Source: Octopus vulgaris
Lineage: Eukaryota
NCBI GenBank assembly: GCA_951406725.2
Contig: OX597821.1
Coordinates: 95,232,001 to 95,296,000 of the forward strand
Length of the DNA stretch: 64,000 nt
Direction: 5' to 3'
In this document: piece by piece, positions 1 through 64,000 of the stretch
Position numbering within the stretch: the stretch's first letter is position 1
Layout: every line of letters begins with the position of its first letter
The notes under the pieces: model-generated
Databases searched by the model: none
What the model saw: only the letters and a program-made list of their open reading frames with translations
What the model was told of the DNA's origin: nothing
Made by a program: the position numbers and the translations under genes

Positions 1-185
1 TGGGGGATGAAGTTTGCAGAAATTGAAGAAAAAAGCACCAAATATCTTACAAACTATAGAATTTTCTCAATAAGACCAAGAGAAAAAGATGTTTTATAAA
101 CACATTCTACCAGTATACGAAGTTTTTAATTTTTTAGTTACTTAGAAATTATGTTAAAAACTGCCGTTCAAAACCGAAAAGATCC
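1..185. mobile_element. Right part of a GGATC-terminal MITE, truncated by the window edge
   Basis: Near-identical to about 785-960, ending in CCGAAAAGATCC. Confidence 0.7.
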
Positions 186-399
186 GAAGTTTTTATAAGT
201 CAGAGCAAATAAATTTTAATAGTGAAAAGAATTTAAAGTGAAACAAAATTTATTAAAATAAAAATGTTTTGTTTGTAATATATTGCAAGTACAAGCGATA
301 TTGTAAGGGAGGTAAATCTTCGAGTACTAAGATCCTAAGGGCAGATAATTTGCTGACGAACCCTGTTTATGAGTGATTATGAGTAAATGCTTGAAAGCG

Positions 400-477
<78 letters not shown>

Positions 478-546
478 ACACTTTCTTCACTCAACCTCTC
501 TCTCCTATCAGCCACCAAAATGTAATATACGCGCAAGACAGTATTC

Positions 547-960
547 GGATCTTTTCGGTTTGAACGGCAGTTTTTTCTAGCGGTGTCATATGAAATTGTC
601 ACCCATAATTATGACCCTAGTATCGATCTATTGCATTTCAATCTGTTTTAGGGTTAGGGGTGGCGGGAAGGGTATCTTTTTTTTCTTCAACAAATGTAAA
701 TAAACCCAATCTGTTTCTTAAACGAGGGACATATTCATACGGCACAGAATGTTTTTTTACCTCAATAGACGTCAGTGATTGATTGAAATTGCAGAAATTG
801 AAGAAAAAAAACAACAAATATCTTACAAACCATAGAATTTTCTCAATAAAGCCAAGAGAAAAAGATGTTTTATAAACACATTCTACCAGTATACGAAGTT
901 TCAAATTTTTTAGTTACCTCGAAATTATGTTAAAAACTGCCGGTCAAACCGAAAAGATCC
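547..960. mobile_element. MITE with TIR GGATCTTTTCGGTTTGAACGGCAGTTTTT
   Basis: About 29-bp terminal inverted repeats; related copies at 1-185 and 52350-53073. Confidence 0.75.
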
Positions 961-1087
961 GTAACTTCTAATAAAAATCTGATCGGTCTAACTTATGAAA
1001 GCTTGGCAAAGTAGATAACTTAATAATGATGAAAAGTGAGCAATCGTAATTTCTACCTTTCTCCGTTATTTTTTATTTTTTTTTTTT

Positions 1088-1517
1088 GGCAATCTTTCGT
1101 CCCTAGTAGACCTTTCCGTCGATTTCCGTAAAAAAAATTTTTTTTTACATATGGGCTTGCGGGAACTTTTGAAGTAATGAGAGCGAAAGAGACTAAGAGA
1201 AAGCGATTGTATGACGAGGGAAGTTCTTTTGAAGTTACCGTCCAGGGGAAGCATTGATGTACATCTGTGTGTGTGTGTGTGTGTGTTTGATGGGGTGTGG
1301 GAGACAGACAGTATGTTGTGTAAGTGAAGTGCTTCTGTTAGTGTGTGTGAAGAGACAGAGTAATGTGTGAAAGAAAGAGATAACTGAAATTTTTTACTCG
1401 GTGTATGTGTATATGTATGTATATTACTTCAAAAGTTCCCGCAAGCCCATATGTTAAAAAAAAAAAAATTTTTTTACGGAAATCGACGGAAAGGTCTACT
1501 AGAAACGAAAGATCGCC
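1088..1517. mobile_element. MITE with about 90-bp TIRs starting GGC(G/A)ATCTTTCGTC
   Basis: Long inverted termini around an internal GT/GA microsatellite; other copies at 48899-49234 and 51912-52165. Confidence 0.8.
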
Positions 1518-1707
1518 GAAAGCTTGGCAAAGTAGATAACTTAATGATGATGAAAAGTGAGCAATCGCAATTTCTACCTTTCTCCATTTTTTTTTTTTTA
1601 AAGAGAAAGAGAAACGAGATGTGCAAAGGAAGGGAGATAAATATAACGAAGGACTAGGAAAATGAAGTTATCTGTAGAAATAAAAGTGAAGTAGAAGCAA
1701 GACTTAC

Positions 1708-1832
1708 GTTTCCTGTTCAACATATTTGATAAGACATAGAGCTTTTCTCTGTAGTAACCAGAGAAAGTTGTTAATATGTGATTCCCACACACCACATAGG
1801 TTTCCTGAAGAGATTCTGGGCAGCTGTAGAAG
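1708..1832 (-). CDS. C9orf72: C9orf72 coding exon 7 (LLQLPRISSGNLCGVWESHINNFLWLLQRKALCLIKYVEQET); terminal exon lies outside the window
   Basis: TTTCAG| acceptor (in-frame alternative CTACAG| at 1823), |GTAAGT donor, phase 0-2. Matches human FLLVLHRKALTLIKYIEDDT. Confidence 0.9.
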
Positions 1833-2247
1833 CTGAAACAGGCAACAAAGATCTTGTAAACAACAATAATGATTTCTTTATATCGGTTTCAAATTTTGGC
1901 ACAAGGCCAGCATTTTCGGGGGAGGAGGGGGAGGTAAATCGATTACACTGACCCCAATGCTCTATTGGTACTTATTTTATTGACCCCTGAAAGGATGAAA
2001 GGCAAAGTTGGCCTCGGCGGAATTTGAACTCAGAACGTAGATGAATGAAATGCTACTAAGTATTTTGCCAGGTGTGCTAACGATTCTGCCAACTTGATTA
2101 GTACAAGATTACAAGCATATATGATAGCGTGTTTTGAGGACCCGATTGAATCTCTAGTTTTTATTTTATGAAGCATGAAGAGAAGGAAAAATAAAATAAA
2201 TTCTACAAATATGATCTCAAATTATGGAGAAACACAAGTCAATACTA

Positions 2248-3290
2248 CATCATCATCATCGTTTAACGTCCGTTTTCCATGCTGGCATGGGTTGGACGGT
2301 TCAACTAGGGTCTGGGAAGCCAGAAGGCTACACCAGGCCCAGTCTGATCTGGCAGTGTTTCTACAGCTGGATGCCCGTCCTAACACCAACCACTCCGTGA
2401 GTGTAGTGGGTGCTTTTTACGTGCCATCTGCACAGGTGCCAGACGAGGCTGGCAAACAGCCATGGTCGGATGGTGCTTTTTATGTGCCACTGGCACGGGG
2501 GCCAGATGAGGCTGGCAACGGCCACAATCGGATGGTGCTTTATTTAATCTTTTAGCATATAAATTGACCATATCAGGCTTAAATATTCTACTTGCTTCAT
2601 GTAAAAACTGGTTAGATCTGGCCTATCACACTTACCCTACAATATAATTCTAAAATTAACAGTTACCCCTTCAAAATCTCAAAGCTACAAGATAACACGT
2701 GGTTAATTGAAAACTGTGAATAAATTACTTTTGACAGAATAACATGAATGTTAAAGAGTTAATTCCAATGTGCCACAATTTCTGTAACCATTTGTGTATA
2801 TGAAACAAATAAAAATAACAAAAACAATGACAACAATAACAGGATTAAAGGTAAAGATGTTCACTTATTTGGAAAACTCTGAAAGCAATGTTGACACTAG
2901 ATTAATTTTCTGAAAATCAAAATCGAAGAAGTGAAAATCAAAATCGAAGAATCAAATCCAATCGAAATCGATCCACATCAATGGAATTTGTAGTTTGTCG
3001 CACCAGTGCTGGTGGCACATAAGAGAACCATCTGAACGTGGCCATAGCCAGCACCGCATCGATTGGCCTCCGTGCTGGTGGCATGTAACAAACACCATCC
3101 AAGCGTGGCCGTTCGCCAGCCTCGTCTGGCACCTGTGTCGGTGGCACATAAAAAGCACCCACTACACTCACAAAGTGGTTGGCGTTAGGAAGGGCATCCA
3201 GCTGTAGAAACACCGCCAGATCAGACCCCAGTTAAACCGTCCAACCCATGCTAGCATGGAAAGCGGACTTTAAACGATGATGATGATGAT
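2248..3290. repeat. Inverted pair of short RTE-tail repeats (family A); others at about 10393-10710, 12836-13140, 16835-17110, 24441-25061, 31618-31785, 37060-37320 and 37701-37855
   Basis: (CAT)n-CGTTTAACGTCCGTTTTCCATGCTRGCATGGGTTGGACGG at about 2248, and its reverse complement ending at about 3290. Confidence 0.75.
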
Positions 3291-3860
3291 AAAGAAGGCA
3301 CACCAGATAAAGCTGTACATACATACACAGAGCATTGCTTGTCATACTTGATAACAATTATTTTGTATCTAGATTATCAGTCACTGCATGATCATAGTAC
3401 ATATCCTGATCTGAGAATATGTCAACTTTTCTGACCTCTCAGATCAGGTTCTCTAGGGAAGTTACAATTTATCTCTGTAGGGGATAAGTGCACTATAAAA
3501 TTAGTTAAATCTGACTATCAAAGAGCCCAACTAAATCAATTCAATGTGAAGTTAAATATCATAGTAAGCGCATGGCTTAGTGGTTAGGGTGTCAGCACCA
3601 TGATCGTAAGATAGTGGTTTCGATTCCTGGACCGGGCGACGCGTTCTGTTGTTGAGCAAAACACTTCATTTCACGTTGCTCCAGTCCACTCAGCTGGCAA
3701 AAATGAGTAACGCTGCGATGGACTGGCGTCCCGTCCAGCTGGGGAACACATACGCCATAAAAACCGGGGAACCGGGCCCATGAGCCTGGCTAGGCTTTAA
3801 AAGGGCGCATTTATTTATTTAAGCACATGAAAGCAGGAATGTAAGTAAACAAAGATTCAG

Positions 3861-4062
3861 ATCGGTTCAAATATGTTTGGGACATATTTGACCTGTAAAA
3901 AGTCTGCTTTTGCTGTGGTTTATCATTGAAAAAATTTCTCTTTATGCATTGGGCATTAAAAACACAAATTACCTAAAAGGAGAATTTTTCTCAACGGGAA
4001 ACTGCAATGAAAACAGTCTATAAAATAAAGGTCAAATTAGTCCCAAACATATTTGAACTGAT
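3861..4062. mobile_element. Small MITE-like inverted-repeat element
   Basis: ATCGGTTCAAATATGTTTGGGAC..ATTTGACCT versus AGGTCAAAT..GTCCCAAACATATTTGAACTGAT. Confidence 0.55.
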
Positions 4063-4104
4063 TTAAATGCCAAGTTGAACTGGCACTCTGTCAGTTATAT
4101 AATA

Positions 4105-4715
4105 AATAATAATAATAATAATGAAATTATTGTATACAGTGCTCAGGTGCACCACAACTTGTCAGAAAGTGCATATAAAGTCTGGAAAGCGAACAATGTA
4201 TGAATCAGATACATGCTTGTGTGTGTATGGAGGGGAGAAAATCAGGTGTAGTGTTGGCGAATCTCAGGAAGTATGGAAGTTTTGAAGGATGCAGTGCTCC
4301 GACAACTAACAACTGATGCCGGCAGTTTGTCCCATGCTTCAGCAACTCTCAGTGTGAAAAAATATTTCCTAAAGTCATGGGAGCTGTGCTGTTTTCTGAC
4401 TTTGTAAACATGTCCACGGGTGTTAGACAGGTGGAGTTCAAAAAGGTGCTCAGAGTTATTGTTTTTAAGATGGTTAATAATTTTATGGGTGTCTGCCAAG
4501 TCAGCTGCCAGACATCGGAGTTTCAATGTGTTCATGCCCAGGGAAGTAAGGCATTCAGAATATGGCAAATGCCTGATGGAGGGTATTCTCTTGGTTGCAC
4601 GTCACTGAACAGCTTCCAGACGATTAATTTCCTGGGCAAGATAGGGGTTCCAGACCAGTAATGCAAATTCCAGGTGAGGTCTTACCATAGCTATATAAAG
4701 CCGCAGATAGATAGC
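4105..4715 (-). mobile_element. 3' fragment of a CR1-clade LINE (RT C-terminus plus tail)
   Basis: LYIAMVRPHLEF..VWNPY..RATKRIP..TRGHVYKVRK..RKYFFTLRVAEAWDKLP. Shorter copies at about 8915-9300, 18890-19205 and 50165-50205. Confidence 0.8.
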
Positions 4716-4844
4716 CGCAGTGGGACTGAACCCGGAACCATGTGGTTGGTAAACAAGCTACTTACCACACAGCCACTCCTGCGCCAGGGATATATCTTTC
4801 TCTAACCACCAAATATTAATGAAGTATTGCTTCATTAATATTTA

Positions 4845-5240
4845 ACTAATCATGTGTTATATCTTATCATTACCCTACCCACCTCAATCCTGTAAACCAT
4901 AGATTAAATCTCATCTTCAAACTACCCCCCACAGTTACATAAACTATGGATTAAATCTTATCATAAAACTACTTACCATAACTCTATCAACCATAGGCTA
5001 AATGTTAGCATTAAACACCCAGGTCAGCTCAGTCAACCAGTAAGCTAAAATTAAACAGCTCATTCCTGCTCTATCACTCATGGGTTAAACCTTTCCATTA
5101 ATCAACCCACCACTTCCATTCAAAGAAATTCATTAAATCTATCAATCTTCAATCAAATTCACCAATAATCTACTCATGGTTTAATCTCATAACTAAACAA
5201 TCCCCACTTCACTACATAAAGCTAGGATTAAACATTACCA
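4845..5240. repeat. Highly degenerate tandem repeat of about 45-50 bp
   Basis: Recurring CCAT(A/G)GATTAAATCT..CAT..AAAC..CCC motif. Confidence 0.5.
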
Positions 5241-5242
5241 TT

Positions 5243-5532
5243 GTGGAGGCACATGGCCTAGTGGTTAGAGCAGCGGACTCGTGATCGAGGGATCAAGGGT
5301 TCGAATCTCAGACCAGGCGATGTGTGTGTTTATGAGCGAAACGCCTAAGCTCCACGCAGCTCCGGCAGAAGGTAATGGCGAACTTCTGCTGACTTTCTCT
5401 CACTCTTTCCTCCTGCATCTTGCAGCTCACCTGTGACGGACCGGCGTCCCATCCAGGTGGGGAACCTATACGCCAAGGAAACAGGGAAACCGGCCCTATG
5501 AGCCCAGCATGGCTTGAGAAGGAACAAACAAA
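5243..5532 (+). mobile_element. tRNA-derived SINE family D (V-domain-like); related copies at about 3568-3820 (+), 35017-35268 (-), 53773-54157 (-) and 55620-55928 (-)
   Basis: TGGCCTAGTGGTTAG A-box, GGTTCGAATC B-box and GGCGTCCCRTCCAG..GGAAACCGG 3' domain. Ends about 22 bp from the donor of C9orf72 exon 6. Confidence 0.75.
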
Positions 5533-5554
5533 GATTACCATTAAAGTTACTCAC

Positions 5555-5615
5555 CTCTTTCCGGAGCGTTTTCACAAATGATTCAGCACAGTCTGTGACA
5601 GTAACAAAACTTTTA
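5555..5615 (-). CDS. C9orf72: C9orf72 coding exon 6 (KSFVTVTDCAESFVKTLRKE)
   Basis: TTGCAG| acceptor, GAG|GTGAGT donor, 61 nt, phase 2-0, fitting both neighbours. Resembles human IFQDVLHRDTLVKAFLDQ. Confidence 0.82.
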
Positions 5616-6237
5616 CTGCAACACAAAACAATTATCAATGTTATAATGGTGGTGGTAGTGATGATGATGTTGATGATGTGGACTGGACTGGGAAATGATA
5701 GTAGTGGAAGCTTAACCAGTGGTATAATTAGTGAGTCTATGATATTTACCCCTCATGGACAATAATACCCCAAAGACAATTACCCCTGAGGACAACAAAT
5801 GATTTAAAACTTAATACATTGGAGATGGGGGGGTAATTAACCTAAGGCGGCGAGCTGGCAGAAACGTTAGCACGCCGGGTTAAATGTTTAGCGACATTTC
5901 TTCTGTCTTTACATTCTGAGTTCAAATTCCACCGAGGTCAACATTGGCTTTCATCCTTTCGGGGTCGATTAAATAAGTACCAGTTACGCACTGGGGTCGA
6001 TATAATCAACTTAATAACTATGTCTGTCCTTGTTTGTCCCCTCTGTGCTTAGCCCCTTGTGGGTAATAAAGAAATAGGTAATTAAACAAGGGAGATAATT
6101 TCCTAGGGGGAGTTGTCGTCGGGAGGAATTGTCCTATTGGGGGTAACTGTTCTGATACAATAATTAGTAGCTAAGAAACAAGTTGGTTATAAAGATGTCA
6201 ATGATAATAGGAATGATGACAACTTCCAGCTTTTGTT

Positions 6238-6645
6238 GTGAGACATGGAGTACAAGTAAGGCGAGTGATGATACATAGTGGCGAGACCATGGAGTATGAG
6301 TAAGGTGACTGACAGTATGTGGCAGTGTGATATAGAATACAAGGTGAGTGATGGTATGTAGTTGTAAAACATGGAATATGAGTAATGTAAGTGATGGTAT
6401 AAGTGTGCCATGGAATATAAGGTGACTGATGGTATATGGTGCTGAGAGATGGAATATGAGTGAAGGTGAGTGATGGCACAAGGTGGTGAGACAAGGAATG
6501 AGAATGGTGATGAGACATGGAATGTGTCTAATGTGAGTGATAATACATGGTAGTAAGACATGGAACATGAGTAAAGATATATGATGGTGTGACATGGTGT
6601 ATGAATAAGGTGAGTGATGATACATGGTGGTGAGACATGGATTGT
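6238..6645. repeat. Degenerate minisatellite of about 40-45 bp (about 10 units)
   Basis: GAGACATGGARTATGAGTAAGGTGAGTGATGRTAYATGGTGGT-like unit recurs and produces spurious ORFs. Confidence 0.75.
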
Positions 6646-6935
6646 GTGCAAGGAATATCATACTAAATGGTAGTGAGACAGTGGCAACAAATAATGATTT
6701 GTAAAATAATAAAAGCCTCAAATTTGCATGAGGTGGGGAAACAGTCAATTAAATGGACCCCAAAAGTTGACTCGCACTATATTCTATTGGCCCCAAAATA
6801 TGGACAACAAAGTTGACATTGGTGCTATTTGAAACTCAGAACATCATGAGACATAACTAAACAATGATGATGATGACAACAACAATGGTGATGATGATGA
6901 TGATGATAGTAACTGAAACAGAAAGACTCACTCAC

Positions 6936-7132
6936 CGTTTCATGTAGGATTCATAGTTATCATCATAATGCAGGCAAATAAGTTCGTTCTTCAGCATCTC
7001 TTGCCGATAGGTCTCGTGACTGGAATGATCAGGGGTCTGCAAGACTCTCTGTAGATTCAGGTCTATGATAGAACTTGGGTATTTACTGGTCAACATATCT
7101 TTCATCAGGTGAGAGATCTTGCTACCTGGTTC
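6936..7132 (-). CDS. C9orf72: C9orf72 coding exon 5 (EPGSKISHLMKDMLTSKYPSSIIDLNLQRVLQTPDHSSHETYRQEMLKNEL...)
   Basis: TTTCAG| acceptor, |GTGAGT donor, 197 nt, phase 0-2. Matches human VMYAPYPTTHIDVDVNTVKQMPPCHEH...RSEL. Confidence 0.9.
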
Positions 7133-7232
7133 CTGAAATAAAATATCATCAAATAAGATGAGTGACATTCAAATTCTTCATCTTTTTAAACATGATGACA
7201 TTTTTTTAGTCTTTTATTGATCAAACTTTACT

Positions 7233-7294
<62 letters not shown>

Positions 7295-7639
7295 CCTTTC
7301 TATTAAAGGCACAAGGCCTAAAATTGGGGGGGGGGGACTAGTCAATTACATCAACCCCAGTGTTTCACTAGTACTTAATTTATCGACCCCAAAAGGATGA
7401 AAGGCAAAGTCGACCTCGGTGGAAGTTGAACTCAGAACAGAAGGACAGACAAAATGCCACTAAGCATTTTGCCTGGGGCATGAAATGCTAAGTAGTATTT
7501 CGTCCGCCTCTATCTGTTTTGAGTTCAAATTCCCCCAAGGTCGATTTACCTTTCATTATTTGGAAGTCAATAAAATAACAGTTGAGTAAGGGGTTGATGT
7601 AATTGACTTAACCTTTCCACCAAATTTCAGGCTTTATGC

Positions 7640-8752
7640 TGAGGGTGGATGCTCTGAAAGTGTAGCTGCTAGAATAAGAATAGCCTGGGCAAAGTTCAGA
7701 GAGCCCCTACCTCAGCTGGTGACAAAGGGCCTCTCGCTCAGAGTAAAAGGTAGGCTGTATGACGCATGTGTGCGAACAGCCATGCTACATGGCTGTGAAA
7801 CATGGACTGTGACTGCTGAGGACATGCGTAAGCTTGCAAGGAATGAAGCCAGTATGTTCCGCTAGATGTGTAATGTCAGTGTGCATACTCAACAGAGTGT
7901 AAGCGCCCTGAGAGAAAAGTTGGACTTAAGAAGCATCAGACGTGGTGTGCAAGAGAGACGATTGAGCTGGTATGGTCATGTATTGCGAATAGGTGAGAAC
8001 AGCTGTGTGGAAAAGTGTCACACCCTAGCAGTAGAGGGAACCTGTGGAAGAGGTAGACCCAGAAAGACCTGGGATGAGGTGGTGAAGCAGGACCTTCCAA
8101 CATTGGGCCTCACCGAGGCAATGACAAGTGACTGAGACCTTTGGAGCTTTGCTTGAGAAGACCCAGCAAACCAAGTGAGACTGTAACTGTAGTCTATGCC
8201 AGTGCAGCATAACCAGCCATTTAAGAGTACCCTTCAATCATTGGACAATAAACTGTGCTTGCGAAGACCTGTTGAGGCAAGTGAAATTGTTGTCATGGCC
8301 TATGACAGTACCACCTGATTGGCACCCGTGCCAGTGGCACATTAAAAGCACCATTCCAGCATGGTCGTTGCCAGTTCCGCCTAACTGGATCCCGTGCTAG
8401 TGGCATGTAAAAAGTGCCATTCAAGCGTGGTTGATACCAGTGCCAGCTGAGTGGTCCTGTGCTGGTGGCACATAAAAAGCATCATTTAAGCGAGGTCAAG
8501 GCCAGTCCATAAAAAGCACCATTCAAGCGTGGTCGATGCCAGTACTGCCCGACTGGCCCTTGTGCTGGTGGCACGTAAAAAGCACCCACTACACTCTCAG
8601 AGTGGTTGGCATTAGGAAGGGCATCCAGTTGTAGAAACTTGCTAGATAGGATTGGAGCCTGGTACAGCCTTCTGGCTTGCCAGCCCCCAGTCAAACCATC
8701 CAACCCATGCCAGCATGGAGAACGGACGTTAAACGATGATGATGATGATGAT
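7640..8752 (+). mobile_element. 3' fragment of an RTE-clade LINE with (GAT)n tail
   Basis: RIRIAWAKFR..KGRLYDACVRTAMLHG.ETW..RRLSWYGHVLRI..GRGRPRKTWDEVVK, with an in-frame stop. The 3' UTR is shared with many short copies. Confidence 0.8.
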
Positions 8753-9415
8753 GTCCGGTTTAAATGCCAAATGGTTAAAGGAAGACATAGAGCAGGAACG
8801 GGGAATGCTTCTATATTTGAAGTCATTGCTGAATTTACTGTTACATTAGAAAACTAAACCTTTATTAAATATAAGGAAATAACTATATTTATTGTGAAAA
8901 TGTAATTTTAGTATATAATGAATTTATTGCAAACAGTGCTCAGATGCACTAAAACACATCAGAAAAAGAAACTAAAAGTGCATGAACAGTACATAGAATA
9001 TGCACAGGTAGTGAACTGTGAATGACTTTAAAAAAAACAGTTGGGGGGGGGGGGGGGGTATCAGGTGTTCTCTCAGCAAATTTCAGGAAGCACAGAAGTT
9101 TTGAAGAATGTAGTATCTCAACAGCTAACAACTGATGTGGATAGTTAATTCCATGCTTCAGCAATTCCGAATGTGAAAAAATGTTTCTGAAAATCATGAG
9201 CGTTGTGTTGTTTTTTTGATTTTGAAAGCATGTCCATGAGTGTTAGATGTATGGAATTCAAAAAAATGCCCAAGGTTGTTGTAGAAAAGATGGTGGATAG
9301 ATATTAAAGTAAAGAACTTAAAATCTAATCTGATCTTAGATTTATTTATTTATTAAACAAAGTAAATGGTGAGAGAAAAAAATTCATAAACAAAATAAAA
9401 CAATAAATAACTTAC

Positions 9416-9538
9416 AGCAACAATACCTTGAAGGTAAAGATCATGATGATAGGGCCACATCTTGCCTGTCTGGTCCAAGACACGTCGTGAACATAATCTC
9501 TCTTCTGGTGTGTTAAATAACGCCAGTGTGTTAATAAC
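9416..9538 (-). CDS. C9orf72: C9orf72 coding exon 4 (VINTLALFNTPEERLCSRRVLDQTGKMWPYHHDLYLQGIVA)
   Basis: Manual translation, not in the ORF track. GAAAG| acceptor, |GTAAGT donor, 123 nt, phase 0-0. Matches human IVRTLCLFLTPAERKCSRL...GLFVQGLLK. Confidence 0.92.
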
Positions 9539-9789
9539 CTTTCACGGAGGGAAAATGATAAACGAAATCAGAATTGTTATTTTCACATTTGTTTTAGTTT
9601 ATTTTAACCCTTTACCTGTCCAAAACAGTTTCATAAGTTTGTCCCATACATTCGTGCTTGTGTCCAGACTTTTAGTTAACCCTTGTTTCATAAGTTCTGA
9701 GTAGCTTTCCTTTCTCAAGTCCCAACTTATTCTGGCAGTTGCAAAAAATTGGAAATGCATATTTATATATTATGCATGGATACCAGGGA

Positions 9790-10390
9790 AATATATTGTG
9801 TATCATCATCATCATTGTTCAACCGTGGTCGAAACAATGGAATTTACCATGCTACGCCAGACTTCACGGTCCATCATGGCATTACGGAGGTCCTGTTGCT
9901 GGATGCCTGTATCCCTGGAGATTACATCAAGGTAGGAGAGTGTGCGCCCTCTGGTATTGCGAGTAGATGGCTTCCAGAGGAGAAGAGTAGAAATTACCTC
10001 TTTTTCAGCTCTACAACAATGTCCATCAAACTGGACTCTCCTACCTTTCACAAGAGATGACACAGGTGGTAGTTTCCCATATATTTGCATTTTGGTTGGA
10101 TGGCGCCTCCACAAGAGATTTTGAGCTCTCATAAGGAGGCGAGTGTAGATTCCACCCAACCGCCTCTCAAGCTTCTTTGATAACGTCCAGGTTTCTGAGC
10201 CATATAGTAGAATTGGTTCGACTGTGGCTTTGAAGATTTCAAGTTTGAAGTCTCTACTTAGATTTGATGATCAGATCTTATGCATGTCATTACAGGCTGA
10301 CCAGGCCATACCCTTTCTAGTTAGAAAGTCTTTTCCAGATGATGATATGTATGACCCAAGATATTTGTAATCAGAAACCATATTTAAGGG
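9790..10390 (-). mobile_element. 3' fragment of a second RTE-like LINE family
   Basis: YKYLGSYI..RKGMAWSAC..KATVEPILLYGSETWTL..RLGGIYTRLLMRAQN..GHCCR..LLLWKP..RGR. Confidence 0.75.
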
Positions 10391-12477
10391 CACATCATCA
10401 TTTAACATCATGCTGGCATGGATTGGCTGGTTTGACAGGAGCCAGTGAGGCGGGAGCAAACCAGGCGGTAGCCAGCCAGGCAGGAGCCAGCCAGGCAGGA
10501 GCCAGCCAGGCGGGAGCCTGCACCAGATTTCTGTCTCAGTTTTGACAGCGTTTTTACAGCTAGATGCCCTTCCTAGCACCAACCACCCAGCAGAGTGGAC
10601 CGAGTGCTTTTTACACAGCACAAGCACAGGCAAGGTCAGTTTTGGCAAGGTTTTTACAGCTAGATGCCCTTCCAAACACCAGCCACTTTACAGTGTGGCC
10701 TGGATGCAGGTTTAAAAAAGAAAACATGAGCAAGGTAGTATACATCCTTGTATATTGAATAAATATATAGCCCCAAAAAATATCAAACATTTTTTCATTT
10801 GGTTATTTTATATGAAATGTTAACGATGAGGGTAAATGTGTCTATATTAGGTACAAGGCCAGTGAATTTGAGGAGAGGGATCACAGTGGATACCATTGAC
10901 CCTAGCATTTGACTGGTACTTCCAAGGCAATTAACAAAGTTGATCTTAGCAGGATTTGAACACTGAATTTAAAGCATCAGACAAAATAACTTGTTATATT
11001 TGCTTTGGTTCTTTACATTCTGAGTTCAACTTTGTCTTTCATCCTTTTTGGGGGATCAATAAAATAAAGCACCAGCCAAGTACTGAAGTTAATGACATCA
11101 ACTACTCGCTCCCTTCAAACTGGCTGGCCTTGCACCTAAATTAGAAACAATTATATTTTATTATTAGATTGACTTTGCTTTTCATCCTTTCAGGGTCAAT
11201 AAATTAAGTACCAGTGAAGCACTGGGGGGGGGGGGGGTTTCAACATAATTGAGTAGCCCTCTCTCCCGACATTTCAGACTTTGTGCGTATAGTAAAAAGG
11301 ATTATTATATTAATTATGACATTCATGATCTTTTTGAAAAATAGGTAGAAGAGACCTTGATTGGACAGACCTATGACCAAAGGCATTCCAGTCATAACCA
11401 TTCTGGGTTTTTTTCCTATGAGTAGGAATCCTGAGCTAAAATATCCAACAAGTCATTTTCTAAGATGACAGAATGTAACTTGAGGGGAATTTGGTTGTTA
11501 TTTCGAGCGACTGGAGAAAACAGAAACTTTAACACAGGTTAACAAGGGACCTTGTTAACTTGTCTAAGAGTGTGACAATCAGTGGTATAATTGTTGAAAT
11601 TAACCCTAGTATTTTGGTGAAATATACAGAGCTGCCATAGCAAAACACATTACTAGAGAGATTTTGTAGCAAAAACGACATTACCAGATGGACAGCACTG
11701 TTGTAGCAACAATGTTGCCAGAGAGACAATGCTGTTGTAGCAACCACATGACAATCTCAGAGGACTTACAAACATCATAGATACTACCCTCTCTCTTTCT
11801 CTTTTACTTGTTTCAGTCATTTGACTGCAGCCATGCTGGAGCACCGCCTTTTGTTGAGCAAATCAACCCCAGGACTTGTTCTTTTGTAAGCCTAGTACTT
11901 ATTCTATCGGTCTCTTTTGCCGAGCCGCTAAGTTACGGAGACGCAATCACACCAGCATCGGTTGTCAAGCGATGTTGGGGGGGACAAACACAGACACACA
12001 AACACACATATATATGACAGGCTTCTTTCAGTTTCCGTCTACCAAATCCACTCACAAGGCTTTGGTCGGCCTGAGGCTATAGTAGAAGACACTTGCCCAA
12101 GGTGCCACGCAGTGGGACCGAACCCAGAACCATGTGGTTGGCAAGCAAGCTACTTACCACACAGCCACTCCTGCGCCGTATTATAACACTAAGTTATAAT
12201 AATCTAAAAAAGACAAAGTTACCATAGCAACAACTTCGCCATGGCAACACACCTTCTGTATTACACTAAGAATAACCAGTTGTAATTATGGCAACCATAA
12301 AGAAGAAACTGAGATGACATGGCGATGTCAAAATAAGAAACTACAAATTGTAAACGGGGGGGTGGGGAGTTATCCTTTCACCCCCTACTCTAGCCCCGAA
12401 AAACAACAACAACAAATAAAATAACTTGTGTTAAATACCAAATAAAGACATTAAAACAATTAGTGCTAATTACTTAC

Positions 12478-12606
12478 TAAATTGACTTGCTTGATATGTT
12501 TACCAATGACGACGCTGCGGCCGAAGGTCATAAGGTGCGATGATATCATTGTCCGGAGGAAGTCCTCTTCGATGCTGTGAGACGGGCAGAGGATGCTGTC
12601 ATCAAC
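12478..12606 (-). CDS. C9orf72: C9orf72 coding exon 3 (VDDSILCPSHSIEEDFLRTMISSHLMTFGRSVVIGKHIKQVNL)
   Basis: TCCATCAG| acceptor, |GTAAGT donor, 129 nt, phase 0-0. Matches human FLLNAISSHLQTCGCSVVVGSSAEKVNK. Confidence 0.92.
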
Positions 12607-13309
12607 CTGATGGAAGAGGACAGAATGAACACAATAAATCATGATCACAATAACTATCATAACCACCCTCATCATCATCAATAACTACCATCAAATTTAC
12701 CAATTCCTTACTCAGATCATTACCACCATCCTGATGGAATCTGAATGATTGTCTGAAAATACAAGGCATGCTCTACAAGCCTGTCTGATCATTCTATTCG
12801 CAGAGACATGAAACTAATAGTAGTGCAAATTCAAATCATCATCATCAATTAACGTCTGTTTTACATACTGGCATGGGTTGGACAGTTTGACCACAGCTGG
12901 TAAGGCCAGGGGCTGCAAGAGGCTCCATTATCTGTTCTGACACGGTTTCTACATCTGGATACCCTTTCTAATGCCAACCACTCCACAGAATGTACTGAAT
13001 GTTTTTTTTTTTTTTTATGTGGTACTAGCATGGGTGCATGTGTATGTTAAATGAGAAAAGTCTGATTTGACATGGTTTCTATGGCTGGATGCCCTTCCTA
13101 ACGCCAGCCACTTTACAGAGTGTGTCGGGTGCTTTTACGTTGCACCACACAAGCATTTTTACATAGCACCACATGGTACTTTTACAAGGCGCCACATGGA
13201 CACTTCTATGTGACACCACAAAGGCACTATAACATGGCACTGCACAAGCACTTTAATGCGGCACCACGAGTGCTTTTCATCACCAGAGGGACCACTCTTA
13301 ACACTTCTG

Positions 13310-13680
13310 CTACAGAGTATAGGTCTTCTTGAGTACAGCAAGGTGCCAGGCATCTTGCTCCCTTGTCATCTCGCCTGAAAGGTCCAGCATACTGAGGCTG
13401 TTCTTCAGTACTTTATCCCATGTCTTCCTGGGTCTCCAACTTCCACCTGTTCCATCTACTTTGAGAGACTGGCACTTCCTTATGGAGATGTCAGCATCCA
13501 TCCACATCACATGACCAGACAAGCGCAGTCTTCTATCTTGCACTTGGCAACTAATTCCTCTTATGCCTAACCTCTCTCTCAAAACAGTAGCACTCTGTTG
13601 AACATGTATGCTTCCATTACACATCCAGTGGAGTATACCAGCCTCATTCTTTTCTAACCTTGCATTCAGAGCCAACATCT
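13310..13680 (-). mobile_element. RTE LINE fragment (similar pieces at 21400-21610, 36940-37060 and 45480-45630)
   Basis: RRLRLSGHVMWMD..SWRPRKTWDKVLK, homologous to 7866-8135. Confidence 0.7.
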
Positions 13681-15996
13681 CATTATTGTTATTATTATCA
13701 TTAAGGTGGGCAGGCTGGCAAAATTGTTAACACACCAAACAAAATCCTAAGTGGTGGTTCATCCATCTTTATGCTCTGAGTTCAAATTCTGCCAAAGTCA
13801 ATTTTGCTTTTCATCTTTCCAGGGTTGATGAAATAAGCACTGGTTTAGTATTGGGGTCACTGTAACCGATTTACCTGTCCCATGAACTTGCTGGCCTTGT
13901 GCCAAAATTTGAAAATATCATCATCATTATTAAGGCAGAGAACTGGCAGAATCATTATATCATTAGCATGCTGGACAAAATTCTTGGCAGCATTTCATCC
14001 ATCTGTACATTCTGAGTTCACATTCCACCAAGGTTGACTTTGCTTTTCATCCTTTCAGGTTCAATAAAATAAATACCAGTTACATACTAGGGTCAATATA
14101 ATCGACTAGCCCTCACCCCAAAATTTCTGGCCCTGTGCCTTTAGTAGAAAGGATTATTATTATCTATTTCTTTACTACCCACAAGGAGCTAAACACAGAG
14201 AGGACAAACGGATTAAGTCGATTACATCAACCCCAGTGCATAACTGGTACTTAATTTATCGACCCCGAAAGGATGAAAGGCAAAGTCGACCTCGGCGGAA
14301 TTTGAACTCAGAACGTACCGGCAGACGAACAACGGCTACGCATTTTGCCCGGTGTGCTAACGTTTTTGCCAGCTTGCCGCTAATTATTATCATCATTACT
14401 AAGGTGGTGAGCTGGTAGGATCATTAGCATACTGGGAGAAATGCGTAACAGTGTTTCATCTGTCTTAACATTCTGAGTTCAAACTCTGCTGAGGTCAACT
14501 TTGCCTTTCATCGTCGATGTAATAAGTGCCGGTTACATACTAGGGGTCAAGTTAATCAGCTATCCCCTCCCCCAAATTTCAAGCCTTGTGCCTATAGTAG
14601 AAAGGAATACTATTATTATTAAGGTGGTGAGCTGGCAGAATCGCTAGCATCCCTGAAAGGATGATAGGCAAAGTCGATCTCGGCAGAATTAGAACTCAGA
14701 ATGGAATGACAGACAAAATACCGTTAAACATTTCATCCAGTGTGCTAACGTTTCTGCGAGCTCACCACCATAACAATTATAAAATAATAATAATTTTTTT
14801 TTTCTACTCTAGGCACAAGGCCCAAAATTTTGTGAGGGGAGGGCAGTCGATTAGAATGACCCCAATATGCAACTGGTGCTTAATTTAAAAACCCTAAATG
14901 GTTGAAAAGCAAAGGCGACCTCAGCGGAATTTGAACTCAGAACATAAAGACAGACGAAATACTACTAAGCATTTCGCCCAGAGTGCTAACATTACTGCCA
15001 GCTCCCTGCCTATAAAATAATAATAATAATAATATTTTGAGTTCAAATGCTACAACCTGGCCTTTCATCTTTTTTAAGGGTCAATAAAATATGTTTCTTT
15101 ATTACCCACAAGGGGCTAAACACAGAGGGGACAAACAAGGAAAGACAAACAGATTAAGTCGATTATATCGACCCCCAGTACAAAACTGGTACTTAATTTA
15201 TCGACCCCGAAAGGATGAAAGGCAAAGTCGATTTGAAAGCGTGATTTGAACTCAGAACGTAACGGCAGACGAAATACCGCTAAGCATTTCGCCCGGCCTG
15301 CTAACGTTTCTGCCAGCTTGCCGCCTTGGGGGGTCAATAAAGGGTCAATAAAATAAAGGACCAGTCAAGTACTGACGTTGATACAATCAACTCTCCCCTT
15401 CACATCAAAATTGCTGGCTTCATACTGAAATTCGAAACCATTAGTAGCAACAGTTTAGTAGTAGTTGTAGTAATAGAGATAGTACTGGTGGAAGGAGGAG
15501 GAGGATTTATCAACATTATTATTGTTACCTCTGAATATACACTCTCTTTGTTATGCTGTAAGCCACCACTATGGAGAAAGCACAGTGGGATGTGGGGGGG
15601 GTCAATAGCGATTGACAGCACACACAGCTCTGATGATGGTAGAATAGGTGGCAGTAAGGGGTGGGGGGGAAATAGTAAAAGGAAATCAATTAAACTTCAA
15701 TCTTGTATCATTTTTCCTCGACTCAGGAAATCTCCACAATATTTAACTCAACAGACACGGCATACAAATATCCCCCACCCACCCACTTCATTTTCTCTCA
15801 CTAGGTACTAAACAACCCCCCACCCTCCAACCACCACCACTAACACAACCACCAAAAAAAAGGGGGAGGGGGGAATCACTATTCCAACCATAACACAACA
15901 GTTTGGCAAACTCGTGTTCCATTCTGTTCCAGCCTGCTCTGATGTCAATGTAACCATGGCTACACACCCTCCTCACACTCACACAACTACACACAC

Positions 15997-16064
<68 letters not shown>

Positions 16065-16074
16065 AAATAAATAA

Positions 16075-16129
<55 letters not shown>

Positions 16130-18449
16130 TACAGAAATAAAGTGAACAGGTGATGTCACATCACATGAATCAAGTCCTACCTGCAACCATAAAACACCAG
16201 TCTCTTCAATGATGAAAATCAATTCATTCATAACACTGTGTCTCTAACAATCAATACATGAGAGTCATCAGCTTCTATATACACTTAATCAATTAATCAA
16301 TAGAGTGACAGGTAACATCAATTTGTGATGAAGATTATCTGATATATCAGCTATATATATATGTGTGTGTATGTACATATGTGTATACAGGTGAGTGGAC
16401 AAATTAAAGCAAAAGGCACTCAACACATTTAGGAGTTACATATATTATTTAAAGCAGTGTTGCTATATGAAGCCTATGAAACCTGAAGTTGCACCTGGCC
16501 AAATCAAACTGTTTTAAATAATAATGATGATATATATAAATACACAGGTGAGCACATAAATGCAAAATGGAAAAGATATGCTACTGTATCTGTTTTTGCA
16601 GGGTCTTTATGGCCGTATGCCCTTCCTAAAACCAACCACTCTGCAGAATGGAGTCAATGCTTTTTACATGGCACCAGCACATGTGAGGTTAGTTTGGGCA
16701 GGATTTTTGCAGCTGGATGATCTTCCAAATGACAACCACTTAACAGTGTGAACTGGATGCTTTTTACGTGGCACCAGCACTGCCAGGGTCACTAAGTAAC
16801 TCGCAAGACAAGGAATTATGAGAGGGGCAGGTGTATCATCATCATCATCATCATTGTTTAACGTCCGTTTTCCATGCTAGCATGGGTTGGACGGTTCGAC
16901 TGGGGTCTGAGAAGCCAGGAGGCTGTGCCAGTCCCCAGTCTGATTTGGATGCCCTTCCTAATGCCAACCACTCCGTGAGTGTCGTGGGTGCTTTTTACGT
17001 ACCACCGGCATAGGGGCCAGAGGAGGCTGGCAAACGGCCACAATCAGTCGGTGCTTACACCAGTCAGGCGGCGCTGGCATCAGCTACGTTCGGAAGGTGT
17101 TTTTATGTGCCACCAGCACGGATATCTTAACTACAATTTCCATTTGATTTTTATTTTGATGTTGACGTACTTGATTCAATAGGTCTCCTCAAGAACAGCG
17201 GGTCACTCTACGATCCAAGGTTATCACAGCAGGCCGTCCTGCAAACCATGAACTCACCTAGTTTGCCTTCCAACTACATGGTTCTGGATTTAGGTTTTTA
17301 TCCAGTCTGCTGGCTAAGTGTGACATCTATGACCTTTTAATCTCTATTAAACTATATCAGCTAGCAGCCAATTTATGTTTGGCAAGCAGCGACAGTGGAT
17401 ACTTGCTACTGATGAAACCTCAAAAAAGCAGAAATTTGGATTTAGTAATGACATCACTGCTGGTTGATGGATTTTGCCTGTTGTTGATATATTTGTGTTT
17501 TTAACACTATACATCTATAAGGGATGCTTTTTAAAGACAAACACTGCAATTTAGAAGGCTTTCATCAGCACATATGCTTTAAGTATGATACACATATTGC
17601 TAATATGTGTGTGTGAGAGTGAGAAAGAGTTTGTGTTGCCTTGACTTGACATCATATGTTAGTTGTGAATGAATGCCACTGTCATGCAAGTGGTGCCCTT
17701 CATTTCCGATCTTCCATGAAAACATGTCTCCTCATGGGGAAATATTACCTTGCTCAGAAACAAGTGAGTGTTGGCATCAGGAAGGCCATCCAGCCATAGA
17801 AAATCTGCAGCAACATGCACCATCCAACCCATGCTAGCATGGAAAAATGAACATTAAAACAATGACAATGATGGTGATATATGATAATGATATACAGGTG
17901 TGTGTATATGCGTATATATGTACATAAGTATGTAGTTAAGATGTCTGCTTCACAAATACACATTTCTGAGTTCAATTCTAAGCATGGCACCACAGGCAAT
18001 GGTCTTGTGCCATACTTCCAGGTTGATCAATACCGTTTAAGTGGAATTTGTTAGACTGAAACTGAGTGGATGCCTGAAATAAATACATACATGGTTCTGT
18101 GTTTATGTTGTGTCACTGTCTTGTCACTTAGCCAATCGAAAAACAGAAATCAATAAAATAAGTAGCAAATTGAAATAAATACTAGAATCAATATGATTGA
18201 CCGAAGACTTCAAGATGGTGTTCTAACATGGCCACAAACCAGTGTTTTTTTTGGTTTGTTTTTTTTTACTTGTTTCAGTCATTTCACTGCAGCCATGCTG
18301 GAGCACCACCTTTAATCGAGCAAATCGACCCCGGGACTTATTCTTTGTAAGCCTAGAACTTATTCTATCGGTCTCTTTTGCCGAACTGCTAAGTGACGGG
18401 GACATAAATACACCAGCATCGGTTGTCAAGTGACAGTGGGAGGGGACAA

Positions 18450-18484
<35 letters not shown>

Positions 18485-19379
18485 CAACGGGCTTCTTTCA
18501 GTTTCCGTCTACCAAATCTACTCACAAGGCTTTGGTTGGCCCAAGGCTATAGTAGAAGACACTTGCCCAAGGTGCCACACAGTGGGACTGAACCCGGAAC
18601 CATGTGGTTGGTAAGCAACCTACTTACCACACAGCCACTCCTTTGTCGTTTACTTGTCTTAGTCATTAGACTGCAACCATGCTGAGGCACTTGCCTTGAG
18701 GAATGTTTTGCCCAATGAATCAGCCCCAGTTCTTTTTTTAAACCTGGTATTTATTTTATTGGTCTCTTTTGCCAAAACAACTGAATTATAGGGACATAAA
18801 TACACCAATATCCATTGTCAAGCGATGGTGGTGTACAAACACAGACACACACACAAATGCTCTCATGTGGCTAAGAGATGTTTTGACATGTTTACAAAGT
18901 CAGAAAACAACACAGCTCCCGTGACTTTTGGAAACATTTTTTTCACGCTAAGAGTTGCTGACGTATGAAACAAACTGCCGGCATCAGTTGTTAGTTGCCG
19001 GAGCACTGCATCCTTCAAAACTTCCATGCTTCCTGAGATTCGCCAACACTACACCTGATTTTCTCCCCTCCATACACACACAAGCATGTATCTGACTCAT
19101 ACACTGTTCAGTTCCCAGACATTTGTACATTACTGCATATGCTTTATACGCACTTTCTGACAAGTAGTGGTGCACCTGAGCACTGTACACAATAATTTCA
19201 TTCTTATTTTTTATTTATTTCAAGCACCCTCCACCACTTTGTTGCCTTTCGGTTGTAAATTGTGAATAGCCACCTTAATAATTAATAATTCTCACTTTAC
19301 TATTTTCAGAATCAGTCAATGTTTCCTATGGTGTTCTGTATAAGACTGACAGGGTGAGTTTGGTTCTTTAACCCTTGGC

Positions 19380-19444
19380 GACGGAGTATTGGATCGCTGA
19401 TGAAGATTAATTAAATCTGAAATCAGCACTAATATGACTCCATC
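19380..19444 (+). ncRNA. Type I hammerhead ribozyme (copy in the preceding repeat unit; one stem III mismatch)
   Basis: GGAG..TCG-CTGATGA-AGATT(AATTA)AATCT-GAAA-TCAGCACTAA-TA|TGACTCC. Predicted cleavage after 19434. Confidence 0.75.
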
Positions 19445-19731
19445 TCGTTTGTCATTGGGAGGGAGCACGTTTCCCTTCTCAGCCGTTAGAAAAATGCTTT
19501 CACATGGCTAAGAGTTGTTTTGTCTCTCATTTCTAGCAATGCTGGTACTTACTAGCATCATCCGCCACTTTAGTGACAACTAAATTTGTTGCCATGGCTG
19601 TAAATTATGAATACCCACCTTAATAATTTATAATTCTCACTTCACCATTTTTGGAATCAGTCAACGTTTCCTATGGTGTTCTCTATAAGACTAACAAGGT
19701 ATGTCAGGTTCTTTAACCCTCAGCGACAGAG

Positions 19732-19786
19732 TATAAGGTCACTGATGAAGATTAATCAAATCTGAAATCAGCACTGATATGACTCC
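19732..19786 (+). ncRNA. Type I hammerhead ribozyme (intact core)
   Basis: GGTCA-CTGATGA-AGATT(AATCA)AATCT-GAAA-TCA(GCAC)TGA-TA|TGACT. Canonical CUGAUGA/GAAA/UH core with stems I, II and III. Predicted cleavage after 19779. Confidence 0.85.
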
Positions 19787-21817
19787 ATTTCGCTTGCCAT
19801 ACAGAACTTATCTGGACCTTGTCAGTTGTTAGAAAAGTGTTCTCACATGGCTAAGAGTTATTTTGACTCTTATTTCTAGCAAAGCTGGTGCTGACTAGTC
19901 ATGCTGGTGCTCACTTTAGTCAAGACTATATTTGTTGCTTTTCAGTTGTAAACTGCAAATAGCCATTTTAATAAATTTATATATATATACCTGGTGCAGC
20001 CTTCGGGCTTCCCAGACCCCAGTGGAACCGTCCAACCCATGCTAACATGGAAAGTGGACGTTAAACGATGATGATGATGATATATATCAAGATTAATCAG
20101 CCAAAATTGCGAGGATGATCCGGTTCTTGACTGAAGATTGAAGGCTTCGAATGTCCCGTCCGTGTTTTTTGTATCGTCTTCTAAATGTTTTGCGTTCTTG
20201 TCCCAGTTTGTATTTTTTTACATATACATATATATATATATATATAAATGATGGGCTTCTTTTGGTTTCGATCTGCTAAATCCACTCACAAGGCTTTGGG
20301 TGGCCTGAGGCTATAGGAGAAGACACTTGCTCGAGGTGCCATGCACTGGGACTGAACATAGACCATGTGGTTGGGAAGCAAGTGTCTTACCACACTGTGT
20401 AGACTGGCTGGATCAATGGATAGCGGGAGAGAAGGGTGGGTGGATGTATGGATGGACAAGTTGGGTAAATCGAAACACAGGTAGATATGTAGATAGATGT
20501 AGATATTGTTTGTTTAAATTTAATTTACAACAAGCCAACAAGTGAACCTCAATGTAGTTACTAGATCTGCTTGAAATATCAGCTAATTCTCACTCAGGCT
20601 ATATTGGAGACTAACTTGTATCTGAATAAAATATGTGATGGTCATGGATGGAATACATTTAATCATAGGCCTGTTGATCACAGCTGAGCTAAGGATACAT
20701 AACAGCAGTTAAATTTCCTTCAGAGCACACACTATAGACTTAAAAAAAGGATAATGCATATACTAGATATACTATGCTTACTACTATTTTAGAAGGTATT
20801 TATGAAAGTACTGGCATTTGATAACAACCTCTGATTGTGAGAGCTTTTCAATATGTGGCTCTTCTATGCATAACCTGCATCATTTTCTTTCATTTATACA
20901 TGTGTGTGTGTGTGTGTGTGTTTAGGTATAACAAGTACATTACAGAGTGATTGCATTAGCCATTTAATATCACAAAAACTATTACATTTTTTATATTAAA
21001 AAGTGATGAATTTTCTACATCCAGCTGCACAAATATTGGAAATGAATGACGTTGATTTACAACAATCACGCAATATAAACAAGACAAGGAAACAGTCATA
21101 TACTCACATAGACACATCATCATCATCTGTTGTCCATGCTGGCATGGGTTGGACAATTTGACCAGAGCTGACCAACTGGGGAACTGTACCAGACTCCAGT
21201 CTGATTTGGCATCGTTTCTACAGCTGGATGGCCTTCCTAATACTTACCACACAGCCCCTCCTGCACCTATTTATTTTTATTCCTGCTGGATGCTTTTGTG
21301 TGGCACTGCATGGTGTTTTTATGTGGAACTCCATGGAGCTTCTACATGTCACCATAACGAGTGCTTTACACCACTAGAACGATCAGTCTTAACAATTCTG
21401 CTGTAGAGTACGGATTTTCTTGAGTACAGCAAGGCACCAGGCATCTTGGTTCTTCATTATCTCACCTGAAAGATTCAGTGTCCCGAGATTGTTCTTCAGT
21501 ACTTCATCCCATGTCTTCCTGGGTCTCTCACTTCCACGTGTTCCATCCACTTTGAGAGAATGGCACTTCTTTATGGAGCTGTTGGCATCCATCTGCATCA
21601 CATGACCTATCATCATTACCACTAAATCCATTCAGAGGGCCATAGCAGAAGACACTAATTTGCCAAGCAATGGGACTGAACCCAAAACCATATGGTTGGG
21701 AAGCAAACCTCTCAACCACAGAGCCACACCTGTACCTATGTGGAGATAAACACATATCTTACATGCACACACACACATACACACACACACTAAAAACATA
21801 GAACTTGTTTTACTTAC

Positions 21818-21919
21818 TTCAACTTCAGTTGGTAGCTTAGCTTCACTCAAAGATAGCAGCATCTCTGTAAAATTACACAGGTAAGATGTAAATACAGACA
21901 GAGCTTCATTTCTAGAATC
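21818..21919 (-). CDS. C9orf72: C9orf72 coding exon 2 (DSRNEALSVFTSYLCNFTEMLLSLSEAKLPTEVE)
   Basis: TTACAG| acceptor, |GTAAGT donor, 102 nt, phase 0-0. Resembles human VMELLSSMKSHSVPEEID. Confidence 0.88.
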
Positions 21920-22882
21920 CTGTAACAGACAGAAGAATGTAGAAAAAAAATTGCAGTCAGAAAGCTTCCACATGGTCAATGAACCTGCTCAAAGTAGCAG
22001 CTAAAATCCTCAAATGTCTATAGCAGGGAGGGGGCACACAAACCACCAAAACATCTTACTCTTTACTCTTCTTCTTTTACTTGTTTCAGTCATTTGACTG
22101 CGGCCATGCTGGAGCACCGCCTTTAATCGAGCAACTCGACCCCAAGACTTATTCTTTTTTTGTAAGCCCAGTACTTATTCTATTGGTCTCTTTTGCCGAA
22201 CCGCTAAGTAACGGGGACATAAACACACCAGCATCGGTTGTCAAGCAATGCTAGGGGGACAAACACAGACACATAAACACACACATGCATATATATATAC
22301 ATATATACGACGGGCTTCTTTCAGTTTTCGTCTACCAAATCCACTCACAAGGCTTTGGTCGGCCCGAGGCTATAGTAGAAGACACTTGCCCAAGGTGCCA
22401 CGCAGTGGGACTGAACCCGGAACCATGTGGTTGGTAAACAAGCTACTTACCACACAGCCACTGTTCCTTAACCTATCCCACATAATAGCTAAATTTTTTC
22501 ACAAGATCCACATTATCTTCATAATACGGACACTATGAACCATCAACAGAGCATCAATGTAGTTCCTTAATCCTTTAGCATTTAAACTGGCTGTATCCAA
22601 CCCTAATATTCTACTTGGTTTATGCACAAATCTGCTAGATCTGGCCTCACACACCTACCCTATATCATTCTCAAAATAAACAATCATATCAGCAAAATGT
22701 CGAAGGAGTGGCTGTGTGGTAAGTAGCTTGTTTACCAACCACATGGTTCCGGGTTCAGTCCCACTGCATGGCACCTAGGGCAAGTGTCTTCAACTATAGC
22801 CTCGGGCCGACCAAAGCCTTGTGAGTGGATTTGGTAGACGGAAACTGAAAAGAAGCCCGTCGTATATATATGTATATGTATA

Positions 22883-22924
<42 letters not shown>

Positions 22925-23459
22925 AGATAAGAAAATGGAGAAATACATCTAAATCAAATATCAATTACCAGATAATACTCAATCACATACTTTATTAAAC
23001 CACCACATAAGAGACTGTAGGGTTAAATATAAAAAGCAGAACAAATCAGTGTACATAAAGGAATGTACATAAAAAAGTGTACATAAAAGAGTAATGTTGT
23101 ATAATAAGTAGAATATATATAAAAGAGAATATAAATATAAGTAAATATAAAAATAAGTATAGATTACGTTCAGCTTTTTATATTTAACCCTACAGTCTCT
23201 TATGTGGCAGTTTAAAAAAGTATGTGATTGAATATTATCTGGTAATTGATATTTGATTTAGATGTATTTCTCCATTTTCTTATCTTGTATTAGTAATTTG
23301 TGGTAAATCATTTTACCTTTGCCCATATAATACAGTAAATGAATTGATTGCATCGCAATCATTAACATTTATGTATTAACTTTGTTGGGTACTTCACTAG
23401 CAGTATACTGGATATATGTTATCCCATAGAAGGTTGCATTTACAACCCCTATCTCAATT

Positions 23460-23500
<41 letters not shown>

Positions 23501-25287
23501 CTGTGTTTGTCGCCCTAGCATTGTTTGACAACCGATGCTGGTGTGTTTACGTCCCCGTTACTTAGCGGTTCGACAAAAGAGACTGATAGAATAAGTACTG
23601 GGCTTACAAAAGAATAAGTCCCGGTGTCGAGTTGCTCGATTAAAAGCGGTGCTCCAGCATGGCCGCAGTCAAAATGACTGAAACAAGTAAAAGAGTAAAG
23701 AGAGGGTCCAAGTCTGTATAGTCTTAACACTTACAACAGTATGTCTGTCAATGTTAATCATACACTGAAATTTAATTCAAATTACATGTACAAGATTTGT
23801 GGGTCACTCCCAAACAGCAGATGGGTGTGTTTATTGACAAGATATTGGATATAAATCAGCTTGAGAAATTACATGTAGCGTCTACACCTAATCAATATAG
23901 ATGTAAGATCTCCCTTTACAAGCTGAGGTGGAGGAATCACAAACAGGTCTTAAGTGTTACATCTAAGGTCAACATGCTCCACATTGGAGATGCGACGGTA
24001 GATGGAGATGGGTAGAAATGATCGAATACTCTTCAACCAGACACTCTTGTGCCATTATGCACTATCGAGTATGTCCAATCACTTACTGAGGTTAATCAAT
24101 AATATCAATAAGTTATTGCTGTTATTGATTAACTTCTGCTAAATTTCTCTCGACTTTCTTTTGTTTGTTCACTCACAATATCACTGGTGAAGACACTAGA
24201 CACTTGCCCAGAGTACCATGCAGTGGAACTGAACCTGAAACCACATGATTGAGAAGAAAACTTATTAACAACACTACCTACACACACATACACATAGATG
24301 TGTACATGTATGTGTGTTTGTGTGTGTGTATGTGTTTAGTGCTTTTTGTGTGGCAGATTTTTTTTATGGCTGGATGTTTTGGACAACCTGAGGTTGCAGC
24401 AAAAGACACTTGCCTTAACCATATACAGATATATATATATATCATCATCATTGTTTAACGTCCATTTTCCGCGCTAGCACGGGTTGGACGGTTCAACCAG
24501 GGTCTGGAAAGCCAGGAGGCTGCACCAGGCTCTAGTCTGATTTGGCAGTGTTTCTACAGCTGGATGCCCTTCCTAACGCCAACCACTCCGCGAGTGTAGT
24601 GGGTGCTTATATATATATATATATATACATACATACACTGGAGCACTAAGAGTACCATACGAGTGAGATCGTTGCCAGAGCAACAAGCTGGCCTTCGTGC
24701 CGATGGCACGTTAAGCACACCATTCGAGCATGATCGTTACTGCGTCGCCTTACCAGCACTTCTGCTGGTGGCATGTGAAATATTCGAGCGAGGTCGTCGC
24801 CAGTGCCACTGGACTGGCTCCTGTGCAGGTGGCACGTAAAAAGCACCATTTGGACGTGGCCATTGCCAGTACCAGCAAACTGGCCCTCATGCCGGTGGCA
24901 CGTAAAAGCACCCACTACACTCTCAGAGTCGTTGGCGTTAGGAAGAGCATCCAGCTATAGAAACTCTGCCAGATCAGATTGGAGTCTGGTTCGCCAGACC
25001 TCAGTCAAATTATCCAACCCATGCTAGCATGGAAAGCGGACATTAGATGATGATGATGATGAGAACAAATAGTGAAGAATTATCAATCCAAGCAAAATAC
25101 TTCATGAGCTCTCTGTAGGCACACCAGGATAACAAAAAAAACTCCAAGTAATCTTTTGGTAGGGTCCCAAATTATGGTTCATCACAATTCTATATTGTAA
25201 ATCCGTGGATGGGCCTCAGATAAACTGGGTTTTACAAAGTGATATATAAGAGACAAGATAAAAATAATCGTCATTACATATAAATTC

Positions 25288-25319
<32 letters not shown>

Positions 25320-25322
<3 letters not shown>

Positions 25323-28300
25323 TGGCGTGCGGTGACTTCCGGCGTTGGGCATGCAATTAATTTCATTGCCCCCCCCCTGGCAATTTTTCAGTAAGACATT
25401 TTCGTATTCCTACGATTTACATATAAGAGATTCTGAATATGCAGAATAAACAGGGAATAAAAAATGGCTGTGCAGAGATGATCCTGAAATAAGTGTATTG
25501 TTTGTATTATTCTTTGCTCTTCGAAACGTCAGTACTTTCCCATCCTCATTCTCCCTTAGAAAAGTCTAAAAATCATAAGTGAAATGTAATAAAGATGAAA
25601 TTGGATTCTGTCAATATTTTTGCATATTCAGAATCTCTGTTAAAGGTAGGAATCCGAAAAAAAATTTTCACATAAATTCGTTTTTCAAAGGGGTGCGATT
25701 CTGCATTAGCCCCTATACCTATCGGTTGAGCTGGATGAAATGATTTAATTAAAAGAAAACATTTAGTTACATTATATGGCCATGGTTTTAGATCGTTACG
25801 CTCTCGAAGACAAGTCAGGTTCTTTATCATGCTACTTGTCAATTCCGGGAAAATTATTGACTGTTCTGAGACTTACTGAACTCCGTACATTAAAGGACTA
25901 CGTCTCACGCACCAACATTGAAAATACACGCATATGCATGAATACGCACACAATGAAAGACAGCGAAAATTCAACATTGTAAAAAGCCTCCCAAAACTGT
26001 TGTGGCAGAAATCAACATCTCTGAGATTGAAACAAGACACTTATTGAAAGTGAAACAAAACACTTATTTACGGCCGTAAATAGACTACACCCAGCAGCAC
26101 AGAAAGGGAAATCTATGTAGGTTAGGTTTCACGAAGAAATCAAAACATTTCTCCTGCGAAACAATACTGATGTAAGAAGGTCGAACCTTACGTTATAACA
26201 AACACTAAGCAAAACCTGTAATATATGCTCTTTAATATATTATTTTTTAATGTTTTAAAATGTTACTTAGCTCATTTATAAATTAATTCAATTCTTCGAT
26301 CTTTCTGGGCAAATATATCTATCACATTTTCATAGAAATCTTCTCTTTTCATCAATTCTTGTAATAAATCTTTTTCAATTGACATTAGTGCTAACCCAGA
26401 CAGTCTTCTTTCTCCTGTCGCATTTCTTTGGTATGTTTTAATTCTACTTAATGCAGAAAAGGATCGCTCTACAGAAGCAGTGGTAGACGGAATTGTCAAA
26501 ATCAACTTGCACAGATTGAAGAGTTCTGGCATAGCTTCAACAAGATCAGTGCTGTTAATGTAACTCATTAAATGACTTACACTTGGTTTTTTAAAATCTT
26601 TCATTGAATACATCACATTGAGCTCACTTTGTAATCGTATTACATCAAAAAATCTGCCATAAGTTGTTCTTAAAGAATCTAAAGAGTCTACAGGAAATTG
26701 TTTGCAATACTCATCAACTTTGTTGAAATTCAAAAGTTCCATGAATTTAAACTCTTCTAAGGATGAATATCGTGTTTTTATTTGGTCAACTATTGTACTT
26801 ATAATTTTGTTATAAAGCGTTCTATAATGTCGTTGGGGATCAATAGATATATTCTTGGATCTCTGAATTCCGATTCCTGCATCGACTCCATATTTTTCCC
26901 CTAACCTATCATAAAAGACTGAAAAATTATCAAGTTTGTTTTCGAGTACAGTTCTAGTTTTATCTATTTGCTGTTTACAATACACTATGTCATGACTTTT
27001 ACTCTGGAGTATGTTAAATAAGACGTCAGTAAAAGAAAAAATGTCACTGAATACCTCTAACAAAAATAAGAAATCAGAAGCTTTTAAAGTGTGTAAGAAT
27101 CCAATTGCTGAATTTATGGTGGTATCATCCCATGCTTCAGGATTTTCAATGATGTGTTCAAAAAGGCTGATTATGAAATTATAATTTTCCTTTGTGGTAA
27201 TAATAAGACGTGAGGAGTAATTCCATCTAGTTGCTGTTGCTTTCGGAAATCTTTTTTTAACAATATTATCTAATGCATTAGTCCTTTTCGGTGATTTCGT
27301 AAAAAATGTACCGAGTCCGTTTATTGTAGAAAAAAATATCTTGCATTCTTTCATAGCAGAGCATGATTGTGAAAGAACTAAATTTAGGATATGGGCACAA
27401 CAATGAATAAAAATCGCACATTCATATTTCTTTCTTACTTTTGCCTGTAACCCATTTAGTTGTCCTGCCATTGTAGCGGCACCATCATATGTCTGCGCAA
27501 TCAATTTGTTTCCACATTCCCACGTCTCAATGCATTTAAAAACATGTTCAGATAAAGCATTTGCAGATCGATCTTCACTAACATCACTAAAACCGATAAA
27601 TCGTTCTTTCGTCACACAGTCTTCTGTAACATAACGTAAAACTGTTGACAGTTGTGAAGATGCTGAGACATCAGATGTCTCATCAACAAGAATAGAAACA
27701 AACTTAGCTTGGTCAATTTCCTTCTGCATCTCATTCAACATAACTTTATGAATTGCTTCAATCAAGTCATTTTGAATTCTGTTCGACAGACCAGTGAAGA
27801 TAGAAGCTGTATCTAAATGACATTCCATATGTTTGTCATATTTACTGATCAAATAAACGAGTTCTTTATAATTTCCCCGATTATTAGAGCCTTCAGATTC
27901 AAAATGACCCCGAAACGATAATTCCTGGAGGCCTAAAAAAATAACAACATCGATCAATCGTTGCAGAATGGATCTGTTTCGTCGAACTTTCTCATTATAC
28001 TGTTGTATGCTTTGATTTTTACGTGCATCTAATTGTAAGTCTATGCGAACATTCCCGAATATTTTAAGGTCTATCAAACATTTTATATGCCTTTGAGAAC
28101 GCTCGTGCTTTAGCATAGCCATATGTAAATTATTTAAATCATCATAGCCTTTATCATTCCAAACATTTTTTTCTAAGCCAAAAAGTAAACACGGCCAACA
28201 GAATAATTTATTAAGAGCAACACTTCCAGTTAACCATTTCTTCTTTTCATACGAATTAACCTGAAATTGTCTCGTGAATTTCTTGTTGTAGCTTCGCAAA

Positions 28301-29113
28301 TTAGGTAAATTCGGTGTTGGTCTGCCACGATTTATAATTAATTTTTTCCCATCGAAGTCCCTTTTAGAAAAACTAGTTCTCAAAATATCGTTTATAGCAC
28401 ACATTTCACTCATTTTGAAAAAGGCTGCTCTTATTTAAGGACCCACGTGGAAGCGCCGGCGTAAATTTTAAGTCAATTTCAACAAAACGGAAAAATACCC
28501 TTTGTTAAATTATATAAGATTAATTAGCTATTTCTGAAATAAGAAATATAATATAGATATTTTTGCTTTCAAAACTTTCTAAAAATATGATAGTGCAAAC
28601 GGATGTTTTGGATAAAAAATTTCTTACTTACAAGTGAAGGCTATTCCAACATTTCAGCTGGCTAAAACAAGAATTATGGGACGGCTCTTGTTCCGGTCAA
28701 AATAGCCAGAGAAGCGTGATATGCCATCTTAGAACAGCATGACACGCCAAACTGAATTTGTCGAATCGTTGAGAGAGAAAGGGGTGACCATTTCTCGTAG
28801 CATATCTTTTAAACAAAGAAAGAGGAAGAAGGGACAAACTATCAAAGACAGAGAGAAGGGAACTCATGCTGTCTTCTCAACGCATGTCAAGCGATAAATT
28901 TATCGAGTCACTAAGATAGAGAGAGAGAGAGGGGAAGGAAGGACAAACTAATACAGACAGAGAGGGAGTGTGTATCATGCGATCTTCTAAAAGCATTTAT
29001 CAAAGCAGATGTACAAAGTGGAGACAATATTTCTAAAACAACTGGACGTATTTTCTTTCAAACAAAGAAGGCATGCAGCGCATACCTTGCATTGCTGAGA
29101 GTGCACACCCCTG
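25320..29113 (-). mobile_element. Full-length hAT DNA transposon (ZMYM1-like/Tip-type), 3794 bp, inserted in a (TA)n tract
   Basis: Imperfect TIRs CAGTGGCGTGC / CAGGGGTGTGC (reverse complement of the right end). ATATATAT on both sides is consistent with an 8-bp TSD. Confidence 0.9.
26272..28413 (-). CDS. Intact hAT transposase, 713 aa (TTF-type zinc finger, DUF4371-like region, RNase H-like DDE core, hATC dimerisation domain)
   Basis: Motifs LFCWPCLLF..H..SQRH, FRGH..NRGNYKEL, VDETSD, YDGA, HCCAHILNL, TRW, and TIPSTTASVERSFSALSRIKT..R..RLSGLALMSIE. No stops. Confidence 0.95.
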   Translation of the reverse strand: MSEMCAINDILRTSFSKRDFDGKKLIINRGRPTPNLPNLRSYNKKFTRQFQVNSYEKKKWLTGSVALNKLFCWPCLLFGLEKNVWNDKGYDDLNNLHMAMLKHERSQRHIKCLIDLKIFGNVRIDLQLDARKNQSIQQYNEKVRRNRSILQRLIDVVIFLGLQELSFRGHFESEGSNNRGNYKELVYLISKYDKHMECHLDTASIFTGLSNRIQNDLIEAIHKVMLNEMQKEIDQAKFVSILVDETSDVSASSQLSTVLRYVTEDCVTKERFIGFSDVSEDRSANALSEHVFKCIETWECGNKLIAQTYDGAATMAGQLNGLQAKVRKKYECAIFIHCCAHILNLVLSQSCSAMKECKIFFSTINGLGTFFTKSPKRTNALDNIVKKRFPKATATRWNYSSRLIITTKENYNFIISLFEHIIENPEAWDDTTINSAIGFLHTLKASDFLFLLEVFSDIFSFTDVLFNILQSKSHDIVYCKQQIDKTRTVLENKLDNFSVFYDRLGEKYGVDAGIGIQRSKNISIDPQRHYRTLYNKIISTIVDQIKTRYSSLEEFKFMELLNFNKVDEYCKQFPVDSLDSLRTTYGRFFDVIRLQSELNVMYSMKDFKKPSVSHLMSYINSTDLVEAMPELFNLCKLILTIPSTTASVERSFSALSRIKTYQRNATGERRLSGLALMSIEKDLLQELMKREDFYENVIDIFAQKDRRIELIYK

Positions 29114-29861
29114 ATATATATATATATACACAAACACATACATACAGAGAGTGGGGAGGGACTTTCACAGCTTTTATCATCTTACATTTACGGTTATTGT
29201 ATGATGTCAGGACACACATGTATATATATGCACGTGTGTGTATGTGTGCACGCGCATACACACACACACACACAGCTGAAGACACTTGTCCAAGGTGCTG
29301 TGCAATGGGATTGAACTCAGAGACCCACTGTTGCAAAATGAATTTGTTAGTCACATAGCCATACTAACACTCATTAAATACCTAAATATTGAAATGAATT
29401 TAATTCAATGATGAACATGGTCTATTGTTTCATTTGTTTTTATGCATAAATATAAGGACTACAGAGTGAGAAGAATTACCTTACAATTATTCTATCATTC
29501 TATAGAATTTAGAATCAGATACCACTCAGCTTGAATGAACTCTTTTCAACTATAGCGTGGCCTTTGTTTGTGAATAACTATCTTTCCTTTGTATCATTTA
29601 TATATGTAGGAGAGAAAAATTTCAATTACTTTTTTCATGCAAACAATATATTTTAATTCATTTATTCTTTTATTTGTTTCAGTCATTTGACTGTGGCCAT
29701 GCTGGAGCACCGCCTTTTTAAGTCGAGGACATCGACCCCAGGACTTATTCTTTGTAAGCCTAGTACTTATTCTATCGGTCTCTTTTGCCGAACCGCTAAG
29801 TTACAGGGACATAAACACACCAACATTGGTTGTCAAGTGACAGTTGGGGGACAAACACAGA

Positions 29862-29904
<43 letters not shown>

Positions 29905-30265
29905 GACAGGCTTCTTTCCGTTTCCGTCTACCAAACCCACTCACAAGGCTTTGACCGGCCTGAGGCTATAGTAGAAGACACTTGTCCAAGGTGCCACACA
30001 GTGGGACTGAACCCAGAACCATGGTTGGTAAGCAAGCTGCTTACCACACAGCCATTCCTGCACCTACCTATTTTGTTCATTTTTTTTTTTTTATATGACG
30101 CCTTATGTTCTGAGTTCAAATCCCACTAAACCCAACTTTGCCTTTCATCTTTTCAGGGATGATAAAATAAAGCACCGGTCAGGTGTTGGGAGTGGGGGTC
30201 AATGGTATAGACTAATGCCCTCCCATAAAAACTGCTTACCTTGGTCTTAAATTAGAAACAATTAT

Positions 30266-30410
30266 TATAAGGTTGTCCCAAAAGTTCGTAGAAAGTCTTG
30301 GAAAATAATGGTCTTTATTTTGAGGAATAATTTTTGTTGTTTTTGTTAGTACTTGGCGAGTAAAAATTCAATTTTCGCAAGTGTTTACGAACTTTTGGGA
30401 CAACCTAATA
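30266..30410. mobile_element. Tc1/mariner-type MITE
   Basis: TA-flanked TIR AGGTTGTCCCAAAAGTTCGTA / TACGAACTTTTGGGACAACCT. Confidence 0.7.
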
Positions 30411-32099
30411 TTATCATTATTATTAATATTATCATTATTATTATGGTGGCAAGGTAGCAGAATTGTTAGCACACCGGGCAAAATGCTGAGCAGCATTTTG
30501 TCTGTCCTTATGTTCTGAGTTCAAATTCCGTTGAGGTCGATTTTGTCTCTCATCCTTTCAGTTTAATGAAAGAAATACCAGTTATGGACTGGGGTCAATG
30601 TAATTGACTATCCCCTCCCCGCAAATTTCAGGCCTTGTGTCTATAGTAGAAAGGATTATTATTATTATTATTATTATTATTACGAAGGTGGCAAGCTGGC
30701 AGAATCATTAGCACACCAGAGAAAATACTTAGTGGTATTTCATCCTTCTTTACGTTTTGAGTTCAATTTATGTCAAGGCTGACTTTGCCTCTCATCCTTT
30801 CAGGGCTGGTTACAAAAGTAGTAGTTGAACACTTTCAGGCTTTATGCCTATAGTAGAACAGATTATTATTATTATTATCAAGGCAGAAAGATGGCAGAAT
30901 CATTAGCATGCCGGGCAAAATGCTTACCAGTATTTCATTTGTATTTTTGTTCTGCGTTTTAATTCCACCAAGGTTGACTTTACCTTTCATCCTTTAGGGA
31001 TCAATAAAATAAGTACCAGTTGAGCATGGGAACTGATGTAATCAACTTACCCTATCCTCTGAAATTACTGGCCTTGTGCCAAAATTTGGAACCAATATGT
31101 AATAGTTACATATTTAAGATCAATCAATTCAACTGCTCCATGCTATGTGATCTCATGCTTACATTAGATATTAGGTATTAAGGGCAGCCCAAGAATTAGT
31201 ATAGCAATGGAATAAACCCATACTTTGCAGTATTTAGTCATGCCCCCATTTGAAACCTCTGTGTCCTCTTTACCGTCATTCTTCTAAGGTCATCATCATC
31301 ATCATCATCATCTTCTAAGGTGAATAAAATAAAGTACTAGTCATGTACTGATGTCAAAACAGCAGCATCCGTCATAATATGTGACTCTGTGCCTATGTTA
31401 AAAATCCTTACAACTAGTAATGGATTGACAGAATTATTAGGACATCAAAAAAAAATGTCACCCAGTATTGAATTATACCTCTTTAAGTTCTGAATTCAAA
31501 TCTCACCAATGCTGATCTCATTTGTTGATAAAACAAGTAACAGTGAAGTACTGGAATCAATATAATTGATTGTTCTCAGGCCACAGAATTTCTGAATTTG
31601 TGCCCATATAAGAAAATCATCATCATCATTTAGCGTCCGCTTTCCATGCTAGCATGGGTTGGACGGTTCAACTGGGGTCTGTGAAGCTGGAAGGCTGCAT
31701 CAGGCCCAGTCAAATCTGGTAGTGTTTCTACGGCTGGATGCCCTTCCTAACGCCAACCACTCCGTGAGTGTAGTGGGTGCTTTTTGACTGAGCTACAGGC
31801 ATGGCTTGTAGTTAAAGAAGTTCGCTTCCCAGCACATGGTTTTGCGTTCAGTACTACTACATGGCACCTTGGGTAAGTATCTTCTTCTCTAGTCCCAGGC
31901 TGACCAACCAACATATATCTGCCTTACACTCAACGAAAGAACCTTTTCAATGCCAACAGAGTTAAGAGATCCCTGAGCCTTTTAAACCCTGTCATAACTC
32001 TGACTACTATGCTTTCCTGACACTCACTTACATTGTTTATTAGGTCACCAGCAATAGAGAGAAACAGAAATATAGATAAATAGAAAGAGAAATGCTTAC

Positions 32100-32675
32100 C
32101 TTCTCAAGAAGTACACGTAATTTACCAACCATCCGGCTAATCCAGCTGTAGATAAGATCGGAGAGGTGGAGAAAATATTCAAGTTGGTCCAACTGTATAA
32201 TCAAAGTGAAGCTATGTAAAGAAAGGCCGTTGGTCCCATTAGCACTGAAAACAAATACAACTGCAGCAACATTTTTGTCCGGAATGGTATGGATGCGCCA
32301 ATCAGTAATACTGCTGCTTAAGTCCCGACATAGTTCTCCAGCTAAACCTTGCTTACAGATCTGCAGAAGGGTGCTTTGATCGAGCAGAAGAGCCTCACCA
32401 TTGAACCACACTTGCTCAACTCGAGGTCCAAGGATGTTGTCCCAGTGACTGAACACAAATGTTGAGACAAGGATCTGTGCGCTGTCCACAAGCTGTGACA
32501 CTGTATATTTGGAACAAGGACTCAGTAATGTGGAAGCAATTGGGTCCAGTTGTTTGCTTTGGTCAGAGGGATAAAGGAGATTTTGTGGTGGGGATAAGTG
32601 AGAAGAATGTGAATGGTCAGGTTTGATTTTCATACTTGAAATGTAAGAGTCATTTTTGTTAGCTTGGGTCTCCAT
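32100..32675 (-). CDS. C9orf72: C9orf72 orthologue (DENN-like/longin, SMCR8 partner), first coding exon (192 codons)
   Basis: ATG at 32675 in ideal context ACCATGG. TFVFSHWDNILGPRVEQVW matches human TFAYWDNILGPRVRHIW as recalled. Exon ends RMVGKLRVLLEK at a phase-0 donor AAG|GTAAGC, aligned with human HIIRKGRIWMHK. Confidence 0.93.
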
Positions 32676-33024
32676 GGTAATGGATGAAGCTAAAATTTTA
32701 ACTTTCTTATTAAAACGTTTATAGTGTATCACCTAATTTTATCTCTATTTGAATTAATTTCGAATTATCTTCCATTATACACATAAATATAAATATAATC
32801 CAGATAGAATAAGACCAATATTCACATACAAAAACATATATATATATTTATATCTAAAGAGAGAGAAAGAACATATGTATGTGTGTACCAAGCATCAATA
32901 CATATGCATTAGTAAATACTAAAACAAACTGCTCCAATTAACTTAATTGTAATTTTTTACTTGTGAAGACACAAATAAAATATGGATGGAAGGGGATTAG
33001 GTTGCCAGAACAGATGACCAACTT

Positions 33025-33291
33025 TCAAGATTGAAAGTATATCATGGGCAGTTCATTACGTACATGTAGCACTTGGACAATGTAGCTGGCCAGAAACATG
33101 TTGGCTATAACAAAAGCTGCAGCTAAGAGCATCAGTGATGCCGACCAGTTGATATTTGGGGAGAGGTCCTGCGTTAGGTAGAGGAGAAAAATCATGAAAC
33201 TGGCAACTACGACAAGCAAGAAGGCATAATTAACAAGCAGGATGATGACTTTGTCACGGCTGACAACCTCTGTAATCCAGTCAAGCTTCAT
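33025..33291 (-). CDS. Putative 88-aa two-transmembrane microprotein (ORF2), about 350 nt upstream of the C9orf72 ATG
   Basis: MKLDWITEVVSRDKVIILLVNYAFLLVVVASFMIFLLYLTQDLSPNINWSASLMLLAAAFVIANMFLASYIVQVLHVRNELPMIYFQS has two hydrophobic segments. Non-repetitive sequence with coding-like composition, downstream of a strong acceptor (TTCTCTTTTCTTTCTTCCAG|33400). Confidence 0.6.
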   Translation of the reverse strand: MKLDWITEVVSRDKVIILLVNYAFLLVVVASFMIFLLYLTQDLSPNINWSASLMLLAAAFVIANMFLASYIVQVLHVRNELPMIYFQS

Positions 33292-33735
33292 TGGAACCTG
33301 CTCCTGACAGGGGGTTGACAAAATATATTCAACGTCTCCAGACTTTTCAACACTTTCAAGATTCTCTGTCACAAGTCTTTCATAACATCATGTGATAGAA
33401 CTGGAAGAAAGAAAAGAGAAAAACAAACAGATTAAATTCACGAGAAATTCAATATTCATAATACATAAATACATATTATATAATCAGCACAAGTTACAGA
33501 GTGACTGAAGGGTTCAGATTCTTGCATTGGCACTTACCAAACTGGTTTCAAATTATGGGGATTACATAATTTGATTGTTCTTGAATAAATTATATATGTA
33601 AAGTGTGCTCAGTGACATGAATTTGAACAGAAACAAAGAGATATTCTAAATACTTAAGATAAATTCTTAACTTACTAACACCATTTGTATATATTTTATA
33701 TACTTCTTTCCATTTGATTTTTATTTTGATGTTGA

Positions 33736-33739
<4 letters not shown>

Positions 33740-33775
<36 letters not shown>

Positions 33776-34060
33776 CATATACATATATATATATACACAC
33801 ATATATATATACACACACACATATATACACACACACACATATACACACACACATATATATATACACACACACACATATACACACACACATATATATACAC
33901 ACACACACATATATATATACACACACACACATATATATATATACATACACATATATATATATACACATATATATATACACACACACATATATATATATAT
34001 ACACACACACATATATACATACACATATACATACATATATATACACACACACACACACAC
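33740..34060. repeat. Compound (TA)/(CA) microsatellite (similar tracts at about 400-472, 15985-16127, 54545-54932 and 58615-58677)
   Basis: Direct inspection. Confidence 0.95.
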
Positions 34061-35394
34061 GTAACTACTTGGACTTTATGTATATGTCTATGAGTATGTC
34101 AATTAAAGGACATTCACTGTTTGGGCTACCTGATGTCAGCCACCGGAATGATATAATTTTCACAGGACCTACGTCATTACATCAGGAAATACGTAATGTC
34201 TGTTGAGTTTATAGTTGATAAAGGAAACAAACGGAAGATGGATTTAGTACAAATCCATCCTTAAAGATTCATATTAAATCCATCTTCCATTTCCTTTATC
34301 AGCTATATATATATATATGTGTATGTATGTATATGTAAAGGGAAAGTTTACGAAAATAAACAAAAGACGAAGGCAGGTGGAGTACAAACAAACAAATGTA
34401 TTAGTATAGCGCTCAGGAATAGAAATAGAAAAAGTCTTTTACGTTTCGAGCCTACGCTCTGCGACAGAAAGATACACAGAAAAAAACAAGGAGAGAAAAA
34501 AAGAAGAGAAAAAAGGAGAGAAAAAAAGAGGGAGAGAAACAAGGAGAGAAAAAAGGAGAAAAAATGTGTGTAGGAGCTAACGATCTATCATGTATTTACT
34601 GACACATATATATGTAAAGACATATATGCATGCCTACATGTGTGTGTGTTTCACAAACAACTTAGTCATGACTCATGGGAAAGACGAATTCTTTCCATAA
34701 TATCTTAAGCATCTCATAGCAAGATAGAATCACTAACACCAAAGTGTTGCAGATAGTACAACTGCCAAGCTCGAAGTCAGTCTCATGTCAGCAACAATTA
34801 CAATGTCAAATGTAATGAAAGACAACAACATTCCGAAACAGTTGTTCCTCAGCATCTGTGGCAATCAGAAGAATTTACACACATGATGGTGAGTCTGAGA
34901 GTTCGGGATGGTGTTTTTCTGAGTGTGTGTGTGTGTCTATATGTGTACAGTGTGAAGCTGAAAACAATATACAAGGCAAATGATGTGGAACTAGCAGTAG
35001 AACTGTTATTTATAAAGGTAAAGTTACCTTCTTGAATTATGCCAACTCACAGGGGTCAGTTTCCCAGTTTCATGGCATATATATTCCGCCCCTGGATGGG
35101 ATGCCAGTCTGTCGCAGTATTACTCACTTTTGCCAGTTGAGTGGGCTGAAGCAATGTGAAACGAAGTGCTTTGCTCAAGAACACAACGCACCACCCAGTT
35201 CAGGAACTGAAACCACAATCTTACGATCATGAGTCCATCACCCTAACCACTAAGCCATGTGCCTCCACTAAAAGCAACTTTGAACTACCATAAGTGATAT
35301 GTTGGTGAGAGAGGCAGAGGTGAATAGTGAGGGAGAGTGGTACTTACTACTTTTACACAGATATCATTTTGAGAATTAAGATGGAATAATATAT

Positions 35395-35618
35395 ATGATG
35401 GAGTGTGGAAAAGTTCCTGGCTTTAAGCATATTGCGAAAGGCTTGGTTGGCAGACCAACCTTCCAAGTTCTTTTACGAGGCTTAGAAAAGCTGATGGACT
35501 GCTGCAATAATAAGTGTGTGAATCTGAGGTGTGAATATGTTGGATAAAATCATAATTAACTAATCCTCCTATATTTTCTTTTACCCAAAGCCAGGACCTT
35601 TTCAACACACCCTTGTAC
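35395..35618. mobile_element. Degenerate mariner-like MITE (related remnant at about 58010-58085)
   Basis: GTGTGGAAAAGTTCCTGGCTTT ... AAAGCCAGGACCTTTTCAACACAC inverted ends. Confidence 0.5.
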
Positions 35619-35934
35619 ATATGTAAGGTAAATATGATGGTAACAGTTTAACTTTTGCTTCATTCTTCAAGAGCTGATCATGGCAACAATATACAAACAC
35701 ACACAAATACATGTGTGTGTGCGTGTATATATATATATATATAAGAAGGGATGATATTATTAAAATATCATCATGGAGTGACAAGCGAATTATCAGCCAC
35801 ACAGGCAAATTAATAAAATATATACATACATTGTAAGATATGTACTTATATATATATACACATATACACGAGGGCACTACATGAGCACCTACATCTCTAA
35901 AAATAGAAGTCAGTGCTCATGTAGTGCCCTCGTA

Positions 35935-35995
<61 letters not shown>

Positions 35996-36169
35996 AAAAT
36001 TAAGTTCAAAGAGAACAATTCAAACTTTTTGAAGGATCCAAAAGGAGAGAAAAAATAATTTCCAATAAAAAAATTCATCATATTCATAAAAATCAACCAG
36101 AGCAATTTTGATTTTAACATATTTTCTCCATTTTTATACTTGTTTGTGGTACTTTTATACCTATAACGA

Positions 36170-36214
<45 letters not shown>

Positions 36215-36228
36215 TACATATCTTATAA

Positions 36229-36266
<38 letters not shown>

Positions 36267-39200
36267 ACAAGTATACCAGTGTCACAGCGATGGAACAGGA
36301 TGTGAGTTTTTGATTTAAAAGTGGAGGGTAGTATCAAATTTAGACCAAAGTCCACAAAGATAAATTAATTTGGGTCTCATTATCTTTTATCTTTTATAGA
36401 ATCCTTCCTTTTCGTGTTCTTTACTTTGTTCAATGTATTGGACAATTTTCAGCATAAATTACAAAACAAATATAAATTATAATTAATTTGAGTCACAGTT
36501 ACCAATTCATTGGACACCTCTAAAACGCATATATAACCAAGACCACATGATTCTGACTCAGTGTTTGCTCACAAGTCATAGAGAATGGCTGCGTCTTCTT
36601 GTAAATCTCAGAGAGCTAAGTAAATTGGTATTTTTTTACCAAGTGTTAGCAAAATTTTTTTTATCCATGCCAAAAATTAAGCATATTGAATATTGAATTC
36701 TTGAAAAATTTACTCAATGTGTGTTATTTACCTGTATTTTGGTATAAATAAAAAATAAAAATTTCAAAATAGTTTTACTTTTTTTTATCAGTGATTGAAG
36801 GGGTTAAAGTGAGTTAGTGTTGGTGGAGGGAGGGAAAGAAGAGACCGGAATAGATCAGTTGCCAGTAACAACCATTTTGACCCCTGTATGAAGCTCAGCT
36901 GGAAGTCAGTAGCCAAAGACATCATCATCATCATCGTGGAAGAAGTAGACCCAGAAAGACATGGGATATCACAGTGAAGCATGATCCTCAAAAGTTGGGC
37001 CTCACAGAGGCAATGACAAGCAACCGAGACCTTTGGTGATATGCCTTGCTTGAGAAGGCTCATCAAGCCAAATGAAATCATAGTTCTGGCTGATGCTGGT
37101 ATCAGGTAACCGGCACCCATGCCAGTAGCACATAAAAAAGCATCCATTACACTCTTGGAGTGGTTAGTGTTAGAAAGGGCATCCAGCTGTAGAAACCAGG
37201 CCAAATCCGACTGGAACTTGGTGCAGCTCTCTGGCTTACCTGTTCCAGTCAAACTGTCTAATCCATGCCAGCATGGAAAGCAGATGCTAAATGATGATGA
37301 TGATGATGATAATGATGATGACTTTTTCAATGCTCACATGGCCCAGACAGAATTTGTTGAGGCAAATTTTCTACAACTGGATGCACCCTTCCTGTTAGCT
37401 ACACTTTCAAGTTTCCAAGTAATGTAATATTTCCTCGTGACCGGAAATGTTTTCACAGAAGATTGAGAACAAAAGACACTTTGCATGACAGTGATGTCAA
37501 GGCAAGGAGACAGTAACACTCACACACACATAAATTAGAGAAGAACCACCATGTAGCAATTCAACAATGATATACTTAAATCATACTATATAGTAAAAAA
37601 TTAAAGATATGATAAAATATTTACATAAAACTCAATAAAGTACGAAATAATAAATAAATAGTATATAATTAGTAAATAGACTACATGTGTAGTAATGTAT
37701 ATCATCATCATCGTTTAACGTCCGTTTTCCATGCTAGCATGGGTTGGACGGTTCGACTGGGGTCTGGGAAGCCAGAAGGCTGCGCCAGGCCCAGTCTGAT
37801 CTGACAGTGTTTCTACAGCTGGATGCCCTTTCTAACGCCAACCACTCCGTGAGTGTGTATATATAAATATATAATGTATATCATATATATATATATATGT
37901 GATGGGTTTCTTTCAGATTCCCATCAACAAAATAAAAATCACAAGGCTTTGGTTGGCCTGGGGCTATAGTAGAAGACACTGTCCCTAAGTGCCAAGGAGT
38001 GGGACTGAAGCCAAAATAATGTGGTTAGGAAGCAAACTTCTTACTAAACAGCCACATCTCACAAAATCCTGAACTCATTAAGCACAAGTATCAAGCCAGA
38101 AAAGGATAAGATATGTGATTGTACATATAAGATAAAACATCCTTCCAAAGCATTGCTTACATGATTAGGGCTTCTCTCCTATTTCTTTACTACCCACAAG
38201 GGGCCAAACACAGAGAGGACAAACAAGGACAGACACACGGATTAAGTCGATTACATCGACCCCAGTGTGTAACTGGTACTTATCTAATCGACCCCGAAAG
38301 GATGAAAGGCAAAGTCAACCTCGGCGGAATTTGAACTCAGAACGTAACAGCAGACGAAATACGGCTACGCATTTCGCCTGGCATGCTAACGTTTCTGCCA
38401 GCTCGCCGCCTTTAGGGCCTCTCTCCTATCTGATGACAGACCTCAAGAAATGTTTTCTACTAACACCCATTGGCACCGAGTGGGACCAAGCAACAGAAAG
38501 TATTGTTAGCATCTATATATATCAAGAAATGAACAAGAGAGTCTCTACATGTTTATACAACTGGCTGAAAATAGTAACCAAATCTCCATTATGCCTGTGT
38601 TATTGTCATAACCAGGAACTAAAACAGAAAACAGGATATGCTAAGATGAAACAAGAGAACAGGCAAATGACGAACATAATGAGAATAATAGCCTTTCCAA
38701 ATTTAGACTTGGTGCTCTCGTAAGTCAAGTGTTACAGTTAATAAGACTGTTTCATATAATTTCCTCAGTATGTTACATCACATTTATTACAGACATGCAT
38801 ATAGTTCAGCAGATAGCACAAACTATATTGCTTAAGGGGAAAAAATATACTACAAGGTAACCTGGCAAGGATGCATTATGGAAGCCAAGTGAATTAATTA
38901 TATATAAGTAAATGTTATACAAGTGAACTACTGCTACCTTCATCAACAGTGATGAGGTGTAAAGCAAAATTTACTTCACTATATGACTAGAATAATTGAA
39001 AGCATTTAATTAACTTCATGAAAGTGGTAATAATATTAAAATAATAATAATGGGATGGGCTACTTGACTGGAAGAAAATTCTAACTGGGCCCCACCTGCA
39101 AGGTCATGTGTTTTTTATCTTGATATGACATCACCATATCATGCACATATAGTTGTGATGTACCCTTATCACAGAAGTAGTCATGATGGCTATATTGGGC

Positions 39201-39277
39201 TTTGTATATCTGTACTCCAGTGTCATTTTGATGGCATGCACTGTTCTCTCACTCAATAATAATGATAACAATAAATA

Positions 39278-39636
39278 ACAAGAGCACTCAGAGAGCACAA
39301 ACCTCTGCCAAGGCAGCACCAATGTCCTCTCAACGATTAGTCGGAGATGATTTTTAAAATGAGAATATCTGAAATAAACTTGACTGCTCTCACAAAGAAG
39401 GATACTAAAAATGAACCCAACCATTCTCAAAAATTAAGTAAAAAAAAAACAAGAAAAATGATCCAGAATCTTTCTCCGATAACGGATCGATCCTAAAATC
39501 TAATCAGTTCATGCCAGTCATGAGGCCAAACATCACTGAAAGTTTCTTCCGAATCCATCCAGCGGTTCTTGAGATATCTTGTCCACAGACAAACAAACAC
39601 GACTGAAAACAATACCTCCACCTTCACTCAAGCAGA

Positions 39637-39641
<5 letters not shown>
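39278..39641 (+). mobile_element. Non-autonomous Helentron/DINE-like element
   Basis: 5' ACCTCTGCC, internal ACAGACAAACAAAC microsatellite, and 3' hairpin TACCTCCACCTT..AAGCAGAGGTA. Confidence 0.5.
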
Positions 39642-39667
<26 letters not shown>

Positions 39668-39672
39668 GTAAT

Positions 39673-39990
39673 AAAAGATGAAATCACAAGAATGTGGTCA
39701 ATGAGAGAGTAACTGTCATCCCAGTAGTTGTAGGGTCACACAGAGCACTAACAACCAAGTTCAAGAAATATGTCAGAGAAATTGGAATTGACACGAGGGA
39801 AAGGATGCCCAAAAGACTGCTCTATTAGAGACAGCTAAGGTTTTGAGATTGATACTTGGGTGTTGAGTATCTTCCATGAAACTTCACACCTAGGTACCAA
39901 GTCTTATAATTTGGGGAAAGAGACTCTGTGAGACCTTTAGCAACAGGATGCTGTCCATTCTCACAGAATCAACCAGAGCAAGTAAAATAT
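39673..39990 (+). mobile_element. 3' fragment of an R4/Dong-like (restriction-like endonuclease) non-LTR element adjacent to (TAA)n
   Basis: Frameshifted KDEITRMW..VTVIPVVVG..QKTALLETAKVLR resembles the RLE C-terminus; directly preceded by (AAT)n. Confidence 0.55.
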
Positions 39991-40235
39991 AATACTGGCA
40001 GAAACGTTAGCAGGCCAGGCGAAATGCGTAGCTGTATTTCGTCTGCCGTTACGTTCTGAGTTCAAATTCCGCCGAGGTCGACTTTGCCTTTCAGGGTCGA
40101 TAAATTAAGTACCAGTTACGCACTGGGGTCAATAAAATCGACTTAATGCTTTGTCCCCTCTATGTTTAGCCTCTTGTAGGTAATAAAGAAAAATAAATAA
40201 TAGTAATAGTAATAATAATAGTGATAATAATAGTA

Positions 40236-40266
<31 letters not shown>

Positions 40267-40833
40267 TGATAATAATAATAATAACCCTTTTTATTATAAG
40301 CACAAAGCCTGAAATTTGGTGGGAGAAGGTTAGTCGATTTCATCAACACATGCTGAACTGGTACTTACTTCATCAACCCCAAAAGGACAAAATCCATAAT
40401 GACCTCTTACCTTAAAGTTCATCCTATCATCTTAAAAAAGAAGAGCATTTTGGATAATACAATCCTTTATACAAGGTCTGCAAAAATAAAAATAAAGAAA
40501 AGACTGGAGTGGCTGGAACACATCTAAACCAAAGACCTGTAGGATTAGGCTTCACATGGAACTGAACGAAACTAGATATACTATATATTACATATGCATT
40601 TTTTATACTCTTTCTCTTTTACTTGTTTCAGTCATTTGACTGCGGCCATGCTGGAGCACCACCTTTAATTGAGCAACTCGAACCCGGGACTTATTCTTTG
40701 GAAGCCTAGTACTTATTCTATCAGTCTCTTTTGCCGAACCACTAAGTTATGGGGATGTAAACACAGCACCATCGGTTGTCAAGCGATGTTAGGGGTGGGG
40801 GAACAAACACAGACACACAAACCTATACACACG

Positions 40834-40864
<31 letters not shown>

Positions 40865-42633
40865 ATATATATGATGGACTTCTTTCAGTGTCCGTCTACC
40901 AAATCCACTAACAAGGTTTTGGTCGGCCCGAGGCTATAGTAGAAGACACTTGCCCAAGGTGCCACACAGTGGGACTGAACCTGGAACCATGTGGTTGGTA
41001 AGCAAGCTACTTACCACACAGCCACTCCTGATGTTCAGTTTTATACTTCAATACTTGTGGCAAGCTACTGAAAGGGATTAATTGAATAAAATACCTGTTC
41101 CTCTTTAACATTTAATAAATAAAATATACACGCAAATAAATAAATAAAATATACAATTTATAAATGGATATTTAAACTATGTAGATTCCTACTCCGTATT
41201 CTGTGAACTAAGCAACTTGTTAGTGTTTCTGCAGATATGCAGACACAGTGGAAGTATTATAGCTCAGCTAAGTAAATGTCATGCTAGTTTAACTCTTGAA
41301 ATTCAGACAGTGAAAGTACTAGGGCAGGGTGATACAGACACTGCTTATTATATTAATTGATATGGGAAGTAGACACCAACAAAGTGTTTCTAAAGTGGTC
41401 ATTTGAGCCACTAGCAATACTAGTAAAATCTCTAGTCCTAGATATAGGATGTCTGAAAACAGTACAGGATGGTCATAGCTGGAACAAGTTTCATCAAAGC
41501 CTGGATATATTATGTCTCATCTTTTATCTTTTCCTTGTTTCAGCTGTGAGACTGCGGCCATGCTGGGGCACCACCTTGAAGAATTTTAATCAAATTAATA
41601 AACTCCAGTCCTTATGTTTCTTTTTTTTTTTTTAAGTCTGGTACTTATTCTATCAAGCTATTTTGCTGAACTGCTAAGTTACAGGGACAGAAACACATCA
41701 ACACTGGTTGTCAAGCAGTGGGGGTGGGGACAAACAGACACAAAGACACACACACACATGGTGAGCTGGCAGAACCATTAGCACGCCGGGCGAAATGCGT
41801 AACCATATTTCGTCTGCCGTTACGTTCTGTGTTCAAATTCCGCCGAGGTCGACTTTAACTTTCATCCTTTCGGGGTCAATAAATTAAGTACCTGTTACGC
41901 CCCGGGGTCGATGTAATCGACTTAAATTCGTTTGTCTGTCCTTGTTTGTCCCCTCTGTGTTTAGTCCCTTGTGGGTAATAAAGAAACATATATATATATA
42001 TATATATATACATAATATATCTTTATAAGCAAACCTGAAAGGCTTTGCGAGTTACAGAGAGAAAGCTACTATGGAAGGCTCATAGTATAATAACTGTATA
42101 TCATATATGTCATAATGATATTTATTCTCCGATTTGAAATGAGAATTTTTAAATATAAACAAATGATGAGCTAACCTCAGGCTAAATCAAACTCACAAAT
42201 CGATGCTTTCATGGCTCCTTGTGTATCTGATTGGCCAAACGATTACCCATCAATTTCAGTCAAATTTAGTTAATATACACATAAACTGTCTTGATACTAC
42301 ATAAGTAATATTTTTGTAAGCAAACCCAAAAGGCTTTGCGAGTTACAGAGAGAAAGCTACTATGGACGGCTCATAGTATAATAATTGCATATAATATATA
42401 TCATAATGATATTTATTCTCCGATTTGAAGCGACAATTTTTAAATGTATGTATGTATGTATGTATGTATGCACACACAACAGGCTCCTTTCAGTTTCCAT
42501 CTGCCAAATCCACACACAAAGCTTTGGTCAGCCCAAGGCTATAGTAGAAGACACTTGCTAAAGGTACCACACAGTGGGACTGAACCCAGAGCTATATGGT
42601 TGGAGAACAAACTTACCACACAGCCACACCATA

Positions 42634-43490
42634 TACAGGGTGCAGTGAATAAACTGTCGCCTAAATTACACAACAATGAAAATAACACTGACACCTCATT
42701 TTAACAGAAATATTTACCCAAATTACAGAAAAAGATCTTGAAATACTAAAGAGTAAATTTATTCAATAAAATTGCCATTGGCTTCAACCACGGCCTCCAG
42801 ATGATTTCGGAATCTCCTGCAACTCCTCTCAACAGTCTCCTTGTTTAAGTTGGTGAATGCTGCCATAATCCTTGCCTTCAGTTCAGTTCAACGAGGAGTT
42901 TTGTTGGTCTCTTACTCAACTGCACCCCACACATAATAATTAAGGGAGTTGCAGTCTGAGGAGTTAGGTGGCCAAATGTTAGAGGTGATGTGGTCACAGA
43001 AATTGTCTGACAGCCATGAATGGGTTCTCCTGCTTGTGTGGCATGGTGCAGAGTCCTGTTGCCAGACATAGGGTCTCCCAGCAGCCACCCTCTTGACCCA
43101 GGGCAGTACTACCTCCTCCAGGCATTTGATGTAGGCCTCTGTGTTGAGTTTAAAGCCATATGAGAAGATGAATAGAGGCATAATATTGCCATCACTAGTG
43201 ATCACTCCAAACACCATGATGTTAACTGACTGTGATTTTTATCACTCTCAGTACATGTCCTCAGAGTGACACCCAAATACTCTGAAATGTTCATATTGGA
43301 GCTTCTGGTGTGAATGCCAAGCAGTACAACATGTCACTTCTAAATTTCTGGCAGAGTGAATTGTGTCATGGTGCTGTTTTTCTTACAGACAGTGCCCAAC
43401 TGACTCTACTATACTGTGTAGTTGACAAAATCAAAAACAAACAATGTGCATATGTGAAATTAAAAATATAAAATGGCAATACCATCACAC
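42634..43490 (-). mobile_element. Decayed, internally deleted Tc1/mariner-superfamily element of the DD37D (maT) type
   Basis: ORF 42912-43217: QQDSAPCHT...WPPNSSDCNSLNYYVWG, with 37 residues between the second D and the mutated (N) third position. TACAGGGTG terminus. Confidence 0.75.
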
Positions 43491-44577
43491 AGAGTGGGAA
43501 TTTATTATTTTTGGACTTTTTCCCCAAATGTTTAAAATGCATATTTTCTGGTTCTCTAAACTCTAAAGATTACAAAGCAAACAACCTGAGTTTAAAATAA
43601 TGTACCGTTCAATTTTTATAGTTCTTTAACAATTTAACAAAAGTTATATATTTTTCTTTAGTATAAGACTGAATATATTTTTGTTCACAAAAAAGATTTT
43701 TAATCTGTTTGAACTTATCTAGAAGCATTTTTTATTGTCTTTCAGTCAAGCTACAGACTAGAGTGCACAGGCCAACATAAATTTGAGAAAATAGGTGATG
43801 CATGAAAAATATCCAAATTTTTGTTAAACTCCCTCAAACTTGATAATTTTTTTTAAAAATGACAAATTTTGAAATATTAAGGGCTAACATATTTGACATC
43901 CTGAACATTTTATGTAAACTGTGGGAAAAAATCAGTCCAAAGGAGTTAAGCGGCCACACACAAACTATAATTCCAATTTAGGTACCAAACATCAAAACCA
44001 ACCAAAATTGGGTAAGATCGATAGTTACTGACCCCCAATGCACTTTTTATTGGTATTTAGCCTATTTTACAGGGTAAAAATCTGATTAGAAAGGTCAGAT
44101 TCTGGCTTGGAGGATTTTGCCTTGCTTATCCCAAAATTGAAGAAGGACCAAAACATGAGATAACAAAAAGAAAATATTCCCAACAAATCCCTGGTTTGAA
44201 ACTTTACCATAGTCTACCCCACCCCCCAAAAAAGGAAAAAATACAATGAAAACCGTCTCCCCCTATGATTCAAAAAGAAAATCAGAATTATTTGCACTAA
44301 ATTGTAAAAACTGATCACTTATTCAGAAATATTAAATTTCTAAATGTCTCAAGGAGACATGAGCAGTGGTGGAGCGTAAGAGTGGTTGTACACTGTCAAC
44401 TTAACGTGACAGTCCCGTATGGGAATTACACCACCACTGTTTAGCCCTAGGAAGCATCAAACCACAACAAATATTGAAACAACAGTGCCAAGCAATAAAT
44501 ATGCGTAACTTGGACCAGTCAGTAATATAGTGATTCAATTCTTGATTGTTCTTCTGTCAAAGCAGACACCTTCTTAC

Positions 44578-44758
44578 GTTTTGAAGAACAAGCTGAACAA
44601 CTTGGGCTGGGACATTTCGAAGCAATTGTTGTATGCAACATGATGGACATTCTTCTGAAGATGCAATGGATGCTATCCTTGATTGAAAGCTGATGAGATC
44701 TTGCAGATAATCATTTTTAACTGCAATACACCAAAAAGGCAATTTTGGTCGATATGCC
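44578..44758 (-). CDS. Putative internal exon of a 75-aa upstream ORF (ORF1): (R)AYRPKLPFWCIAVKNDYLQDLISFQSRIASIASSEECPSCCIQQLLRNVPAQVVQLVLQN
   Basis: Poly-T tract then ATCAG| acceptor, AAC|GTAAGA donor, 181 nt, phase 2-0. Joins in frame to exon 1 (MDEPLFIS+AG) and to 33400 (FYHMML-stop). A unique-looking, more GC-rich island among repeats. Confidence 0.5.
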
Positions 44759-47700
44759 CTGATTTGGTTATTTGAACCATAAACAAAGAAAAAAATTAAT
44801 AATTTTGGTTCCAGCTGTTAGCCCTTAAAATTGTGGCTCAAATGAGTCCTCAACCACTATCAGGTGATTATTTTAACCCGAGATGTGAATTTCTTCCAGA
44901 ATTAGCCAATCTGGACACAATGTGCATCGCACCCAGTATATATTTTCAGGTTCAGTCCTACTGTGCAGCACCTGGGCAAATGTCCTCTCCTATACCTCCA
45001 GGTCAACCAAAGCTTTGTGAATAGACTTAGTGGACAGAAACCAGTCATATACATATATGTACATAAGTGCTGGTTCCACATAAAATGCACCCAGTTCATT
45101 TCGTAAAGTAAGTTGGCATTGGGAAGGGCATCCATCTATCAAAACCATGCCAAAACAGTCAGTGAAGTCTTCTAACTTCTAACTTACCAGAAAATCTATG
45201 ATTCACTGTGGAGGTTTCATAAGATCAAAACATGCCTGGAGTTGTCTTAATCAGGCTTGCTGAAATTAGTCTATGGCTAATAATAATATTAATCTTTAAT
45301 TGTTGTTATTTCTTTTCACTGCCAAATTAACCATCCCTAGTATTTTATATTCTCTGCATTAAATATATCAACACCTCAACACTTGAATATACTTAAATCA
45401 TACACACAAACACACATGTAAATGTTTAACCATCCAACCTATGACAGCAGAGAAGACGGACATTAAATGATGATGTAGAAGGGGTAGACCTAAGAAGAGA
45501 ACATGTAGAAGTAGTAGACCCAGGAAAATGCGAGACAAAGTGGTGAGAAAGGACTCACAGAAGGGATGACAGGGGATTGAGACAACTGGCAGTTTGCTGT
45601 GCTTGAAAAGATATGTGAAGCTAAGTAAAAGCATGGTTGCCCTTACAATCCCCTCCTGCTGAGTACCCCCTAATCATAAGTACTGGTGCCATGTAAAAAG
45701 CAACTGTATCAGTGCTGATTAAAAGCACCCAGTACACTCTGTAAAGTGGTTGACTTAAGAAGGGTATCCAGCTGTAGAAACCATAGGAAAACAGACATGG
45801 AGCTTGAAAAGCTCTTCAGCTGATCAGTTTCTGTCAAACTGTCCAACCTATGCCAGCATGCAAAATGGATGTTAAATGTTGATGAAGATGTTTACATATG
45901 TGGGTGGGTGTCTTTGTCTTGATATCACATGATGGTTGTAAGCAAGAGCCATTTATTTCCGATCTTCCGTAAAAAATATGGGAAATATTAGCTTACAGGA
46001 AGAACATCCAACTGTAGAGAATTTGCCTCATTGAATTCCATCTGACCATGCAAGCATGGAAAAGTAGACGTTAAAACAATGATGTTAATATATATAATTA
46101 CATATAATCATTAAGATATAATATACTTGATGATCATGACCAAAATATTTACTACAAGCCAACTCTGGAGTCTTTATGTTGTTGCTTGACTTGCCAGAAA
46201 TAGCAACTAAATGTACCTCAACTCACATTTTACTGCTTTAAAAAGGTAAAAAAAAGAAAAGCCTGTGACAAATGTAGTCCTAATTAAAGAAAGAAAAGTT
46301 ACAGATGGTCGATCAAGACTAACTTTTTTATCTTAAAAAATTCTTCAGTATTTTCAAAATTGATTGAAACAATGGGCCCCTGATTCAACAGAAATACACT
46401 ACAAATACAGTAACAAAAGGATGGCAGTTTCTTATAGACATCAAGTTGAGCAGGTACGTGTAGAAAATGTTGACAGGCATGGCTGTGTGATAAGAAATTT
46501 GTTCCCTAACCACATGGTTCCAGACTCAGTCCCACTGCAAGACACCTTAGACTTCTACTATAGTCTTAGGCTTACCAAAGCCTTGTGAGTGGATTTAGTA
46601 GAAAGAAACTGAAAGAAGCCTATTATACAGGTGTATATGTCACTGCATCTGTGTTTGTCTCCCACCACCACTTGACAACTGGTGTTGGTGTGTTTACATC
46701 CTAATAACTTAGCGGTTTGGCAAAAAAAACCGAGCTTTGAAAAATAAGTATTGGAGTCAATTCAATTAAAATTCTTCAAGACAGTGCCCCAGCATGGCCA
46801 CAGTCCAATAACTAAAACAAGATAAAAGATACCAAGAAAGGTGATTTTGATATGTTTTTAAAATTGTTAAAATGGTACTTCTTCAATGAAATTGCTTCAA
46901 TTTTAAGATAGTCTCATATCAAGTTGCTGGTTAGACAAGTACAACTCCAAATTTAAATTATTGTACATCTACATAGAGACTCTATTATCACTGCTTTTAC
47001 CATATACCAGAAAATCTATGATTCACTGAGGAGGTTTCATAAGATCAAAACATGCCTGGAGTTGTCTTAAGCAGGCTTGCTGAAATTAGTCTATGGCTAA
47101 TAATAATATTAATCTTTAATTGTTGTTTTTTCTCTTCACTGCCAAATTAACCATTTCTAGTATTTTATATTCTCTGCATTAAATATATCAACAACACCTC
47201 AACACTTGAATATACCTTAAATCATACACACAAACACACGTGTAAATGTTTAACGATACATACACAAATGTTATTATTTAGCTTAAGAGTGATGGTTTGG
47301 TGTAATGTTAGAGCGATGGGCAAACTAGTTTGTAGTATTTAGTTACAGACCTTTACACTCTGAGTTCAAATCCTGACAAAGTCAATTTTGACTTGCATCC
47401 CTCCGGGATCGATAAAATAATGTTCTAGTAATCGACTAACTGCCCTCTTCTCAAAACTGTTGGTACCTGAATTACAGTCATTAAATTTAAAGAAATAGTG
47501 TCCATAACTGTTTCAGGCAGTGCCACATAAACACAAACATGCAACACATATATACACTTATTATAGGGTTGAGACTGGCCTTATGTGTTTAAAACAGAGT
47601 TTGAAAAGCTGTTGTTAACTTAAATACTAATCATGTAATAGTCCAGTGTAGTATCTCTCTCTCTCTCTTTTACTTGTTTCAGTCATTTGACTGCGACCAT

Positions 47701-48898
47701 GCTGGAGCACCGCCTTTAATCGAGCAACTCGACCCCGGGACTTATTCTTTTGTAAGCCCAGTACTTATTCTATCGGTCTCTCTTTTGCCGAACCGCTAAG
47801 TGACGGGGACGTAAACACACCAGCATCGGTTGTCAAGCAATGCTAGGGGGACAAACACAGACACACAAACACACACACGCATATATATACACATATATAC
47901 GACGGGCTTCTTTCAGTTTCCGTCTACCAAATCCACTCACAAGGCATTGGTCGGCCCGGGGCTATAACAGAAGACACTTGCCCAAGATGCCACGCAGTGG
48001 GACTGAACCCAGAACCATGTGGTTGGTTAGCAAGCTACTTACCACACAGCCACTCCTGCGCCTATATATATGTATTTATTAATATGGATGAACATATGGA
48101 AGGCGGCCCGAGGCTATAGTAAAAGGTGCCACGCAGTAGGACTGAACCCGGAACCATGTGGTTTGTAAACAAGCTACTTACCACTTAGCCACTCCTGCGC
48201 CTAGTATGATAATATATATTTTGCTGTAGTACTAAAGTCTAACTATAAAAATAAACTCTAGCGTAAAAAATGTGACACTATAATCCTTTTTAAGAATGCA
48301 ACAAGTGTGTGCATGTACGAACGAGATTAAGAGCCGGAGATGAGTAAACAGGATGGAAGTTGCTGTTTAGTTCGTGGTCAACCTTGATACAGAAGAGCGA
48401 TGGTCAAAGGCATTTCAGCTGTGATCGTCTAGACTTAAGTTCAAATAATGCATGTAGCACAACACTATACAAAGTGTCCTTAGTTTGTTTGCTTAGTGTG
48501 ATAGGAGGGAGATTAGGTGGCTGTTTCTTGCAGGTTAAGTAACCAGGTATGAAACTCACCAATAAACTCATACATGGGTTATTCTACCAGCTCAAGTGTA
48601 GATGTGGAGAAGATACAAGAAGAAGAAAAAAAGGAATAGAGATTGGGAGAGAGAGATAAAAATAAAAAAAGGGGGAGGAAGAGACAGAAAGGGGATGAAA
48701 AATTGTTAATAACAGGGAGTGCGATTTCTGAAAAAATAGAGAGACTTATAGGAAGGAGAGAGAGACGTATAGGGAAAAAAGAATGATGTTGAATGATGAG
48801 AGATAGAATGACAAAATGATAGTGGAAAAGTCGAGGGACAAATATGGACAGAGGGGAGCAAAATGTAGTGAGAAAGAGAGAAAAAGATGAGATGAGAG

Positions 48899-49234
48899 GG
48901 CGATCTTTCGTCTCTAGTAGACCTTTCCGTCGATTTCCGTAAAAAAAATTTTTTTTTTTTTTACATATGGGCTTGCGGGAACTTTTGAAGTAACGAGAGC
49001 GAAAGAGACTAAGAGAAAGCGATTGTATGACGAGGGAAGTTCTTTTGAAGTTACCGTGCATGGGAAGCATTGATGTACATGTGTGTGTGTGTGTTTGATG
49101 GGGTGTGGGAGACAGACAGTATGTTGTGTAAGTGAAGTGCTTCTGTTAGTGTGTGTGTGAAGAGACAGAGAGAGAGTCCATGCACGGTAACTTCAAAAGA
49201 ACTTCCCTCGTCATACATGAGACGAAAGATCGCC
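48899..49234. mobile_element. GGCGATC-terminal MITE with 8-bp TSD GATGAGAG
   Basis: GGCGATCTTTCGTCTC ... GAGACGAAAGATCGCC, with GATGAGAG at 48891-48898 and 49235-49242. Confidence 0.8.
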
Positions 49235-49420
49235 GATGAGAGATATAGATAAGTATAAACACAAAACAGAAAAAGAAGAGCGAATGAAGTCACGGTTGGA
49301 ACGGTGAGAACGGGGTGGAAACGTAAACAGAAAGAATGAGAGAGACATGCTAATGAATTATGGAAAGAAAAACAGTGTGGTCCGACTTTTTAGATCAGAA
49401 AAATGTGAATTCAACCGTAC

Positions 49421-49600
49421 CTGGAGATAAACAGTGGCTCGTCCATCGAGTAAAAAATGCTGTCTGAATTCACTGTTGACTGATTCCACGAATATGTCAA
49501 ACAAGCATGTGACTCACAAAACAACATAAGATGAAAAACAAGCGAAAACGGTGAAAGAGAATGAGTAAGTGATTCGTGCATGTAAATAAATGGTCTTCTA
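49421..49600 (-). other. Putative first exon of the locus, with ATG at 49446 (MDEPLFIS); 5' end approximate
   Basis: CAG|GTACGG donor at 49421/49420. T-rich UTR-like sequence directly downstream of a CpG/ETS-rich promoter-like patch. Confidence 0.5.
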
Positions 49601-49710
49601 AGAGCCGTGCCTGTCCAACACAAGTTGATTCGTTCGTCACTTCCGGTTCGGTCTCGTTCGAACGTAACCGGATTTTCCTGCAACATCCGCTTTTGACGAA
49701 TTACTTCAAC
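49600..49710 (-). promoter_or_regulatory. Candidate housekeeping-type promoter
   Basis: Local CpG enrichment against a CpG-poor background; ETS/GABP consensus CCGGAAGT on the minus strand at 49639-49646. Confidence 0.5.
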
Positions 49711-50422
49711 ACTAATTGTTTTCCTTGTAATATGGCTGTTGACTAAATCGTTCCAACAGATGGTCTCCTAAAATATTCTCTCCTTATTTCTTTACTACCC
49801 ACAAGGGGCTAAACATAGAGGGGACAAACAATGACAGACAAACGGATTAAGTCGATTACATCGACTCCCCAGTGCGTAACTGGTACTTAATTTATCGACC
49901 CCGAAAGGATGAAAGGCAAAATCAACCTCGGCGGAATTTGAACTCAGAATGTAACGGCAGACGAAATACGGCTACGCATTTCGCCCGGCGTGCTAACGAT
50001 TCTGCCAGCTCGCCGCCCTTTAAATATTCTCTCCTATCTTCTTAACCACCTGTTCTCTCTGGTTCCTGTTAATTGAGATAATAGACGTGAGATTCAGGTG
50101 TTTACTAGATTTCATACTTTGTCCTTCATTTAGCTTTTAGTCTTACACCTTTTTAAATAATAAGGGGCACCTGAGCACTGTATACAATAATTTCATTATT
50201 ATTATTTTATTTCTTTTTTAAATTGAGGCTTACTACATTCGGCCTTAATTGCTGGTCGTGACAAGTCTCTAGTTTTCCAGATAAAACTTTATAATGCAAC
50301 TGTAAAATAATGGGTTATGTAGCTAGATTACCAATTTCTATTTCATCTTTAAGTTTAGTTTTCGCTCTTCGAAATCTTTTTTTAAAATTACATTTAAAGT
50401 GGAAATATTTATGCAAACTAAT

Positions 50423-50454
<32 letters not shown>

Positions 50455-51911
50455 ACACACACACATACACATACATACATACATGCATACATAGGCGCAG
50501 GAGTGGCTGTGTGGTAAGTAGCTTGTTTACCAACCACATGGTTCCGGGTTCAATCCCACTGGGCAAGTGTCTTCTACTATAGCCTCGGGCCGACCAAAGC
50601 CTTGTGACTAGATTTGGTAGACGGAAACTGAAAAGAAGCCCGTCGTATATATGTATATATATGCGTTTGTGTGTCTGTGTTTGTCCCCCTAGCATTGTTT
50701 GACAACCGATGCTGGTTTGTTTATGTCCCCGTTACCTTGCGGTTCGGCAAAAGAGAGACCGATAGAATAAGTACTGGGCTTACAAAAGAATAAGTCCTGG
50801 GGTCGAGTTGCTCGATTAAAGGCGGTGCTCCAGCATGGCCCCAGTCAAATGACTGAAACAAGTAAAAACAAGGGGTTAAACACAGAGGGGACAGACAAGC
50901 GGATTAAGTCGATCATATCGACCCCAGTGCGTAACTGGTACTTAATTTATCGACCCCGAAAGGATGAAAGGCAAAGTCGACCTCGGCGGAATTTGAACTC
51001 AGAACGTAACGGCAGACGAAATACGGTTACGCATGTCGCCCGGCGTGCTAACGTTTCTGCCAAGGTGTTGCTGTGTGGTAGGCGTGGCTGTATGGTAAGA
51101 AGCTTGCTTTCCAACCACATGGTTCCGAGTTCAGTCCCACTGTGTGACACCTTGTCACACACAGCTTCTACTATAAAGCTTCGTGGGGGGATTTGGTTGA
51201 CGGAAACTGAAAGAAGCCCGTCGTATATATATATATATATATGTTTGTGTGTGTGGCATCGCTTGACAACTGGTGTCGGTATGTTTACGTCCCGTAACTT
51301 AGCGGTTCGGCAAAAGAGACCGATAGAATAAGTACTAGGCTTACAAAGAATAAGTCCCGGGGTCGATTTGTTCGACTAAAGGCGGTACTCCAGCATGGCC
51401 GCAGTCAAATGTCAAATATATATATATGTTATATATCATATATATATGTGTGTGTGTGTGTACTAGCTGACTTACTCGGTAATATCCGGAATAGCAGGGG
51501 TTATTTTCAGTTCCCGTCCCCATTACACTGTCCTATCATGTTCCCTGTTCATTTCCCGTTTTAGTTCCGCTTCCATTCTTATCCCCCAATCCTACGTCAG
51601 TTAGGTGTAATTAAGCCATTAAATATTTTGTTAAATATTTTACTATATGGTAATAGTCTGTTGCTAAAAATAGGCATTACAAACTATTAATACGATTAGT
51701 GGGTGAATAAGGAATGTCCCTATATTATTTTAACAAACGAATAAATGAGTTGACCGGTAATACCGGGAAAGCGGGGGTTATTCTCAGTTTCCGTTTACCA
51801 TTACACTGTTCCATGTCCTATGCCGTTTCGTGTTCAGTTCCCATCTTTATACCCAACCCGTCGTTTATGGTGATCTTGATCGACTGTTGTCAATTGATCG
51901 AAAAGTCATTT

Positions 51912-52165
51912 GGCGATCTTTCGTCTCTAGTAGACCTTTCCGTCGATTTCCGTAAAAAAATTTATTTTTTTTTACATATGGTCTTGCGGGAACTTTTGAA
52001 GTAATATACATACATATACACATACACCGAGTAAAAAATTTCAGTTATCTCTCTCTTTCACACATTACTCTGTCTCTTCACACACACTAACAGAAGCACT
52101 TCACTTACACTAAATACTGTCTGTCTCCCACACCCCATCAAACACACACACATGTACATCAATGA
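51912..52165. mobile_element. Partial copy of the GGCGATC MITE
   Basis: Corresponds to the reverse complement of about 1255-1517. Confidence 0.7.
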
Positions 52166-52349
52166 TCTCAATGGTGGAGATGTATTAAAAACAACAGCTA
52201 AATCGCCCTCAACTTTTTTTCCATAGTGAAACTAAATTCAACACCGTATTTAAGAATTTGTTTCTCTCACCATGATATATGGGATCTTTTTAAAAACCTT
52301 TTTGTTACTCAAACGAAAAAATAAATGAATCTTCCAAAATTACTATGCG

Positions 52350-53073
52350 GGATCTTTTCCTTTTGAACGGCAGTTTGTAACACAATTTCTAGTTAACTAA
52401 ACACTTTTAAACTTCGTATACTGGTAGAATGTGTCAAAATAAAACATTCTTTTCTCTTGGCTTTCTTGAGAAAATTGTAATTTGTAAGTTTAACGTAGTT
52501 TAATTTTTCGAATTTTAATCAATCTTATGCCCTCTATTTAGCTAAGATTATTTGCTGCGTCTAAAACAGACAACATCCTGTCACTAACCCTAATCCTCAC
52601 CCTAACCCTAAATTTTAGCCTTTCGTTTTTTTTTTCTTAATTGTTAAATTAATTTAAGGATAACAATTAAGAAAAAAAAACGAAAGCAATGGAAAATAAT
52701 TTTAATTTAACAATTAAGAAAAAAAAACGAAAGGCTAAAACGAAAGCAAAAACTCAAAACAAAAACAAAACGAATAATTTTAGACACGCGTAACAATTAA
52801 ATTAATTTGAAAGGCTAAAATTTAGGGTTAGGGTTAGTGACAGGATGTTGTCTCAGTTTTAGACGCAGCAAATGACTTTAGCTCAATAGAGGGCATTGGA
52901 TTGGTTAAAATTCGAAAAATTAAACTACGTTAAACTTACAAATTACAATTTTCTCAAGAAAGCCAAGAGTAGAAAATGTTTTATTTTGACACATTCTACC
53001 AGTATACGAAGTTTAAAAGTGTTTAGTTAACTAGAAATTGTGTTGAAAACTGACGTTCAAAAGGAAAAGATAC
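52350..53073. mobile_element. Foldback MITE with about 270-bp arms, telomere-like CCCTAA/TTAGGG units and 8-bp TSD ACTATGCG
   Basis: GGATCTTTTCCTTTTGAACG ... CGTTCAAAAGGAAAAGATAC, with ACTATGCG at 52342-52349 and 53074-53081. Confidence 0.85.
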
Positions 53074-53273
53074 ACTATGCGTCCTCAGTGTAACAAAGTA
53101 CAGAACGTCAATATTTATTTGGAACATGAACTAAATGTTATAAAATTCAAGAGTGAACGTCACGGTGAAGAAAGCCAAGCTTTAAGAAAATTCACAATGC
53201 ATAATTCAATTTTTCATACAAAAATAATTTATTTTACAATTTTTAAACGAACGCTGAAAAAATTATGGAGAAA

Positions 53274-53680
53274 GGCGCAGGAGTGGCTGTGTGGTAAGTA
53301 GCTTGCTAACCAACCACATGGTTCTGGGTTCAGTCCCACTGTGTGGCATTTTGGGCAAGTGTCTTCTGCTATAGCCCCGGGCCGACCAATGCCTTGTGAG
53401 TGGTTTTGCTAGACGGAAACTGAAAGAAGCCTGTCGTATATATGTATATAAATATATATATGTATGTGTTTGTGTGTCTGTGTTTGTCCCGCTAGCATTG
53501 CTTGACAACCGATGCTGGTGTGTTTACGTCCCCGTCACCTAGCGGTTCGGCAAAAGAGACCGATAGAATAAGTACTGGGCTTACAAAGAATAAGTCCCGG
53601 GGTCGATTTGCTCGACTAAAGGCGGTGCTCCAGCATGGCCACAGTCAAATGACTGAAACAAGTAAAAGAGTAAAGAGTAA
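53274..53680 (+). mobile_element. tRNA-derived SINE family B, representative full copy; others at about 11790-12177, 18255-18641, 22055-22462, 29665-30062, 40608-41030, 47665-48062 (minus) and 22705-23703 (split), 46475-46830, 50494-50868, 51080-51410, 62310-62510 (plus)
   Basis: A-box TGGCTGTGTGGT, B-box GGTTCAGTCCC, CORE-like TTGGGCAAGT, internal (TA)/(TG) tract and (AAAGAGT)n tail; highly similar copies. Confidence 0.85.
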
Positions 53681-54929
53681 AGGAATATGTTGCTGTTCCG
53701 GACGTGAAGTAATTTAAAACATTTACTGAAGGGTGTAATGTAGCAAGACATAAATTCACTTGACATCACTTGGGAAGCACTCCGTCGGTTACGACGACGA
53801 GGGTTCCGGTTGATCCGAATCAACGGAACAGCCTGCTCGTGAAATTAACGTGTAAGTGGCTGAGCACTCCACAGACACGTGCACCCTTAACGTAGTTCTC
53901 GGGGATATTCAGCGTGACACAGAGAGTGACAAGGCCGGCCCTTTGAAATACAGGTACAACAGAAATAGGAAGTAAGAGTGAGAGGAAGTTGTGGTCAAAG
54001 AGTACAGCAAGGATCACCACCATCCCCTGCCGGAGCCTCGTGGAACTTTTAGGTGTTTTCGCTCAATAAACACTCATAACGCCCGGTCTCGGAATCGAAA
54101 CTGCGATCCTATGACCGCGAGTCCGCTGCCCTAACCACTGGGCCATTGTGCCTCCACACTTGACATCACTTACTATACATTTAAACCGTGTAAGGTTATA
54201 TGCTGTAGAATAAATACTAATTAACGCAGTAAAGAGGTTGCGCTGTGTTGAATACTAACACTGTTAAAGCAGCATTGTAGGCGTACGATAAGGACGCTAG
54301 GACTGTTAAAAAGCTTTATCTTCAAACTGGTTATAAGGACTGGAATAACATTTCTGTAGTTATACTGAAAGAGCCGCTAAGGCTGCTTACTTCGCCAAGT
54401 TTCCGAATTTGTTATAATGAAATGAAAGTTTAGTTGGTAGCCGAAAGATTACTGAATCTTTTGATGCCCCATACGTCGAAAATCGGCAGCTCAATTTTTG
54501 AATGCATAAAGAACATAGGCACACACACATGCAAAATCTCTTTATATGTGTGTGTGCGTGTATATATATATATATATACACATACACGCACCTACACACA
54601 CGCACACACACACGCACGCACAACACATGCACATATACCTTCACACACACAACACATGCACGCACACAGGAACACACACAACCCCACGCACACACTCACA
54701 TACACACACGCATACATATACACACACATACACGCACGCGCACACACATGAGCGCATATATACCACACATATACCTCACACACACATACATGCACACACA
54801 CACTCGTACACGCACGCACACACATACGCACATACACACACGCACATACATACACGCACGTACACACACGCACAGGAATGCACATATACCTAATACACAC
54901 CCACCCACGCACACGCACACGTACACACA

Positions 54930-57010
54930 CACGCCTTCCATCGAGTCCTACCTAGAGCAGCCATCTCCAATTGATCAGGGTGGGTCCACAAGCGAGAGTA
55001 ACCGAGCTCAGGGATATCATCCAATCATCTTGCATGTGGTCTACCCTGGGTCGCCTGTTGCTTTGTTTTGCCCGTAAAACCTGTCCAGCGATTCTTTCCT
55101 GAGGCATTCTTACCGTTTGTCCGTAGTATCGGAACTGTGATAATTCAATTCGGAGAAGTAGTAGCTCTACCTGGAGCGTTTCTCTGATCTCCGAACTACG
55201 AAATCTATCAAGTAACATAACTCCAAAGACCCCTCGGAGGAATCCCATATCGGCCAGTTGTATTCGGGTTCGTATTCTTTCGGATATTACCCAAAATTCA
55301 TGACCATATTTGAGGGTGAGCACGAACACCGAAATGAATATAGTAAGTTTGGTTTTCCCACCTACCTACCTTCTTCTGATGACCGGATGCTGAAGCTGGT
55401 GCACTACTGAAACAGTTTCTACAATTATTGCACTTCATTCAGCCTCGTGAAAACAGCCCCAGGATATTGAACTTCTCCAATTTCTTCAGTGGAACTCCAC
55501 TCACATGTTGGGTGCATTTCGCGGGCTTCCTTGAAAAAGTAGGTATTTCAGTCTTCACAGCACTTCAAGACTATCAAGTGCATATCAGAGATCACCTTCC
55601 GACGAGTTGAGCAGTAACGTTTGTTTGTTCCTTCCTTTTCGAGTCACGTCTGGCTCATAAGGGCCGATTTTCCGGTTTCCTTGGCGCATATGTTCCCCAC
55701 CTGGACGGGACGCCGGTCTGTCTCAGGTGAGCTGCAAGATGCATGAGGAAAGAGTGAGAGAAAGATGTGGCGAAAGAGTCAGCAGAAGTTCGCCATTACC
55801 TTCTGCCGGAGCCGCGTGGAGCTTAGGTGTTTCGCTCATAAACACACACATCGCCCGGTCTGAGATCCGGACCCACGATCCCTCGACCACGAGTCCGCTG
55901 CTTTAACCACTAGGTCATGTGTCTCCACTTGAGCAGTACTGTGTCCTCTGCAAATTCGAACCAATCGATCCTACACCCGCTTGTCTCCGTCCACAATAAT
56001 TATGTACAGGAGAGGTAACAGTACACACCATTAGTGAAGTTCGACACTCACATTGAATGGTTTTGACTTAGTACCATTATCCGAACACAAATATATGGGT
56101 ATTCGTACAAGACTTCAAAACAGCAAGAAGCTATCCATCGATCCCATATTCCTGCAGAAACTCCACAACAAGTCCGTAAAACGCGGTTGTTAAGCCTTTT
56201 CAGGGTCTACGAAACAAGCGTACATCTCTTGATCATACTCCTACGATTTCTCGAAGACTTGTCGCAGTCTGAATATTTTGGTCGGATGTGGTGCGTCCAG
56301 GGCGAAAACCACACTATACGCCAGCTAGCTGGGATTCCACAATATCCCTGCATCTCTTTGACAAACACCCAGCAGAGACTTTACCCAGGAAGCTTAACAA
56401 GGAAAAGCTTAATTCCTCTATAATTAGAAAATCTCTTTTGTCACCGTTTTTGAAAATTTGGATGATAATTCCCTATTGCTTTTACTTAGGTGTCTTTCCA
56501 GAGATCCAGGCCACCTGGTACATACAAGTCAGCCAGAGAATATCTTCTCTGTTTAAGGTCCTTAACATCTCGGGCCGAATTCCATCCTCTCCATAGAGCC
56601 TTGCCACATTTGAGCTCTTCAATTGTTTTTGTGCCCTCAGTCTTCGAGAGGTTAGTCATCACTCCCATATGCATTTCCTGTACGTCAGAAGATATTGTGA
56701 CCAGGTTTAGGAGATCAGCAAAGTATACTCTCCACCTCGTGAGGATGCACCTCTCTTCAGAGACAAGGACTCCAGACGAGTTCCTGATAGCAGGTGTGGA
56801 GGGGACTTCTTATTACGAAGTCGGCATATGGTCTGCCAGAATACTTTATTTACTGATCTAAAGTCGGATTCGAACTCAACCCCGAAGTCATCCCATGACT
56901 TAATTTTAGACGTGCCAGTTTTGTGAATTTTCTTGGCTTTAGGCAATCTCAAATTTCAGATAACCAGTTGGTGGTCAGTTGGCCGCTTAGCCCCTCTCTT
57001 AAACACGAAC
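54930..57010 (-). mobile_element. Degraded RTE (Expander/Rex3-like) LINE, interrupted by a SINE at about 55620-55928
   Basis: Frameshifted RT pieces: I..LKCGKA.., YCGIP.., FVDPEKA, LLDRFRSSEIRETLQVELLLLRIELSQFRYYG..RMPQER. Confidence 0.75.
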
Positions 57011-57089
57011 ATCCTGTACAGAATCGAAGAGATCAGAGACAATAACAAAATCAATTACTTATCTCTGTCTCCGATTTCTTCTACACCAT

Positions 57090-57985
57090 ATTCTACTCCA
57101 TATTGTCGAATTCGCAAAGGCTGAATTCGACAATATAGAGACATTGGGCATAGTTCGCCAATCAAGCAGTCCTGATCGTCACCCCTACATGTGGCCCCAA
57201 AATCCAACGGAGGCTATCGACCTTGCAAGATTGCCGGCGCCTCAGCGTAGATACGGCACCTGACCGCTACCCCATTTTAGACGTACAGGATTTTTCAGTC
57301 CAGCTAGACGGGTGCTCGGTTTTCTAGAAGGTTAACCACCAAATACCAGTACAAGATGATGATGTAACGAAAACCGCTGTTATCACTCCTTTTGGTCTGT
57401 ACGAATACCTACGTACACCCTTTGGGCTGATAAATTCACCACAATCCTTCCAACGCTTGATGGACACCGTGTGCAGAGGTCTCAATTTTGTCTTTACATA
57501 CTTAGATGAGATCTTTATTGCAAGTCAAAATGCGGAGCTACTTAAGAAGAACCTAGTGGCTCTTTTTGATAGGCTGGAACAGTGTGGTTTAGTAATCAAC
57601 ACCGCTAAGTGCGTTTTTGGTGTGACAGAAATCGACTTCTTGGAACATCGAATCACAAGTGCCGGCGCTACACCACTTACAGAAAAAGTGAAAGCTATCC
57701 TATCCTTTCCACGCCGAACCACAAGCAAGGCTCTACACCAATTCGTGGGCATGGTACACCCGTTGGCCTGAGGCTATCCTTCTCCGCAGCAGGGAAACAA
57801 GAAATCAGCCGAGCCTTCATAGCAAACTGGGTTTCCCGTTTCGGTGTCCCAGACAGCATCTCATCCGATTGGGGTCCACAATCCACCTCAAAGCTGTGGA
57901 ATGACATGTGTGACTTTTTTGGAATCACAATGAATCGCACAACAGCCTACCACCCACAAGCCAACGGATTAGTGGAGAGATTTCT
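57090..57985 (+). mobile_element. Ty3/gypsy LTR-retrotransposon remnant (RT joined directly to integrase by internal deletion)
   Basis: TAVITPFGLYEYLRTPFGL..FQRLMDTV..YLDEIFIAS, then WVSRFGVPDSISSDWGPQ..TTAYHPQANGLVERF. Stops and frameshifts are present. Confidence 0.85.
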
Positions 57986-58613
57986 GAATGAACGCTGCAA
58001 TGTCTGAAGTGGAGATGGAATATGTTGAATAAAATCAAAATTTACTGATCCTCCTGTATTTTCTCTTACCTCAAACCAGGAACTTTCCAGCACTCCACTT
58101 GTATATAAACCTACGCAGCAGACATACAAACATGGTAAATTTAACCACTTCTCTGTAGATTGAAAAGCAAAAAGAAAATGGATAGCCTTCATCGATTTTC
58201 CAATCTTACTGGGGTCTCATTTAGAGGTGTCGTCACATAATACATATTTCTGCACATAAATGCAGACATATATAATAGTTTGTGTGCCTGTATACATGTA
58301 TGTATGATGTGTGTACGTACTAGCACATCGTTACTAATCGTTACTAATAGTTTCATGAAAGAATTTTTTTAAAAAATCAATAATTGGACGATATAAGATT
58401 AGTAACTTCCCACGAATTTTTATGTTGTTTCTTCGTGGAAAGTCATTGCGCTCTTATATTATCAAATCATTGATTCGGTTTTTAACTTTAACGTATAGAC
58501 CATTGAAATCAATGACTGTTAGTTCGTACGTTAATAATACCTATACCTACATGTATATTTTACTCTGCAATTGTATTGACAGCTCTATTTTTGTTCATAT
58601 TTCATTTGCAGTA

Positions 58614-58678
<65 letters not shown>

Positions 58679-59816
58679 CCACACACACACGCAGCCAAAT
58701 ATACACGCACCACACACACACATATATATCACCGGTTATTATAATTGTGCATTTAGAATGCCTGGTACCTATAAGTCACGGCTGTGAGGCAGTGTAGATT
58801 CACTCATCTGGACACTCATCTCATAAGCATAGAACAAAATGTTAATTCATAAATGACAAAATAACAACAGTGACGTAATTTCATTCATTAGCTTACAGCT
58901 GTTTCAATTATGAAAACACGCCACTCATCAACGAACGCCAATTTGTATTTGGATAGCTTTTTCCATGCAGGCATGGCCAATTGGTTTAGAAGTTTCCTTC
59001 GCAACTATGAAGTCTCGGTTCAATCCCACTGCGTGGCATCTTAAGTAATTTTTTTTTTTTGCCATAGCCTGGCAAAAACTTATAATATCGGTTTGGTTGA
59101 CACCCAGTCTTCTCAGGAAAATATGGGTGAGGAATGGTATTGTAGAAAGTAGAGTAGCAGATTCGAAACCAAATTGCTGGAATAGCCAAGTAAAAGTCAC
59201 GGTTTAGCCACAATCGTTAAACGCGATCGGCCGACTAACTGACCAGTCAGCAGCAAGTCATTACATGATTCGACCTTCTAGAATTTTCTAGACATCCTTC
59301 TAACGAGGCTTATAAAATGATGAACTTTTAGCGCTATACTTCAGTGTTGGAGACCGTCGCGTTGTAATTGAAATTGAGTAATTTGATAAACAGAAACGGT
59401 GTATAAAGTAACCGTTTCGATTCTTTGATTGTTTTCGGTCAATTCTATACAAACCATGTGTGATGACAACAGCTGCTATATATTGTATGGTTAATCGAGC
59501 AACTGTATTTTGTTCAACAACTATTGATGAAATGAATAAACACCGAAACGATAGGTGTGTCAAGAAATGATTTTCAACTCCTGAAGATCAATGGTCTCTA
59601 AAATTAGTTCAGTTCCAAAGAATTCTGTGGAAAAGTAGCTAACTCAAAAGTGAGTTCAACGCTCTGGGATTCTAAAAACCTGTTATACTCACAGTGTTAC
59701 AGCAATTGTCTCTGAAGTGTGTGGTACTGCATCCCACTGATGTCATCATCAGGACCGTTTACGAAAAGTGTCGACACGTTCCAAGTTATTGTTATGTTTA
59801 TCGTCATCGTCGTCAG

Positions 59817-59870
<54 letters not shown>

Positions 59871-60504
59871 GTTGTATTGTCGTCGTCGACGCCATCATCA
59901 TTTTACGGTCACTTTTCCATCTTTACACTAGCTGGACGGGTCTTCTCCAGCACAACATCCTGCTACTAGTTCCTCTACTCAGTCAGCTTCTTAGGCCCTG
60001 CCTTTTCAGATTAGTTTTCACCACTTCTTCCAGTGTTTTCAAAAAGGACATGTATACATTTTACTGGCCTCCTTTGGAGAGTATATTTTATTTGTTTCTT
60101 TTGGCACATGTTTTCTTCAAATAAATTAGCCAATTACTTTTGCAAAACTTTTCCAAACTTATAATATTGGTTTGGTTGACACCCAGTCTTCTCAAGAAAA
60201 CATGGGTGAGGAATGGTATTGTAGAAAGTAGAGTAGCAGATTCGAAACTGAATTGCTGGAATAGCCAAGTAAAAGTCACGGTTTAGCCACAATCGTTAAA
60301 CTTGATCGGCCGACTAACTGACCAGTCAGCAGCAAGTCATTACATGATTCGATCTTCTAGAAAGCTTTCTAACGAGGCTTATAAAATGATGAACTTTGGT
60401 GGTATACTTCAATGTTGGAGACCGTCGCGTTGACAACCACATTCTTGAACAGCATACCAAACAGTTGTGTTAACAACTTCCTACTCATATTTCTCTTCTC
60501 TTTA

Positions 60505-60737
60505 AGGCGGCGAGCTGGCAGAATCGTTAGCACGCCGGGCGAAATGCTTAGCGGTATTTCGCCTGCCGCTACGTTCTGAGTTCAAATTCCGCCGAGGTCG
60601 ACTTTGCATTTCATCCTTTCGGGGTCGATAAATTAAGTACCAGTTACGCACTGGAGTCGATATAATCGACTTAATCCATATGTCTGTCCTTGTTTGTCCC
60701 CTCAGTGTTTAGCCCCTTGTGGGTAGTAAAGAAATAG
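60505..60737 (+). mobile_element. tRNA-derived SINE family C, representative copy; others at about 1885-2092, 5846-6078, 7294-7640, 13703-15325 (cluster), 30100-31090 (cluster), 38179-38410, 39996-40190, 41759-41986, 49785-50016, 50870-51061 and 60743-61080
   Basis: GGCGGCGAGCTGGCAGAA head, GAGTTCAAATTCC B-box, and central GTCGACTTTGCNTTTCATCCTTTCGGGGTCGATAAA domain (resembles Meta/MESC-type SINE domains; inference). Confidence 0.85.
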
Positions 60738-63157
60738 AACTAGGTATTTCGCCTGTCTTTACGTTCTGAGTTCAAATTCCGCCGAGGTTTGACTTTGCCT
60801 TTCTTCCTTTCGGGGTCGATAAATTAAGTACCAGTTGCCCTCTCCCCCAAAATTTCGGCCCTTGAGCCTAAAGTAGAAAAGAATCGTTAGCACGCCAGAC
60901 GAAATGCTCAGCGGCATTTCTTCTATCTTTATGTTCTGAGTTCAAATTCCGTCGAGGTCAACTTTCCCTTTCATCCTGTGAGTATAACAGTCGATAAAAT
61001 TAGTACCAGTTAAGCACTGGAGTCGATGCAATCGACTTACCCACTCCCCAAAATTGCTGACTTCGTGCCAAAATTTGAAATCCATTTTTCTCTTCTCCAG
61101 TCGAACAAAATGTAAACTGCAGATTTGCCACCATGAATTTAGCATATTTCTCCAGTTGTGACAGCGTAGTCACGGAGCTATATGAGCCAGCTATTTTGTT
61201 ATAACTACAAACGTTTGTCTCTCCCAATGTGTATAAACTATTGTTTGTATTCTTCATTCAAAGACCGACATGGAAAATACTGTATGCAGTAAATAAAGCT
61301 TCTGTTAATTGTTCACGTTTGTTGTTCATCACTTATACGCAGCCAACAACGCAATACAACCACAAGAAATACACTGGTGCACCTCATGACTAGTATTTCT
61401 AGCAAGAGAGTATTTATGAGATGAGAAGAGACTCATTAAGAATACAACACAGTAAGAGGATGAAGAAAGTCGGCTGGTCTTGAGTGTAGAGAGTATACAG
61501 CTAGCTTCTTCAGGGGCACACACGTTGTAGTAATAATTGTAGCACAGTGAAGAAAATGGTGTTAGCCAATGATTGCAGTGTGTTGGATATTGAATCATTG
61601 TTAATCTACCGGAGAGGTAGTCTTGTTTTGAAAGCAGCTTGAGTTGTTCGTTTCGTGAGGAGTAGAACACCTTTAGCAGCATTGTAGGCCCCGGAGAAAT
61701 CAATATTCTGGGCCCTATAGCATTTATTTATTGACAACAAAGTAAAGCATACATAAATCAGCATTTGGCTCCTAGACCCACGGGGTCCCTGGGCAACTAT
61801 ACAGTGTGTCCATGCCTTAAGGCGGTATTAGAGTAGAGAGGGTACCAATCTACTGCAGAAAACATTCACAATTAACTCGGTATTTCGGTATCTCTTTCTG
61901 TCACTTGAAAGTGTTCTGTTCCAGAAATATTTGCAGTTGATTTGAACTCACAAACTAGTATTGAATCGTGAGATATTATTAATTAGTTTAGTCTGAAGGA
62001 AAAGATTATGTGACATATCCCCTCCATAAGTGTGCCTTCGTTTTACTGACTTTCTTTCCTTATAACTTCCAGAATTTCGATTATATCTGCATCAACACCA
62101 TCTAAAGTGTATTTGTAGAAAATTTCGCCCGTTTTCCAATGGTAGAGTAGCAGATTCACACGAGTTTGCTTGGTTTCCTCATTTCTTTCCGAAAAATGGA
62201 TATTCTTTTGATAAAATTTTCCGAAACTACTTTTCAGATGGTGTAGATTACGACAACATCGGAATTTAATATGAAAAAAAAAAATTAAAAAAAGGCACGT
62301 ACACATTATGTTTGTCCCCCACTAGCATTGCTTGACAACCGATGCTGGTGTGTTTATGTCCCCGTTACTTAGCGGTTCGGCAAAAGAGACCGATAGAATA
62401 AGCACTGGGCTTACAAAAGAATAAGTCCCGGGGTCGAGTTGCTCGATTAAAGGCGGTGCTCCAGCATGGCCGCAGTCAAATGACTGAAACAAGTAAAAGA
62501 GTAAAAGAGTATACACACATCACAGATATCTACAAAATGCAACTTGAAATTTCGAGAAAAATTGTGATGTGTGTCAGTATGTACGTGCACCTACCCAACA
62601 ATGTTATTTTTTTACACTAAACTTCGATATAATCCTAATCTACACCATCTGAAGGGTATTTGTAGAAAATTTCAGAAAAACAATATCCATTTTTTCCGAA
62701 AGTAATGAGGAAACAAAACCGGCTTTAGGGAATTTTCACAACTCCTCTCACTACCCTAGAAAATACTTTTTCATAACAAATTCCTATATACTCGGAATCT
62801 ACACCATCTGAAGCGCATTTATAGAAAAGGTCATTAAAAACAAATTCGTTTTTCTGGAAGTTATGAGGAAACAAAGTCGAGGTGGCGAACACTTGTGTAA
62901 GTATGCCAGGTTATATTAATAGCCTTCACATGCCTCCGAAACCAGTGAGATTGAGAGGTAGAGCTTCTTTCAGCTACTGACTATTTAGCAAAGTCGCCTC
63001 TATACCGAAAATATAACGATTTTCAATAAAGGTACAATATAGTTTTGAGTGAGAAGGGGGAGTACAGACGATTTTATTGGCCTCAAGACCTGATTGATAT
63101 AATCGACATCGGCGGGTATTTTAAGTCAGAACATGAAGGGACCTAACTAAATAGAGC

Positions 63158-63804
63158 GGCGATCCTTCGGAGATGGTTTCACAAAACTGAAAGTATTTGT
63201 TCAGCAATTTCTGTAATGTTTTTTTTTTCCAGCTCACATACAGATTAATAACACACACACACAAATATACATACATGGACATGAACACATACATACATCC
63301 AAAAATATATATACACATATATACACAAATAGACGTGCATACACATAAACACATACATACATACACTGAAATATATGTATATACAAAAAATACATAAATA
63401 TAAATTTCTTTATTGCCCACAAGGGGCTAAACATAGAGGGGACAAACAAAGACAGAGAAAGGGATTAAGTCGATTACATCGATCCCAGTGCGTAAATGGT
63501 ACTTTATTTATCGACCCCGAAAGGATGAAAGGCAAAGTCAACCTCAGCGGAATTTGAAAAGCGATTCGCGAAAACATGTATGTGTATGTATGTATGTATG
63601 TGTGAATGTGAGTGAGTATGCGTTGGAGTCTGTTTTACAATTCAACTCGCTCGTCGACATGAAAGACAATGATTGCACGTATATGCGAGTGAATGTGCGA
63701 CCGTGTTTTTCATTGTTCAACTAAAAGAAATTAAAGAAATAAAAAAATATTACGGAAATAAACGAATAGTTTCAGTTTTGTGAGACCATCTCCGAAGGAT
63801 CGCC
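63158..63804. mobile_element. GGCGATCC-terminal MITE with a nested SINE fragment
   Basis: TIR GGCGATCCTTCGGAGATGGTYTCACAAAACTGAAA at both ends; SINE piece at about 63405-63557. Confidence 0.75.
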
Positions 63805-64000
63805 AAAATGTGCGTATGATGTTATCTGTAGATCTAACAACGATCATGTCGTCTAGTGCAGAAAAATAAAAAAATTTCTAACATAAGATACAAGACTACA
63901 AATTTTTTTTTAAGAGGTCTTGTAGTTGGTTAAATCGATGTCAGCACTTTATTAACTTCAGAAAATAAAAACAAAAAAAAAAAGGGGGATCTTTTAGGAG

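What the first reader, a model, noticed from the sequence alone, without database searches (positions are those of the whole stretch)
32675..49446. Possible polycistronic C9orf72 transcript: spliced 75-aa ORF1, then 88-aa 2-TM ORF2, then C9orf72
Seen: exon 1 (ATG 49446, phase-2 donor 49421), exon 44758-44578 (phase 2-0) and the acceptor at 33400 join into MDEPLFISRAYRPKLPFWCIAVKNDYLQDLISFQSRIASIASSEECPSCCIQQLLRNVPAQVVQLVLQNFYHMML-stop (33380). All three frames close within about 30 nt of the 33400 acceptor. ORF2 then starts 88 nt later, and C9orf72 starts about 350 nt after the ORF2 stop. I saw no AATAAA or ATTAAA between ORF2 and the C9orf72 ATG, and no other promoter-like patch closer to C9orf72. 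Established: bicistronic animal mRNAs exist (e.g. SNURF-SNRPN, PREY-PIGY) but are rare. Inference: two unannotated microproteins are co-transcribed with C9orf72 and may regulate its translation.
Basis: partly seen in the sequence, partly recalled or inferred. Interest (0 to 1): 0.82.

Follow-up and report, generated by a model that had tools for sequence, protein, structure and literature searches.

The report
Ancient microprotein shares C9orf72's mRNA
In octopus, a small unnamed membrane protein conserved in snails and tubeworms lies in the same exon as the start of C9orf72 (the ALS/dementia gene) and is likely made from the same messenger RNA, a rare two-protein arrangement in animals.

Summary
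The finding is half right. ORF2 (33291-33025, 88 aa, two hydrophobic helices) is a real conserved gene. It has homologues in another octopus (98%), gastropods (32-35%) and, more weakly, tubeworms (27%), and no named family. All 4 variants seen in it are synonymous. In 3 of 4 runs from four studies, one contig of 2.35-2.46 kb covers exon 33400-32100 unbroken (ORF2, 349-nt spacer, C9orf72 codons 1-192). It leaves the genome at both splice sites, and its 3' remainder fits the rest of the C9orf72 coding sequence. In the snail Nucella the two genes carry consecutive locus tags. The 75-aa ORF1 is not supported. Its middle exon (44758-44578) lies in an interspersed repeat. All four runs show a 5-base overhang that fits exon 1 joined directly to 33400 and excludes that middle exon, which reduces ORF1 to a 12-codon uORF. 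Best reading: a bicistronic, not tricistronic, mRNA of the SLC35A4/STREMI kind, with C9orf72 likely translated at low, uORF-limited efficiency. Not shown: single molecules, translation, or what the microprotein does.

The parts
49421..49613 (-). Exon 1 (shared first exon; 5' end approximate), CpG-rich and single-copy; a CCGGAAGT motif (ETS-type by recall) lies just upstream near 49645
   Evidence: Donor CAG|GTACGG; 5' contig remainders of 150-188 nt imply ends at 49575-49613 if joined here (inferred); CpG o/e 1.33; single copy
49421..49446 (-). First part of uORF1: ATG 49446, 12 codons when spliced to 33400, stop at 33390-33388, in frame with ORF2; ATGs at 49581 and 49527 share this stop
   Evidence: join computed from coordinates; junction inferred from the 5-base overhang in 4 of 4 runs
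43596..44924 (.).
   Evidence: 27 other genomic matches at 74-89%; extent from two copies; junction test
32100..33400 (-). Exon 2, 1,301 nt: mini-uORFs, ORF2, spacer and C9orf72 codons 1-192
   Evidence: Single contigs 32099-33405 in X1, X7, X8; three pieces in X5; no cover at 31924-32025 or 33556-33730; acceptor 19/19 pyrimidines
33025..33291 (-). ORF2: 88-aa conserved microprotein, predicted two-helix membrane hairpin; start codon in weak context
   Evidence: Homologues; 4 of 4 variants synonymous; hydropathy; model pLDDT 70.5, helices 3-43 and 49-83; single copy
32676..33024 (-). 349-nt A/T-rich spacer (26% GC) with 8 ATGs, 7 in weak context; one strong-context 18-codon uORF at 32775-32719
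32100..32675 (-). C9orf72 first coding segment (codons 1-192), ATG in ACCATGG context
   Evidence: 192/192 identical to P0033, named C9orf72-like in Octopus; human C9orf72 chain E 7.6e-13; Pfam PF15019 below cut-off for this piece alone
1707..21919 (-). Further C9orf72 coding exons at about 21919-21815, 12603-12475, 9535-9416, 7132-6935, 5614-5555 and 1832-1707; the last coding exon lies about 5.8-6.0 kb beyond window position 1
   Evidence: Exact chaining of the 498-aa P0033 on the window plus L008

Best explanation
Shown: exon continuity and its splice boundaries, conservation of ORF2, repeat origin of 44758-44578. Inferred: ribosomes meet a 12-codon uORF and three 2-4-codon uORFs, and reinitiate at or scan to ORF2's weak start (the main product). 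A minority would leak or reinitiate past ORF2 and the mostly weak spacer ATGs to the strong C9orf72 start about 920 nt from the cap. C9orf72 output would then be low, coupled to ORF2 and possibly raised under eIF2alpha stress, as for human SLC35A4/STREMI. No exon junction lies between the ORF2 stop and the C9orf72 start, so translation of C9orf72 would clear the downstream junction marks and protect the mRNA from nonsense-mediated decay.
For: Single contigs over the whole exon in 3 of 4 runs (3 studies, 2 coded organisms), bounded by the AG at 33400 and the GT at 32099, with no cover at 31924-32025 or 33556-33730. Their 3' remainders of 968-1038 nt equal the 921 nt of remaining C9orf72 CDS plus 47-117 nt. 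Overhang of 5 bases = exon-1 end. ORF2 homologues keep the M-x-x-D-W start in octopus, gastropods and an unnamed group. In a close octopus relative both proteins are on 3 contigs, longest 1792. 4 of 4 ORF2 variants are synonymous (P about 0.003-0.012). ORF2 is 92% identical between Nucella and Littorina, against 67% for C9orf72 between Nucella and Pomacea. ORF2 start weak, C9orf72 start strong, 1 of 8 spacer ATGs non-weak against 4.6 expected (P 0.035, noticed post hoc). The spacer is CpG-poor.
Against: Contigs are not molecules: overlapping separate mRNAs would merge, and the tool warns of this. The runs are 'RNA?' by the tool's guess. X5 is broken at 32886-32932 and around 32736-32766. The exon-1 junction is inferred from 5 bases; the loose-end and joint tables were cut (850 and 88 rows not shown). 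23 ATGs precede the C9orf72 start, 15 of them after the ORF2 start, and the spacer count is not depleted (8 against 8.25 expected), which is unlike the algal leaky-scanning loci. Nucella linkage rests on tags only (strand, distance and transcript not seen); linkage in Littorina, Pomacea and annelids is untested. No translation data.
Confidence: 0.7

Rival explanations
1. Two tightly packed monocistronic genes: the ORF2 mRNA ends at a variant poly(A) signal in the spacer, and the C9orf72 mRNA starts in or near the spacer (or splices from exon 1 to the AG before 32689); overlap or read-through merges them in assemblies.
For: Variant poly(A) hexamers and two TATAAA in the spacer, and an AG 14 nt before the C9orf72 ATG; it would remove the problem of 23 upstream ATGs; contigs cannot show starts or ends.
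Against: Contigs do not break at 32689 in any of 4 runs, and X5's C9orf72 contig begins upstream at 32766. That acceptor has 6 of 19 pyrimidines. The spacer is CpG-depleted like gene body (o/e 0.33) and TATAAA is near chance (2 seen, 0.65 expected). No intron lies between the ORFs.
Confidence: 0.2
2. The first reader's tricistronic mRNA with a 75-aa spliced ORF1 is the functional form.
For: The join is in frame and has GT-AG ends; both repeat copies examined match the peptide at 72-78% without stops, one across a frameshift, so occasional inclusion of this repeat exon is possible.
Against: 0 of 4 runs fit the 44578 donor; weak acceptor; repeat origin; no homologue (lengths 33-105 aa only).
Confidence: 0.04
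3. An operon resolved by spliced-leader trans-splicing at the TTTTAG just before the C9orf72 ATG.
For: An acceptor-like TTTTAG ends 14 nt before the ATG after an A/T-rich spacer; a short leader could be pruned as a tip in assembly (own knowledge).
Against: Contigs run through the site in 4 of 4 runs. My one search listing showed no paper reporting spliced leaders in cephalopods; a passage states they are absent in the annelid Dimorphilus, 'similar to other annelids' (PMC7854359).
Confidence: 0.03
4. uORF1 and ORF2 form one longer protein through read-through or A-to-I editing of the single in-frame TGA at 33390-33388.
For: uORF1 is in frame with ORF2 and the 32 codons between them are open; homologue P0014 has an in-frame N-terminal extension; cephalopods edit heavily (own knowledge).
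Against: No changed letter at 33388-33390 in 4 runs (contigs drop rare variants); similarity starts at the ORF2 Met; the extensions are not alike.
Confidence: 0.03

Closest known systems
Human SLC35A4 / STREMI bicistronic mRNA (PMC13303939; passages and section 11 read)
   Same: A conserved microprotein of about 100 aa is encoded upstream of an unrelated main ORF, with further upstream ATGs in the leader; there the uORF represses the main ORF and stress relieves it.
   Different: No sequence relation was tested or seen; different partner gene; translation, localisation and stress response are shown there and untested here.
PYURF-PIGY, MIURF-MIEF1, ASDURF-ASNSD1, SNURF-SNRPN, LASS1-GDF1 (named in passages of PMC13303939 and PMC3951408)
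   Same: Two separate ORFs on one spliced animal mRNA; junction layout compatible with escape from nonsense-mediated decay.
   Different: C9orf72 does not occur in the main text of PMC13303939 (0 hits; its Dataset EV1 not read). Here the pairing is seen in molluscs and the small protein matches no Pfam family or PDB sequence.
Green-algal bicistronic loci translated by leaky scanning (PMC11291117; abstract and passages read)
   Same: Short first ORF with a weak start, long second ORF with a strong start, spacer of a few hundred nt.
   Different: ATGs before the second ORF are under-represented there; here they are not fewer than chance, only mostly weak.
C9orf72 (C9orf72-SMCR8-WDR41 complex)
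   Same: The downstream ORF is a clear orthologue.
   Different: No vertebrate homologue of ORF2 was found, and no such upstream cistron appears in the paper listings seen.

Membership tests
Animal bicistronic mRNA with uORF-encoded microprotein (STREMI/PYURF type) | Two non-overlapping ORFs, each with its own start and stop, in exonic sequence | tested here: met
Animal bicistronic mRNA with uORF-encoded microprotein (STREMI/PYURF type) | Both proteins conserved, under purifying selection | tested here: met
   ORF2 homologues in octopus, gastropods and annelids; 4 of 4 ORF2 and 2 of 2 C9orf72 variants synonymous
Animal bicistronic mRNA with uORF-encoded microprotein (STREMI/PYURF type) | Both ORFs on the same RNA molecule as the predominant form | tested here: inconclusive
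   Unbroken spliced contigs in 3 of 4 runs, but contigs are not molecules
Animal bicistronic mRNA with uORF-encoded microprotein (STREMI/PYURF type) | Ribosome occupancy or peptides for both ORFs | not testable with these tools
   No ribosome-profiling or proteomic data available
Animal bicistronic mRNA with uORF-encoded microprotein (STREMI/PYURF type) | Exon junctions covered by the ORFs (NMD-immune layout, PMC3951408) | tested here: met
   No junction between the ORF2 stop and the C9orf72 ATG; later junctions lie in the C9orf72 CDS; the first junction lies upstream of ORF2; 3' UTR introns not checked
Leaky-scanning bicistronic locus (green-algal type) | Weak start context on the first ORF, strong on the second | tested here: met
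   33291: -3 C, +4 A; 32675: -3 A, +4 G (vertebrate-type Kozak rule recalled, octopus consensus not derived)
Leaky-scanning bicistronic locus (green-algal type) | Under-representation of ATGs before the second ORF | tested here: not met
   8 spacer ATGs against 8.25 expected and 7 more inside ORF2; only their contexts are weak
Trans-spliced operon | Spliced leader added at the downstream gene's acceptor | tested here: inconclusive
   Contigs run through 32689; loose-end table cut; short tips may be pruned
Any named small membrane-protein family (Pfam or PDB) for ORF2 | Significant profile or fold match | tested here: inconclusive
   No Pfam match near cut-off in 23 members; PDB profile best E 0.77; fold searches give only generic helical hairpins
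C9orf72 | Sequence homology over the full length | tested here: met
   All 498 aa of P0033 chain exactly onto 8 exons; human C9orf72 match; PF15019 over cut-off on two exons

The most novel reading that the evidence does not exclude
Since at least the cephalopod-gastropod split (over 500 million years, own knowledge), lophotrochozoans have kept an undescribed two-pass membrane microprotein on the same mRNA as C9orf72 because the two work together: the microprotein sets C9orf72 translation in cis and acts in the same lysosome or trafficking pathway, perhaps as a membrane cofactor that vertebrates lost or changed beyond recognition.
Probability: 0.2. Interest if true: 0.8.

Novelty: new member of a known kind. 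Interest (0 to 1): 0.58.

Why it matters
Bicistronic mRNAs with two conserved proteins are rare in animals (14 passed the filters in human, PMC13303939), and my searches listed none for cephalopods. This one adds an undescribed, deeply conserved microprotein family, and it ties that family to C9orf72, whose normal function and dosage matter in ALS/FTD. It gives a directly testable case of translational dosage control of C9orf72 and a candidate partner. It also shows a conserved gene that exists only as a 'hypothetical protein' in a few snail and worm annotations; no named octopus record for it was returned.

Tried and rejected
75-aa ORF1: rejected; a search for longer proteins containing it was not run. 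Pfam, PDB sequence, ESM Atlas (twice) and fold searches named no family for ORF2; for an 88-aa helical hairpin (pTM 0.39) this shows neither a new fold nor absence of kin. ORF2 with C9orf72 complex prediction: no answer, score 0.00; no evidence either way. No run is on record as RNA; RNA status is read from the splice-bounded contigs. A paralogue search of the genome by profile was not possible; the single-protein search found one copy. Linkage in Littorina, Pomacea, Lamellibrachia and Ridgeia could not be checked: their C9orf72 or ORF2 records were not both returned, and the paper search for the Ridgeia tags found none. Earlier scan findings: 3 look-ups, nothing. Paper searches that showed no report of this locus, listings only. 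The supplement of the animal conserved-uORF survey PMC7530721 could not be read and might bear on novelty.

Full report
Observation. The coordinates and counts hold. The stated three-piece join gives 75 codons. ORF2 runs 33291-33025 (88 aa) and the C9orf72 ATG lies 350 nt further on, at 32675. The downstream gene is C9orf72: the first segment is 192/192 identical to P0033, an Octopus protein named C9orf72-like; it matches human C9orf72 (E 7.6e-13); and all 498 residues chain exactly onto eight exons, the last beyond the window. The missing AATAAA/ATTAAA says little, since 27% of shuffles lack it too.

ORF2 is a real gene. A search of 1.84 billion representatives gave 5 hits at E <= 0.001: 98%, 38%, 35%, 33% and 27% identical. 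Their clusters hold 22 proteins, of which four are named records, all hypothetical proteins: Nucella, Littorina, Lamellibrachia and Ridgeia. The annelid link is the weakest (E 3.3e-4). Similarity begins at the ORF2 methionine (M-x-x-D-W in 12 of 14 aligned rows) and 11 columns are invariant. Two hydrophobic stretches are kept, and the model is a helical hairpin of modest confidence (pLDDT 70.5). All four variants seen in ORF2 across the runs are synonymous, where 23% of possible changes (33% of transitions) are; P about 0.003-0.012 on a small sample. No family could be named. The genome holds one copy.

One exon, probably one mRNA. Twenty of 24 listed runs hold 74-97% of the sampled words of 32100-33420; none is on record as RNA. 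I laid 4 of them, from four studies and two coded organisms, on 30700-33730. In X1, X7 and X8 one contig (2463, 2424, 2348 nt) covers 32099-33405; X5 has three pieces with a gap at 32887-32931. The contigs leave the genome at the GT donor and the AG acceptor, and there is no cover at 31924-32025 or 33556-33730, so they are spliced RNA. Their 3' remainders (968-1038 nt) equal the remaining 921 nt of C9orf72 coding sequence plus 47-117 nt. None breaks at the weak acceptor before 32689 (6 of 19 pyrimidines). The limit is real: a contig across two genes does not show a single molecule.

ORF1 fails. All four runs align five bases past the acceptor, to 33405. Four other places upstream in the window also fit the pattern searched (55701, 55171 and two GC-type sites), but exon 1 is single-copy and CpG-rich, and the 5' remainders of 150-188 nt in three runs would place the start at 49575-49613. 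The junction is therefore inferred, not read. The middle exon sits inside a repeat of about 1.3 kb with 27 further matches, has a poor acceptor and no homologue. With the direct join, the ATG at 49446 opens only 12 codons, in frame with ORF2.

The pairing is old. In a close octopus relative both proteins are recorded on 3 contigs, longest 1792 nt, probably the same genomic contigs. A Pomacea-type record reads into an intron at the same position as the octopus exon end (P0048). This is adjacency by label in one snail; strand, distance and co-transcription there were not seen, and the other taxa were not testable.

How it likely works. The ORF2 start is weak and the C9orf72 start is strong. Twenty-three ATGs precede C9orf72 on a 918-nt leader. 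They are not fewer than chance in the spacer (8 against 8.25), but 7 of 8 are in weak context (P 0.035, noticed after the fact). Plain leaky scanning of the algal type (PMC11291117, abstract and passages) therefore fits only in part. The nearer model is human SLC35A4, where an upstream microprotein ORF and further ATGs hold the main ORF low until stress (PMC13303939, section 11 read). I infer that ORF2 is the main product and that C9orf72 is made at low efficiency by leak and reinitiation. The junction layout fits the NMD-immune pattern described for human bicistronic genes (PMC3951408, passages). None of the translation steps is shown, and the function of ORF2 is unknown; a shared pathway with C9orf72 is a guess from linkage.

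Verdict. A probable bicistronic gene (0.7), with overlapping separate mRNAs as the main rival (0.2). It is a new member of a known but rare kind, with an undescribed conserved microprotein. Five literature searches listed no report of it (listings only), and one relevant supplement was unreadable. Interest 0.58.

Noticed in passing
window 25320-29113 (ORF 28434-26272, - strand): Apparently intact, young hAT DNA transposon in a C9orf72 intron: 720-codon open frame with DUF4371 and hAT dimerisation domains, short terminal inverted repeats between TA runs, and 39 other copies at 97-100% identity among the 40 of 185 candidates scored; possibly still active.
   Followed up: partly
window 33390-33388: A single TGA separates uORF1 from 32 open codons in frame with ORF2; an unnamed homologue (P0014) has an in-frame N-terminal extension, and P0006/P0016 suggest an acceptor about 30 codons before the ORF2 start, as in octopus. 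No editing seen in 4 runs.
   Followed up: partly
proteins P0007, P0020, P0022, P0023: These gastropod ORF2 versions differ before residue 9, which suggests an intron after codon 8 in gastropods; octopus ORF2 has none.
   Followed up: no
window 48900-49220, 1088-1517, 51912-52164: Fold-back repeat in intron 1 next to exon 1, with 92-97% copies elsewhere in the window.
   Followed up: no
window 42912-43238 (-); L006 1486-1695: A transposase-like fragment (Tc1/mariner type by recall) lies next to the repeat that holds the rejected exon; another copy of that repeat keeps a zinc-knuckle-like remnant in a different frame from ORF1.
   Followed up: no
window 9535-9416: This C9orf72 exon is skipped in the 457-aa isoform X2 record P0026.
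   Followed up: no
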